Notes: generated from the sequence alone by a model not told the origin. A stretch of DNA of 64,000 nt from Schmidtea polychroa (GCA_044892525.1 CM097885.1:59272001-59336000); one strand, 5' to 3'; counted from the first letter of the stretch, positions 1-64,000 are shown. A program made the numbers and translations.

Positions 1-2238
1 AATTAATAAACATTAATTATTGAACATCACTCACCCCCTCTTCATTTTCTTTGCATCTTTTCAGCCATTCAATTCTTCTTGATTTGATTGAGTTTGGAAA
101 TTGTAATTCAACTTGTCTTGGTGATAAGAATTTTAAAATTTTGTAAGGTCATATTGAATTCCCTCCTTCTTTCGCTTTTGTGGTTCCAAACGAACTAATA
201 CTTCCTCTTCCACCATGAATACTCGAGTACCTCGCTTGTCTATATATCTATTTTCCATTGTTGTCGCTGCTTTCAGGCCAGCTCCTTTGTGGAGTAAATT
301 TATGAAGCACCTGGATGAGAGCTCTATATGATCGCCCTTCTGCAATGAGGCTGTACCGACAGTGCTACAGGTGAAGCGTCTTTTTTAATTGGTCTTTCAT
401 CCAGATTGGTGAGAATCACGTCTGTTCTAGGCTGTCGATTTTCTGACGGAGCAGGCGGATCTCCTCTTTCAATTTTGTGTTATCAGCGTTTTTATCTGTG
501 CATGAATACTAGGGTTTGATTGGGTATGGCATTTTTGACAATAATATTTTCGAAATGTTAAGAGGTGACTAATTTATTGATTTTCGCATTTAAATTTGTT
601 CTTTTGGAAGCATCATGGGGGTGGGGCATCGGCCAACGATCCCGCTGATGATGATGTATTTACTCTAGGAAATGGATCAATGAAACCGTAGTTAAACTGT
701 ATAGTCTGTTACTGGGGTTGTAATTTGTAACGCCATTGATGTATGGCCATAGGCAATTTATCATCGTTATCATATTTATTATAATCATTTCTATTATTGT
801 TATTCTTATTATTATCAATATTACGATTATTGTTATTATTGTCGGAATGAAATGTTTCCACAAACACAAAGCATGTGTTTACGCGGCCTGTTATAATGTT
901 TGTGATATTCTATACGAGTTAAAGGAAATCAGATTAATTTTGCCGGCAGATTAATCACCGGCAGTATTAAGTGTTTGTGTTCTTAGAGTACTGTCATTCG
1001 TGTGCTATTTCTCCCGAAGGATTGTAATAAGGATTTAAAACATTTTAGGTGTGTTGAAAATTAGTATTTTTGTATTCGTTATAATCAATTGTAATAATCT
1101 ATAAAGTTTTACGTCGTTGGGATTTCTCATTGTCGTTATTAAATAACACACTCAGATTCAGATCAGTAATTGGTAGTTTAATAATTACAAATCAACTACA
1201 ATATACCCAACATAATTATTATTATTGTTGTTGTTGGGTTTTATTTTTCAAGTCGGTTCTCTCTGACTCGTCGTGTTCTTATTCAAAAAATAAGTCCATG
1301 TTTCACTCTATTTACTACTTTCGGTCAATATAAATATAACTCGTTAAGGTAAATAACCCGAGGAGCAATCACCTTTTCTAATACGAGTCTTATACCTTAT
1401 TCGAATTACTATATTTCTTTTTCTGATTATTGATCTCCTATTTCTCCAAGCTTCTCTTTGTTTCTCCGACCAATTGACGGACTGTCTGTTTCTGAACTCT
1501 CTTTTTATACTGTTTCTGAGTGGGTAATTATCTAGAGCAGACCTGTCCAAACCGCGGCCCGCGAAGTACTTTTGTGTGGCCCGCGAACTTCTCTATAATT
1601 TGATACCATCTTATTTACGTAAATACTTTTATTGCTACGAAAAACTTATATTAATATTAAAATATAATACAATGTTATGAAACTTTTTTCTTCCAAATGA
1701 AGACTTCACGTGGCGTTCGCGTCTCTCTTTGCGAACGAACTCTACTGGTCGTGAAGTTATACGGAAGGACATCAGTAAAAAAAAGATGTAAAATGCGTTA
1801 TTGCCGCGGATTCTAAACTTTTCTTCAATCTATACTTAGCGGACAATTTTTTTACCATTCTTTATTCTGTTTATTTACTCGATATTACTAAATAAGTAAA
1901 CACTGTTCGGCCAAATATTTACGACACAAATTACTACCCGCTTATAAGTTGGTATATGGCCCACATAATGTATAACTCATAAATCGCGACAGGTTGTATA
2001 TGTTTATGATCAACCAAGAAGTAATATGTGAACCCTCTACCCAATTTATATATTGCCTGTGATTCATATATATATATATATATATATGCTGTGTCTTCAT
2101 TGCACATTTTATTTGTATTATTATAACAACACATATATTATTATTTGAATATTTAGCGAAAATGAATGGGTCGCCCAAACCGGATATATTTAGTAATTTG
2201 TTAATAGAAAAAATAGACAATCAGTCAAATTTGGCGTA

Positions 2239-2241
<3 letters not shown>

Positions 2242-2295
<54 letters not shown>
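2242..2295. repeat. (TA)n microsatellite inside the hAT 5' region; a second shorter tract lies at 2066-2087
   Basis: Direct reading of the sequence. Confidence 0.95.
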
Positions 2296-2297
<2 letters not shown>

Positions 2298-2448
2298 AAT
2301 GCGGAATATGTATTACGAGGGTGTGGGGTTGTTTTCAACTATAATCAATATTATAACTGCAAGTATTAATTAATTTCAGACTATATTCCATTATACTGAT
2401 ATTAACAATGCCATACAATAGCTTTGTATTCTTTATTTTTAGAAACCC

Positions 2449-4247
2449 ATGTCTGAGAAGAGAAGAAAAATCGAACGTACAATATCAGGTGGGAATCGGA
2501 CTATTTCATTATAAACAATAAAAATAAAATTCAATGCATTATTTGTATGCAAGTTTTGTCGGCGTGTAAGGAGTATAACGTTAAAAGGCACTGTGTATCA
2601 CTTCATAGCGAAAAATTTGACTCGTATATCGGAGAATCCAGAACATCGATCATTGAAAAGTATAAAAAAGACGTGATGCACCAAACCACATTTTTTATGA
2701 AACTCAACATCACAGAAACGGAAAGCCTTGCTGCTTCATATTCAGTGGCATTAAAGTTAGCAAAGTCCAAGAAATCATATAGTGATGGTCTTTTAATAAA
2801 GAAATGAGCAATTGAAATGGCCAAACAATTTAATGAGCCGAAAATAGCAGAAAAATTCAACACCGTGGCATTATCTCATCAAACCATGGCCAGGAGAGTG
2901 GATGATATGAACCAACATGTTTCCAAAAAGCTGCTGCAAATGATGGAAAAATGTAGATATTTTTCCCTGTGTTTGGATGAGAGCGTTGATTTGACAGATA
3001 TTAGCCAGCTTTTAATATTTGTTCGTACTATTCAAAATGATTTCACTGTCAACGAAGAGCTCCTTAGCCTAGAATCTCTGTATGACACCACCAAAGGGAG
3101 CGACATTTTTGAAGCTGTCCATAAAAATGTTATGCTATATGGAGGATTCGATAAGTGTTCATGTATTATTACAGATGGGGCCAAAGCTATGATTGGAACA
3201 GAAATTGGCTTTTGCGGATTATTGAAGAAAAATAACATTAAATGTCCAACTCTGCACTGTATAATCCACCAGGAAGCACTGTGCGGAAAAAATTTACGAC
3301 AAGCCCATGCTATGAAAGTAGCAATAAAAATAACAAATATGATACGAGGCGGTAACAGATCCCTCACCCATCGTAAGTTTCGGAGTTTTTTAGAGGAAAT
3401 GGATGCTGCATATGGTGATTTGACAATTCACACAGATATTCGCTGGCTGAGTGCTGGAAAATGTTTAGAACGTTTTTTTGCTATACGAAAAGAAATACCA
3501 ATATTTCTCCAAAATGAAGTAAAGTCTGATACCGAAGAACTTGCTCGTCAAACGCAGGATCCTATATTTTTAGTTGACCTTGCATTTATAACTGACATGA
3601 CCAACCATTTAAACACGCTGAACTTAAAACTACAAGGTAAGGGGCAGAATATCGCAAACCTTTATTGCTATTGCAAAGGTTTCAAGAGTAAATTGCAGTT
3701 ATTCAAATCAACATTGAGCAATAATGATTTTACTTTCTTCCCTAATTGCAAGGCGCATTTTGAAGACATGAATAATTCCGAGGTCACAATATTTTTAACT
3801 CATGTGGAATATATTGATGGGATAATCGCGGAATTCGAAAGCCGATTTATCGATTTTGGAAAATTTGAACGAGAAATTTTACTTTTTAGTCAGCCTTTAA
3901 CTATTAGTATTGCAAATGTGCCGTCCGATTTGCAGTTAGAATTATGTGAGTTTCAAACTGATCCCCAGTTTACCAATAAATGTGAAACAGGGGAAGACTT
4001 TTTCAAACTATTATCCGAAGTAAGATATCCCAAATTGCGTGACTTTGGTCTTAAAATCGGATCAATGCTCGGCAGTACTTATCTTTGTGAGAGTACTTTT
4101 TCCACTATGAAGTTTATTAAATCAAAGCATAGAAGTTCCATGACTGATAAATCGCTATCAAATTTACTGCGTTTGGCAACCACAAACATTGAAATTGATA
4201 TCGATACACTGGTAAACGATGCAAAGCTACCGAAAATTTCTCATTGA
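2449..4247 (+). pseudogene. hAT transposase with BED-like zinc finger, DDE core and dimerisation domain; one frameshift near 2480 and a TGA at 2805
   Basis: Motifs seen: CIIC...KRH...H zinc finger, LCLDESVD, ITDGAKAM, HCIIHQ, RWLS, YLCESTFS. The 476-aa ORF 2817-4247 is uninterrupted. Confidence 0.9.
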
Positions 4248-5561
4248 AATATAACATTTTTCATTTCTTGACAATATCTATATCTAATATCAAATATTTA
4301 CCATATAATATTTCTTAAACATTAGTACAATTAATTATTAACATAATATCATTTTTTAATTTTGGTGTGCGGTCCTAAGACAGGCCGTGCAGACAGAAAT
4401 ATCCAATGAATTCAAAACAAGCGCCAGAGTATACATTAGTAACAACTGAAGGTGTTGAGTCCAAAATTTTCCGTACAGGCAGGCGTTTTGCTATCCTTAG
4501 CCATTTATTTTAGATAAAAATTCTTTGCATTGTGTGCGGCCCCCGAATAGTTTTTTTTTCATTGCGGCCCTCTGGTTTCCCGAGGTTGGACAGCCCTGAT
4601 CTAGAGAATTGCAATTAATTATCTCCCGGGAATCCTAGGTAAACATTTGAGGATTTCTAAATTATTTTAATAAGTTTAATCTAGATTGGCGCTCGGAATA
4701 TTCCCTCTCTAATCTGATGGATCGTGTCACACTGCGCATCGAATTTCCTTCAGTGCTCGGGTTTCTCAGGGGCTTGGGCCCACTACAGATTAATTAATAT
4801 TTTTTATCGCATTAACTTTTCCTGAGAACCTTTTATTAAATGTTCATTATAATCGTTCAATATTGATTTTTTCTTTAACAAGTTTTAATTAATTTTGCAC
4901 TTTTATTGATTTTACCAATATTTGTTATTTCTTCCTTTTATATATAAAGTTTTTGNNNNNNNNNNNNNNNNNNNNNNNNNNNNNNNNNNNNNNNNNNNNN
5001 NNNNNNNNNNNNNNNNNNNNNNNNNNNNNNNNNNNNNNNNNNNNNNNNNNNNNNNNNNNNNNNNNNNNNNNNNNNNNNNNNNNNNNNNNNNNNNNNNNNN
5101 NNNNNNNNNNNNNNNNNNNNNNNNNNNNNNNNNNNNNNNNNNNNNNNNNNNNNNNNNNNNNNNNNNNNNNNNNNNNNNNNNNNNNNNNAATGTCATTATT
5201 ATTGAAATTGAAACAATTGAAATTTCAATCGCATTAATAATTAACTAATAATAATTAATAGAAATTACTTTAAATTTTATCATTATTAATTTATCTAAAT
5301 ATTTTTATTTAATAAATAGGCAAAATGAAAATTCATTTTTTTAATTATTTTCCTCATTGATTCTGGATTTATATTTGTTACAACGATTCAAACAAATATT
5401 TGTATAAATTTTGTATAATTTCAGTAAGTATAAATTTTTTAATAATTTAAAAAAAATTTAATATTGAGTTTAGTTTCGATTAAAAATATTCATAATATTA
5501 ACCATCGATGCAAAAAATTATTATTCCTCTAATTTTTGTCATACTGAATAATTGTCCACAG

Positions 5562-5816
5562 AATGGATTAAGTTTAGTCGTTTTTGATGTAAGTAAAAAA
5601 AGTTTGTTAAAAATCTTTATTCATTGTTAAGAAAACCTATGGAACTGCAGACCTCAAGAATGGTAGAATAACGGTATCTGCCTATCTCAAGTATATAAAT
5701 GCCTTTGACGCAACGTTAGGAGGATTTTTCTATTGTGATTTTGATCAGGTTGATCCTACGCTTCAATTATGCGATTATGCGATTTTTGCGCGAATGTGTA
5801 TTTTGTTTCAGGATTA
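5562..5816 (+). CDS. Putative exons (5562-5588 and 5632-5816) of an unidentified gene with an EF-hand-like stretch
   Basis: AG/GTAAGT boundaries are in phase, giving NGLSLVVFD|KTYGTADLKNGRITVSAYLKYINAFDATLGGFFYCDFDQVDPTLQLCDYAIFARMCILFQD. No convincing start or end exon. Confidence 0.3.
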
Positions 5817-6214
5817 GTAAGTTATGATATAAAATTATCTATTGGTTTTGGCAATAATATGCTTTAAAGAGCTTGATTTTTTTATTAATTATAACTGTTA
5901 CGGCCGAATATAAAATGATGTAACAATAGGAGGCATTTTTTAACACATAAAAATACCACAAAAAGATTTTCTGGAGCCAGTTCCGTATTGCCCCTCACGT
6001 TAAAAATTAATGATTTTATATTAAAAAATCTTTTTAATTAAGTTTAATTTAATTTTAAACTAATTTATAAATTATCATTTCGAATGCACGATGTTAATTT
6101 TCTTTTCAGGCTTCTCCAAAAAGATTCGATAGTCTGTGTATTGGCTCCAGTGTTCGATTTGACAAATTCCACCGAATGTTCACCAATAAAATGTTTAAAA
6201 CGATGTTCCTTTAA

Positions 6215-6550
6215 CTGGTAATTTGCTCTTCATGAATCAGAGCAAATGGCAGTACCAACTTCTACATGGAGATGGATGATTAGTAGCAATGTTGCATCGT
6301 CCGCTTGTTTTCATCGCATATTTCAATGTGAAATGCAGCACTTCGTTTCTACTGGTCACAAACTCGGATTTCCATCATTCCAAAGATCCATGTTCTTTCC
6401 ATCTTTCGTCCACGATTATATTTTCTTTTATCAATTTTGGCTTCGTCCACCTCTACCACCTTGCCAAATCCATCATTTTTTTTTGATGACTTGTTTGTTT
6501 GACACCAGTTCATTGTGACTTCAATAGCTCAGCCAGTGGTCCACTGTTTC
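6215..6550 (-). mobile_element. Merlin (IS1016/IS1595-like) transposase fragment
   Basis: Minus-strand translation GFGKVVEVDEAKIDKRKYNRGRKMERTWIFG, then after a frameshift DATLLLIIHLHVEVGTAICSDS. These match the Merlin VEIDES.FGKRKYNRGR and TI.SD motifs. Stops are present. Confidence 0.8.
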
Positions 6551-6557
6551 CGTACAT

Positions 6558-6809
6558 CAGTGGAGGCTCGTCCATATAAGCAAAGCAAGCATTGCTTGCA
6601 CTTCAAATTTGAGAAATTCTGTATTATTCTGTATTATTCTGTATTAATCTTTTAGAAAGAACTTTTGGCTACTAAAGACAATTTTTATGATTTAGTAATT
6701 AAAGAATTTTGTAGAAAAACAAGAAGAATTGAGTTTTTATATAAATAAAAATTTTACTTTGAATTTTTTTTATTGCTTGCACAAAATTTTTGAGTACGAG
6801 CCGCCCCTG
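6558..6809. mobile_element. 252-bp hAT-type MITE
   Basis: TIRs CAGTGGAGGCTCGT versus CAGGGGCGGCTCGT (reverse complement), 12/14 identical. Internal ctgtattatt tandem repeat. TSD degraded. Confidence 0.65.
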
Positions 6810-7492
6810 CCCTCGATGTAACTACGTCCATTAAAGTCTAAAATTTAATAAAATTTGTGTAATATTTTTTAAATCTATAATATCTACAGTCTTTCCATCC
6901 TACCTGATTATTATAGGAAATCTGTCGAAAGATATCGTAAAACGAGTCGCACTTTCTTATTGATAATTAAAAATGTGGAATTTTAGGTTTATTAAAAACT
7001 ATTTTAAATATATTTTTATTTTCAGTATGGGAAAAAGAAAGCCAGGAGATTTCAGTAGGTAAATTAAAAATAAATCTAACTCGATAAATTATCTGTTTTT
7101 TAAGTGACGCCTCGAAATCGTTTATTGTGGATAGTGATGAAAAAATTACTATACCAACAGGGTAAAAATTCAATTTTTTTAATTATTTCTATTCATTTCT
7201 ATTACGAAATTTCTTTTATAATGATTTATTATATGGCATAATTATTTTATCACCTTTTTATGCTGAGAAACATGTTGACTGATATGTAGGTTTTAAAAAT
7301 TTTGCTCTGGGAACAGAATATAATTTAAGTTACGTTGTTTATGTTCTAGTAGATAATATATACTTTGTTTTAATCACCCCAGAAATTTTTGTAGATGACT
7401 GCTACAGTTTACTGAGAAGGCAAAAGTCAGTCGCATGCCGCTAATGTGACAGTTAACGCATATTACGCAAAATTATAGAAGTGCTGGGGTTG

Positions 7493-8061
7493 TGTTGGCT
7501 AAAACGGTGGCCGTAAGGGGATGAGATATACTAGAAAATAATAATTACTATAAATAAATAAATACTATAAATAGATAAATAATTACTAGAAATAGAAATA
7601 GTATATAAATAGTTTAAGTTATTTATATTTTTAAGCTATTTAACAAATATAGTAATTTATATAATAAAATATATATATTTAGTAAAAATTAATTATAAAT
7701 AAAATATAAAAAATATTTATATAAATAGAGGAGAAATAGAAACCGGAGAGAGAATAAATTTTTTACTGCTTAAATCATTATCGATTAATAAACAATTAAG
7801 AAAATTATAATACCAGTGGTGATAATTCAGCTAGATTAAAGATCGACTAAATAGGAAAAAACAACAGCTGTGATCGGTAGAAAAAGAAATAATTCTTACC
7901 AGCTGTCGAACGAAATTATTATATAAAGCGACTGCCACTAAGAAAGAAATTTTAGTTTGTTAAAGAAAATTTTGAAACTAGCTATTAACCTTATTGTTAC
8001 TTTATCTGTTTAATTAAAAAATTTTCTTATACATTAGCACACCCGAACTCAGGTACCAACA
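7493..8061 (+). mobile_element. LTR-like segment bounded by TGTTGG...CCAACA
   Basis: Terminal inverted hexamer and an internal TATAAAG. Its GGTACCAAC end resembles the end of the LTR-like segment at 41340. No TSD. Confidence 0.4.
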
Positions 8062-8077
8062 TTTCGGTTGATTTACC

Positions 8078-8493
8078 TGTTGGAGATAAAATATTAGAAG
8101 GGATAAATTAGGTAACGGTAGAACGAACTTGTTCTACACGATCGCGCAAATTTATGTATCCTTCATTCTTGATCCTATCTCATTAGCGCTGTGAACCAAT
8201 TAGCCCCAGCGTGTCACAACTTTATCCGAGGACGGTTTGTATAATCGATTTCTATTCTTCATACTAGCGGCACTTTTGGGTATTTATCATTTGTACTTTG
8301 TGCATAAACAAATACATATTTTAAACAGAAAATAAGAGTTGTCTTATTAATTCATATTAACTTATTTATATTACCTACACAACAAAAAGTTTATCTTTGG
8401 ATTCAGATATAACTGTGTTCAGTGTTAGAAATCTCAGTCCGCTAGGTCGATCCTAATAAAGGGCAATGATCACGTGGAGTTCTTGGTCCAACA
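8078..8493. mobile_element. Second LTR-like segment bounded by TGTTGG...CCAACA
   Basis: Terminal inverted hexamer; 416 bp; lies 16 bp downstream of the previous one. No TSD. Confidence 0.4.
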
Positions 8494-8664
8494 TTGTCAA
8501 TCCGGTTTCCGAAATGCAGAGGCGCCCAAGTCAAAATACGTTCAACTTAATCTACACATAAGATATCTGGGATTATTTTTTAGGAATATTTTGTATTTAA
8601 TTAATTTATTAAAAAGTTTGGAGACTATGAATCAGTATATATATATCAGTATATGTATATGTAT

Positions 8665-11027
8665 TAGGGTGGAGTGAAAAAAATACTTGTTCACAATCAA
8701 TTCAGCATAGTGTAGAAAAGACGTACCAATACCAGTTACAAACATGTGCAAAATATAATAAATCATAAAAATATTTTTAGGCTCCCCAATGCAATCTAAA
8801 TAAGGTATGTCGAGTTGATTTTTAGAGCACGCGATTGACGACAAGGGGCATAACTGTATAGTGTTTACTATACAGTGTATAGCGTATACCAACCAGGGCT
8901 TCCAGTGCATACATTACGTTTAACTTGATTTTGAACAATCCTAATTTGTCAGTTACTTACTTGTCGATTAACATATTCTATGACGTCATTTACCTGAAGC
9001 GGAAGTTGTGCAACAGTGTTGATTTTAGGCTATGTAATGTATTTTTTTTCATTTGCCAGACAGAGTAGTGTATCCGCTCACTGCATTCGTGTGGACTGTG
9101 TTGGAGCATCCGCTGTGTTCACTACACTTAGAACATTAGTTTATGAGATATTATAATAATGTTGTTGGTTAAAATAGCACATGACAGTAATTATGAAATA
9201 AGACTGAATACTATTCACTGAATAGAATCTCTCATATGTAGTTTACATGGTATTTAGATTGTAGATTTGTAAATTAACTGACTATTACATTTATCAAGCC
9301 TTATTATTGATAAAATAATTGTAGAGTAATAGTTCAGATAGAGTAATTTCAGATATGGCTCAAAGCACGAGGCAGGCAACTGCCCTACCGGTTTGTCCGA
9401 TATTCGGAGCTCCACTCGAACTTTCTGCCAATGTTCTTCCTACATACAGAGATGTTATGAAGTTCTATCTCCAAACCGCAGATACACTCACAAAGAAAAA
9501 CAAGATGTATAAGTCCTCATTCGCTGATGTCGCCGATATCGTAATCGTTGATGTCATCAACATTTGGAGTAAAGCATCGGTACCAACTGTGTCATACAAA
9601 CGAGCCGTCCAGTTGCTGAAGATGTACCACATCAAATTCACGAATCTTCTCAAACCGTACAAGAGTAGAAAGGACAACGACAGCTACATCGGCCGGATTG
9701 ACACATTTCGAAGGGAGGCAGACCATTTGTTTGACATTTGTAGCTGCAAGTGTCCTGACACATACAAATGTACTTGTGACAAATCACGGAAAGTTCCAGC
9801 CAAGGAGATACCATTTTTAATGGATCAGAGAGGTGACAGAAAAATGATGATAGGAGGAGAAGATGTGACAGAGACAAGAAGACTACGCAAGCAAAAGAAG
9901 CGCAAAGCCACCGAAAGCGAATCACTCAGGGTACGTAACAAAGAAATGACAAACGTCGCTGATATATTGATTGATGACGATGACACAGATGATGATGGAG
10001 ACGACCAAGATGACATTACCCTGCCTCCCACGCCAAAAACACCAAAGACAGAGATGACGACACAGATGAGAGTGAAGCTGCCAGTCGTGGCAATGGCTTG
10101 CGACAGACATGGACTGTCCGATCGCGCAGCAGCCTCAATCACGACCGCAGTACTGCACGATTTCGGCATTGTGACAGCTGATGACTCATCAAAGGTCATC
10201 GACCGAAGCAAGGTGCGGCGATCAAGAGAAACTACACGAAAACTTCAGCAAGTTGAGTCTGATGCAAGCCTCCCTGGGTTATATTTCGATGGTCGCAAAG
10301 ACAATACTTTGGTCACCATTGTCACATTCATCGTTCGCGTGTATGTTGTGACATGGTTCCACATCAAACAAAATCCATCGTGCAAGGATGGAGCGAGACA
10401 CGTGTTCTTGATGATCTAGAACTCGCGGTACCTGACGGACAAACTGAAGGCCATCGTGGACCCCGTCATCCAGCGCAACAGCTACTTCGCTCACCCAGAA
10501 AATCTGTTTCTGTCCATGATGACCGACGAACGACCAAGCATTCAAACTCATCAGATACCCATGCCACACGCAGGCTGTGGAGAGGTGCATCAAGGTGGTG
10601 ACTGAGGCATCTCAGTCTGTGTGTGGTGAGAAACGACGAGACGGTTTTATTCGTACAAGACTGGAGTCTAGGGCAAAAATGCCCGTTTTCGACACAAAAC
10701 GGGACTTCAATATGTGACAGTCATATCGACTCATTTGAATGTGTGTGTTTTTATTGAGACAATATATTTAACACTGTGTCAAAACTGCCTAAAAATGTTT
10801 CTGATAATATAGAAGCAAATTGTATCACTATTTTTCAGTATATTATAATTAAACATTTTCGGTAAAAAATGTCCAAATATTGTCATTTTCATCGCTCGTG
10901 GGGGAGCCTAAGATATCAACTTATCAAGTTGAACTTTTAATATCTTTTAGATGACAACACTCCACGTCTTTTCATTGCTATTCCAAGTAAAAACTCTCAA
11001 AACGATTTTTTTTCTCACTTTTCACTA
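8665..11027 (+). mobile_element. Internally deleted hATm-type DNA transposon
   Basis: Left end TAGGGTGGAGTGAAAAAA; degenerate right end (reverse complement TAGTGAAAAGTGAGAAAAA); perfect 8-bp TSD atatgtat at 8657-8664 and 11028-11035. Confidence 0.85.
9355..10715 (+). pseudogene. hATm transposase remnant: N-terminus fused to C-terminal pieces
   Basis: CPIFGAP...LPTY, LFDICSCKC and GLYFDGRKD (first catalytic D) jump directly to FIVRVY..WFHIKQNPSCKDGARH, QRNSYFAHPENL and YPCHTQAVER (catalytic E). The central core is missing. Confidence 0.8.
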
Positions 11028-11427
11028 ATATGTATATCGAAGTTTTTGATATTCACGAATTTTCGACACTGTCTTTTTCAAGTGAATATCAAAAACATCG
11101 ATATATTTACTGATTCAGTCTTCAAACTTTTTAATAAATACAATGGAAAAGAAATCAATGGTGAAATATGAAAAATAAGTTTTTATAATATTTTTAAATC
11201 ATTTTATTATTAACGTTTTTAAAATTAGATAATTTTAATATGAAAACATAATTTAAGTTGTAGTGAATATTATTTGGCAATCAACATGAAAGAAAATAAT
11301 TAAACCATTTCGCAAAATTCCTTAAAAAATATAGGAACTGAGGAGTTTGAATAAAAGAATTATTAAGAAACGTACTAATTTATTAAAAATTTGAAAATCC
11401 CAATATTTCATTTAAAGCCTCTGCATT

Positions 11428-12160
11428 TCAGTTACGAGTATTAATCCATTCTTCAACATCAGTGTTAGCTTTTAAAATTCTTTCTCTCAGTTCTTTGAGT
11501 TTCGGGAAATCATCATACAGTTGCGGTAATTTAACCAAGTTACCTGTCAAAACCACAAAAAACAATTCAGCTAGAGTAAGTTTTTCTCCAGCGAAAAATC
11601 CTGTTTCTTTAATGAAACTTTCGAGAACCTGAATATTATAAATTCAATTTTTTATATTTTGATTAAAATTTACTTTTAAATTATCCCGACCCGATGTTGC
11701 AACAAATTCAGCTTGCACTTCTTCTTTCTTCTCTTCTGGTGCAAAATAGATTTTGTGAAAACCTACCAAAACATCGGTAATCTGTGATGATTAATATCAA
11801 TTCATTTAACTAATAATTAATTATTTACTTGATCAATGGCTCTTTCTACCAAATAATACTCTTTGTCATCTTCTCCCATGAACCCATGTTTTCGTGCAAT
11901 AACTCGAGCAATAGCCATGCTTTGAGTTAGTTGTTTTCCTTCATATTCAACAACTGGCAATTTTCCTGTTGGAGTCGTTGGCTTAACTTCTGGCCATTTG
12001 TCTTTTGTGATTCTAATGTCTTCAAACTCGATTTTATTAGCTATTAGGACCAGTCGAATCAGTTCAGCTCTTCCTCTAGCATCAAAATATGTTATCTGGT
12101 AAGATAATATTTTAAGGTACTTTATTGACAAAGTATATATCAAACTTTAACTTTACTCAT
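11428..12160 (-). CDS. Sigma-class glutathione S-transferase, 4 exons (12160-12146, 12095-11829, 11781-11674, 11628-11428), 196 aa
   Basis: MSKVK|ITYFDARGRAELIRLVL...TPTGKLPV...LTQSMAIARVIARKHG...|...GFFAGEKLTLAELF. All introns are GT-AG and phase 0. Catalytic Tyr is present. Confidence 0.92.
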
Positions 12161-13359
12161 GTTTCCAAATCATATAGATTTTAAAATGTAATGTGTATTT
12201 ATATGAATTTTGTGAACGTTGAACTAATCTTGAACTTTGTAAGATCTTACGGAACAGTATTAACGCAATATCGCAAATATCATCTCAATTTAAACATAAA
12301 CGTTTCAAAAATATACGTTGCTTTTCTTTGACTACTTTTAATTAAATTTGAATGAATTAATTTGTTTTTAGTATTTTTGCGCGCTTTTTTAGGTGTCCAC
12401 AAAAAAACACATTTGAATTTTTTTTAACTTATGCAGCCACCAAAAATGACAAATTTTTCTAATTATTAAAACAATTTAAATTTCCTTAAATTGTTTATGA
12501 ATAAATAAATATTAATATTTTGATTTTAATTTTATATACAATACTGTCTGTATTTATTGTACGAATTCCATAAAAAAATAAAAATGTAAAGAGATGAAAA
12601 TTCAAATAAAAATTTCAAATAAAATATTTATGAAACCGAGTAAAAGAATACAAATAAGAATTACAATAATACGATTTGGTTTTATACATTTTTCGTTACA
12701 AATATCAAACATTATTTTACTGTTTAGATTTTTGTCATTTCTACAGGTTAGGTGCAATAATTACTGACAGTACTGTAAAGATTTTACATATTTATAAAAT
12801 ACATTTGTTTATTATTATATTTTTCAAAATCATTTAGCATTGATGTGGCACTTTCATGCAATGCAGTTTCACGAATTGCACTCCCAAGTGCAAATGAACT
12901 TAAATATGAAGAGCCAAATCTCTTACTATTTTCGAGTTGGGANNNNNNNNNNNNNNNNNNNNNNNNNNNNNNNNNNNNNNNNNNNNNNNNNNNNNNNNNN
13001 NNNNNNNNNNNNNNNNNNNNNNNNNNNNNNNNNNNNNNNNNNNNNNNNNNNNNNNNNNNNNNNNNNNNNNNNNNNNNNNNNNNNNNNNNNNNNNNNNNNN
13101 NNNNNNNNNNCCGACGTTGCACGATTTAAAAAATAGTAAACAGATTCAAAATAAAGAAATTTATTTCAAATTCATTCATTTAAAAAAAAATTTAAAAATA
13201 CATAAAAATTTAATTAAAAAAAGTACATGTAATTTATATATCACTTGTGATAAAGCTTGTCTATGGACTATATTTTTGGTTTTTCCTTCTGGTGCAAAAA
13301 TGAAAAGATTATAAAGATCATGTCGATCCACTGTTAATTGGCCAGGTAAAAGATGGGTC

Positions 13360-16300
13360 TGAATTTCTTGCCATAGTGAAATCTCCAAAAAACATGAAAC
13401 AACCACAAAAAACCTGCAACAAAACATAATACAACAACAACATGAACAAGCTAATACACACAAAACATTAACGCTCCTAATCTCACAAATGACAAAATTG
13501 CAACAACAACTACTCACACATAATACAGCAGCATCCTCCCAACTCCCTCACGACATTGATGATGTACACTTAACTCTCACACCCAAGGATGATGACCTAA
13601 ACATACCTCCACAATTCCATCAACCTGAACCCTCAGACAATGAATCAAATGACTCCCAATCGGAAGATGACAATGACGGATACATCACAGAAATAGAACG
13701 ACAAGTCCATGTGAATAACAAAGTCGACATCGATGAGACCCCAACCCAACAAACACCATCACAATATGAACAAACCAACATCACCCAACAAGAACAAACA
13801 ATAAAAAGAACAACATCTTCCAGCGGCTCCCTTTTTTCACCAATGGAAAACATAACTCCAGTTGACCTCAACGACCCCTTTAACATGTATCATGCGCTAC
13901 ATGTCCTCCACATAAAAGACTTTGCAATCGTTAAAGACATAATGAAAACGCCACCAGCACCAGATACACAAACCTCAGAATCATCCACCAATACACCCAA
14001 TCCACTATATAACCTGCTCAACACCAACGAACAACCAGTAACACAAAACCTCACCACGATTGACTCCCCATTCACGCTCAAAAAACAAGCACTATTTAAA
14101 CTAGGTAGTGAAGGCTTCCTAAAATGTAGGATGAAAAACTGCAAACACGGCAAAATTGGCCCACTGATGGAAGACAAGCAACATGAACACATGAAAAGCA
14201 TGCATGACCGAATTATCAAAGACACAGACACATTTGAATGCCTAATATGCCAAAGACAAAGGAAAAAAGGACAGAACCAAACCAAATTCTTTCTCACAAA
14301 TATTGAAGAACACTGGCTTGATTATCACCCTGAAAAACAAATCCCTGGTACTAGAGAACAATATAACGACAAAAGGAGAATCCTCACACTAGAGCTCAAC
14401 GAAGAGGGAACACTACTATGCACATACATATGTAAGAAAAACCCCTGTGATATACATATGACTGTGAAGACCACCGCCAATGACATACTCAAACACATCT
14501 CTACAAAACACAAAAGTAAAGTATTTGACCAGACCACAAACATCAAATGCCACTGCGGTGAAACAATAAGCTTTGATAATATGAAACAATACCACCAATC
14601 ACACATGGGAATACTTGAACCCACTGAAATAAACAATGAGCCCCCCACAAACATTCCAGTAACCTACAAAGACATAGACTCAGACTGACTAAACCAGCAC
14701 CAGATCTCCGCATACATGTTAACACATGCAACTACTGAAAACACTATATACATAGACAGCTTTATAGGACTTGCATGCATTGAAAAACACTACCAAACCT
14801 TCTTTTCTGCCTTCCCATTTCATAAATATCCTACATGGATAGACCTAATTTGGCCCATGAACATCGAAAAGAACCTCTGGATACTCTTATACATTAATAA
14901 AAAACGCAACCTTGCTACAATTATTGACCCCACCTGCCAAATTAGCACCATGAAACATTACAACACAGCAACAACTATACTCAACATACTGACCAACCTC
15001 CAAAACATAATAACCACAAATGATTTCACCTTACAAGAACTAACATATCCAAGATGCAATGAAACAAAGCAATCAGGATACTACATATGCCACTTTGCCA
15101 AATGCCTAGCCTCCAACAGATGCATCACACTCCCCAACATACAAAACATACGCACAGACCTTAACAAAATAATAAACCTAATAATATATAGAAGGAAAGC
15201 AACTGATGACGTGACCAGATATACCGCATTCATTGATGACATAATTACCCAGCTTGACACTAATACTATTAATGTTGATGAGAGCCTCCAAGAAATTGCC
15301 AAGATACATGAAGCTATATACCCCAACAAATACAAAAATAAAACAATACCAACAAATATCCTCAACACAAAAGACACTAAGCGATTAGTATTCGAGCTAC
15401 GACTAGACTTTGATAGAAGACCAAAAGCAACAATCGAAAAAAATACTCAACAAAAATGAAAACACAACGACCACACCGACAGACGATGACATCTACAAAA
15501 ACTTCCAAACCACAACAAAACACATAACTAAATATAGTACACCAGATACACAACCCTCATACATTGACCTTATATCAGATAAACCCATAACAGACACAGA
15601 ACTCAACGAATCCATACTCAAACTTGACAGCACATCAGCCCCTGGTAGTGACAAAATCACATACAAAGAATGGAAAAAGATAGACCCGAAAAACAAATTT
15701 AGACTTGCACTTTTTAACAACATACTACGCAATGGACATAGCCCCAAAACATGGAAAACCTTTAGAACGAAACTCATCCTTAAACCAGGCAAAGAGCAAT
15801 CACCGCACGAAGTATCATCCTGGAGACCACTTGCTATACTGGACTCAGCCTATCGCACCTTTGCCTCTATCATGAATGATAGACTTCTCTCATGGATTCA
15901 GATAGGACACTTGTTGAGCACTAACCAGAAAGCGGTGGGTACTCCGGATGGATGCGCAGAACATAACACAGTTATCAGTCTCGCCAAGGAATGTGCAGTG
16001 AGAAATGGGACGGATATTAATATCATCTGGCTGGACCTTGCAGATGCTTTTGGTAGCCTTCCGCATGACCTTATTTGGCATACCCTGTCGAGACTGAAAC
16101 TGAAGGTAAAAACAATCAACCTTATTAAAGAAATGTATACTGACTGCTACTCAATATACGAATGCGAGGACCGACGATCAAGGGAGATACGGATAAACAA
16201 TGGAGTCAAGCAAGGCTGCCAATGTCTATGACTCTGTTCAGCCTCTCCATTGACTATATCCTCCAGAAAATCCTCAAACAACACCCACTTGTTATAGATG

Positions 16301-18290
16301 GACACAATATAAGCATAATGGCATATGCAGATGACATTGTCATGATCTCCAACACACGGCAAGAAATAGGTAACATGTTACGAACTATAGTTGAACTCGC
16401 TGACATATCTCACCTTAAATTCAGACCCTCTAAGTGCGGCTACTTCCAATTACAACGAAACCACAAAGAGATACCCCTAACTATATACAATGAAAAAATA
16501 CCCATCATTGATCACGACAACATATATAAATACCTAGGAGTTGACTTCGGCCAGAAAGGCAAACATGACATTGACAACACACTCATAAAAGCGATTGATG
16601 ACACGACAAAAATAATGACCTCTGACCTACACCCAGCACAAAAACTTCAAGCATACAAGACTTTCATACACTCTAGACTAATATTTCCCTTCAGAAACTG
16701 CACAATTAACAACATGATTCTTGACAGCAACAGAAACAAAGTAGTACAAAATAGACCCAAACAATTAGGATATGACCAAAAAATAAAGAGAATATTAAAA
16801 GACACACTAGATGATATACACCAGAACATTAATAACAACTTCTTTTATGCACATTGTAAACTAGGAGGTCTTGGCATAGTGCCAAGTATAGATGAATACA
16901 TGATACAAGGCATCACACACATCATCAAAATACTACACACACGAGACACTAGCATGAGGGAATTCATAATCAAGCAAATGATAGCAGTAGCCAAAATACG
17001 ATTTAAACACACTACAATAGATATACACCAAACACTACGATGGATTAACGCAGACATTAAAGGTGACATAAGTGGACCAGCAACTATATTTGGCAAATTT
17101 CGGTCTGCCATAAAAAGAATGAATGAAAAATTCGGCATCAAAATCACACTCACACTTGACAACAACAAATACATACTACTCCTGAAAACAAAAGACTACA
17201 CCATATATATTAACGAAACAAACCTCACAGAAACCTCTGCCAAACTACATGAAATCACAAGTGAATGGTATGCGGATCAATGGTACCAGATGACATGTCA
17301 AGGATACATTTCTAGAACCATAGGCGCAAATAGACAATCAGCACACCTAATCAAATCACATACCCTGACAGATAAACAATACATATTTCTCATTAAAGCA
17401 AGAAACAACATGATAAGTCTCAACTATAGTGCATACAGAATGAAAGAAAATATAAATACAAAATGTAGGCTCTGTAATGCTGAACCAGAAACACAAGCAC
17501 ACATCTTCAATCACTGCCTCAAAACAACAAATGCTAGGAGAAACAAACACAATAAGGTCATGGATAAAGTTAGCGGGTATCTCATTTCAAAAGGTTTCCA
17601 AGTTGACGTAGAACGCCCACCTCCCGGAATAGACACTAGGCTAAGACCCGACCTCATCATCAAAACAAAAAGAAATAACAAAATCCACATACTTGACATT
17701 AAGGTACCCTATGACCGTGAGGAAAACTTCAAAATTGCCAGAGAAGACAACTACAAAAAATACAGAACATTAGCAATTGAAACGGGGAAAAAGAACGACT
17801 GCAAAACTACATTGGATGCACTAGTTGTCGGCACTCTAGGCTCCTGGGACAAAAATAATGACACAGCACTTACCAAGATAGGACTAAACAACAGCGAAAT
17901 CAAAGCAATAGCCAAGCTATGTATGAAAACAGCAGTGGCTGCCAGCTTTGCAATATACATGGATCACATAACAAATATAAGTAAACCATTATCAAACACA
18001 CAATAAAGTACATTCCAACATAAACCCATTCTAACCACCATGATCTCAGTGAAGCAGNNNNNNNNNNNNNNNNNNNNNNNNNNNNNNNNNNNNNNNNNNN
18101 NNNNNNNNNNNNNNNNNNNNNNNNNNNNNNNNNNNNNNNNNNNNNNNNNNNNNNNNNNNNNNNNNNNNNNNNNNNNNNNNNNNNNNNNNNNNNNNNNNNN
18201 NNNNNNNNNNNNNNNNNNNNNNNNNNNNNNNNNNNNNNNNNNNNNNNNNACATACTGTCTGCGACACAGGAGAAGGGCTTAGGACCAGGG
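13360..18290 (+). mobile_element. NeSL-type non-LTR retrotransposon (R2 group, restriction-like endonuclease), near full length
   Basis: One long reading frame broken by a TGA at 14686 and two single-base frameshifts (near 15440 and 16220). Domains in order: four C2H2-like fingers, a Ulp1-protease-like domain, RT (WRPLAIL, DLADAFGSLPH, GVKQGC, YADD), a CCHC knuckle (CRLC..HIFNHC), and RLE (KHN, RPDLII, ILDIKVP, KY). Both ends are uncertain and lie close to N-gaps. Confidence 0.93.
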
Positions 18291-18336
18291 AATAAAAATA
18301 ATAGACCTAATTGCATCTAATGGCACAGAGTGCTTA

Positions 18337-19297
18337 TTAGTGCAAGTACCCTAACGGACCCCGGATCAGAAATGGGTCTTTTAGGGTAGACTAAAAAAGC
18401 AAGAATAAATGTAGTCAGAGGCATAAATAACCAACTGACACATAACAAACATGTAAATGGTTTGATAACTCGCCAATATCAAATCATTGAGCGGTTTTAT
18501 CTCTGATATTCCCGTGAAGCACTGCATAATAGTGCTCAAATCCTTGGCCACCAGCGTAGTGATGACTGATGATCCCTCATGGGAACACAGAAGAAAATAT
18601 TTCGTTTAAAAACCAAACCAGTTATGCTATGACCGCTTTGAGGTTGAAGCTCATCCGCCAGGATCCGACCTTCTCTTTGGAGCGGTAGGTAAAACCAAGC
18701 TTTGCATCGCAGTCAATCAGAGAGTCATAGTCTATGGTAATGCCATGAATATCCTGTGCGTGTTTGATTAAACTAGGTCTATCATACAGTGTTTGTTCAT
18801 TAGTTTCATTTGCTCTTCTGATTGAAGATCTTACTCTCATCTGTAAGTCTTGCCTGGGTTTCTTCGTTGGTTTCATTTTCTCTATGTAAGGCTTGCTTCT
18901 TTACCGCTTTAAAAACACGACCTAGTTGAGTTTTTCGTTTTTGGGGGCATGAGTTCTCTGAATAAAAATTGGAACGTAATTGCTTATATATAAAAATGGT
19001 ACTTACAAATTAATTTAGTATTTTAAAAAATTAAAAAGAGGAAATTGTTAAATTAATATTAAATATTTAAAATCAATATTAGAATGATTTTATATTACAA
19101 ACAAAAGTTTGTATTGAAAATGTATAAAAATGGAATAAATATAGGGTTAGGGTACCCTAGGGTAGTCACCTGGAGTTGAAACATGGCCTATGACCTGTCC
19201 CGAATCAAATGAGGGTCACATGCAAAATTTCAGCACTCTAGGTCCAACGGTGGGGAATTCTATAGAAAACAAACTTTCATCTTTATATATTAGAAGA
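18337..19297 (-). mobile_element. Truncated Helitron: 5' end plus start of a RepHel-like ORF
   Basis: A|TC start (TCTTCTAATATATAAAGATGAAAGTTTG) is homologous to the element at 45509. The decayed ORF MPPK...RENETNEETQARLTDE.VRSSIRRANETNEQ resembles Helitron N-terminal repeats. A candidate hairpin plus CTAA end lies near 18337. Confidence 0.55.
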
Positions 19298-20559
19298 TAA
19301 TATTTGCATTAGTTATTGACATTTCTAAAAATTGATTAGTGGAAAAATAAAAATCGAAATTCTTTAAATAAGACTAATTAAAATAAAACAAATGGTAAGT
19401 GGTTAGAAAAGGAAAGTAGTTATTACTTTTTTGTCAGCAAGTAAAATGCCATGACACAATAAATTTAAAAAAATTGGAAATAGAATTAAAATTATTAGTT
19501 GTCAAAGCAAAAAGTCAATTAATTGATATTTATCCATTATATTAAAATAATTTCGTAAACCAGTTTCCGTTTGTCACATATGTTAAGGTAGGGTTGTATA
19601 AATTAACGTAAAAGTTCACAAAAATGTGTATAAAGCAATTTACAATAAAATTTTTACAAATAAATTGAAGTGCAAACATGAATTAAAAAGCAATATTTCT
19701 CACGCGAAAGAAGTGTTGAGCAGGTAGCAAATGAAAAGATGATTACAAATATAATTGTAATCTATGAAACTCCATGAGTAATGTTATTTAATAAATACAA
19801 ACTAATCAATCAATTGCATCAATCATGTCATTAAATAAACAGATTTCCTGAGCTTAAGAGGATAATGTCAAGCGTAAGTAAAATTAATTTAATTTAGAAT
19901 AAGTTTCAGTTGAGCCGAATCAACTCTGTATAAAGAAAAAATCAGAGAAATTTTCATTACGGTTGAAGAACATTTCCTGCGAAGATAACGGTTATGTTGG
20001 TTATTTAAACATTTAATGTTTAAATATTCGACATTTATTATTTTAAAAATATTATTTTTGCATAGTAAAAGCATTTTTTATGAATCAGTCTGATTTGACT
20101 TACGATTAGGCAAAAATCAATATATTAACCGGGTCTCAAAAATTACTAAATCCTTGATAGAATATCTGCCAAAATCATATCAAAATATGTTGATATTACA
20201 CATTCGATGATATTATGGAAAAACAATCACTGATGTGTAAAGTAAGAGACCAAAACTGCTTTACAATTATCAAATCAATGACCAAAGAGTAGGTAATTAA
20301 AACAAGAAGACGAATGATTCGCAACATCCCGAAGTCCTTCAGTCGGGCGAGACCTCATTGCAAACAAAGCAAGAGGTGTGAGATTGAGAGAAACCCTATT
20401 AACAAAGCCTGAAACACAGATTGAAGGAACAAGGCCGCTATTAAAGACTTGTAATATTAATATAAATTGGAGCTGTGAAGAAGGATTTTTTTAAAACTAT
20501 CGGTCAGTATACATATGTGAATATTGTTGAATAAAATTAAATGAATGTTCAGCCAAAAA

Positions 20560-21500
20560 TGCAATATAAAGACGTGTACTAATCAATATAATGAAAGTTA
20601 CCAAACATTGTAAACAAAGTTTTGCGAAGCTGCTATGCTGATAACATGATTTGTACTCAATGTCAAACAAAACATGAGCAAGCTAAGAAAGGAATATCAA
20701 GATCAGAAAATCAAGCTTTAGAAAAAAAGTACTAAAAAGTATCAAAATATATTAAACTTGGTGAACTATAAGAGATGCTAGAAAAATGAATTTTACTAAA
20801 AATAAGTAACTGTTTTCCCTTTAACATAAAGAATCTAAAAGTTACTTGAGGCCTTATAAATGTTGAAAAAATAACATTGCTATTTTTGATCTCAGAAACC
20901 TTTACGGTCTTATCAAGGAAACCTCTACACGAAAGAGTTATGAAGCTTTTCCATCATATAGAAAAAATATTCTAAGGGTCGAGAATGTAAGAAACACTTT
21001 GATGTTGTTTAAGATTATCGATTAGTCAAGAATGAAGAAAATTTTTATTCTTAGGTAAAACTCGATTTTTTTAGAACGATTGTCATGGATGTCACTTATA
21101 TGAAAAAGAAACGCAATAAAATATGGTAGTAATGTTAGATCGGTTCAGTAAATTATTCATTTTGACTGGGTTCACGGAAGGGGTTGAAGAAACAATCTTC
21201 AAAATAATACTTAACTACTGAATTTCTAGATTTAGTGACCTCAGGTGTATATTAACATAGAAAGACCGGAATTTTGAATGGAATTTCTGAAAGATAAGAT
21301 TAAATTCAGTTCACCTTACCATCACAAATCAAATAAACTAGTCGAACTGGCTATGGTACTAAGTGATCTCACAATAACGACTTTTGGGGATGAATGTAAA
21401 TAAAAAAAATATCATAAACTGTTACCTAGGATAGAATTCAGGGTAAACAGCAGTCAATAGATTACAATTTTTCGAAATAAGTTAAGGCCGGGTTATTTAT
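20560..21500 (+). mobile_element. Highly degenerate Gypsy-type integrase region
   Basis: MDVTYMKK...VMLDRFSK-like core near 21085-21150 and a decayed TD/NF-like motif further on; many stops. Confidence 0.55.
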
Positions 21501-21898
21501 TTACATTTTATATAATTTTTATAAATAGCTTCTGATAAAGTAACAGGCAATATGCGAGTTACAGACAAAACATAAAGGGATATTTCTGATTTCGTCAAAG
21601 TGGGTGAGGTATATTAGTAAGCAAATAATATAGAAAAGGCGCAAGACGGAATGAAATACGAAGGTCATTGCAAAATTATGAAATTTCTCTTTTAAAATTC
21701 AGATATTTAATCCAAAACTCCAATTTCAAGTTGAAACAAAAAAATGAAGAGTACCAAAGATTTTAAGAAAGAAATAATTGTCAGTTATTTAAATAATAAT
21801 TAGTTTATAATCATTTCTTATTAAAATATTATTTATGGATAGTAAAATTTCGTTTAGGAATAATAAAAATAAATAAAAATATCATCATACAAAATAAC

Positions 21899-22269
21899 AG
21901 ATTGACAGATCTGTGAGGATTGGTGGTGCATGGCCGTTCTTAGTTGGTGGAGCGATTTGTCTGGTTAATTCCGTTAACGAACGAGACTCTAACCTGCTAA
22001 ATAGTACATTTGTGTTCTAACGCAAATGCTGACTTCTTAGAGGAATAAATAGGGTTTAGCTAAATGAAATTGAGCAATAACAGGTCTGTGATGACCTTAG
22101 ATGTCCGGAGCCGCACGCGCGCTACAATGGCAGTAACAGTGAGTTTAATTCCTAGCTAGAAATGGCCGGGTAACCTGCTAAATCACTGTCGTCTCAGGAA
22201 TAGTGGATTGAAATTATTCCACTTGAACGAGGAATTCCTAGTAAGCGCAAGTCACTAGCTTGCGCTGAT

Positions 22270-22306
<37 letters not shown>

Positions 22307-22326
22307 CGATTGAATGACTTGGGTGA
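21899..22326 (+). rRNA. Isolated 18S rRNA fragment (3' third), pseudogene
   Basis: Universal SSU blocks are present: GGTGGTGCATGGCCGTTCTTAGTTGGTGGAGCGATTTGTCTGGTTAATTCCG, GCAATAACAGGTCTGTGATG, GCCCTTTGTACACACCGCCCGTCGC. It has small deletions and AT-rich non-rDNA flanks. Confidence 0.93.
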
Positions 22327-22759
22327 CCAAAAAAATTTTAAAGAATAAGTCTGATTTAGCTATAACATTTGATACTATTATTTTTGTATTAAAAAAAATA
22401 ATAGTGAGTATTTGATAAATTTAAAGAAGAGTGTTTTGATTTTTGCGCCTACACGGATTTGTATTAGTTTGAGGCGATCTCTTATATAGTAATCTGCCCC
22501 TAAGGTTTTTAAATACCCGAACTATTTGATTATCAAGATATCGAATACATAAAAGATAAATTATCCGGATAATGAAAACAAAAAATAAGACAAGAAAAAC
22601 TTTTTTGTGGTATTTAATTCATTTATGTATATTTTTCGTGTATTCATTTGTATACATAGTCACAAAATAACAAAAATAGTAACAAATCATAAAATAATAA
22701 TAAAAAATAGAATTATTAATAAATTTAATTAAATTACTGAAGTTATTGATTCATTTTTA

Positions 22760-23760
22760 AAAATGCATATTTTAGAAAAATTATTGCATTAAATGTCTCG
22801 AAATTGGTGTCGAGTTCTAATTTTTGTCCTGGTGAGACCAGTAAATACGCGCTCCGTTGCTGTCGATGTAGGTTTAATTATTAATAATGCGCGATATAGA
22901 ATGTTTAAATTGTCTGTCATTTTTTTAATTATTTAAATAAATGAAATTTTTTTTCGCGATGTGGAACTTTCTTCATTCTGCTTCTCAGCATGAGTAATTG
23001 AAACAATTTCATTCTCAAATTGTTTCTGCAGTGACGATTTCTTACAAACTTCATTACTTAGACTTTCTTCATTTTCACTTTCAATAGTAATTTCTTCAGT
23101 GATTTCCTCAGAGTCATCATTTAGAATCACAGGTGAATTTATTCTTTTAATAATTTCTACCATAAATGCAATAGAAGCACCTTTTATACCATAATCAATA
23201 TAATTATTGGAACATGGAATATTAACTGCTTCTAAAAAATATTAACAGAGTCATTTGGATTTTATCACGACATTCATCCATTCGATTTTTTATCTGTTTC
23301 AGTAATATTTTTGAAAGATCCGTTCCACATTCTTCTAACTTTTCGAAAATGAATTTGTAAACGACTTCGGCAGTCAAAAGCGTCGCTAAATGTTTGCTAA
23401 ATTCTTTTACAGCTGTTTCCAGTGGGAATAAGAAATCTAACAACTCTATTGAAATAGCTAGTTTCTTTGATTTTTACCATAAAAGTTTAAAATACTTCGT
23501 TACAGTAGAGAAATTTTGTAATTCCACTATCACCGGTATCACTTTTATGTTTTTTTGATGTAGATGGTTCATGAATTTTATCGTTTAAAGTTGAAGTTGA
23601 AGCAGAATTTATGATTATTTTATGAACTTTTAAATGTGGCGTCGTTAATGATCCTTTACATCGTATTTGTTTGCTGCAATGCTTACAGAAAGCAACATCT
23701 CTATTTTTTTCATTTCTTTAAAAATGATTCCAAACTTCATAGCGTTTTGACATGGCTACA
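22760..23760 (-). mobile_element. Degenerate hAT (Ac/hobo-like) transposase C-terminal region
   Basis: L.PLETAVKEFSK...LLTAEVVY.F and IKPTSTATERVF dimerisation-domain motif; multiple stops. Confidence 0.7.
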
Positions 23761-23829
23761 GTGCTTTTAAAAATTTAAAATGTTATTTTTTAAAATAATT
23801 TACTAATATAGTTATATTTTACCTTATTT

Positions 23830-24105
23830 TATTGATTTGCTTCGCTTCACCAACCCCGTTAGAACGTGGGGTTAATGATAAAGTAAATATCCAGGGTATT
23901 CTTGGACAGTACTAAGATTCAGTTTATATGTTTATATGTTTATATGTTAATATGTTTACATAACTATGATAAAAGATAATAGCATAAACCATATAACTAC
24001 AAAAGAATAAAAACAATAAAAATTTTTTAAAAAATAATAAAAAAAAAGAAAGTAAAATTCGGATGGAGGGGACCCTTAGTTTTTTTTATATAGAAAGAGA
24101 TATTA
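23830..24105 (-). mobile_element. Short interspersed Helitron/HINE-like repeat, copy 1
   Basis: Reverse complement of the copy at 60510 (ATCTCT.TATAT.AAAA..CTAAGGGTCCCCTCCATCCGAA ... GGTGAA.CGAAGC). Contains an internal tttatatg microsatellite. Confidence 0.6.
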
Positions 24106-24243
24106 TTGTGGATTTATTGATTGATACCAAAATCCATGAAGAATACGATTGATAATTTTAAAGATAATTTTAAGATGATAATTATTACATATTTTTTATT
24201 AAAAAACTTATTTTTAAATGAGATGTTTAACAATGACATTTAG

Positions 24244-24767
24244 GTATTTCAACTAACAACATTTTCTGGTGATCTAAACTATTCAAATTTTGGACCAAGA
24301 TACAGATTTGGAATATTTATAGTCAACGTCTCCTCCGATTATACAAATTTTGATAGACATATTTTATTTACAATTGACCGATATCTTAGTGAATTGCAGA
24401 CTACCATGAGAGAACAATTTATCCTAAAAACAACATGTGGGAGAAATTACGCGGGAAGAAAATGTTGGTATAGGTGTATGAGTTCTTTCCGCCTGACTTG
24501 TAATTGTACAGCTAATTACGAGCCGGATGTCATACCGTGTCGGGCATATTGTAACGTTGGTATAGTTTATGATGTACTGATTTTTTATAATAATATACTT
24601 ATTAGGCTGGTTAAAACAATATAAAGAAATCCAAGTAGATACATTTAGTAATATTATTGTCACCTGTGATTCACTAGACATATGTATTAATAAATTAAGT
24701 TCGATTGCTGTAAATTGCCCTGGTCCAAAATTTTGTCTTCCAGTTGATAATAAAACTTATTATTGTG
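24244..24767 (+). CDS. Two exons (24244-24559 and 24636/9-24767) encoding a C2/MNNL-like strand region, a DSL-like start and an EGF-like cysteine module
   Basis: Open frame ...QFILKTTCGRNYAGRKCWYRCMSSFRLTCNCTANYEPDVIPCRAYCNV|DTFSNIIVTCDSLDICINKLSSIAVNCPGPKFCLPVDNKTYYC. GT-AG junctions are phase-compatible. Confidence 0.65.
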
Positions 24768-25974
24768 GTATGTATAATTATGAAAAGTTTATTAAATTTT
24801 AATTAAAAATTATGAAATGGCCGTTTAACATTGAGGGTGGTACTTTGGTGTTCTCATATTTTGAAGGCGATTGGTTAATCCAAACTATGACTTTTGCAAA
24901 TTCGTGTCAAGTAAATTTTTTTGACCATGAATTTCATGGCATGAAATATGATATAAACCTAAGTTCGACTGTGCGTACGGAACGTACGGTAATTTTTATG
25001 CGGAAAGACATACTATACGCGTATAACCTTTAATTATAAACGTTGTAAACGTTAGAAAAATGAACATTTCTTGATTTACAATGTGAAGTCAAAACGCAAG
25101 TAACACTTCTCTAATGAAAAACATTTTCACTGCATAAATTTATAGTTTCGATTTCATTTGTAAATTCAGCTATTTTTGAATAACTTTCATCTTCAATGTC
25201 CATAAACTCATCTCCTAATTCGTGTTTTGTACGGGTATTATCCTAGCTTCTCCGTTTAGTAAAACTTTCTTTATCGCTTCATTTTGATCAAGGTTGGATA
25301 AATTTGACAGATATCTTAAATTAGTGATAGTACAGGTGTTGCATCTTTCTTGAAATGTAATAGTGCCATTACAATATCACCCCCAACAACTCCTTTCACT
25401 GAAATGTCTAGATCACATTCTTCTATACTAAGTCCATCAGATTGTAAAATAGATGGCTTCATTTGCCAAAGATTAACAAATTCTAATAATTCTGTTTGGT
25501 TTTTATCCATTTTAGTAAAACTATAACTAAAACTCAAAATCATCTTGAAAATAAAACATTTATCGTTCCTTCATTTTTGGCCAATATTACCAGACATTTC
25601 AATTCAATTACTTCAATTCGTAAGCCACAAATAAAACTGAACACTAACTAAATAAAAATAAAAATACAAACGCCACATGACCAGATGTCGCCCACGAAAG
25701 ACCAACTCCACTTTATGACCACAAAGGTCAGAAATGAGTAAGACATGCCCAAGAAATAGAAAAAAGAAAATTACAGACAGCAACCTCAACTCTAAAAGCC
25801 TTACTAAAGAAAAGCTTAGGATTTTCGTTTTCCAACTTTGAAACTCCACATACATACATATATACAAAATCTATCAGAATTGACCAGGGACAAAGGTTTA
25901 ATATTCATAAAAGTGATTAAAATTGTAGTTATATATAATAAAAATATAAAATTTGTCATTTTATTTTAATTTAG

Positions 25975-26298
25975 AATATCTACAGGTCAGACTCATACAT
26001 CCCGGAATGTCAGAAAATATTTCGGCTGAAGTATTGTTTTATGAAGAAGTTTTGAATTCAAACTTTGATAGGGAAAGTGTCAAACAAAAGGATATTTTGG
26101 AAAATTTTACAGACTCTTTGGATAAAGCAGCAATAGTCTTTTACGGTAGTATATTATCAACGCCGGCACAAGGGAAAGGTGATGTCTTTCAAGTTGTTAG
26201 TTCATCATATCCCGATAAAGTATTTTTCTTTTCCTATATCCTGAATTTCTTGTCATGGGAAAGGGTTATAATCATAAATCGACATTTCCGAATTTACG
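25975..26298 (+). CDS. Phase 1-1 exon (108 codons) of the same putative cell-surface gene; beta-rich, no cysteine
   Basis: tttaatttag acceptor, gtaatt donor, fully open, in phase with the neighbouring exons. Confidence 0.6.
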
Positions 26299-26794
26299 GT
26301 AATTAGTTATTTATTTAGTTATTTGATTTATAAATTTATTACATTGGCCTATTTTTACCTATACATATGGTGAGCATACACCTTTTATTTAAGAGAATAG
26401 TCGTTTAATCCACTGTTATTTTCGTAATAAATGTTATAAACTTATGAAATTTATAAGGCATTTTTTAATTTTCTTCGATATGTCCTTTATTTTCCCAAAA
26501 CGATTATGGTGACCTTACCTATACATAATAAATGTAAATGTAAAATAAATATATAATATCATAATATCAACATATATAATTACCATTGTACGTACGTATC
26601 GTGTGTTCATACGTACGTTATCAGCATATATTATTATAAAAGTAGTGACTTCATTTAATTTTTATTCAATATATGAATGAATAAATTAGAATGAATAGCT
26701 CAAAATATGAAAACAATATATGTATATTGTTTGGTTTGAATTATAAATGACTCATTCAAATTCTAACATGGTGATAACACCGTGACCAATAATG

Positions 26795-29400
26795 CAGTTA
26801 AGGCGAACTGGGCGGTCGCCTATTACAAAATGTGTAATCGCCATTATTAAAAAATAGCTAATAATAAATAACTTTGATTATATTATATAAACTATAGACA
26901 CAGAGTAATATAATAAGATAATTATTGTATTTAAAATAAATCTTTTAATTTCGAACATTGCAGATGGTTATCGAATTTTAATATTGATTTAGAGATCGCT
27001 CCAGCGCATGACGCGGCGTTCTAAAACACGTGAAATTTTGATTTTTAATTCTGCCGAGAACCGTTCTCGGAGAGAACGTACTTTTCGATGTTATTGTTTG
27101 TGTATCATCATTTTTATCGCACACAACGAAATACAAACAGTATAAAATAAAAGAGAAGAATGTATTTCAGAGTTTGATATTATGATGCAAAGCGAATGCT
27201 CACATGAAATTAAATCCAGTACCAGTGCCACGATTAATTATGTAGATTACAATGACTCATGCAACTGGGTAATTTTCGTCAGATTTTATTAAAAAATCCA
27301 CCACATCAAATTATTACATATAATTTTCCCAAAGATTCCAAAAATCGAAAATTTTCTTCAATTCACTACAAGAGAAAACTAGCCAATGGTGAAGAAGTAT
27401 ACCGTTCATGGTTGATATATTCAACTATAAAAGATGAGGATTTTTGATTTGCTGCAAGTTATTTAACAAAAACAGCTCTTCAATCCTAGAAGAATCAGGA
27501 TCAAAAGACTGGAAAGATATTGGAGCAATTCTATCTTCACATAAAAGGAATACTTTCCATTTAAACAACTTTCAGACGTGGAAAGAACTTGATGTGCGTA
27601 TATTCAAAAAAAACAATTGATAATATTAACCAGCAGAATATCAAAGAACAATATTGGCGGCAAATATTTGAACGTTTGATCGCTTAGATCAGAGTACTTG
27701 CCACTCAAAACTTAGCATTTCGTGGAACAAATGAAAAGTTGTACAATAACAACAACGATAATTTTTTGAAGTTTGTAGAATATCCAGCCCTCTTCGACCC
27801 TGCAATGAACGAAAATTTGCGCAGAGTCAAAAATCAAGACATTATGGTACATTATCTGGGAAAAGATATTCAAAATGAACATATGCAGATCCTAGCAGGA
27901 GCTATTAAAAATAAAATTTTGTCACTTGTGAAATTGGCAAAATATTACTCAATTATTTTGGATTGCACACCAGACGTTAGTCATATTGAACAGATGACTA
28001 TGATTATACGTTTTGTTGATATTATCAAACCGTTAGATAGTGAGATATTCGAGCCTGCAGTAATAATGAGAGAACAGTTCCTAGTATTTGTTTCATTAGA
28101 AGAAACTAATGGGGCATTCATAACAGAAATTTTGATTAAAAAGCTTGAGCAAATGGAATTACAAATTGAAAATCTCCGTTGGCAAGCGTATGATAATGGA
28201 AGTAATATGAAAGGAAAAGAAAAAGGTGTACAATACAGTATTCTACACATAAACCCGCGAGCCTTTTTTATTCCCTGAAATGCACATTCTTTAAACTTAG
28301 TTGTTCATGATGCCTCTAAATGTTGGGTAGAAGCGACTAATTTCTTCAGTTTAGTTCAACATATTTATAATTACTTCTCTGCATCGACTCAGCTTTGGCA
28401 TGTGTTTACTAGCCATATCTTGAATTTAACAGTTAAACCATTGAGCAAAACAAGATGGGAAAGTAGGATGCTTTATATGATGCTTTAATGGAGATTTTTG
28501 ATGACCCAAGACTAGCAATACTTCCCTAACGGACGCAAAGGCTCTTGCTGATGCAGTTTGTAAATTCAAGTTTATGGTATCCCTTGTCACATAGTACAAC
28601 ATTCTTAATGAAGTGAATGTTACAAGCAAAATACTACAAAAAGAGGATTCTGCTATAAATTCAGCTACAAAACAACTTCAAGTGACTAAGAATGACCTCT
28701 TAAAATGAAGGAGTGTTAATGGCTTTGAACAAGTTTTAATTGATGCTGCCGAGATTGCAAAGGAATTAGAAACAGAAACGAAATTTGAGCCCGGTAAATG
28801 TAGAAGAAGGAGACATAAACGGCAGTTTGAATATGAAGATCAAGACGAGGCACCACAAGATCCTAAACATAAATTTAAAATAGAATTCTACTACACTATC
28901 TTGGACATGGCTATACAGTCTATTGAAGAGAGGTTCCAACAATTAGAACAACATGATATTTTATTTGGCTTCCTTTATAATATATCCAATATCAACAAAA
29001 AGACATCTGCGGATATACTTACTGACTGCAAACATTTAGAAACGTCTTTGACGCATAAAGATAATAAAGATATTGATTCTTATGATCTTTGTAATAAGTT
29101 TCAAAGCCTTCCAAAGCCGATGTCACTATCAGATGTGCTCCCCTATATAGTACAACAAAAATTGGAAGATTGTGTACCAAATGTTGTTGTTTACTTGAGA
29201 ATAATAGTAGATAGATATGTCCCTTCCACACCATGTCCCATTCACTCCACTACCTACCTTGGAGATTTTTTTTAAAACTCGGAATTTTATAACGAACAAG
29301 AAAATAAATAGTCTATATATAGAAATGGAAATGAGCTCCAAAGTCTCTAACTTCAACATCAAATGCCATAATTTAACATCATTCATAAATTATCAAACAT
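26795..29400 (+). mobile_element. Decayed hAT transposon (ZMYM1-like/Blackjack-type transposase)
   Basis: Fragments include KRKLANGEEVYRSWLIYS, YYSIILDCTPDVSHIEQMT, AYDNGSNMKGKEKGVQ, LKPLSKTRWESR and PNVVVYLRI. A subterminal GGCGAACTGGGCGGTCGCC motif lies at the left end. Confidence 0.85.
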
Positions 29401-29770
29401 AGAAAATCTTATATTATAGAAATAAAATCATATTCTTCAACACACGGTGAGACAATGAACAATAAAATACTTAGAAATTTTGTTTTAAAAAATATGAAAG
29501 TACTTTAAAGTGAAGGTCACACTACTTAGAAATTTTAATATATATTTTAATNNNNNNNNNNNNNNNNNNNNNNNNNNNNNNNNNNNNNNNNNNNNNNNNN
29601 NNNNNNNNNNNNNNNNNNNNNNNNNNNNNNNNNNNNNNNNNNNNNNNNNNNNNNNNNNNNNNNNNNNNNNNNNNNNNNNNNNTGGTTCGTTCAAATTCTA
29701 ACGATATTCTTGGTAAATTTTTATGATCGTAATATTTAAATAGAAATTAAAATTAGAATTTTTATTTTAG

Positions 29771-30058
29771 TCAGGCCAACACTTATCAAAGTTTATCGGT
29801 TTGACAATGATACATCTGTTAACACCTACATTCACATTGGAGAATATATAACAGGAAAATCTGATGCAGCACCTAAATACAGATACATTATACTTTGGAA
29901 AAGTAAATCTATTCAATTTGTATTCCCTGTCGGTGACAAAATTCAAATACCTTTAACAGCAACACCAGGAATAAGCACCATGAATTGTACATGTATACTA
30001 ATTACAAAGGGTCGTAATATTACATTCGCTTGGAAAATATTTACATTTTTTGTTAAAC
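29771..30058 (+). CDS. Phase 1-1 Ig-like exon (96 codons)
   Basis: VRPTLIKVYRFDNDTSVNTYIHIGEY...IILWKSK...MNCTCILITKGRNITFAWKIFTFFVK. ttattttag acceptor and gttagt donor. Confidence 0.6.
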
Positions 30059-30949
30059 GTTAGTAAGAGTTGCAATTATAAATATTAAATTTTAATTGTC
30101 TTGTCAATAAAACTCTGCAACTAATGATTCCCTTTATCTATATTTCTTTTCGGACTAGATCCATATATTTTAACAAATATTGAAAAATTATTAAATATTC
30201 CATATTCACAACATTAAATATTTAAAATTTAAAGTGATTTAAATATCCATGTAAATTTATTGTGTAATAATTTTTTTCCGGTGATAATAGAATTTATCAC
30301 TGTTTCCCAAACTTTTGGTACTGCGTACCACATTGATCATTTTCATTATATAATGTACCCCTTGGGTTTAAATTTTTTTTGGTTAATATCTAAAATTAAA
30401 GTTGAAAAGGAATTATTATGAAACAGTTGGTTTAAATTTAAATAAAGATTAAATTTATAAAATAATTCTAAAAATAAATTTAAAACGAAGCGATTTATAT
30501 TTAATTACATTTATATAAAAGATTTACTTTATGCTTTGATTTTTAATCTTAGTTTATTTTTAAAAATATATTATTGATTCGAAAATATAAACAATAAATA
30601 AAAAACAAGATTATATTTATATTTTTCTGTATTAATAAAATTTTAATAAGACATTTTAATCTAATTAAATTTTTTTTATTTATCTTTTAATATTTAGATA
30701 ATAGAAGATTGAAAAAGCCTTCTTACCCCCAAAAGATCCATCGCGTACCCTGGTTTGGAAAACTTCAATTAAAATAATCTCGAATTTTCTAGAAATGCTG
30801 ATATAAAAAATCAATTGGAATATTTTACTGTTATCAGTAAAATCCATTATTTTTTGATTACTTTTGATAGATTTTTGTTTCATTTTAACAAATTATTTTC
30901 CCAATGTAACATAAATTTTCGACATTGCATTTTTTCAAATGTTATTGAC

Positions 30950-31520
30950 ACTTGAAAGAACAGTTTTTTGAAATTTTGTGTTGCATTGAAAAGATAGTGT
31001 GATATATAGTCGAAATGAAAATGAATGAAATGTTTTAATAATGTTTAGTAAGACAAAATATGATAAATAAGGATAAATATTGAAAGAATAACGAATAGAT
31101 TATGTTAACTTTAGCAGATAAAAATACAGATAAGTATAAATCTGCTGTATAAGATGATTTTCTTAAATATATTGCATGTGTTTTAGATTATCTACTTAAA
31201 ATCTTTAAAGACACATGGGGAATTCTGTACACGTTTGCGTTTCGGAATTATAAAATGATGGAAATGGTCTCAAAGAATTCATTTTTTGCTAGTACTGACC
31301 AATTGAATGATGATGAATTGCTTCAGGTTTCCATATTCCTATAGAAGGAATTCATTAAAATCTTCAAAAATATTACGGTGATTAAATACAACGATGTTTC
31401 GATGCATTCTGTAGGAAGAAAATTTATAAGGACATTCTCATTTTTTGAATTTTTTTCCAAATACAGAGATATAGAGTGCCGTAATCGACATGATACAAAA
31501 ATGTAATGTATGTAATACAC
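30950..31520 (+). mobile_element. Possible degenerate DNA transposase C-terminal relic
   Basis: Decayed coding-like sequence (DFLKYI..VLDYL.K.F...). Family not identified. Confidence 0.3.
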
Positions 31521-31880
31521 AGTGTGATATATTGATAAAATGTTTACAAAAGTTATTTAATTTTAATTTAAAAAGTTTTGAAAATAGTCCATCATTACCC
31601 AAATGAACGCATGTGATACGGCCGCTATAATATCGCCCGAACGCAACAAGCCGTATACCGTATGTTCAGGTACAAAAAAATATATATTTGATAAAATATT
31701 ATAACAGAAATTATTCGGTGACATCTAATGAAAAAAAACGATGTTTTTTTTACCTAATTTATGAATCATAACCCAAATTTTAAAATTGATTTTTAATTTA
31801 AAATTGAAAAAAATTAAAATTTCAAAACTATAAAAACAACCTTAATTTTCTTTCATTTTTAAAATAAAAATTTTATTTAG

Positions 31881-32129
31881 TTTTCGAATATTTGGAATGG
31901 AATAATACAGATAATATAATTAATGATAATACGGCAATCGCGTGCTTGGCACTGGCGTACATTGACTACCAATTAAGTATTGTACAACTTTTTGGTCCGT
32001 CCCAAATTAAAGTGACTAAAAATTATATAACCATTGAAAGTTCTCAAGGAGGATCTTATGAATTTGTTTGTTACTTCCTTTCAACACTCGGTTATCAATA
32101 TTCCTCTTATCTAAATTTTAAACTAAGAG
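31881..32129 (+). CDS. Phase 1-1 Ig-like exon (83 codons)
   Basis: FEYLEWNNTDNIINDNTAIACLAL...YITIESSQGGSYEFVCYFLSTLGYQYSSYLNFKLR. Paired B- and F-strand cysteines; ttttatttag acceptor and gtataa donor. Confidence 0.65.
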
Positions 32130-32727
32130 GTATAACGTTTTATTTTCATTATTACTAGATAATTATAATTTTAAAAGTTATATCCCAGTGTAGTTAGATA
32201 AAACCGAAACCATTAAAATAATATTTAATATTAGTATGTTATCTTACCAATGTTACCTTCAAGTTTCAAATGAACTCTAAATTATTCTTTCCCAACTGTA
32301 GGTCGTAGAACGCCTTGGGACTCTTCACAAATATCGAAATATTTTTAAATTTAAATTAATATTTTTATTAGATTTTAAATAACAACGATAAAATACAATT
32401 AAATAATAATAATAATTTTAATTAATTATTGAGTTTGTTCAACAATTAATTATCTGACTCCCTGCGTTCGATATTGCTGTTAAACAAGGCTCGCTTTGGA
32501 ATCAGATTAATAACTGGCAACAACCCCAACAATTTAATTTTCCAATCTTGATTTGAATTTATGACCTCTTCTTGTATATCACATAGATTTGGACGATTGA
32601 TATCGCTAGAATTTATTTGTAACATTGAAATTTCTAATAAATGATTAAATTTTCAGATTTTTTATTTCTTGTTTATTCTCACATTTTATGTCTCTTTACT
32701 TTTTCCTTCTGGTTTAATAGTTTAGCT

Positions 32728-35066
32728 CAGTGATTCTTAACCTTTTGGGGGTGTGGAGCACATTTGATTTTATAATATTTTCCCGGAGCATCAGAACTAA
32801 TATATCAATTCCAGTAATAATAAATAAATTTAATTATTAAAAACAACAATACTTATTCTTAAAATATTAATGTGATATTTGAGCCTGACGAGTCTTACAT
32901 ATTTTACCAATATTAGCCTGATTTGGAATATTGCTACCCTCATTTCCTCTTCTATGTCTTTAAGTCTTTCTCGTTTTTTATTTTTAATATTGTTCAATGT
33001 TGAGAATCCAAATTCAGAGAGATATGAGGGGGAAAATTGCAATAAAATCTTAAGAACTTTTTTAGATAGAGATGGAGTCAAAATCCAAAAATTTTCAATC
33101 GATATTTCTGTGGACTTCATTTTGAGAGAGCGATCTGTAGTCTTCTTCCTGTAAAGATAATTCTGTATTTGAAGATTCAAATATATCAAACGGGTTTCGT
33201 ATCCAGTCATAGGATTCTAATTTAAGAGATGGAAAGTAAAACGCGATTTTTTGATCTAATATTGTTAGATGTTGTATAATTGCAGGAACAATATCTGTAA
33301 TATTTTCCGTTTGAATTGAATGAAACATATCAAATGAGTTTTTTACTGTTATTCTACTTTTCTAGTACAACATTTTTTTGTTAAATGCTAGCATTTTGTC
33401 TGTGGATGTTAAAACATTTTCATTTTTTCCTTGAATAATTGTATTCGGTGAATTTAGGTATTTGAAAATATCGGCTAAATATGCTAATTTAGCATACCAA
33501 ACATCATTTTCAAGAAATTTAGCAAATCTATCTATGGCTACATCTTGAAAATATTCCAGCAATTCATCTTTAAGCTCCAATAAACGGCATAAAACTTTAC
33601 CTCGAGACAACCATCTAATTTCAGTATATAAAAGCAATGTTTAAAAATTCATGTCTGTAGAGGACTTGATTTGATATAGTTCACTATTTCTACAGGTTCA
33701 TCTAATACAGATTTTAATGACAGTGGTAATGTTTTTGAAATTAAAGCTTATCGATGTAAAAATCAATGTATAGAGATAATATCTGGATTTTTTTCCTTAA
33801 TTAGTGCCACACATCCTTTAATAAATCCTGCCATTGATGGACATCCATCTGTACAAATTCCTACACTCAGATCCTATGACACTTAAGATTTTTCTAAATA
33901 TGTAGTAATACAGTTAAAAATATCTTTTTCTGTTGTGTTTGGTAAGCCTCTTTGTAGCAAAGGGATTGATTTATTATTTCCTTTTCATCAATGAAGCGAA
34001 CGAATGTAAGTAATGGGGCTTTGTTGCTAATATCAACAGATTCGTCAATTTGCAAAGCAAAATATGTTTTGAAAGTTTACTATTAACTGATTCTTTAATA
34101 TCATTTGACATGTGCTTTATTCTTTTTTTAATTGTATCATTAGAAAGGGGAATCTTCATTATTTCATTTTTTGCATTATCACCACACATAATGTTAACTA
34201 TTTCACAACATGACGGTAAAATAAAACTTTCTGCTATATTATGTGGTTTTAATTCCAATGTAATTAATTCTGCCACTTTTTATGAGACAAGTTAAGCTTT
34301 TTCAGAAATTGTGATAGCATTTTTAAATCGTTTTGCTTGCTTACTTTGTATATCCAATAGATTGTGAAAATAATCTTTGTTTTTTGAAACTAAATCCATA
34401 TGTTTAGTAGTAAAGTGACGCTTCAATTTAGCAGTAAATAGCACTATTGAACAGCTTTTCACCGCATACAATACATTAAGGTATTTGACAATCACTTTCA
34501 CCGGTCCATGTAAACCCAAAACAAATGTATTCATCAGAATAATGTCTATTAATTTTTTTTTATTACATATGTCATCCGTTGTATTGTCACTTGTAATACT
34601 AGTGAGACTTGTATTTGCTTCATCATTAATATTTTGAATCGAATTACTTTTTGGTTTAAAAAATTTGTCCATGATACTATTTTAAATAAATTTTGAATAA
34701 AAACAAATAAATTTATATTTGCTTACTTTTCGTTACAAAATAGGTAATTGGTTTATATTGCAAATGTTTAATGATTAAAAAAAATAATATATTAAAACGA
34801 ATAAACTTTAATCGTTTTTATATATAATTTTTTTTTACTTTTAGTAAATGGTTAAAAGCAGGTAAGATACTTACTCAATCGATTTTTTAATATTTCTTAA
34901 AAATCGATTCAATTATAAATAAACTGAATAGCACATTTTCTTACAAGTTCACAAAAATTTATGTTCAAATAGCGACACGATTACAAACTTACAAAATTAA
35001 TATATTATAACTTTAATTTAATATAATTTTTGGGCGGAGCATCTAAGATAAAGTTGCGGAGCACAG
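32728..35066 (-). mobile_element. hAT Buster-type (ZBED5/SCAND3-like) transposon, decayed
   Basis: Perfect 8-bp TSD gtttagct at 32720-32727 and 35067-35074; CAGTGATTCTTAACC terminus; fragments LKRHFTTKH, IPLSNDTIKKRI, LLYTEIRWLSRGKVL, YLSEFGFS. Confidence 0.9.
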
Positions 35067-35788
35067 GTTTAGCTTATCAATTCCACTTGGGTACATTTCA
35101 CTGATCATTCTATTATCCATTCGTATTTTCCATTACAATTTAGATTTTTTATAATAACTTGTCGATATAAGGAATCATTTATAACAATATAATTTAAATA
35201 AATAACTAGGTAGACCATCTTGCTATTTAAATAAAATCTGGTGACTTCAAAACTTTTCACCGTTATATTTAAAATTCGTCCCAACCACATAGCTCACCTT
35301 AAAATTCAACTTTAATAACGTTTTTGTTTTTTTCCCATTTAATATTTAATTAATATTAAATTAAAATAATAAATTCAAAGTGTAATTTGTGGTCCCGTAA
35401 AATGTCTTGGAGCTATTCACAGGATATTTCAAAATATTTCAGTATTTCCAAATTGAAATTAATGTTTTATAATAAATGCATTTTTCAACTTCAATAACAA
35501 TAATACATTTACTGTCAACCACGAGTATGCTCTTACTATTTTAAATGTATTTTTATGACAAGCGTTTACCATTGGCAAGCCAGGTTTGACATAAGACATA
35601 AATTTGGGAATGCGAACTGACAGAATTTATTAAAAAAAACCAAACTGTATTTAGAATAATAAACAAAATTTCGAATGCAAATAAAGTTAAATAATTTAGA
35701 GTGGTAACAAATGCTATAAGCGATAGTAATTACAATAAATAATTTATCATATATTTTAAATTTCATAGTACATGTATTTTAATTTTAG

Positions 35789-36064
35789 TTTATGCATCTC
35801 AGATCTGTTTCTTTCTATACGCAAATATAATGGGCTCCATTGTACAATGTAGCCACAATGGCTTTCTTCAAGACGAGTATGAAACAACAGTTAGTTATTT
35901 TACGCTAACCAAATCTGATTATGAACTTAAAGAAGAGAGTCGAAAATATCTTCGAATTCCGTATAATTTAGAACATAAAGGCTACAAGGTTGTTTGCCAA
36001 GTAAAAGGCATAATTAAAATCAACGTATCCATTCAATTCGAAATTAAGAATGAATTATATTTCA
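35789..36064 (+). CDS. Phase 1-1 Ig C2-set-like exon (92 codons)
   Basis: VYASQICFFLYANIMGSIVQCSHNG...YLRIPYNLEHKGYKVVCQVKGIIKINVSIQFEIK. Two cysteines in canonical Ig spacing; ttttag acceptor and gtattc donor. Confidence 0.65.
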
Positions 36065-36519
36065 GTATTCATTATATTTTTGAATTATTTTAAATTTATA
36101 TTTTATTATTTTAAATATTTGGAAATAAATTTATATATTTGATTTTATAAATTAAATATAATGTAATAATCTAATTTTAACTTGTAACTGTTGTTTAACT
36201 GCTTTTAACTGCGATCTCAGCTACTATATTTTTATAACGATTAAAACAAGCAAACATCGACTAAAACTTTTGTAAACAAAATTCTATTTTGGCCCGAGGG
36301 CAAAACATGTAAAACAATTTAATTGTCAACGTGATAACTATAAATTCAAACCTTAGATCCAAATATCCACTTTGAAGGATTTTATAAAAATTAAAAAATG
36401 GTGTTTTTATTATTTAAATTTATTATTTAAAATTTAAAAAACTATTGACAGATGCCAGTAATTTCGCATTAGGCGCGGTATTAGGACAGTAAGTAGAAGG
36501 GGAGAAAATCATGTAATTA

Positions 36520-36728
36520 CTTATACCAGCAGATCATTGAAACCTCGTGAAAAGAAATTGCAACGACCGTTCAAAGGACCATATCTAGTATGCGACACGA
36601 CAGAGACTAATTTAAAACTGCGTCCACAAAACAATAAAAATGCTGGAACAATCATCGTTCATATAAATAGATGCAAAAAGATATTAGCAGAAGATGAATC
36701 ACGTTATCCATTGAGATCAAAGCAATAA
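36520..36728 (+). mobile_element. Gypsy integrase C-terminal (GPY/F) fragment
   Basis: KKLQRPFKGPYLV...IIVHINRCK. Confidence 0.7.
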
Positions 36729-38050
36729 TCGACATATAAATATAACCTATAAAAGGTAGATCTTACTTAAAATTTATGAAATAAAACGAAACAAATTAGG
36801 CTGGACAAAAAATAAAACTTTAAAATAAAATTTTTATTAAACTACTTATTTATTATGAAGTTTTACAAAATTCAAATCGTATTGAAAGGAAATTAATCAA
36901 ACAAAATATTTGAAAATCAAATAAAAACACCTAGTTATATTTTCTCCATTGTTCTTTTGGGTCAGAGTCGAGTTCTCGTATTAAATCAGCATATATCAAC
37001 ATCAGTAAATAGTATTAAATCAGTTCTATCTCAGCGATTGGAGACAGAATTTATTAATAACGGGTTATCGCTATTGAATGAAAATCTAGTGTTAGATTCT
37101 CTTTTAAATGGCTTCTTTTTTTCTCAGTTGCAAATTTAGGAGACCATAAATGAGGTAGAGGCAACAAGAAATATCCTAATTTTAAAATTTTTTTCCAGCA
37201 GCATTTAGTCATAATTACATATTCAAATTTAAATTGAACTATTTCATCAATAATCAAAAACAAATTTCAAAATCAAAAACAAATTTCATCAATAATCAAA
37301 AACAAAATTACAATTCCTATCCAAATCAAACAAGTTTGAAAACATTTGAAAACCATTCTTCCGCTTTGATGCTGAATTTCTATATTCATGTACACAAAAG
37401 TTATCATTTACAAAGTGTTCGAAATTATACTAATTTTCTATATTTTCGAACAATTAAAGCTTTCTGAATTAGAAGACGTTATATTTATTTGATCAATTAT
37501 GCTAATATATAATCTATATTTTAAAACTACTCCGCTGCTGGCATCTATTTTGGAATGAATTTTATTGGGAGATTTGTTGTCATAATATGATAATGAATTT
37601 TTGAGTAGCCAATAGAAATTGATCTCGTCTGTTTTTCTGAAATTCAGACAAATGAATAAGAAAATAAGTAAATAAGAACTAAATCCTACTGTGCTTGTAT
37701 GTGAATAAAACGGGTAGGCTCACGAAATTCGTTCAACTGCCCTGCCCTCTCATGGGCATTTTCGGAGAATAATTGAAAAATTTTTTAATTTTATTAATTG
37801 ATCAGTAAAAATTTATTTTAATTGGAAATTAATTTAAATGGTTTATTTATCTAGTTTAAAAAGAAAAAAATCTATTTTAATAATAGGAAATTAATTTAAA
37901 TGGGTTTTGCTATTATTTATTTAGCTTATAAATATTATCATAATTCAATAACTATTTAATATTATTGTTATAATTATTATATTATTGTGTTCAAAAATTT
38001 ATTTCAGATCTGGTTATTTAGCTTTCTATTTTTGTCAGTTTGTGAATTAG

Positions 38051-38051
<1 letters not shown>

Positions 38052-38121
<70 letters not shown>
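38052..38121. repeat. (TTA)n microsatellite; a degenerate (AAT)n tract lies at about 42440-42555
   Basis: Direct reading of the sequence. Confidence 0.95.
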
Positions 38122-38449
38122 CGATCCCAGAACTGAATAGAAGAAAGATTTTAATANNNNNNNNNNNNNNNNNNNNNNNNNNNNNNNNNNNNNNNNNNNN
38201 NNNNNNNNNNNNNNNNNNNNNNNNNNNNNNNNNNNNNNNNNNNNNNNNNNNNNNNNNNNNNNNNNNNNNNNNNNNNNNNNNNNNNNNNNNNNNNNNNNNN
38301 NNNNNNNNNNNNNNNNNNNNNNNNNNNNNNNNNNNTATTACAAGTAAATAATAAGATAAAATTTTATTTACTTAAATTAATTATTATTATTATATTTATT
38401 AAAAAGAGAATTGGAAGGAAAAAAGTTCTTATAATATTATTATTATCGT

Positions 38450-39330
38450 TATAGTAAATTGGAATTATTATAGACTTGCAGATTTGAGGACGAATTTAAA
38501 TTGAAGGGGGAGATATGTTGAAGTTCAACAAAAGAGGTACAAAAATGAGGTGGAAAATCAATTGAAACAACAAATTCACAATAATAATTTAAAGTACAAA
38601 AAATTAATTTAAAAAAATCAAAAAAAGTAAAAATGAATATTTTCCCAGGAAAACTGGCATGGACGGATGCTGAATAATGATACGAGTTCAACTATAATAA
38701 AATAAAATCAATCAGGGGTCCATAGAAAGAATTAATTACAAAAAACTAACATTAATTAACTAATGGGAAACCCGAGACAATGGAAAACCCGAACGATGTG
38801 AGAGAATCTGAATTGTCAAATTAGTAGAGCCAATTAAATTGGGGCAAGCGGTCAAAGAAGACGGGCGAATTCCTCAAAGTAATTAGAGCGACTAGAGGAA
38901 GTCCAGGGGGAAATGGATCCGAACTAATTTAACACAGTAAAATCAAATTACGAGATGGGTATAAAAGCGACCGCCAAGTAAACATAATTGCCAGTTGGTC
39001 GAAGAAAAGTTAACGAACAAATTTGCAAGAGTAAAACTAAGGAAATTTTGAACTTAGTGTAACTGAATATTTTAAAATCGAATGTACCAGAAAGGGGCAT
39101 CTCCCATTGGAAGATTTATCCCTACGTAAGATTTACAGTGGTATTGAAAAGTGCAGACCAAAAATGATTGTATCACGTATGGTTGAATCAATAAAAAGTG
39201 TAACCAAAGTGTAATTGTATTAGTCTTGAATAAAGATTTTTGTGTTACGTTGTTTAACTTGATTTCAAAAAGAACACAAAGGAGGAATTGAAGCAACTCA
39301 ATTCCAGGAAATTGTAAAGGACTATTTTTA
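38450..39330 (+). mobile_element. LTR-like segment homologous to the reverse complement of 41340-42191
   Basis: Shared blocks such as AATAATAATT(T)AAAGTACAAAAA, ATCCCTACG...TATTGAAAA.(A)GTGCAGA and ATAAAA(A)GTGTAA; contains TATAAAAG. Confidence 0.5.
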
Positions 39331-39687
39331 TAGGTGAAAGTTCTTTCATTTTATTAAATATATACTTCGCAGCAAAAGACTTAAATTATCATTTAATTGT
39401 TTGATATTGAAGATTATATTAATAATAGTTATAAATTAATTATTATTAAATATTTAATTTANNNNNNNNNNNNNNNNNNNNNNNNNNNNNNNNNNNNNNN
39501 NNNNNNNNNNNNNNNNNNNNNNNNNNNNNNNNNNNNNNNNNNNNNNNNNNNNNNNNNNNNNNNNNNNNNNNNNNNNNNNNNNNNNNNNNNNNNNNNNNNN
39601 NNNNNNNNNNNNNNAAATTATCACAAATAAATTAAACTAATGTACTTTTAATTTCAAGGTCATACTAATGGATGAAAACCCCTATAA

Positions 39688-40206
39688 AATCTACTAAGTC
39701 ACTCAACCGTGAAATATCAAAATTTAATTATTTTGATTAATACCTTTATTGGATTTTTTTTATTTTCTTTAGCTACTCGCCACAGATATATTATCAGTGA
39801 ATCCAATAAAATATGTCTTCGATACGATTCATATATCGAAATGCCAACCATAATCAAAATAAGTGAAAAAGGTGTCATGTTGGCTCATTTAATATTTCAC
39901 TTACATGAAAATGAATCCTTTTACTTTGTCGTGATTCCAATGTGTCTTTTAATGTCTGCATTTCCATTTATAGCAACTGGGATTATTACTGATGTCGCCG
40001 CTCAGCTGCACGAAGAATCCGTTTTGCTGAAAGCTCAGACTAAAAAGAAAATTAGAAAATTGAGAATTAGAGCACTGAATGATAGAATTCGCAAAGAAAT
40101 GAAGTACCCAAGTGTCTTAGTAAATCATGAGGAATTTTATAAGGAAAGTTTCATAAATAAACGAGTTTCGGTTATCAAAATGTTAAGCAATTATGAATCA
40201 TTTTAA
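39688..40206 (+). CDS. ORF with two hydrophobic segments; C-terminal part of an unidentified multi-pass membrane protein
   Basis: 165-aa ORF from the track; the frame opens at 39688, shortly after an N-gap. Family not securely identified. Confidence 0.45.
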   Translation, partial: NLLSHSTVKYQNLIILINTFIGFFLFSLATRHRYIISESNKICLRYDSYIEMPTIIKISEKGVMLAHLIFHLHENESFYFVVIPMCLLMSAFPFIATGIITDVAAQLHEESVLLKAQTKKKIRKLRIRALNDRIRKEMKYPSVLVNHEEFYKESFINKRVSVIKMLSNYESF

Positions 40207-40691
40207 ATTTAATATGATTCTTGATATTAATTCTAAAGTGAAATTTTATTAAAAATATAAATCGTAATAAATATTTAATAATTCATTTTATTAAAAATTA
40301 ACCGCCTATAATCTGGTTAATGGTTGAAAGAATTTATTTCAAAAAAAAGAGGAAAAAAAGTATGTAAAGAAATTTAAAAAAGATTTAAAGACTTATTTCG
40401 AAACTTGGAAAAATTTATAAAATTATTGATAATAAATATAGTATATAAAATAAAAATATATTCAGTCTTAATTATTTTAAATCTAAAAATATAAAAATAT
40501 AAAACACTATTAGTAAAATGTCAAAAAATTGCTATTGAACTTCCTAAAAAAGCAGTTTTTGACATTTTATGTGCTTGACAGTGTTTCAGTGTGAAATGCA
40601 TTATTTGTTTTATTGAGTTATGAAAATATAAGAAGATTCAGAAGAAGAAATCACAAAATTTCTTAATTAAAATTAAAAAGATATAACTTAA

Positions 40692-40908
40692 CCCTCCAGA
40701 GGGCGCGTTGGGTCTCACAGACCCATACTATCTTTTTTTGCCTAAAAAAATTCGAGGAAGATGCAGTTTTCGACAATATATTCCATCTAAACCTGATAAA
40801 TATGGGATCAAGCTTTAATCAAGTCTATAAATCATGAGAAAACAATATTGGGTCTGTGAGACCCAACGCGCGCATCCATGTAATTTTTTTAGCGCGCGCT
40901 CTGCAGGG
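40692..40908 (+). mobile_element. 217-bp piggyBac deletion derivative (MITE)
   Basis: TTAA on both sides; TIR CCCT(C/G)CAGAG; perfect 22-bp subterminal inverted repeat CGCGTTGGGTCTCACAGACCCA; internal RGRCSFRQYIPSKPDKYGIK transposase motif. Confidence 0.92.
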
Positions 40909-41339
40909 TTAACAATGAATCCGTTATTCATGAAGTTTGTATATTGAATTAGTTTTCGTTTATTTCGCCCACTTAATTATTGGACAGAATTTATCTGATA
41001 TATATTCCAAAAAAAGTTAACAGTTATATAATCTTTTGAATATAAAGGTAAAATGAGAGAAGTTCTCTCATAAATCAGGATTGTATTAGAATAAAGAAGA
41101 AGCGTTGAAATCAAAATACATGAAAATACTGTTTGAGAATATGAGAAACTAATTTTGAAATTTGCAAAAAATTGCTGAAAAACAAAAATAATATATAGTT
41201 GCTGAAAGAAAAGACAAGGTATAGTTTATATAATTCAGGTGCTATGAATGTTCATTACTATATTTCACGGGGGAATGATTTAATATACTTAAATTAAAGA
41301 TAGAAATAATTTTTGCAAAAAATATGTGTTGGGTATTTA

Positions 41340-42191
41340 TGTAAGTTGGTACCAATGTCTGATTCCTTGGTGTCCTTTTATTAACCAAATCGAGCAATCC
41401 AACGCAATATTATTTATTCGAAATTACCACAATTACACTTTTATTATCTACACACTTTAATTCAACAATTTAACCCTGCACCACTTTTAGTAACACTTTT
41501 TAATTCTGCACTATTTTCAATATCATTTTTAGTCTGGCGTAGGGATATCTCCATTTCTGTCTTGTAAGACTCAACTTGATTTGGCTCTTACTAAGTTTCA
41601 AATCGCTTTCAATTAATTTTAAATTTACCAAGCTTCTTTATTCAATCAATCGGCAATTCTGTTGACTTTGCTGATCTTATTATACCAATCCTATAATTAA
41701 ATTCTTTCCCAATCAAATTGATTTTGTCATTTTGGCATCTTTCTCTCCGGGCTTTACTCGCCTATATTTTTCAATTCGGAGCTTTTATGTTTTCCTACAT
41801 TTCATTTATTTTAATGATAATTTTGCCGGAATTGACTTTACAGTCGGCTCTCTTTTCTCTCGGATTTTCCTCGTTCTTTAATTTGCCGCGACTTAATTAA
41901 ATAGTTTTGTTTATAACTAGGATTTTTTCACACTACTTGTGTTTTCCATTAGATAATTAATTTTTAATTAATTTGAATTATTAAAAATTTTTCCTTCTAG
42001 GGAGCCCCCCCTCCATTGATTTTATTATATTTGAACACATCTCATTGTTTCGCATACACTCATATCCGTTTCCTCCTGGAAAATATTTATTTTTAATTTT
42101 TTTGATTTTTAATTAATATTTTTGTACTTTAATTATTATTGCGAATTTGATGTTTTTAATTAATTTTCACTTTATTTTTATGCCCATTACA
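41340..42191 (-). mobile_element. LTR-like segment (TGTAA...TTACA)
   Basis: 5-bp terminal inverted repeats and homology to 38450-39330. No TSD. Confidence 0.5.
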
Positions 42192-44029
42192 TCGAAACCC
42201 AACACATACAAGAAGAAACATCCGAAGTTGCTAATATTGAAAGAGGTGTGTACATTTATGAAACAGATGAGCCGATATCATGCGTCTCAAGTTCGAGTTT
42301 TATCTACAAATCTAAAATTTCTATAAATCGAAGTGTTGGGACAGAAGGCCGAAAAATTCCGAGAAAATTCCGTCAGAGCAAACCACATAGCAACGAAAAC
42401 CCCAAGAATTCGATGTAAAATCGTAACAAGAAAGCTGATAATAATAATAACATTGGCGATAATATTGATAATAATAATAATAATAAATAATATTAATATT
42501 GATAATAATAATAATAATAAAAATAATAATAATAATAATAGTAATAATAATAAAGTTTAATGGGTTGAGTATGTGTGTAAAAATAAATATTTAGGNNNNN
42601 NNNNNNNNNNNNNNNNNNNNNNNNNNNNNNNNNNNNNNNNNNNNNNNNNNNNNNNNNNNNNNNNNNNNNNNNNNNNNNNNNNNNNNNNNNNNNNNNNNNN
42701 NNNNNNNNNNNNNNNNNNNNNNNNNGAAACTTTGAAAGTATTATTTGGTGTTGTATATAGTTTATTTGAATAAATTTACTGATAGGTGTGCGTGTAATGT
42801 ACCAACATATTTCGTCACATTTTCAGGATTTTGGGTCTAGAATTCAGTTCTAGCCATACAATTGTTTTCTTTGACATTCTTCGACAACTTTATTCAAATA
42901 TTCAAATAACTTCTTTTTGCTTATTTCTCAACTAATTCTTTTCTGAATATCTTTTCCAACAATTATTCTTCACAATTATTCTCCAACAAATCGTTATCCA
43001 ATAACTACTAGTCTCAATGACTATAAATTTCTCTCACAATTTCTCTTTAATTTTCTCCATTAGTTTTATCTCCTTTTACCGTAGACTCTTACCTCGTCTT
43101 CCGTTTCGTTTTACAATAAATTTTCGTCTGATTTTTGCCTGATTTTTATGTCAATTTCTCGGCCAACAGTTCCTCGTTTCATTTGTGCACTAGAGATAAT
43201 CTAATGTTTCCCATTTCTCTTTCTTTCGCATTTCCCGACTATTTCCATTTCATCTCTGACAGATGTCGCTATATATTTTGCTTTTTTCCCTTCTTTTTGT
43301 TAGGCCAACTTCTCTTGGCAATTCCGATATCTCTGACAAGCTGTCAGGATATCCCTTTTTCCTTTTGTTCTGTTTTTGGAATTTGAAATTCCTTTTCTCC
43401 TTTGTACTAATTAATTAATAATGACCTTTGTTTTGCTTTCTTGTTTGTTTTCTTTTGTTTGGTTTCTTTTTTTCATTTTCCATTTCTTTTTACTTTCTTT
43501 TTCTTCTAATAGTTCCCCTAAATCATCCCGTTTTTCATAACGATTTTCTTCCAGTTAATTTACATATTTATTATATTATTTGCTATTTAAGTATTCTCAA
43601 CAGTACCAACGTGTCTCACCTACATGGGTATGCAGCTGGTTGATTGCAACAGTCATATTTGGTGCTCTAGAGTATACTGCGCAAGATCCTTAGTGCTTTA
43701 CCGAATTCCTTGAAAGTGATCTAAGTCTGATAAGGTAAAGGCCACTAGGACACCAACAGAAGATTATAGAGGATGTGTTTATGACACAAATTTAAAACAA
43801 TTAAATACATTGAAAATGATGATCAAATTTTTAATTTTTTCAAATTTTTGGGTGAGCTGAAAAAAATAAGGAATCATTACAAGGTTATTCATTTTTATAT
43901 TTACATCTATTCATTTTATATCGACATTTTTGTTAATTTTTATATTGAATAATATTTTTATATCTCTATATTTACCTATCTCTCGCAAAGAGAGAAAAAA
44001 CATTACAAGAGAAATTTATAACATTGTGC

Positions 44030-44600
44030 TAAAAATGGCCGAAGACGAAAATTGTACAATAAAAAAAATTTCAAAGACACAGATAGACCGTAATGAAAAT
44101 ATTAAAAAGCAAGCAAAACGGAGTAAATTTTGAAGAGACTGGAGAAAAAGGAAGAACTCATGTAGGATTCATAATTCTATAAATGCTGAAATTGACAGGT
44201 TATATTTAATAAAATATCATGTAACAATGCAATTAACCAACGAAAATTAATACAAGCGGTTAATAAAAATTGTAACATTCAAATTTCTCAGTCTACAGTG
44301 TCTAGAAAAACTTAAAAAACAATTATGGACAAGAAAAAGGCTTTCCTTAATTCCGATTGAGCGTAACTCTTTAGCTAATATTAATCCAAGAGCAATATAT
44401 GCAAACGAAGTTTCCAGAAATTCTGATGGCAATATGATTTTCCTTGATGAAACTGGATATTCACCAGTAAATCAAAAAGCTTATATCAGCATACCTGCAA
44501 ATAAGGGAATAAACTATAGTCTAATTTGTGCAATTTGAATTACTGGTTTAATATGTTACGAATATAAGTTGGGCGCGTATAATTCTACTTCATTTAAAAT
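44030..44600 (+). mobile_element. Tc1/IS630-type transposase relic
   Basis: ISQSTVSRKLKK...TRKRLSLIPIERNS...MIFLDETG...SPVNQKAYI..PANKG.NYSLICAI...GAYN, with frameshifts and a deletion. Confidence 0.75.
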
Positions 44601-45508
44601 CTACTTCAGCAAAACGAAATCGGATACTACGAAATCGAACTAAACCCATTATAAGAGTTTTATTCGATGGTAAAAGAAAGTTTAGAAGCTTAATATTGCT
44701 AAATCCTGATGCAAGTTTTAGCCAATTGATTAATGATGTTATGTAAGGAGAAAATGGGGTTTCTTTGGAATGTGTAGGATTTTTTCGTAACACGAAAAGA
44801 TGGTTGGAGCTAGCTAGGCTAAAACAGCCATTTATTTAATATATTTGCTGTTTAGAATGTAAAGAGTTTGAGTTTGCTGATTTAAATCAAGTGTTTTATC
44901 GTGTTAAACTCTATTTAAATATTTGAAACTTGTGGGACGTTTGAGAATTAAAAGTATTATAAAATTTTTTTTGTTGTTAATAAATGTATTTATGCTGATA
45001 TGAAAATTAATAAATGTCGATATAAAAATGAATAACCCTGTATTATTATCATTATTATAATTTGTTTAGATGTTGAGAAACTTTTTCATTATCATAATGA
45101 AGATCAAAATTGAAATTAGAGATAGTTTCATACTGATAAGGTATTTCACGCACAAAGTTTTTACTGTGTGTTGAGGCTATTTAACTAAGAATTAAGAACA
45201 CGAAATATGAAACAATTTTGGAAAATTATTACCCGGAAATTATTTATTTCAATTATTTAATAATTAAATGTCAATGTAAAGAAAATAATTAAATCTATTT
45301 TACCGAGATTTTAAAATTAGAAACCGGAGTTTGGTGATCTTGGAATTTAAGTATTTGTTGAAAAAGTGTAATTCCGCACTCAGTCTTGCAATAGACTTGA
45401 AAAAACTGTTAAATTCTTAATTCATTATGTCTAGTTATTAATTTTCAGCAAATAATAAAGGAATTTTCTCTAATTTAGTACTAATAAATACATAAAATAT
45501 AATAAATA

Positions 45509-45936
45509 TCTAATATATAAAGATGAAAGTTTGTTGATTTGTTTGTTACCCATAGAATTCCTCACCGTTGGAACTAGGGTGCTGAAATTTTGCATGTGAC
45601 CCTCATTTGACTCGGGACAGGTCATAGGCTATATTTCAACCCCCGGTGACCATTCCTATGGTACCCTAACCTTACTCAGAGTACCCTTGATTTACTACAG
45701 TAGATTCGCATTAACATTTTTCAAATTTTTGAAGTGCTATTATATTTAGTTTTAAATTCCATCTATACACTGTACTACTGAAAATTAGATCAGAAGTCGT
45801 CTTCCCATTGTAAAATTTAATTAAATTTTAATGTATTTTTTAAATTATTTTTTTTAATGAATGAATTGAAATAAATTTCTTGATTTTGAATCTGTTTACT
45901 ATTTTCAAATCGTGCAACGACCAGTGCCCCAGATAG
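45509..45936 (+). mobile_element. Non-autonomous Helitron (428 bp)
   Basis: A|TC start, a subterminal CGTGCAACG...GTGCCCCAG hairpin-like stretch, and an (C>A)TAG|T end. The 5' 170 bp are homologous to 19140-19297. Confidence 0.7.
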
Positions 45937-46465
45937 TTATAAATAAATATAAAAATTCTATATCAATTATTCAATATCTATATGTATTCGTTTATTCATT
46001 GCAGTCATTTTGAACTGTAATTCCTCTAAACCAGTGGTCCTTAACTTATGGCGCCTGAAAACATTTATCAACAAATATAGTGCATACAACTATAATCATT
46101 ATCTTATCGAAGTAACTTATTAAATAAATAAATATAAAAACATATTTCAAGGATCAAGAATTTATTTTTAGTTTTAAGATAGTGCTGATCACTGATATAA
46201 ACAATAATTATAAATAAGTTATATATGAAATTAAATCAAAAAACACTTAATTGAAAATATGACAGGATAAAATGAAATTTTAACACTATTAAATGCAAAG
46301 ATACTACTAATAAATAAGAAACCCTATACGTTATATTAGTTATAAAAATCGTTAAAAATTACAATTATCTCAAATATAACCTACTGTTTTGTTTTCATAA
46401 TTCAATTTGGTGAACTTGCAAATCATTAAAGGAATTTTAGAAAATTATTGATATTTCAAATTAAA

Positions 46466-48388
46466 ATGGAGGTTGAGATCCCCATACGCAAATTTATTAA
46501 ACGACGATTGTTTTTTCCATTTCAAACTGAACCAAAATGCAATACGAATCAAGCATTTTCACCCATAACTAACTTACTTATTTTTATATTTGTTATTTGT
46601 TTTCTATCGATACTAATTCACTTTTCAATTTATTATTTTTGGAAAAAAGATATCACCGATTTTCATGTGACAACCTTTTGTACTAAATATCTGGGACAAT
46701 TAATTGATGAAAATTATGTGTTCAATGGAATTCCATTTTCCGTATCGCCATCATTATTAAAGTTGAGCGTAAAAGATATTCTTGGTCGACAACTGTCGAA
46801 AAGTTCACTGAGATGGTTGGAATCTATTGAATTGAAATCTATTGAAACATGTTTTGCTAGTCATTCAAATCAGTGTATATTTAATAACAGTGTTTGGAGA
46901 TGCACGAAAAATTTACCTCGTAAGAGATGCATTAGTTTTATAGGTGAACAATCCTCTGAAACAACCACTAACAAAACCAGTTTTAGTGAAGATTGCTTAT
47001 ATCTCACTGTTAGAATTCCTAAAAGAAGGCCGAAAAATATTCCCGTTGTTGTATTCTTTTCTGGAGTATATTATGCTAATGATATTTCGAGTAAAATTGG
47101 TCGCAATTATCCTTTTGAACCCAGTGGGGATTTTGTAAATGAAGTGGATGCGATTTTTGTTACATTGAGTTATAGGTGGGGACCTTTTGGAACATTTTAT
47201 AATCATAATCTTACATTAGAAAACTTTTCTATGTCTGATTTGTTAGTGGGTTTAGAGTGGATTCAAACTAACATAGAAAAATTTGGTGGTGATAAAAATA
47301 AAATTACTTTATTAGCTCATGGAAGTGGTGCAACATTGGGTTTAAGTGTCCTACTGCAGAAGTCCCATTTATTTAGATCCGCTTGGTTGTCAAGTGGTTC
47401 AGTTCATATTCCAAACGACAATGGTATATATGATATCATGTTGCAAGATTTATTTGTTTCTTATAAAGAAAAGTGCGCATCCGAAGAGTTTTATTTAAAG
47501 CATTGTAAAAATAAAATTATGGAATTAATGCTACTTTCAAGTAAAGACATCGTAAGATTATTGTCCAAATATTATCAACCAGAAAATAGTTTATCATCAT
47601 TATTGGAAACCACTTCAATGTTACAAAGAACTCGAACTCAAAATCCTTTTATAATAATTGATCTATTAAATATTATTGACAGTCCGTTAAATATGATTTA
47701 CAAAAACGTTTTACCGTCTATTCCAATCGTGTTTACAAGCATGTTATCAGAATTTCACGGTTTCCCTGGAGAAAGACAGTGGAATTTGAAATCTGCTGGA
47801 AAAATCGAATACGAAATAACAAATTTATTCGACTATATATTTCTATTATCAAAAGTGGGCAATCCGCCTGAATTTAGAAATCGAATTTGGGCTAAAATTA
47901 AAACAACTGGTCAAAAAAAGAAAAAATCCCTAGGTCAAATTGTAATGGAATTATTTAGTTTTTTACGTGTTACTTGTCCACAAATCTTTGTTGCAAATCA
48001 GATGAGAAAATTGCAGAAAAACACAATTTTAAACTTAATCCATACGGAGTCGCCTTCACAACCTATGAAAGGAATGCTATTTGAGGAGGTTGCTAAGCGT
48101 TTTCCATTCTATGGTTTCGATATTTTATCACTTTTTAAAAAGGACAAACTTTTTATTCAAAATCCTAGTTCAAAGAGTCAGTTGTATCAAAATAACCTTA
48201 TAAAATATTTTAAAAATTTCGTTCACTATGGGAAAATAATAGAAATTTCTAAATCAAATGTGACAGATAAAAAATTAATTGAGATTAATAATGCAGGAAT
48301 TCGTCAATTTCCGGAATCTGAATACCTTGATTTGTGTAACAGTCTTGATTATAAAATTTTAAAAGATTTTGTTAATAAAATTAATTAG
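46466..48388 (+). CDS. Intronless cholinesterase/carboxylesterase-fold type II membrane protein, catalytically inactive (neurotactin-like)
   Basis: 640-aa ORF with an N-terminal TM segment (LLIFIFVICFLSILIHFSIYYFW) and the motifs GIPF, SEDCLYL, IFVTLSYRWGPFG, LEWIQTNIEKFGGDKNKITL. The nucleophile elbow GESAG is replaced by AHGSG. Confidence 0.88.
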   Translation: MEVEIPIRKFIKRRLFFPFQTEPKCNTNQAFSPITNLLIFIFVICFLSILIHFSIYYFWKKDITDFHVTTFCTKYLGQLIDENYVFNGIPFSVSPSLLKLSVKDILGRQLSKSSLRWLESIELKSIETCFASHSNQCIFNNSVWRCTKNLPRKRCISFIGEQSSETTTNKTSFSEDCLYLTVRIPKRRPKNIPVVVFFSGVYYANDISSKIGRNYPFEPSGDFVNEVDAIFVTLSYRWGPFGTFYNHNLTLENFSMSDLLVGLEWIQTNIEKFGGDKNKITLLAHGSGATLGLSVLLQKSHLFRSAWLSSGSVHIPNDNGIYDIMLQDLFVSYKEKCASEEFYLKHCKNKIMELMLLSSKDIVRLLSKYYQPENSLSSLLETTSMLQRTRTQNPFIIIDLLNIIDSPLNMIYKNVLPSIPIVFTSMLSEFHGFPGERQWNLKSAGKIEYEITNLFDYIFLLSKVGNPPEFRNRIWAKIKTTGQKKKKSLGQIVMELFSFLRVTCPQIFVANQMRKLQKNTILNLIHTESPSQPMKGMLFEEVAKRFPFYGFDILSLFKKDKLFIQNPSSKSQLYQNNLIKYFKNFVHYGKIIEISKSNVTDKKLIEINNAGIRQFPESEYLDLCNSLDYKILKDFVNKIN

Positions 48389-48648
48389 AGAGTGAAAAAT
48401 TGTGTTAAAAATTTTGAGGCAAGTATTGACAGATAATTAGAGCATTGGAAGAGCATTTGGCAAAAAACGAACTGGCAGCAAAAATTCAATCTCACATTAG
48501 ATTAATGGGCATGTTTATTAAATATAAATATTCATTTTTATAAAGAAAATATTAATTTGGGATTCGTAAAATATGAATGAAGTTCTACAGCTAACAAAAC
48601 TATTTATTTGGTTAATTCGAAGCTCTAGAACTTTGATATTAATTTATT

Positions 48649-48991
48649 GGTACTTCCGTGTTATCTTACCCCAAAAATTAAATTATAAAATACAATTAAA
48701 ATAACAAAAAAATGAGAGAATACATTATTGATGACGTTATTGAACATTATTGAACATGAATTTATTAAGGATATCTGTGAGTTTATGTGGCGCAAACGTG
48801 TTCTAAGCAACAGTGCCGATGTGTTCGACACTATTCTCAACGACATTGTGGTTTTCTTGCCACCTGGATGACCATTTACAAACTCTTTACAAACATTTGC
48901 CGAGTTTGTAACTGTGATTTAGAAAATAAATATAATAATTATGTGTTCTTTTTTAATTTAATTTTTGGGGTTAAGATAACACGGAAGTACC
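48649..48991 (+). mobile_element. 343-bp Merlin deletion derivative
   Basis: About 37-bp TIR GGTACTTCCGTGTTATCTTA(A)CCCCAAAAATTAAATTA; perfect 8-bp TSD aatttatt; internal ICEFMWRKRVLSNSADVFDTILNDI matches the Merlin C-terminus. Confidence 0.9.
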
Positions 48992-49358
48992 AATTTATTG
49001 AATTTATTCTTAACAAAATTCGATTGCATCGGTTTCATCGTAAAATTTGGAAGTTTATCTGAATTTATTCACTGATTATGTTACAATCCTTCCATACATT
49101 TAGCTGTTGTTGATGTTATTTATTAAAAAAATGAAAATCATAATATTGAACAAATTACTAACAGCGAAAATTAATATAGCTCAGTTATCCAAGATTTTTC
49201 TGAATTTGATAGTTGTAAAGAATAAGAATAATTTGAGAAATTTCAAAAACTTCATTTAAGAAATTGTGGTACTATTTATTGTACCCGGTGTGCCGACACC
49301 AACACAATCAGTAATAGCTTATTGGGAAATAATAATCAGTAGAAAGAAGTGTGCTCCA

Positions 49359-49781
49359 TGACTCATCGTTTTCTTTGTTTTAGATATGGGGTACTTTTTA
49401 GTCAAGGTCATTTTATTTTTAGTAACATGGTCACGTGACTCATCAATGTCATACTATTTTTAGTGACAAAATAAAGAGATCTATTTTTAGTAATATTTTC
49501 GGTCCTATGACTCATCAAGGTCATTCAAGGACACAAGCCTTATCAAGGTCATTCAAGGACATATGACTCATCATTTTTAAACAAATAAATTTAAACAAAG
49601 ACAATGACTCATCGATGATTTATCATTTTTAGAACAAAGAAGTTTAAGCAATGACTAATCGATAACTCATCCTTTTTGGAACAAATACAATGACTCATCA
49701 CATGACTCCTCATTTATTTTTAGAAGAATTAATAAGCACCTTAATTGGTTAACCAAATGATCATATTTATATTATGACTCC
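49359..49781. promoter_or_regulatory. Cluster of TGACTCA (AP-1-type) and TCAAGGTCA (NR5A/ERR-type) motifs
   Basis: Six exact TGACTCATC (49359, 49436, 49508, 49564, 49605, 49691) plus four variants; three exact TCAAGGTCA (49402, 49515, 49543) plus variants. Regulatory function is inferred only. Confidence 0.45.
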
Positions 49782-49974
49782 TTTTTTCTCGAACAAAGAT
49801 AGAAATTCACTACAAATTATAATTTCTACCAAAATTATCAATGAATATATGTTGTTATTAATGACCATGTATTTTTCACGAAGTTATATTAACTATTGTA
49901 ATGAACATTAGATGAATAAATTACCTATGAAATGCTAAATATTTTACTAAATTACCTTTTGCTAAATAACAAAG

Positions 49975-50399
49975 TGTTAGATGATGAGGGTAGGCCCATC
50001 ACTACATTCAATTTAGATAAATATTATAGAACAGGGCCAGGCAAGTACAGGGTTAACGTGTACGCCGAAGAACGCCAGTAAAAGATTTCTCGTCGATACC
50101 CATCTATGAAATCCAGATCGGCAACCAAACAATCCAATTTCCCAAGCAAGAACCGATAGTTGAGCAGTGACTTTCGTCGATGTTCATTTGTGTGTCAATA
50201 ACTTTCATCGATATTCATTTATGTGTCAATAACCTTTATCGATATTCATTTATGTGTCAATAACTTTATAATAATTTATTTTATTTCATGTGTGATTTAT
50301 TGTAAAGAACACCATTTGTGAACTTTAGCAAACTCTGATCTTTTCATCGAATTTGTAGTGTGAATTTTTATTTTTCAGTGTATTTTTTAATTTTAAACA
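49975..50399. mobile_element. Probable solo LTR containing 3 x 31-bp tandem repeats (50170-50262)
   Basis: TGTT...AACA ends; flanks caaag and caaat (4/5 TSD match); repeat unit actttcatcgatattcatttatgtgtcaata. Confidence 0.5.
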
Positions 50400-51259
50400 C
50401 AAATAAAAATAATGTATTTAAAAAAGAAATTAATTTAATTTAAAACTTACCACTAAAAATAATTCCAAACATTTCCAATAAAATCAAAAGTAAACATAAA
50501 ATTTCCAATAAAATCAAAAATAAACATTTATATTCTGGTGAAAAAATCAATTCTAAAATAAACAGTTATATTAGAAAAATAAAAACCAATTTATTATATT
50601 AGAAAAATAAAACCAATTTAAAGTAAAAATAAACATTCGAATATAGAAAAAATAAAATAAATATTTATTTAATATTAGACATAGGAAAAATTTAGTATAT
50701 AAGCAATCTTTAAAATCAGTTTATTCGCCCAAAAAAATAGCGCAAAGATTTTATATTCGAAGGTAAATCCTGAGGATAATTCAATCATTTGAATCAGCAC
50801 AAAACGATTCACAAATAATAAAAGCTTGCTAAGACACAACACGCACACACAACAAATAACAATACATATACTTCTTTTTGCACGCATTTTGAGTTGAATA
50901 AATTGATAAACAAGTACCAACTTTTTCAGAATTGTAACTGGATTTTATTTGGTAAATTTTATATTCAATACATTTTATTATATATTCGTCTTTGTTTTGA
51001 TATATATATAAGAACCAGTAAGTTGAGTGTTCCCGATTATCGAGACCTCAACAAAAGTTAACCAATAAATTAGTCGCTCGGAATAAGAATTCCGTAAGTT
51101 ACATTTAAAATATTCATGAATTTCTGATAAAAATGAGCATCTAACTAAGAATTTCTAACTAATATACCCTTGCGACCAGTACCTTTGTGAGCATTACTCA
51201 TAGGGGGACAAAATATCTTGTCGAATAAACTCTGACTATATATAAGAACATAGAATATG

Positions 51260-52790
51260 CAGGGCCGCCGCGTGGGTAAGAGGCGCCTTTGTGCCAGATT
51301 TTTTTTCAGCGCCCTTCCCTGAACTGAACCCCCATGTCAAAAACTATGACTTGTTATGAATTTAATCATTAGAATATTTCCAATGAATACTTTTATTTTA
51401 AAAAATAATTACAGCTTATATAATACGATAATATACAGGCATGGGTTATATACATACAATATATAATACTAAATCTAAGCAATCAATAAAATTTGCTTGT
51501 CTCAAACATATATTAAGAATTAGATTACTTTATAATTATTCATCACTCAAAAATCAAAATACTTTTTACATATTTACTCTTCTAGCTTTAGCAGCTACAA
51601 AGTTTTTTATGAGATCGTTAATATCTATGGAATCCAAAATATTGCTTTCTATAGATATTATGGATAAGTCAGTTAATCGTTCTTCTTTCATGGTAAACCG
51701 TAAATAGTTTTTAATTAGTTTTAACTTAGAGAAACTTCTTTTTCCAGAAGCAACAGACACAGGTAATGTTAAGAAAATGCGTAATACAATAGTTATATTC
51801 GGGAAGATGTCATTTAATGCATTTTTATAAATGTAATTTAAAACCTCGTGAGGAGACAAGTCAGATTTTATAAAAATTGAATGGTTTTCAATTCTTCGTT
51901 TAGAGCTATACCATCAATATCTTCATCGTTTAAGTTTGCAAAGTTGGTTAATTTTATATGCAAATCTTTGCAGTGTTTCAATAAATCCTCATTATCCCAT
52001 TGTTTTAGTTGGTTGATGTTGTGCATTATTTTAAAATCTTCGTTGTCTTGTTGCAATTGTTGAAATCGTTCTGAAATTGACGATATAGTGGTGTCCAGAA
52101 TCGCGAAATAGAAGTTAATTTTAAAATCATGTTTTGCATCCTTCACTGTATCATATGGTGCTTCGTAATGGAATAACTTCCTTTTTTTCGCTTTCGAGTT
52201 TCAGGGAAATCAGGCTCAATATCAAGTTTTCTAGCTTTAGCCATTGCAGACGTCACAAGTTCTTCAAATTTATCATCAGTTCTAAGACTTTTTAAGTTGT
52301 TCAAAATTGAATTAAGATTTTCTTTTACTAATTGTAAATCGAATGTGGGCTTTTGCATTATTTTGCTGACAATATTGACAAGATTCAATATATCATATCA
52401 AATTGAGACGGAACACAAAAATTTAAAAGAACAAATTTTTGAAATTATATTATTTGCTTGAGCTCTAGAATCCATGTCTTTTATATGGTCATTAGTTATA
52501 TCTAATAGAGCTTGATAAATTTCTGACATATACATTTTCAGAGGTTTCAGGGCTTCTATCCGACTTTCCCATCTAGTTGCAGAAAGTGGTTTTAGGGTTA
52601 AGTTTTTAACGTATTTTTTTAATACATCCCACCGTTTCACACTAATTGAAAAATAACTATATAGTTCTTGAATCACACTAAAAAAATTTACCGTCTCAAA
52701 TGAAATTTTAGCTGCATCGTTCACTACCAAATTTAATGAATGAGCAGCGCATGGAACGAAAGAAGCTCGTGTATTTATTTCAAGAATTTA
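51260..52790 (-). mobile_element. 5'-truncated hAT (ZMYM1-like) transposon
   Basis: CAGGGCCG terminus at 51260; fragments LKPLSATRWESR, FPNITIVLRIFLTLPVSVASGKRSFSKLKLIKNYLR, ERLTDLSIISIE. Confidence 0.85.
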
Positions 52791-52991
52791 TAATATATGG
52801 GTTTCAATTGAAAACTAAATGCTTGTTTTAAAACTCTATTTAGAAGTGTTAATTTTTTGAATTTTTATTATTTCAATTATTACAAAATAATTATTTGATA
52901 AATGTTTTTGTAATTTATCTTGTCAATTTTACATAATTTTTGATACGAATCAAATTTTAATAAAGCTTAAGTAATCGAATAAAAATAATAC

Positions 52992-55900
52992 ATGAAAACT
53001 GAATTTATTTACGATTATAAATGCTTTCGAAGCACTATTGCTCAAAAAAAAGTAAGCAATTATTTTTCAATTTGTTTTAAAATTATTTCTAATTATTAGC
53101 TAATAGTCTCGGATGAAACCGATGAAATGTGGACTGTTTTTGATGCGGGACCAAAATCCGTAAAATATCCTATTATATTTCTACCACCTTGTAGTGGTAC
53201 TGCTGACATTTTTTACAAACAACTTATGTTTTTAAGTTCTAAAGGAATTCGAGCAATATCTGTAAGTTTAAATTTTTTATATTTATCATATAATCTATTA
53301 CTTAATCATTATAAAAATATTATTTAATTAAATTTAGAAATTTTGCGCATTTTAGAGAAATTATTATTATTATTAAGTAATGCAAATGAAAGTTATTTTA
53401 AAATTAATTTAATTTAATTATTATTAATCGTTTTGTTTACCTTAGTAATTGTTATAATCATTTTCTGTCAGATTGTTTATTGATATTTTTCTATTTTTAT
53501 GAAACATAATATATACTATAACGTTTTCATAATTTTATTTTTATCTAGGAGTTTTAAATATTGTATATGCTATTTTAATAAAGACTGATTTTACAATAGT
53601 CATGTAAATAAAGATACAGTATTTAACCTTATAACCCCCCCCCCCCCTTCGTCATTTTAGTAGATATAAGATTAATCTCTTTTATCATTTAAAAATATTA
53701 ATGCTCACATTGAAATTTTGCACCTTAAAGTTTAAAAATCTAAAGTTTTAAAATAGAAATAAAAATTAGGCATATAATTTATGAAATCGATTTTAATCTC
53801 ATAATATTTTCAAATGTGAATTTATAAGATAGACTAGATTATTATTAGACAAAATTAATCATGGCATCAAATGAAAGAATTTATTGACGACTTTAGGCCG
53901 AGTAATGCAGATTAGACTACTTGAACAAAAGTTTGAAAGCTTTTCACGAGGTCTAAGTCATCACCAAACACTATTTTCATATTTATTTCATTGCATGTGC
54001 ACATTAGTTTTGTAGAAACCTTATGTTACATTCTGTTATAACACAATTACCATTTCTGAATTAATTTTATTGACATCTACACGTTATTCATCATGTTATT
54101 TTGTGATTATATTTAATTAAAAATAATGAGAATCATCTATTTTTACTTGTTTATTAATATCATATGATACGAATCTAATTTCATATATTAATATCAAATA
54201 TTTCATTAAAAAACATTCAAATATAAAATAGGGGAATTTTTCCAATCTAAATACATAATTTTCTCTAACAATGTATGGCTGTAACGCTATTTGGAGGTTT
54301 AAAATGAATACTAAGTAATTACTAGTTATTGATTTTTTAAAAAGAAAGTTACAACGGTATATAAAAATAGCTTGTAGAAGAGAATTGTATTTTGATCTAT
54401 ACACTACTAAGACATACAGATAAATAATTATATAAAGCTGAAATTTAAACATGAAGGCCGTCATTTTGACAGGCTATAGCTAGTTCTTAAATAATAGTGA
54501 GAAAAAATAATTACAAGTGACACTGATTTACATTAATATTGTATCTGTTCATTATTTCTATTCTTTCACTCTACTAATCGATCAGGAATTGATATAGAAT
54601 AATTGTTATGATCTAAGAGGATTATAGTAGTCCATTAGGATACATTATTTTGATATATAGGGTATCTCACGGGTCAATTGTTATATATATTCCATGTTTC
54701 CTGATAGATTTGTACCCAATGCAACTACCATTTGGTAATGTACACATAGACTGGAGTGCAAGTGGCCAGATGAGCTCCATTGTTAAAGCACTACTGCCAA
54801 TTTGTGTCCATATACGGGTTTCTGGCTGCTGTTAGGTCTTACATCACTTATTGTTTTCGGTCGTTGATTACGAATCTTAACTCTGACAGATCTACCAAAA
54901 CAAAACACTTTATTAAACCTACATCCTCGGTTGGGTTAGCGACAAATACACTTCTCGTTGCCATACGAACGTATGTCTATTAAAACGAAGAAGATTCATA
55001 CGAACAACTCAACATCTTTATTATAAAGCAAAAGAATTGACAGGTGGAAAATAAAACGTCATCACAGTATCACAACGTCAAGACGAACTCCATATCTGCG
55101 TTGATGTCCACTGGGAGACTCTTGCAAATGGTTGGCGAAATATTGGAAATTGACCTCTTCCAATTCAGGTTCCATTTTTTGTGTCAAGTTGATAGAGGTG
55201 AAGCTGGGGTTTTCTTTCTTAGTTTTCTTTAGCTTCCTATCGGTAGTTGTTGGGACAGGAGTGTTTAGTGTTGGAGTTTCCATCGAAGCTAGAGTAAAAA
55301 ATTGGAGTCTCAGGCACCAGAATACATATCTCGGACACTGTAACGCGATGTGCCAGCAGATTGTTAATATTTTTCAACTAGGAATAGATTTGAGATGCGA
55401 GTTTGTAGCTCTAATTCGGGTGTGCACTTGCATCTGAGCTTTGTTTTGTTTGTGATGCAAATTCTGCTCAATGATTAGGTCATCGTGATACTGGATTAGA
55501 GACTTGAACTGTTTTTGCAGTTTGTTGACGCGTTCGGATGCGAACCACGTCTCTTTTAAACGATCTAATTGACTTCTGGGTTTGACCAGTTAAGTCTTTA
55601 ATTGAGATCTTTCCGTTATGTTCTGCTTGCATGAGACGAATCGTTAACCCTTGAAAAGGTTGTTTGATTCTGGAATTCCTGCAGTCATGATCGGATGATT
55701 GTGCCCGAATCCATAAAATGACACTCAAGCAAATAGAACACCCCATACAGTAGCTTGCCTACTTTATTTGGCCTAGCATATTTATTATGCTATTGTTATA
55801 TTTTATTAATAAATTTTTGACCCCCCCCTATATTATATCCAAATTTAGAAGTTAGATTGGAATTCAGTTGATCGCATTTGATCACCACTATTTACGGCCT

Positions 55901-58900
55901 TTTCTATTTGCCAGTTTTTACTACGTTGGTCTCATGCATTTGTAGTATTCAATGAAATATTTAATCTATTAAATTTCTAAACTAGTACGGTCGATAAAAT
56001 TGGTCTAGTAAAAACCGATGGGGCTATTTATTGAATTGAATATGATCAGCTCTGTCAATATGTCTAGATTTCTATTAGCCTATCTATGTCAGTTACACAA
56101 ATTCTCAAAGGCAAAAAAATCAGGTTACTTATTACATACACCACAGGCTAGATTCTAATGGTTAATTACACTGTTCTCAATCTCGTAGAAATCATGTTCC
56201 GCTATCGGGATTGTTGATTTCCTACTACAGCTGACATCTATTGTTTTGGCTACACTCTTGTCCTACTGATCTGTAAATCGCCTAATAAAACGTTTCGATC
56301 TCATGACATTGCCAAAATCATCATTGGGTTCATTTAATGTCTATCTTCACTGACTCCGAGGCAGGAATTCATTCTTATTATGGGCCTATTCGATTTGGTT
56401 CGCTTGATTTTAGGCCTATCTACACTAAGGGGAAGCTCCTGTCATTGTAGCTTGACCACTCCAATGAATCAACGGAAATATCTCGCCATGGGGTTTGCGT
56501 GTAACTGTCCATTCATCACATGACGTCAATTGTCGGACAAGAAGGGCATTAGCAGGGCATATGGAGAGGTTCTATTTAAACTACTCTGCGATTCATCTAG
56601 TACGAGCACATTTTCCCTCTATTTGTCAATAATTAGGGCTACCTTAAAAAGTTAATTCATAATAATCTTACTTGACCAATTAAGTGAAGCTACACCCTAA
56701 ATAGAGTCTATTTTAATATAATCTATTTTTGTCATAAATCACTTATTCCGATTAGCTAATATTTATTTATAATTTTTAATCATTTCATTACTTTTAGCCA
56801 TTTCCTTTTTTTTCCTTTTTTCCCTGATTCGTTTTACTATCGCCTTTTATTTTACTGTGAACCAAAAAAAGGAAAACTAAAAAAAGATTCTAGCACTTAT
56901 GTGTCAAGAAAATGGAAAACTGTGGCAACAAGATTCTAAAGAAATAGAAAATATCAAAAGAGATATACTAAAGGGAAAGAAACAAAATTTATAGAAAGTA
57001 ATGCCATTATTCATTCAAGTAAAGGTAAAATATGGATTCCAGGCGAAAGAAAAGAACAATTTGTTTAGCACACCAATAAAATGTTGTGTCATGCTGGGGT
57101 AAATAAAGTCCACGAATATATTTCTAGGAAATTTGACATGAGAAACAGAGAAGAATTTATTAAAGAAGTAGTCGGATCGTGTGAAAATTGTCAAAAAAGA
57201 AAAGACGACACGAACAGCAGAAAAACTAATTAAACCAACAGAAGTTTATTTATTTGAATCAATTTTCATTGACTTTTGTGGGCCAGTGAAAACTGGTAGG
57301 AGTAGAAAGAAGTATATTTTGGCATTTATAGACCAATTTAGTAAATATATTTCTTGATGTGCAGTTTCTGAGCAAAAGGAAAAGACAATTGCAACAATTA
57401 TTAACGAAAAATGAATTTTGAAATTTGGCTCTCCAAGGAGTATTCATAGTGATAGAAAAATAGCATTTGAGTAAGCTTTATTAAAAGCATTTGCAGAAAA
57501 ACACGGAATTAATTTAGTATATTCAAGTCTGCATCATCATTCAGCTAATGGACAAATTGAACGCCAATTTAGAACTATTAGAGATGCTATCCAAATTTCC
57601 TTTAAAGAAAGAACGGGCAAAGACAGGGTCGAAATAATTCCTGAAGTTGAATTATGTTGAATGCGACATTTAGAAAACTACTTAGTTAAGTCCTACACAA
57701 ATTGTTCTTGGGAAAAAGATTGCATGAAAATGACGAACCGCATGAACTACAATTATTAATGGAAAAACGCAAATCAGAAAGATTAGAGTTACTAAAACGA
57801 ATACAAGGAAATAAGGAAGATGAAATAAGATGAAGAAAGAGCAAATCGAATTTTCAATGTCGTATTGGTAAAAAACACGTGGCAAATAAAAATGAAGATA
57901 GAATTGAAGGTCCAGGTAAAATAATAAAGAATTTACATGACTGAAGTTTCATGATCGAATTTCAGAATGGAAAAATAGAAATGTGGAATGGATCAAATAT
58001 TTTTAAACGAGGGGAGATGTAGGATAACTGTAAATAATACCTGTTTGAAATAATATTATTGCATGTTGAAATTGTATGTCTGATTATTATGTAATGTATG
58101 TCTGAATGTCAAAGGTGTAATATTGGATTATTGATGCAATATAATGACTTACTCCAGATGGATAATCAGTTTTCGATTTTAATAAATTATGTCTTCAAAG
58201 TCTTGTAATATACAGTGGAACCTCGCATAACGAGCATAATTCGTTCCAGAATGTTCCTCGTAAAGCGAAACACTCGTTAAGCGAAACAACGCTTTTCATA
58301 TAAATTAATGTAAAATACGATAATTCGTTCCGTGCCGAAAAAAAATACTCAAAAAATTTTATGTACATATACATTTATTGAATGAAAATTATATACATGA
58401 TCATGTTGTTAAGGATGGTAAATCATCTTGATCTTTCCTTCTGTCGCGGAATAAACCAACCTGTAATACGAATTCATTTTACAAAAATTAAAAAGTATTC
58501 GAAATAATAAGTTTGTTGTAATGATAAATAATTTTTTTTACTAAAAAGCTGTATAGTGAGGTTTGTTTTTGGCGACGCTTCAAAATTTGGTGAAAAGGCA
58601 ATACAGCATTATCATTAAAAAGTGGAATGAAATGTTATTATTATTAATATAGCTACTGCTTTATTGGGGTGATATTTCTCAATGTACGACGCAGCAGTTT
58701 CCCATGATTTCAACATTTCTCTTATTGTGCCAGAAGATTGCTGTTTTATTGTTCCCTCCTACTTCTCTGACATACTCTCCTCCACAACTTCTTGAGAAAC
58801 ATAATGTAACTCCATTAGCTCTTCAGTAGTCAGCTCTTGACTGTGCTCTTTCACAAGCTCGTGGATATCATTGCCATTTACCTATAGTCCCATGGTCGTG

Positions 58901-61900
58901 GCCAAAGACACGATCTCGTTAACTACAGACTCCACAGGTAATGTTTCAACCCCCTCAAAGTTACATTCGCCATCACCATCTGGCCAAAGTTTCTTCCACG
59001 CAGAAATGAGAGTTCCCTTGGTAACTGCCTCCCATGCCGTTTCGATCATCTTGAGGCCGGTAACTATGTGGAAGTGATCTTTCCAAAACTCTCTGAGAGT
59101 GAGATTGGTCTTTTCAGTCATTTCAAAACAGTGTTTGAAGACTTCCTTAGTGCAGAATTTCTTAAAGTTCGAAATAGCCTGCTGGTCCATAGGTTGGAGT
59201 AAGGCAGTGGTATTGGGAAGCATGAAATGGATCTTGATGAATTTGAATTCTTCAACGAGATCATTTTGTAGGCCTGGAGAATGAGCAGGAGCGTTATCCA
59301 TAACAAGCAAGACATGTAACGGCAGATTCATATGAAGTAAATATTTTTTTACAGAAGGACCACACACATTATTGAGCCAATCAGTAAAAAGGTCACGTGT
59401 CACCCACGCCTTTTTGTTTGACCTCCACATCACATTTAGCCTGTTTTTTTGGACTTTACATTTCTTGAATGCTTGTGGGGTTTCAGAATGATAAACAAGC
59501 AGCGGTTTAACTTTCAAATCGCCGCTTGCATTGGCACAAAAAATCAGCGTGAGGCGGTCTTTCATTGGCTTGTGCATCCTCCTCTGCAGTAATATAAGTT
59601 CGCTTCGGCATCTTTTTCCAGAAAAGACCCGTCTCATCACAATTAAAAATTTGTTGCGGCAGATTGACATTAGAATCTATGAGCTTCTTGAAGTCGCCGA
59701 GTAAGTTCTCTGCTGCCCTCTTGTCGCAGCTTGCTGCTTCACCATGCCTCACAACACAGTGGATTGCGACTTTTTTTTCGGCGACATTTTGCAAGGTTTA
59801 TTGATTTTACAATAAAAATCACAAATAATTATTAAACTTTATACTAAACAAATCACAAAAAACATTGTATAAACACAGGTTTGTAAAAATTTATATCACA
59901 AGCAAAAGATGCTAGCGGAAAAATTGTAAACACATACTGATGTATTCATAAATAATGATAACAAGAATGCTGCAAATATTTTTGTTTACGTTAATTTTTT
60001 TTACAATCCAGGACTTTCACTCATGCGAAAAATCGTTCGTTAAGCGAGTCGTTTTTTTACAATTTATTTTACTCGTTATGCGAATTTCTCGTTATAAGAG
60101 GTGCTCGTTAAGTGAGGTTTCACTGTACATAATTTCAATTTATGAAATATAATTTACGTAAATCGAAACTTCATTTTACGAAATTTCGATTTGCGAACGA
60201 CTTTTCGTGAACGAATTAATTTCGTTAGGCGAGGGATAGGTGTATTTGAAAGTAAAAGGAAAAAATCTACTAATCGAAACTTTTATTTTCCATAATTTGA
60301 ATTTACACACAATAAAACAATAAGTCCCTAAAGAACAAGAAACAACAATTAGAAAATCCAAATTTCAAAAAATCAATCAAAATAAAATCAAATAAAAAAT
60401 AAAATTCACACACTTCAACTCGACTACTCTGCAATCAGGCCAGAAGATGTTTGCGCATACAGACGCGTGTAGTCAGAATTAATATTAATATTAATAATAA
60501 TAATAATAATAATCTCTCTATATGTAAAAAAGCTAAGGGTCCCCTCCATCCGAAGTTTATTTTTATTATTTTTTATTTTTGTTTTATTTTTTTTTATTTT
60601 ATTTAAATTTATTTTATTTAATTTTGTACATATCGTTCTATATTACTTTGAAACGGTTTATGCTATTATTTTTTATCATAGTTATGTAAACATATTAATA
60701 AACTAAATCTTACTCCTGTCCATGAATACCCTGGATATTGGGATTGGTGAAACGAAGCGAACAATNNNNNNNNNNNNNNNNNNNNNNNNNNNNNNNNNNN
60801 NNNNNNNNNNNNNNNNNNNNNNNNNNNNNNNNNNNNNNNNNNNNNNNNNNNNNNNNNNNNNNNNNNNNNNNNNNNNNNNNNNNNNNNNNNNNNNTTCTAG
60901 AGCCACTTGATTCCATGATTCTAGGAGCAAATACCACAATTCTAATTATAAAGCCCTTTGCATGTTAAGGATAAAATAATATTGATATCCTTTGGGAAAT
61001 TCTCTTTTGGAACTCGCATGAAACTGAAACTAATTTCGTGCGAAATATACACTGAGACGAACTATATACTTGAAAATACGGTGTTTAATTTCAACTTTAC
61101 AGAATTAATAAAGCTAACTACTGGTTGGATTATGCTAATTTATAATATTATTACATGTTATAAGGTTCAAATAGATCTTTACACATGTTTTGTTTCAGTA
61201 ACTTTTATCGATTCTATTATTTTAAACTCTTATCCTTGTTAACATTGATTAACATCACATGATTATCAACTTGTGTAAACAAATTTACAATAATCTATGT
61301 GAACTTTGTTTAGATAATATCATTTTTCGATAAGTTTTATATGCCTATGACATGGAATTTTTCAATAGTGGAATTCTACAATTTTTAACATTTGAAGTTA
61401 CTATTAAATTTAATTAGGTTTTAATAAGTTTATAATTAAATACGAGCTGTTTATTTTGATATAAAAAATTTATTTTCAACAGATAACTTTAATAAGGATT
61501 ATTTTAAAATGAATATTCTTTAAACCGGACTAGAAAACATACAAAATTTGGCTGCTTGTNNNNNNNNNNNNNNNNNNNNNNNNNNNNNNNNNNNNNNNNN
61601 NNNNNNNNNNNNNNNNNNNNNNNNNNNNNNNNNNNNNNNNNNNNNNNNNNNNNNNNNNNNNNNNNNNNNNNNNNNNNNNNNNNNNNNNNNNNNNNNNNNN
61701 NNNNNNNNNNNNNNNNNNNNNNNNNNNNNNNNNNNNNNNNNNNNNNNNNNNNNNNNNNNNNNNNNNNNNNNNNNNNTTTTTGTATGTGGTATGAGGTTGT
61801 AATGTTAGATTAGAAATCTGATGAGCCCGAAAGAGTCTCCGTTAAAACTTGTGGCGGGACAATCCGGGTGCGTGTTGTGTAATAACAAGTAAAATAAAAA

Positions 61901-63346
61901 TAATAATAAACGATAATATATATTGGAACAAAACTTTTATTCAAAATAAAAATTTTAAGACCTTGAGTCCGGGGGTAGTTTAACTAGGATTTGAATCTAG
62001 ACCTTTGCCGGGATATAGGACTGTAGGGACTGTAGATTTGCGGTTTAAGATAGATCGGCCTTTGCCTGGATATAGGACTGGAAATTTGTTGTTTAAGATA
62101 GGTTAATCTGAATTTGATTCTTTCTTGTGTCTTAATACTGTGTTCAATCAATGAATTAATTGTAGGGTTTTGACTCTTTAGCTCGTACTTAGGATTCTTA
62201 TTATTTCTTATTATTATTTTCGAGATTTCAACCTTTATCCTTGTTCTCGTATCTGAACACAAATCCTGGTCTACAAATAGGTTTGGAATTGAAATGGAGG
62301 ACTTTATTTTCAATTTGCTGCAACTTGCTTTAATTTTATTATTATTATTTTCGGGATTTCAACCTTTATCCTTGTTCTCGTATCCGAACACAAATCCTGA
62401 TCTACAAATAGGTTTGGAATTGATCTCTGCTTTCATAAGGAACTGGTATGTTTAATTAATGGAGGACTTTATTTTCAACTTGTTACAACTTGCTTTAATA
62501 TTAATTTTAATATTCGAAATCTTTTTTTTATCGACTTTTTTTAATTTTTTTAATTTTTTATAGCGATAATTTACCATAGTAAATTATCGCTATATAGTTT
62601 TTTTGAAAATCTGGATTTCCCAAATGGTGGCATTTTATATTTTAGTGTTCACAATTCCTATATATATGATAGAAATAATCTATAAATTATTGTTGTTAAT
62701 TTTCAACATGCACATCATCATTACTAATACAAAAAGTACTACAATTATATAGTTCTCTGAAAAACATTTCCGATCTGATTTTCAAAAATCATAGCAATCA
62801 CATCAGTTATCTTATTATGCAAACAATTTTAAATATTTATTCTATTAATTTAAATGCAAATCTTTAAATATCTTATTATAAAAAAAATTCACTTCCTTCC
62901 ATTTTCAAAATAAATGGCTCATATTTCAATAGATTATATTAACATAAACCCGTTTAGGTTAATTATCCTGTCATCTGGAACCATGAAAGTTGGTGTTTAA
63001 GTTTCAGCAGATTACTTGAAAAATTAAATGTCTACGAAGTTCACATTTTTGGTGCTTCACTCGGTGGATTTTTGGCACAAAAATTTGCATTATATACAAT
63101 TTCTAAGACACCAAAAGTCCTTTCATTAATTCTATGCAATTCCTTTACTGACACGTCAATTTTTAAATTGTCAAATCAGTCCAAATTGTAAATCATTTCC
63201 AGGAAGTTTTGTAAATCATATAATTTCTGTTTTCTAGTTTTTGGATGATGCCACGCTATGTCTTAATGAACCACATTCTTTCTGGCATAGATGTTGCTTC
63301 TGGAGATTTTCAAGTGCAGACTGCTGTGCGATTTGTGAAAAATAAA
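52992..63346 (+). CDS. SPG21: Maspardin (alpha/beta-hydrolase fold): exons 52992-53051, 53100-53261, 62958-63187, 63238-63346; further 3' exons not found in this window
   Basis: [14 protein letters not shown]|[41 protein letters not shown]...|VNYPVIWNH...[17 protein letters not shown]...[13 protein letters not shown]...|FWMMP. This is collinear with human maspardin as I know it; GT-AG junctions are phase-consistent. Confidence 0.93.
54660..55750 (-). mobile_element. Degenerate non-LTR-retrotransposon-like relic in the maspardin intron
   Basis: Coding-like, A/C-skewed minus strand; ELIWPL...ITIDP resembles DLIWPM...TIIDP in the element at 14830-14930. Weak. Confidence 0.35.
56880..58212 (+). 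mobile_element. Gypsy integrase relic with PPT and start of the 3' LTR
   Basis: H..LCHAG...[34 protein letters not shown]; GAGGGGAGA PPT followed by TGTAGG at 58018. Confidence 0.85.
58213..60125 (-). mobile_element. Tigger/pogo (TIGD1-like) DNA transposon, internally deleted
   Basis: TIRs CAGTG(G/A)AACCTC...TAACGAG with TA TSDs; [31 protein letters not shown] triad; frameshift near 59570; DNA-binding N-terminus missing. Confidence 0.92.
60510..60900 (+). mobile_element. Short interspersed Helitron/HINE-like repeat, copy 2 (interrupted by a gap)
   Basis: Homologous to 23830-24105; a CTAG appears just after the gap at 60896-60900. Confidence 0.55.
61995..62485. repeat. Two local tandem duplications (about 57 bp x2 and about 130 bp x2), possibly inside an LTR
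   Basis: CCTTTGCC.GGATATAGGACTG occurs twice, and GATTTCAACCTTTATCCTTGTTCTCGTATC.GAACACAAATCCTG.TCTACAAATAGGTTTGGAATTGA occurs twice. Confidence 0.8.
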
Positions 63347-64000
63347 GTAATTTTTACAATACATTGGTGAATTATATGAAAATCTTGATTAGGATATGCG
63401 TTTATCCATCTCTTTTCCGGGGTGTTATTTTGTCATGGGACCTATAATCTAAAATTAAGAATAATATTTTTAAGTAGATGGAAATATTTTTTGAATTTCT
63501 ATGTACTTATTTTATGCACTTGTAGGTTTCCGATAGATCTATAATTATCAAAAAACATGAAGAGTAAAAATGATTTACGAAAATTTATTCATTACAAAAT
63601 GAATTGAGGCAAAATGAAACGAATTATAGGAAATTTTTCATGTTTATTAATAATTTATTACGCACCTGTTTAGGTATTTGCATAAAGGAAAATGATTGAT
63701 TAAGCTTATAAATAAATTGTTTTATTATTTTATATTATTTCTGACGAGGAAATTAATGATCTGATCAGTGACCTTAAGGAAAATTATATTATGCCACATA
63801 TTAAGTTAAATATTCTGTATTTTAAATTGATAAATATTTATTTCACTTGAAAATTGTTAACCGGGCTTTGGAGTCGCACGACTCTAATTCAAATGAAACA
63901 ATCTAGAAGAATTAGTAACTTGAAATTTATTCAACTTCAAGTATTTTGGATATGATATTAGAATAGCGCAAATGTGGGAAACCTTATAATGCTGATGCAC

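What the first reader, a model, noticed from the sequence alone, without database searches (positions are those of the whole stretch)
24244..36064. Cryptic cell-surface gene joining a Notch-ligand-like DSL/EGF module to a string of Ig-like exons
Seen: at least six open plus-strand exons with GT-AG ends that splice in phase (24244-24559, 24636/9-24767, 25975-26298, 29771-30058, 31881-32129, 35789-36064). They are threaded between two hAT insertions, and the ORF track shows them only partly. The first carries LKTTCGRNYAGRKCWYRC, resembling the C..NYYG..C...C start of DSL domains after the C2/MNNL region of Delta/Serrate ligands, but the later GHY.C...G...C part is not canonical. The last four are symmetric phase 1-1 exons of 83-108 codons, and two have Ig-type cysteine pairs. 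Known: canonical Notch ligands carry EGF arrays rather than Ig arrays, and phase 1-1 exons are the typical units of domain shuffling. Inference: a lineage-specific, exon-shuffled DSL-like/Ig adhesion or recognition receptor.
Basis: partly seen in the sequence, partly recalled or inferred. Interest (0 to 1): 0.7.

Follow-up and report, generated by a model that had tools for sequence, protein, structure and literature searches.

The report
DSL-like, Ig-like membrane protein gene
This is a real, transcribed, seemingly unannotated flatworm-type gene for a single-pass cell-surface glycoprotein whose outer part joins a degenerate Notch-ligand-type (DSL-like) cysteine knot to immunoglobulin-like domains; it belongs to a family of a dozen or more such genes that is almost absent from public protein databases.

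Summary
The exons are real. All six proposed exons are open with AG/GT ends. RNA-derived contigs join E2-E3 (24767|25975) and E3-E4 (26298|29771). The E3-E4 join removes the assembly gap 29552-29682 as intron. Two neighbouring paralogues, 30-46% identical, carry the same exons in the same order and phases.

Corrections:
- E2 starts at 24606, not 24636/9.
- A seventh exon (39773-40206) adds a transmembrane helix, a basic tail and the stop codon.
- The 5' signal-peptide exon was not found.

The spliced frame is 682 codons and reads as a type I glycoprotein.

The DSL idea holds only below family threshold. Pfam DSL is the only family hit (9.5-11.6 bits, cut-off 24.2; none for the window copy). 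A profile-profile comparison with this genome's own Delta-like DSL exons gives P 2.5e-5, and 0 of 200 shuffles reach that score. The E1/E2 intron splits the same Gly codon, in the same phase, as in a bona fide DSL-EGF gene of this genome.

E6 folds as an Ig-like sandwich (pLDDT 83), and its Cys pair covaries. E5 has an invariant Cys pair. The folds of E3 and E4 were not tested.

E6-like exons lie at 13 or more loci, mostly in a chromosome-3 cluster. The function is unknown.

The parts
24244..24559 (+). Exon E1 (phase 0 to 1, 316 nt): about 64 beta-rich residues, then a 7-Cys knot with the DSL-like start C-x2-N-Y-A-G-x2-C-x3-C. It cannot be the first exon, because a stop lies just before it and there is no usable ATG.
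   Evidence: Open frame and splice sites. Two paralogues at 31-33% identity with all 7 Cys invariant. RNA contig over 24385-24560. Pfam DSL partial hit in the paralogues. hhalign against canonical DSL exons.
24560..24605 (+). Intron 1 (46 nt, phase 1). It splits a Gly codon between C-x-x and W of the knot.
   Evidence: A bona fide DSL-EGF gene of the same genome (L061) has a 61-nt intron at the same position and phase.
24606..24767 (+). Exon E2 (phase 1-1, 162 nt; start revised from 24636/9): GW..Y, then a 5-Cys module.
   Evidence: Paralogue alignment at 40-51% identity with 5 invariant Cys. RNA joint 24767|25975. E2-like exons also occur in the chromosome-3 cluster.
25975..26298 (+). Exon E3 (phase 1-1, 324 nt): a Cys-free, fast-evolving spacer or domain of unknown fold.
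   Evidence: RNA joints on both sides. Present in paralogue B and paralogue A (E 4e-19 with a profile of the window and B copies).
27259..29402 (+). Decayed hAT-type transposon remnant inside intron 3.
   Evidence: DUF4371 at E 4e-7 on ORF 27739-28278. Repeat-derived contigs of run X7 lie here.
29552..29682 (.). Assembly gap (N). It lies within intron 3, 89 nt before E4.
   Evidence: RNA contigs of X1 and X8 join 26298 directly to E4.
29771..30058 (+). Exon E4 (phase 1-1, 288 nt): beta-rich, with a conserved W and one conserved Cys. Its fold was not tested.
   Evidence: RNA joint with E3 (synonymous C>T at 29772 in the RNA). Weak E4-like exons lie collinear in two chromosome-3 genes.
31881..32129 (+). 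Exon E5 (phase 1-1, 249 nt): presumed Ig-like domain. W6, Cys21 and Cys63 are invariant and GG-x-Y-x-F-x-C is near-invariant across 10 family members.
   Evidence: E5-E6 are joined without an intron in a retrocopy fragment (L023) and in a public protein fragment of a chromosome-3 member (P0003).
32830..34672 (-). Second hAT-type transposon remnant, inside intron 5.
   Evidence: ORF 33365-33640(-) is 31% identical (E 2e-13) to hAT transposase ORF 2808-4244, which passes Pfam Dimer_Tnp_hAT.
35789..36064 (+). Exon E6 (phase 1-1, 276 nt): Ig-like 7-strand beta sandwich, with Cys21 on the second strand (17-22) and Cys70 on the sixth (64-73) forming the pair.
   Evidence: AF2 with 13 sequences gives pLDDT 82.9 and pTM 0.72. 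Foldseek and VIA-align return Ig-like, FN3 and PKD sandwiches, best PECAM-1 Ig2 at Z 8.4. The Cys pair is lost together in 4 of 13 members.
39773..40206 (+). Exon E7 (phase 1 to the stop; outside the finding): juxtamembrane stretch with one Cys, a transmembrane helix at about 39919-39987, a basic amphipathic cytoplasmic tail, and TAA at 40204-40206.
   Evidence: Conserved in both paralogues. Acceptor and in-frame splice, hydrophobic maximum at residues 588-610. Not covered by RNA data here.

Best explanation
The interval is the body of one transcribed gene of at least eight exons (E1-E7 here, plus one or more unfound 5' exons). It encodes a type I single-pass surface glycoprotein of about 700 residues.

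From the outside in, the protein has:
- a short beta-rich segment;
- a degenerate DSL-type cysteine knot spread over E1 and E2. It descends from the same ancestor as the DSL domain of Delta/Serrate ligands, but carries an insertion with extra cysteines, a displaced last cysteine and a changed receptor-facing loop;
- a Cys-free spacer (E3);
- three modules of about 90 residues, one exon each (E4-E6), of which at least E6 and probably E5 are Ig-like sandwiches pinned by a disulfide between the second and sixth modelled strands;
- a transmembrane helix and a short basic tail.

It is one of three tandem paralogues on this chromosome. The wider family has 13 or more loci that evolve fast and are nearly absent from public databases.

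Inferred, not shown: it acts at the cell surface as a recognition or adhesion molecule. The DSL-like head serves as a binding module whose partner need not be Notch.
For: Gene reality:
- Splice sites and phases.
- RNA joints E2-E3 and E3-E4.
- All seven exons are collinear, open and of conserved phase in paralogues A and B.
- The E5-E6 junction is seen in a retrocopy and in a public protein fragment of a family member.
- The spliced frame of 2049 nt is open to a stop codon.

Topology: one hydrophobic 23-mer followed by Lys/Arg-rich sequence. All 12 NxS/T sequons and 20 of 21 Cys lie N-terminal to it.

DSL relation:
- DSL is the only Pfam family matched.
- hhalign of E1 against this genome's Delta-like DSL exons gives P 1.5e-4.
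- The spliced E1+E2 head gives P 2.5e-5 over 67 columns, aligning five of six DSL Cys, NYYG and PGW.
- Its score of 35 exceeds a maximum of 21 in 200 column shuffles and 17.5 for the reversed profile.
- The phase-1 intron lies in the same Gly codon before the Trp as in the DSL-EGF gene L061.
- Three exon-sized Pfam DSL hits (24.1, 20.5 and 17.6 bits) lie in the chromosome-3 family cluster, each upstream of and on the same strand as family exons.

Ig-like fold.

Restriction to the lineage.
Against: - No copy reaches the Pfam DSL threshold. The window copy gets no hit at all, and the direct match covers only profile positions 1-17 of 46.
- The AF2 model of E1 is unusable (pLDDT 50), so the fold and disulfide pattern of the knot are unknown.
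- No MNNL-like exon was found near the trio, and no EGF array follows the knot.
Their link to the family rests on position and strand only.
- The signal peptide was not found.
- The RNA evidence comes from one sample at low depth and covers only E1-E4.
- The fold hits for E6 are generic: Ig, FN3, PKD and MG domains score within one Z unit of each other.
- There are no functional data at all.
Confidence: 0.6

Rival explanations
1. The gene, topology and Ig-like domains are as described, but the cysteine-rich head is an orphan knot unrelated to DSL. On this reading the C..NYYG..C...C and GW resemblance and the intron position are convergent or coincidental, and the protein is simply a lineage-specific Ig-like adhesion or recognition receptor.
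For: - Pfam scores are far below the cut-off and cover only 17 positions.
- A profile of E1 found no Notch ligand among 1.84 billion representatives and none in the PDB.
- The Cys spacing differs from DSL: there are 7 Cys in E1 and the sixth DSL Cys is missing at its place.
- No MNNL was found.
- Short Cys-rich motifs recur by convergence (general knowledge).
Against: - The profile-profile score against this genome's own DSL exons exceeds all 200 composition-preserving shuffles.
- DSL is the only one of 24,736 Pfam families to appear, and it does so in two paralogues.
- The intron position and phase match a true DSL gene.
- DSL hits near threshold sit in the family's chromosome-3 cluster.
Confidence: 0.28
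2. It is a working canonical Notch ligand, a Delta/Serrate orthologue that activates Notch in trans.
For: It is a type I membrane protein with a DSL-like motif near the N-terminus.
Against: - The genome has separate canonical Delta-like genes with MNNL plus full DSL at 44-60 bits.
- This protein lacks a detectable MNNL and any EGF array.
- The segment after the third Cys, where Notch ligands carry the conserved receptor-contact loop (my own knowledge of Jagged-1), is different here.
- The sixth Cys is displaced.
Confidence: 0.05
3. It is a decaying or non-functional locus. On this reading the exons are relics of a pseudogene or of transposon-borne ORFs, and the transcripts are noise.
For: The locus is riddled with hAT remnants. 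RNA depth is low and comes from one sample. One exon gave a weak SH3_retrovirus hit.
Against: - Twenty-one exons across three paralogues, only 30-46% identical, are all open, with conserved splice phases and invariant cysteines.
- The splicing is precise.
- The SH3_retrovirus hit occurs in 1 of 13 family members only.
- The one true retrocopy (L023) looks quite different, carrying 4 stops.
Confidence: 0.04

Closest known systems
Delta/Serrate/LAG-2 (DSL) Notch ligands, Pfam PF01414
   Same: - Type I membrane protein with a cysteine knot near the N-terminus that starts C-x2-N-Y-Y-G-x2-C-x3-C and ends C-x-P-G-W.
- The knot is preceded in the same exon by about 60 beta-rich residues, as in this genome's Delta-like genes.
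- A phase-1 intron lies in the Gly codon before the Trp, as in the DSL-EGF gene L061.
   Different: - Below the Pfam threshold.
- Two extra Cys and a 7-residue insertion.
- The sixth Cys is displaced by a 14-residue insertion.
- The loop after the third Cys is not conserved.
- No MNNL was detected and there is no EGF array. Ig-like modules stand where the EGF repeats would be.
Divergent DSL-family proteins of Caenorhabditis elegans (named from my own knowledge, not tested here)
   Same: A lineage-specific radiation of about ten DSL-motif proteins that depart from the Delta/Serrate architecture.
   Different: Those keep a recognisable DSL plus EGF repeats, and several are secreted. None is known to me with Ig-like domains. 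No sequence link was tested.
Immunoglobulin-superfamily cell adhesion molecules (for example PECAM-1 Ig domain 2, NTB-A, CEACAM, SYG-2)
   Same: The E6 model is a 7-strand sandwich with a Cys pair on the second and sixth strands. The best structural match is PECAM-1 Ig2 at Z 8.4, rmsd 3.1 over 85 residues. Each domain is one exon with phase 1-1 borders.
   Different: No Pfam Ig, I-set, V-set or fn3 hit at E up to 10. FN3, PKD and macroglobulin domains score within one Z unit. Sequence identity to any hit is 15% or less.
This genome's own DSL-EGF gene on chromosome 2 at 1.22 Mb (L061)
   Same: Same intron position and phase inside the knot, and a short intron (61 against 46 nt). The spacing C-x5-C after the knot aligns with the end of DSL and the start of EGF1.
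   Different: L061 passes Pfam DSL (29.4 bits) and continues into a regular EGF repeat. The similarity to the head over 123 columns is weak (P 0.005 with a single sequence).

Membership tests
DSL domain (Pfam PF01414) | Score at or above the curated gathering threshold (24.2 bits) | tested here: not met
   Window E1 gets no hit. Paralogue A scores 11.6 bits and B 9.5 bits, on profile positions 1-17 of 46 only.
DSL domain (Pfam PF01414) | Significant profile-profile similarity to bona fide DSL domains over the whole domain | tested here: inconclusive
   The spliced E1+E2 head against six DSL exons of this genome gives probability 75%, P 2.5e-5 over 67 columns. The score of 35 compares with a maximum of 21 in 200 shuffles. 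This is suggestive but below the usual 90-95% probability.
DSL domain (Pfam PF01414) | Six cysteines in DSL spacing, with the YYG and GW-x-G-x2-C motifs | tested here: not met
   Five of six Cys align, and NYYG/NFYG/NYAG and PGW/DGW/VGW are present. However, two extra Cys occur and the sixth Cys is missing at its place; a Cys follows 14 residues later.
DSL domain (Pfam PF01414) | DSL fold and its disulfide map | tested here: inconclusive
   The AF2 model of E1 with 5 sequences has pLDDT 50 and is unusable.
Canonical Notch ligand (Delta/Serrate architecture) | N-terminal MNNL/C2 domain (PF07657) before the DSL domain | tested here: not met
   A genome-wide MNNL search hits only two canonical Delta-like genes and nothing near the three paralogues. 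The 5' exon or exons of this gene are, however, unknown.
Canonical Notch ligand (Delta/Serrate architecture) | Array of EGF repeats after the DSL domain | tested here: not met
   No EGF family hit on E2-E7. E2 has only four further Cys after the knot.
Canonical Notch ligand (Delta/Serrate architecture) | Binding to and activation of Notch | not testable with these tools
   This needs binding and signalling assays.
Immunoglobulin-like fold | Seven-to-nine-strand Greek-key beta sandwich | tested here: met
   E6 only: pLDDT 82.9, seven strands. The top matches are all Ig-like, FN3 or PKD sandwiches, with TM 0.5-0.7 and Z up to 8.4. E3, E4 and E5 were not folded.
Immunoglobulin superfamily (Pfam ig, I-set, V-set, C2-set) | Sequence-profile match to an Ig family | tested here: not met
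   No Ig-family Pfam hit at E up to 10 for the window exons E3-E6 or for the 13 E6-like sequences.
Immunoglobulin superfamily (Pfam ig, I-set, V-set, C2-set) | Conserved intersheet disulfide and a Y-x-C motif before the second Cys | tested here: met
   E6: Cys21 lies on the second modelled strand (17-22) and Cys70 on the sixth (64-73). The two are lost together in 4 of 13 members, with one exception. E5: Cys21 and Cys63 are invariant, with Y-x-F-x-C, in 10 members. The bond itself is inferred.
Type I single-pass membrane glycoprotein | Signal peptide, one transmembrane helix, positive-inside tail, glycosylation sites outside | tested here: inconclusive
   The transmembrane helix, the basic tail, and 12 of 12 sequons before the helix are met. 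The signal-peptide exon was not found.

The most novel reading that the evidence does not exclude
The family is a flatworm-specific radiation of non-canonical DSL proteins, in which a remodelled DSL head is carried on Ig-like domains instead of EGF repeats. These proteins would bind the expanded set of planarian Notch receptors, or other EGF-repeat proteins, in cis or trans. That would make them modulators or alternative ligands giving cell-cell or positional specificity. The fast divergence of the tandem copies would then reflect co-evolution with partners.
Probability: 0.1. Interest if true: 0.8.

Novelty: new variant of a known kind. Interest (0 to 1): 0.55.

Why it matters
If the head really derives from DSL, this is an architecture not described for DSL proteins: a DSL-like knot on Ig-like modules, with no EGF array. 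It has multiplied to a dozen or more fast-evolving genes in an animal used as a model for stem cells, regeneration and positional information. The family is essentially invisible in public protein databases, with three exon-sized or fragmentary hits in all, so it is probably missing from gene inventories used for Notch-pathway and adhesion-molecule surveys in flatworms. Even under the cautious reading of an orphan Ig-like receptor family, the work yields a verified gene model, a family census and testable domain boundaries.

Tried and rejected
- AF2 of E1 with 5 sequences gave pLDDT 50 and was not used for fold search.
- ESM Atlas look-alikes of E1 gave nothing above 0.77.
- The Atlas and Pfam hint that E6 is a retroviral SH3-like domain was rejected. 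Only 1 of 13 family members hits it, and the fold is a 7-strand sandwich.
- A profile of E1 against PDB sequences gave only noise: haspin at E about 1.
- hhalign between the E4, E5 and E6 profiles showed no significant similarity (E 0.07-0.5). Recent internal duplication or shuffling is therefore not shown.
- The search for the 5' signal-peptide exon failed. An ATG, hydrophobic stretch and GT scan gave only unconvincing candidates, for example 22572-22649. Comparison of 9 kb upstream of the three paralogues found nothing conserved.
- An MNNL profile search found no exon near the gene.
I did not try to obtain them another way.
- Literature searches on planarians with DSL domains, or with lineage-specific immunoglobulin superfamily genes, found no description of this family.
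- Earlier-findings searches returned only this same stretch.

Full report
**Setting.** The window is C1:59272001-59336000 of a 781-Mb assembly. I did not test the species.

**Observation.** The six intervals are open in the stated frames and carry AG/GT borders. The region 24001-40300 has 25 stop-free runs of 83 or more codons, against 1.9 in shuffles, partly because of transposons. Open frames alone therefore prove little. The decisive evidence is of two kinds.

*Paralogues.* Two paralogous genes lie 30-100 kb upstream on the same chromosome:
- A on the plus strand, 59193610-59208762;
- B on the minus strand, 59263216-59233966.

Each carries every exon in the same order. The exons are 28-51% identical by exon, with the same splice phases and with AG/GT at the corresponding places.

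*RNA.* RNA-derived contigs of one sample (runs X1 and X8) show:
- E1 covered over 24385-24560;
- the joint 24767|25975;
- the joint 26298 to 29773 with TT between.

Since 29771-29772 read TC in the assembly, the last joint is the proposed acceptor at 29771 with a single C>T. The split codon changes from GTC to GTT, both valine.

**The assembly gap.** The gap 29552-29682 lies in intron 3, 89 nt before E4. Two contigs join E3 directly to E4 across it, so no reading frame depends on the unread letters. Two more gaps (38157-38335 and 39462-39614) lie in intron 6. No RNA data cover that intron.

**Corrections to the gene model.**
- *E2 start.* E2 begins at 24606 (tattag|GC), giving a 46-nt intron. 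Similarity to both paralogues starts there. All three genes split a Gly codon at this point. The E1 contig extends one G beyond 24559 and then has three unmatched letters. Among the AG sites in 24561-24640 (sequence), only the exon start GCTG at 24606 fits this.
- *Seventh exon.* A seventh exon, 39773-40206, is conserved in A and B.
- *Spliced frame.* Spliced E1-E7 is 2049 nt, in frame to TAA, and encodes 682 residues. It has one hydrophobic segment (residues 588-610) followed by a Lys/Arg-rich tail. All 12 NxS/T sequons and 20 of 21 cysteines lie before the helix. That is the layout of a type I membrane glycoprotein.
- *Missing 5' end.* E1 starts right after an in-frame stop and has no early ATG, so at least one 5' exon is missing. 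I could not find it.

**Further splice evidence.**
- L023 (C1:27.48 Mb) is a decayed, intronless fragment that runs across the E5/E6 junction (E 2e-13, four stops).
- The only public protein hit of the E6 profile, P0003, is a fragment joining the E5-like and E6-like exons of a chromosome-3 member. In the genome those exons lie 6 kb apart.

**The introns.** Both insertions are hAT-related:
- 27739-28278 has DUF4371;
- 33365-33640(-) is 31% identical to the window's hAT transposase ORF 2808-4244, which passes Dimer_Tnp_hAT.

**The head (E1+E2).**
- *Sequence features.* The seven Cys of E1 and five Cys of E2 are invariant in the three paralogues. The motif reads C-x2-N-[YF]-[YA]-G-x2-C-W-Y-x-C, then later C-x3-C-x2-G|W.
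- *Pfam.* No hit for the window copy. DSL is the only family for A and B, at 11.6 and 9.5 bits against a cut-off of 24.2, on profile positions 1-17.
- *Wider searches.* A profile of E1 against 1.84 billion representatives found just two exon-sized ORFs from one ENA metagenome assembly and no Notch ligand. PDB sequences gave noise. AF2 of E1 failed.
- *Comparison with this genome's own DSL exons.* I took the exons found with PF01414: three Delta-like genes at 44-60 bits and a second class that matches only profile positions 1-35/37. hhalign of E1 against them gives P 1.5e-4 over 24 columns.
- *Spliced head.* With E1+E2 built locally, the match grows to 67 columns, probability 75% and P 2.5e-5. 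It aligns five of the six DSL Cys, NYYG and PGW. The score is 35, against a median of 11 and a maximum of 21.3 in 200 column shuffles, and 17.5 for the reversed profile.
- *Shared intron.* The DSL-EGF gene L061 (29.4 bits) has a 61-nt phase-1 intron in the Gly codon between C-L-I and W-T-G-M-N-C. That is exactly where this gene has its 46-nt intron, between C-N-V and W-L-K-Q-Y.
- *Exon start.* The Delta-like exon L053 starts in phase 0, 60 residues before the first DSL Cys. E1 starts in phase 0, 64 residues before it.
- *Chromosome-3 cluster.* Three of the partial DSL hits (24.1, 20.5 and 17.6 bits) lie inside the family's chromosome-3 cluster, each upstream of and on the same strand as family exons. 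I could not read them.
- *Against a working Notch ligand.* There is no MNNL and no EGF array. The sixth Cys is displaced, and the loop after the third Cys differs.

My reading is a DSL-derived but strongly remodelled knot, with a probability of about 0.6-0.65.

**The stalk.**
- *E6.* Folded with 13 family sequences, E6 gives a confident 7-strand sandwich (pLDDT 82.9). Foldseek on PDB and AFDB, VIA-align and the Atlas all return Ig-like, FN3, PKD or MG sandwiches. The best is PECAM-1 Ig2 at Z 8.4, with many IgSF adhesion molecules just below and non-Ig sandwiches within one Z unit. Cys21 lies on the second strand and Cys70 on the sixth. They are absent together in four members, which points to a disulfide.
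- *E5.* It has invariant W6, Cys21 and Cys63, and a GG-x-Y-x-F-x-C motif, in ten members.
- *E3 and E4.* These were not folded. E3 has no Cys and evolves fastest.
- *No repeat signal.* The E4, E5 and E6 profiles are not significantly similar to each other.

**Family.**
- E6-like exons lie at 13 or more loci: three on C1, about eight on C3 at 6.7-7.3 Mb, two more on C3, and one on C2.
- E5-like, E4-like and E2-like exons lie collinear with them.
- The E1 type with clear similarity occurs only in the three C1 genes.

**Function.** Nothing here tests it. Tandem, fast-diverging, single-pass glycoproteins with Ig-like domains usually serve recognition or adhesion. That is my inference, with a possible but unproven link to Notch-type partners.

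Noticed in passing
window 2457-4244 (+): A near-intact hAT transposase lies here. A Spin-doc type zinc-finger ORF (2457-2804, E 8e-10) is followed by a 479-aa ORF that passes Dimer_Tnp_hAT. A related copy lies inside paralogue B's long E2-E3 intron at C1:59252484-59254209.
   Followed up: partly
window 42862-43602: A roughly 740-bp non-coding element lies 2.7 kb after the gene's stop. It recurs at 70-83% identity shortly after the last exon of paralogue B and at 80% identity 5 kb after that of paralogue A (opposite orientation there). The coding exons are far more diverged. It may be a repeat or a conserved 3' element; this is undecided.
   Followed up: partly
L023 (G000 C1:27483430-27486549), about 1290-1620: A decayed, intronless fragment of a family member spans the E5/E6 junction and perhaps the E4/E5 junction. 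It carries four stops and looks like a processed pseudogene.
   Followed up: partly
window 29772: RNA contigs of runs X1 and X8 read T where the assembly has C. The change is synonymous (GTC to GTT) and sits 90 nt after the assembly gap. It may be a strain difference or an assembly error.
   Followed up: no
G000 C3:37059493-37223007 (L054-L058): Five tandem single ORFs of 528-563 aa each start with a match to the second half of the DSL profile (positions 13-46, 37-41 bits) plus EGF-like repeats, then run on into a long unrelated region. A 1766-aa ORF at C1:248.65 Mb (L059) has a similar match. This may be another unusual use of a DSL-like module.
   Followed up: no
G000 C1:264.63-264.90 Mb and C4:90.92-92.50 Mb: At least 15 near-identical 73-aa ORFs give the same weak DSL-profile hit (positions 12-41, 18-19 bits). 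They form a repeated small Cys-rich ORF family in two arrays.
   Followed up: no
window 9325-10714 (+): A 364-aa ORF plus following pieces has no Pfam hit. It has a 28-52% identical counterpart just downstream of paralogue A (C1:59211226-59213388). It may be a neighbouring gene or element duplicated together with the family.
   Followed up: no
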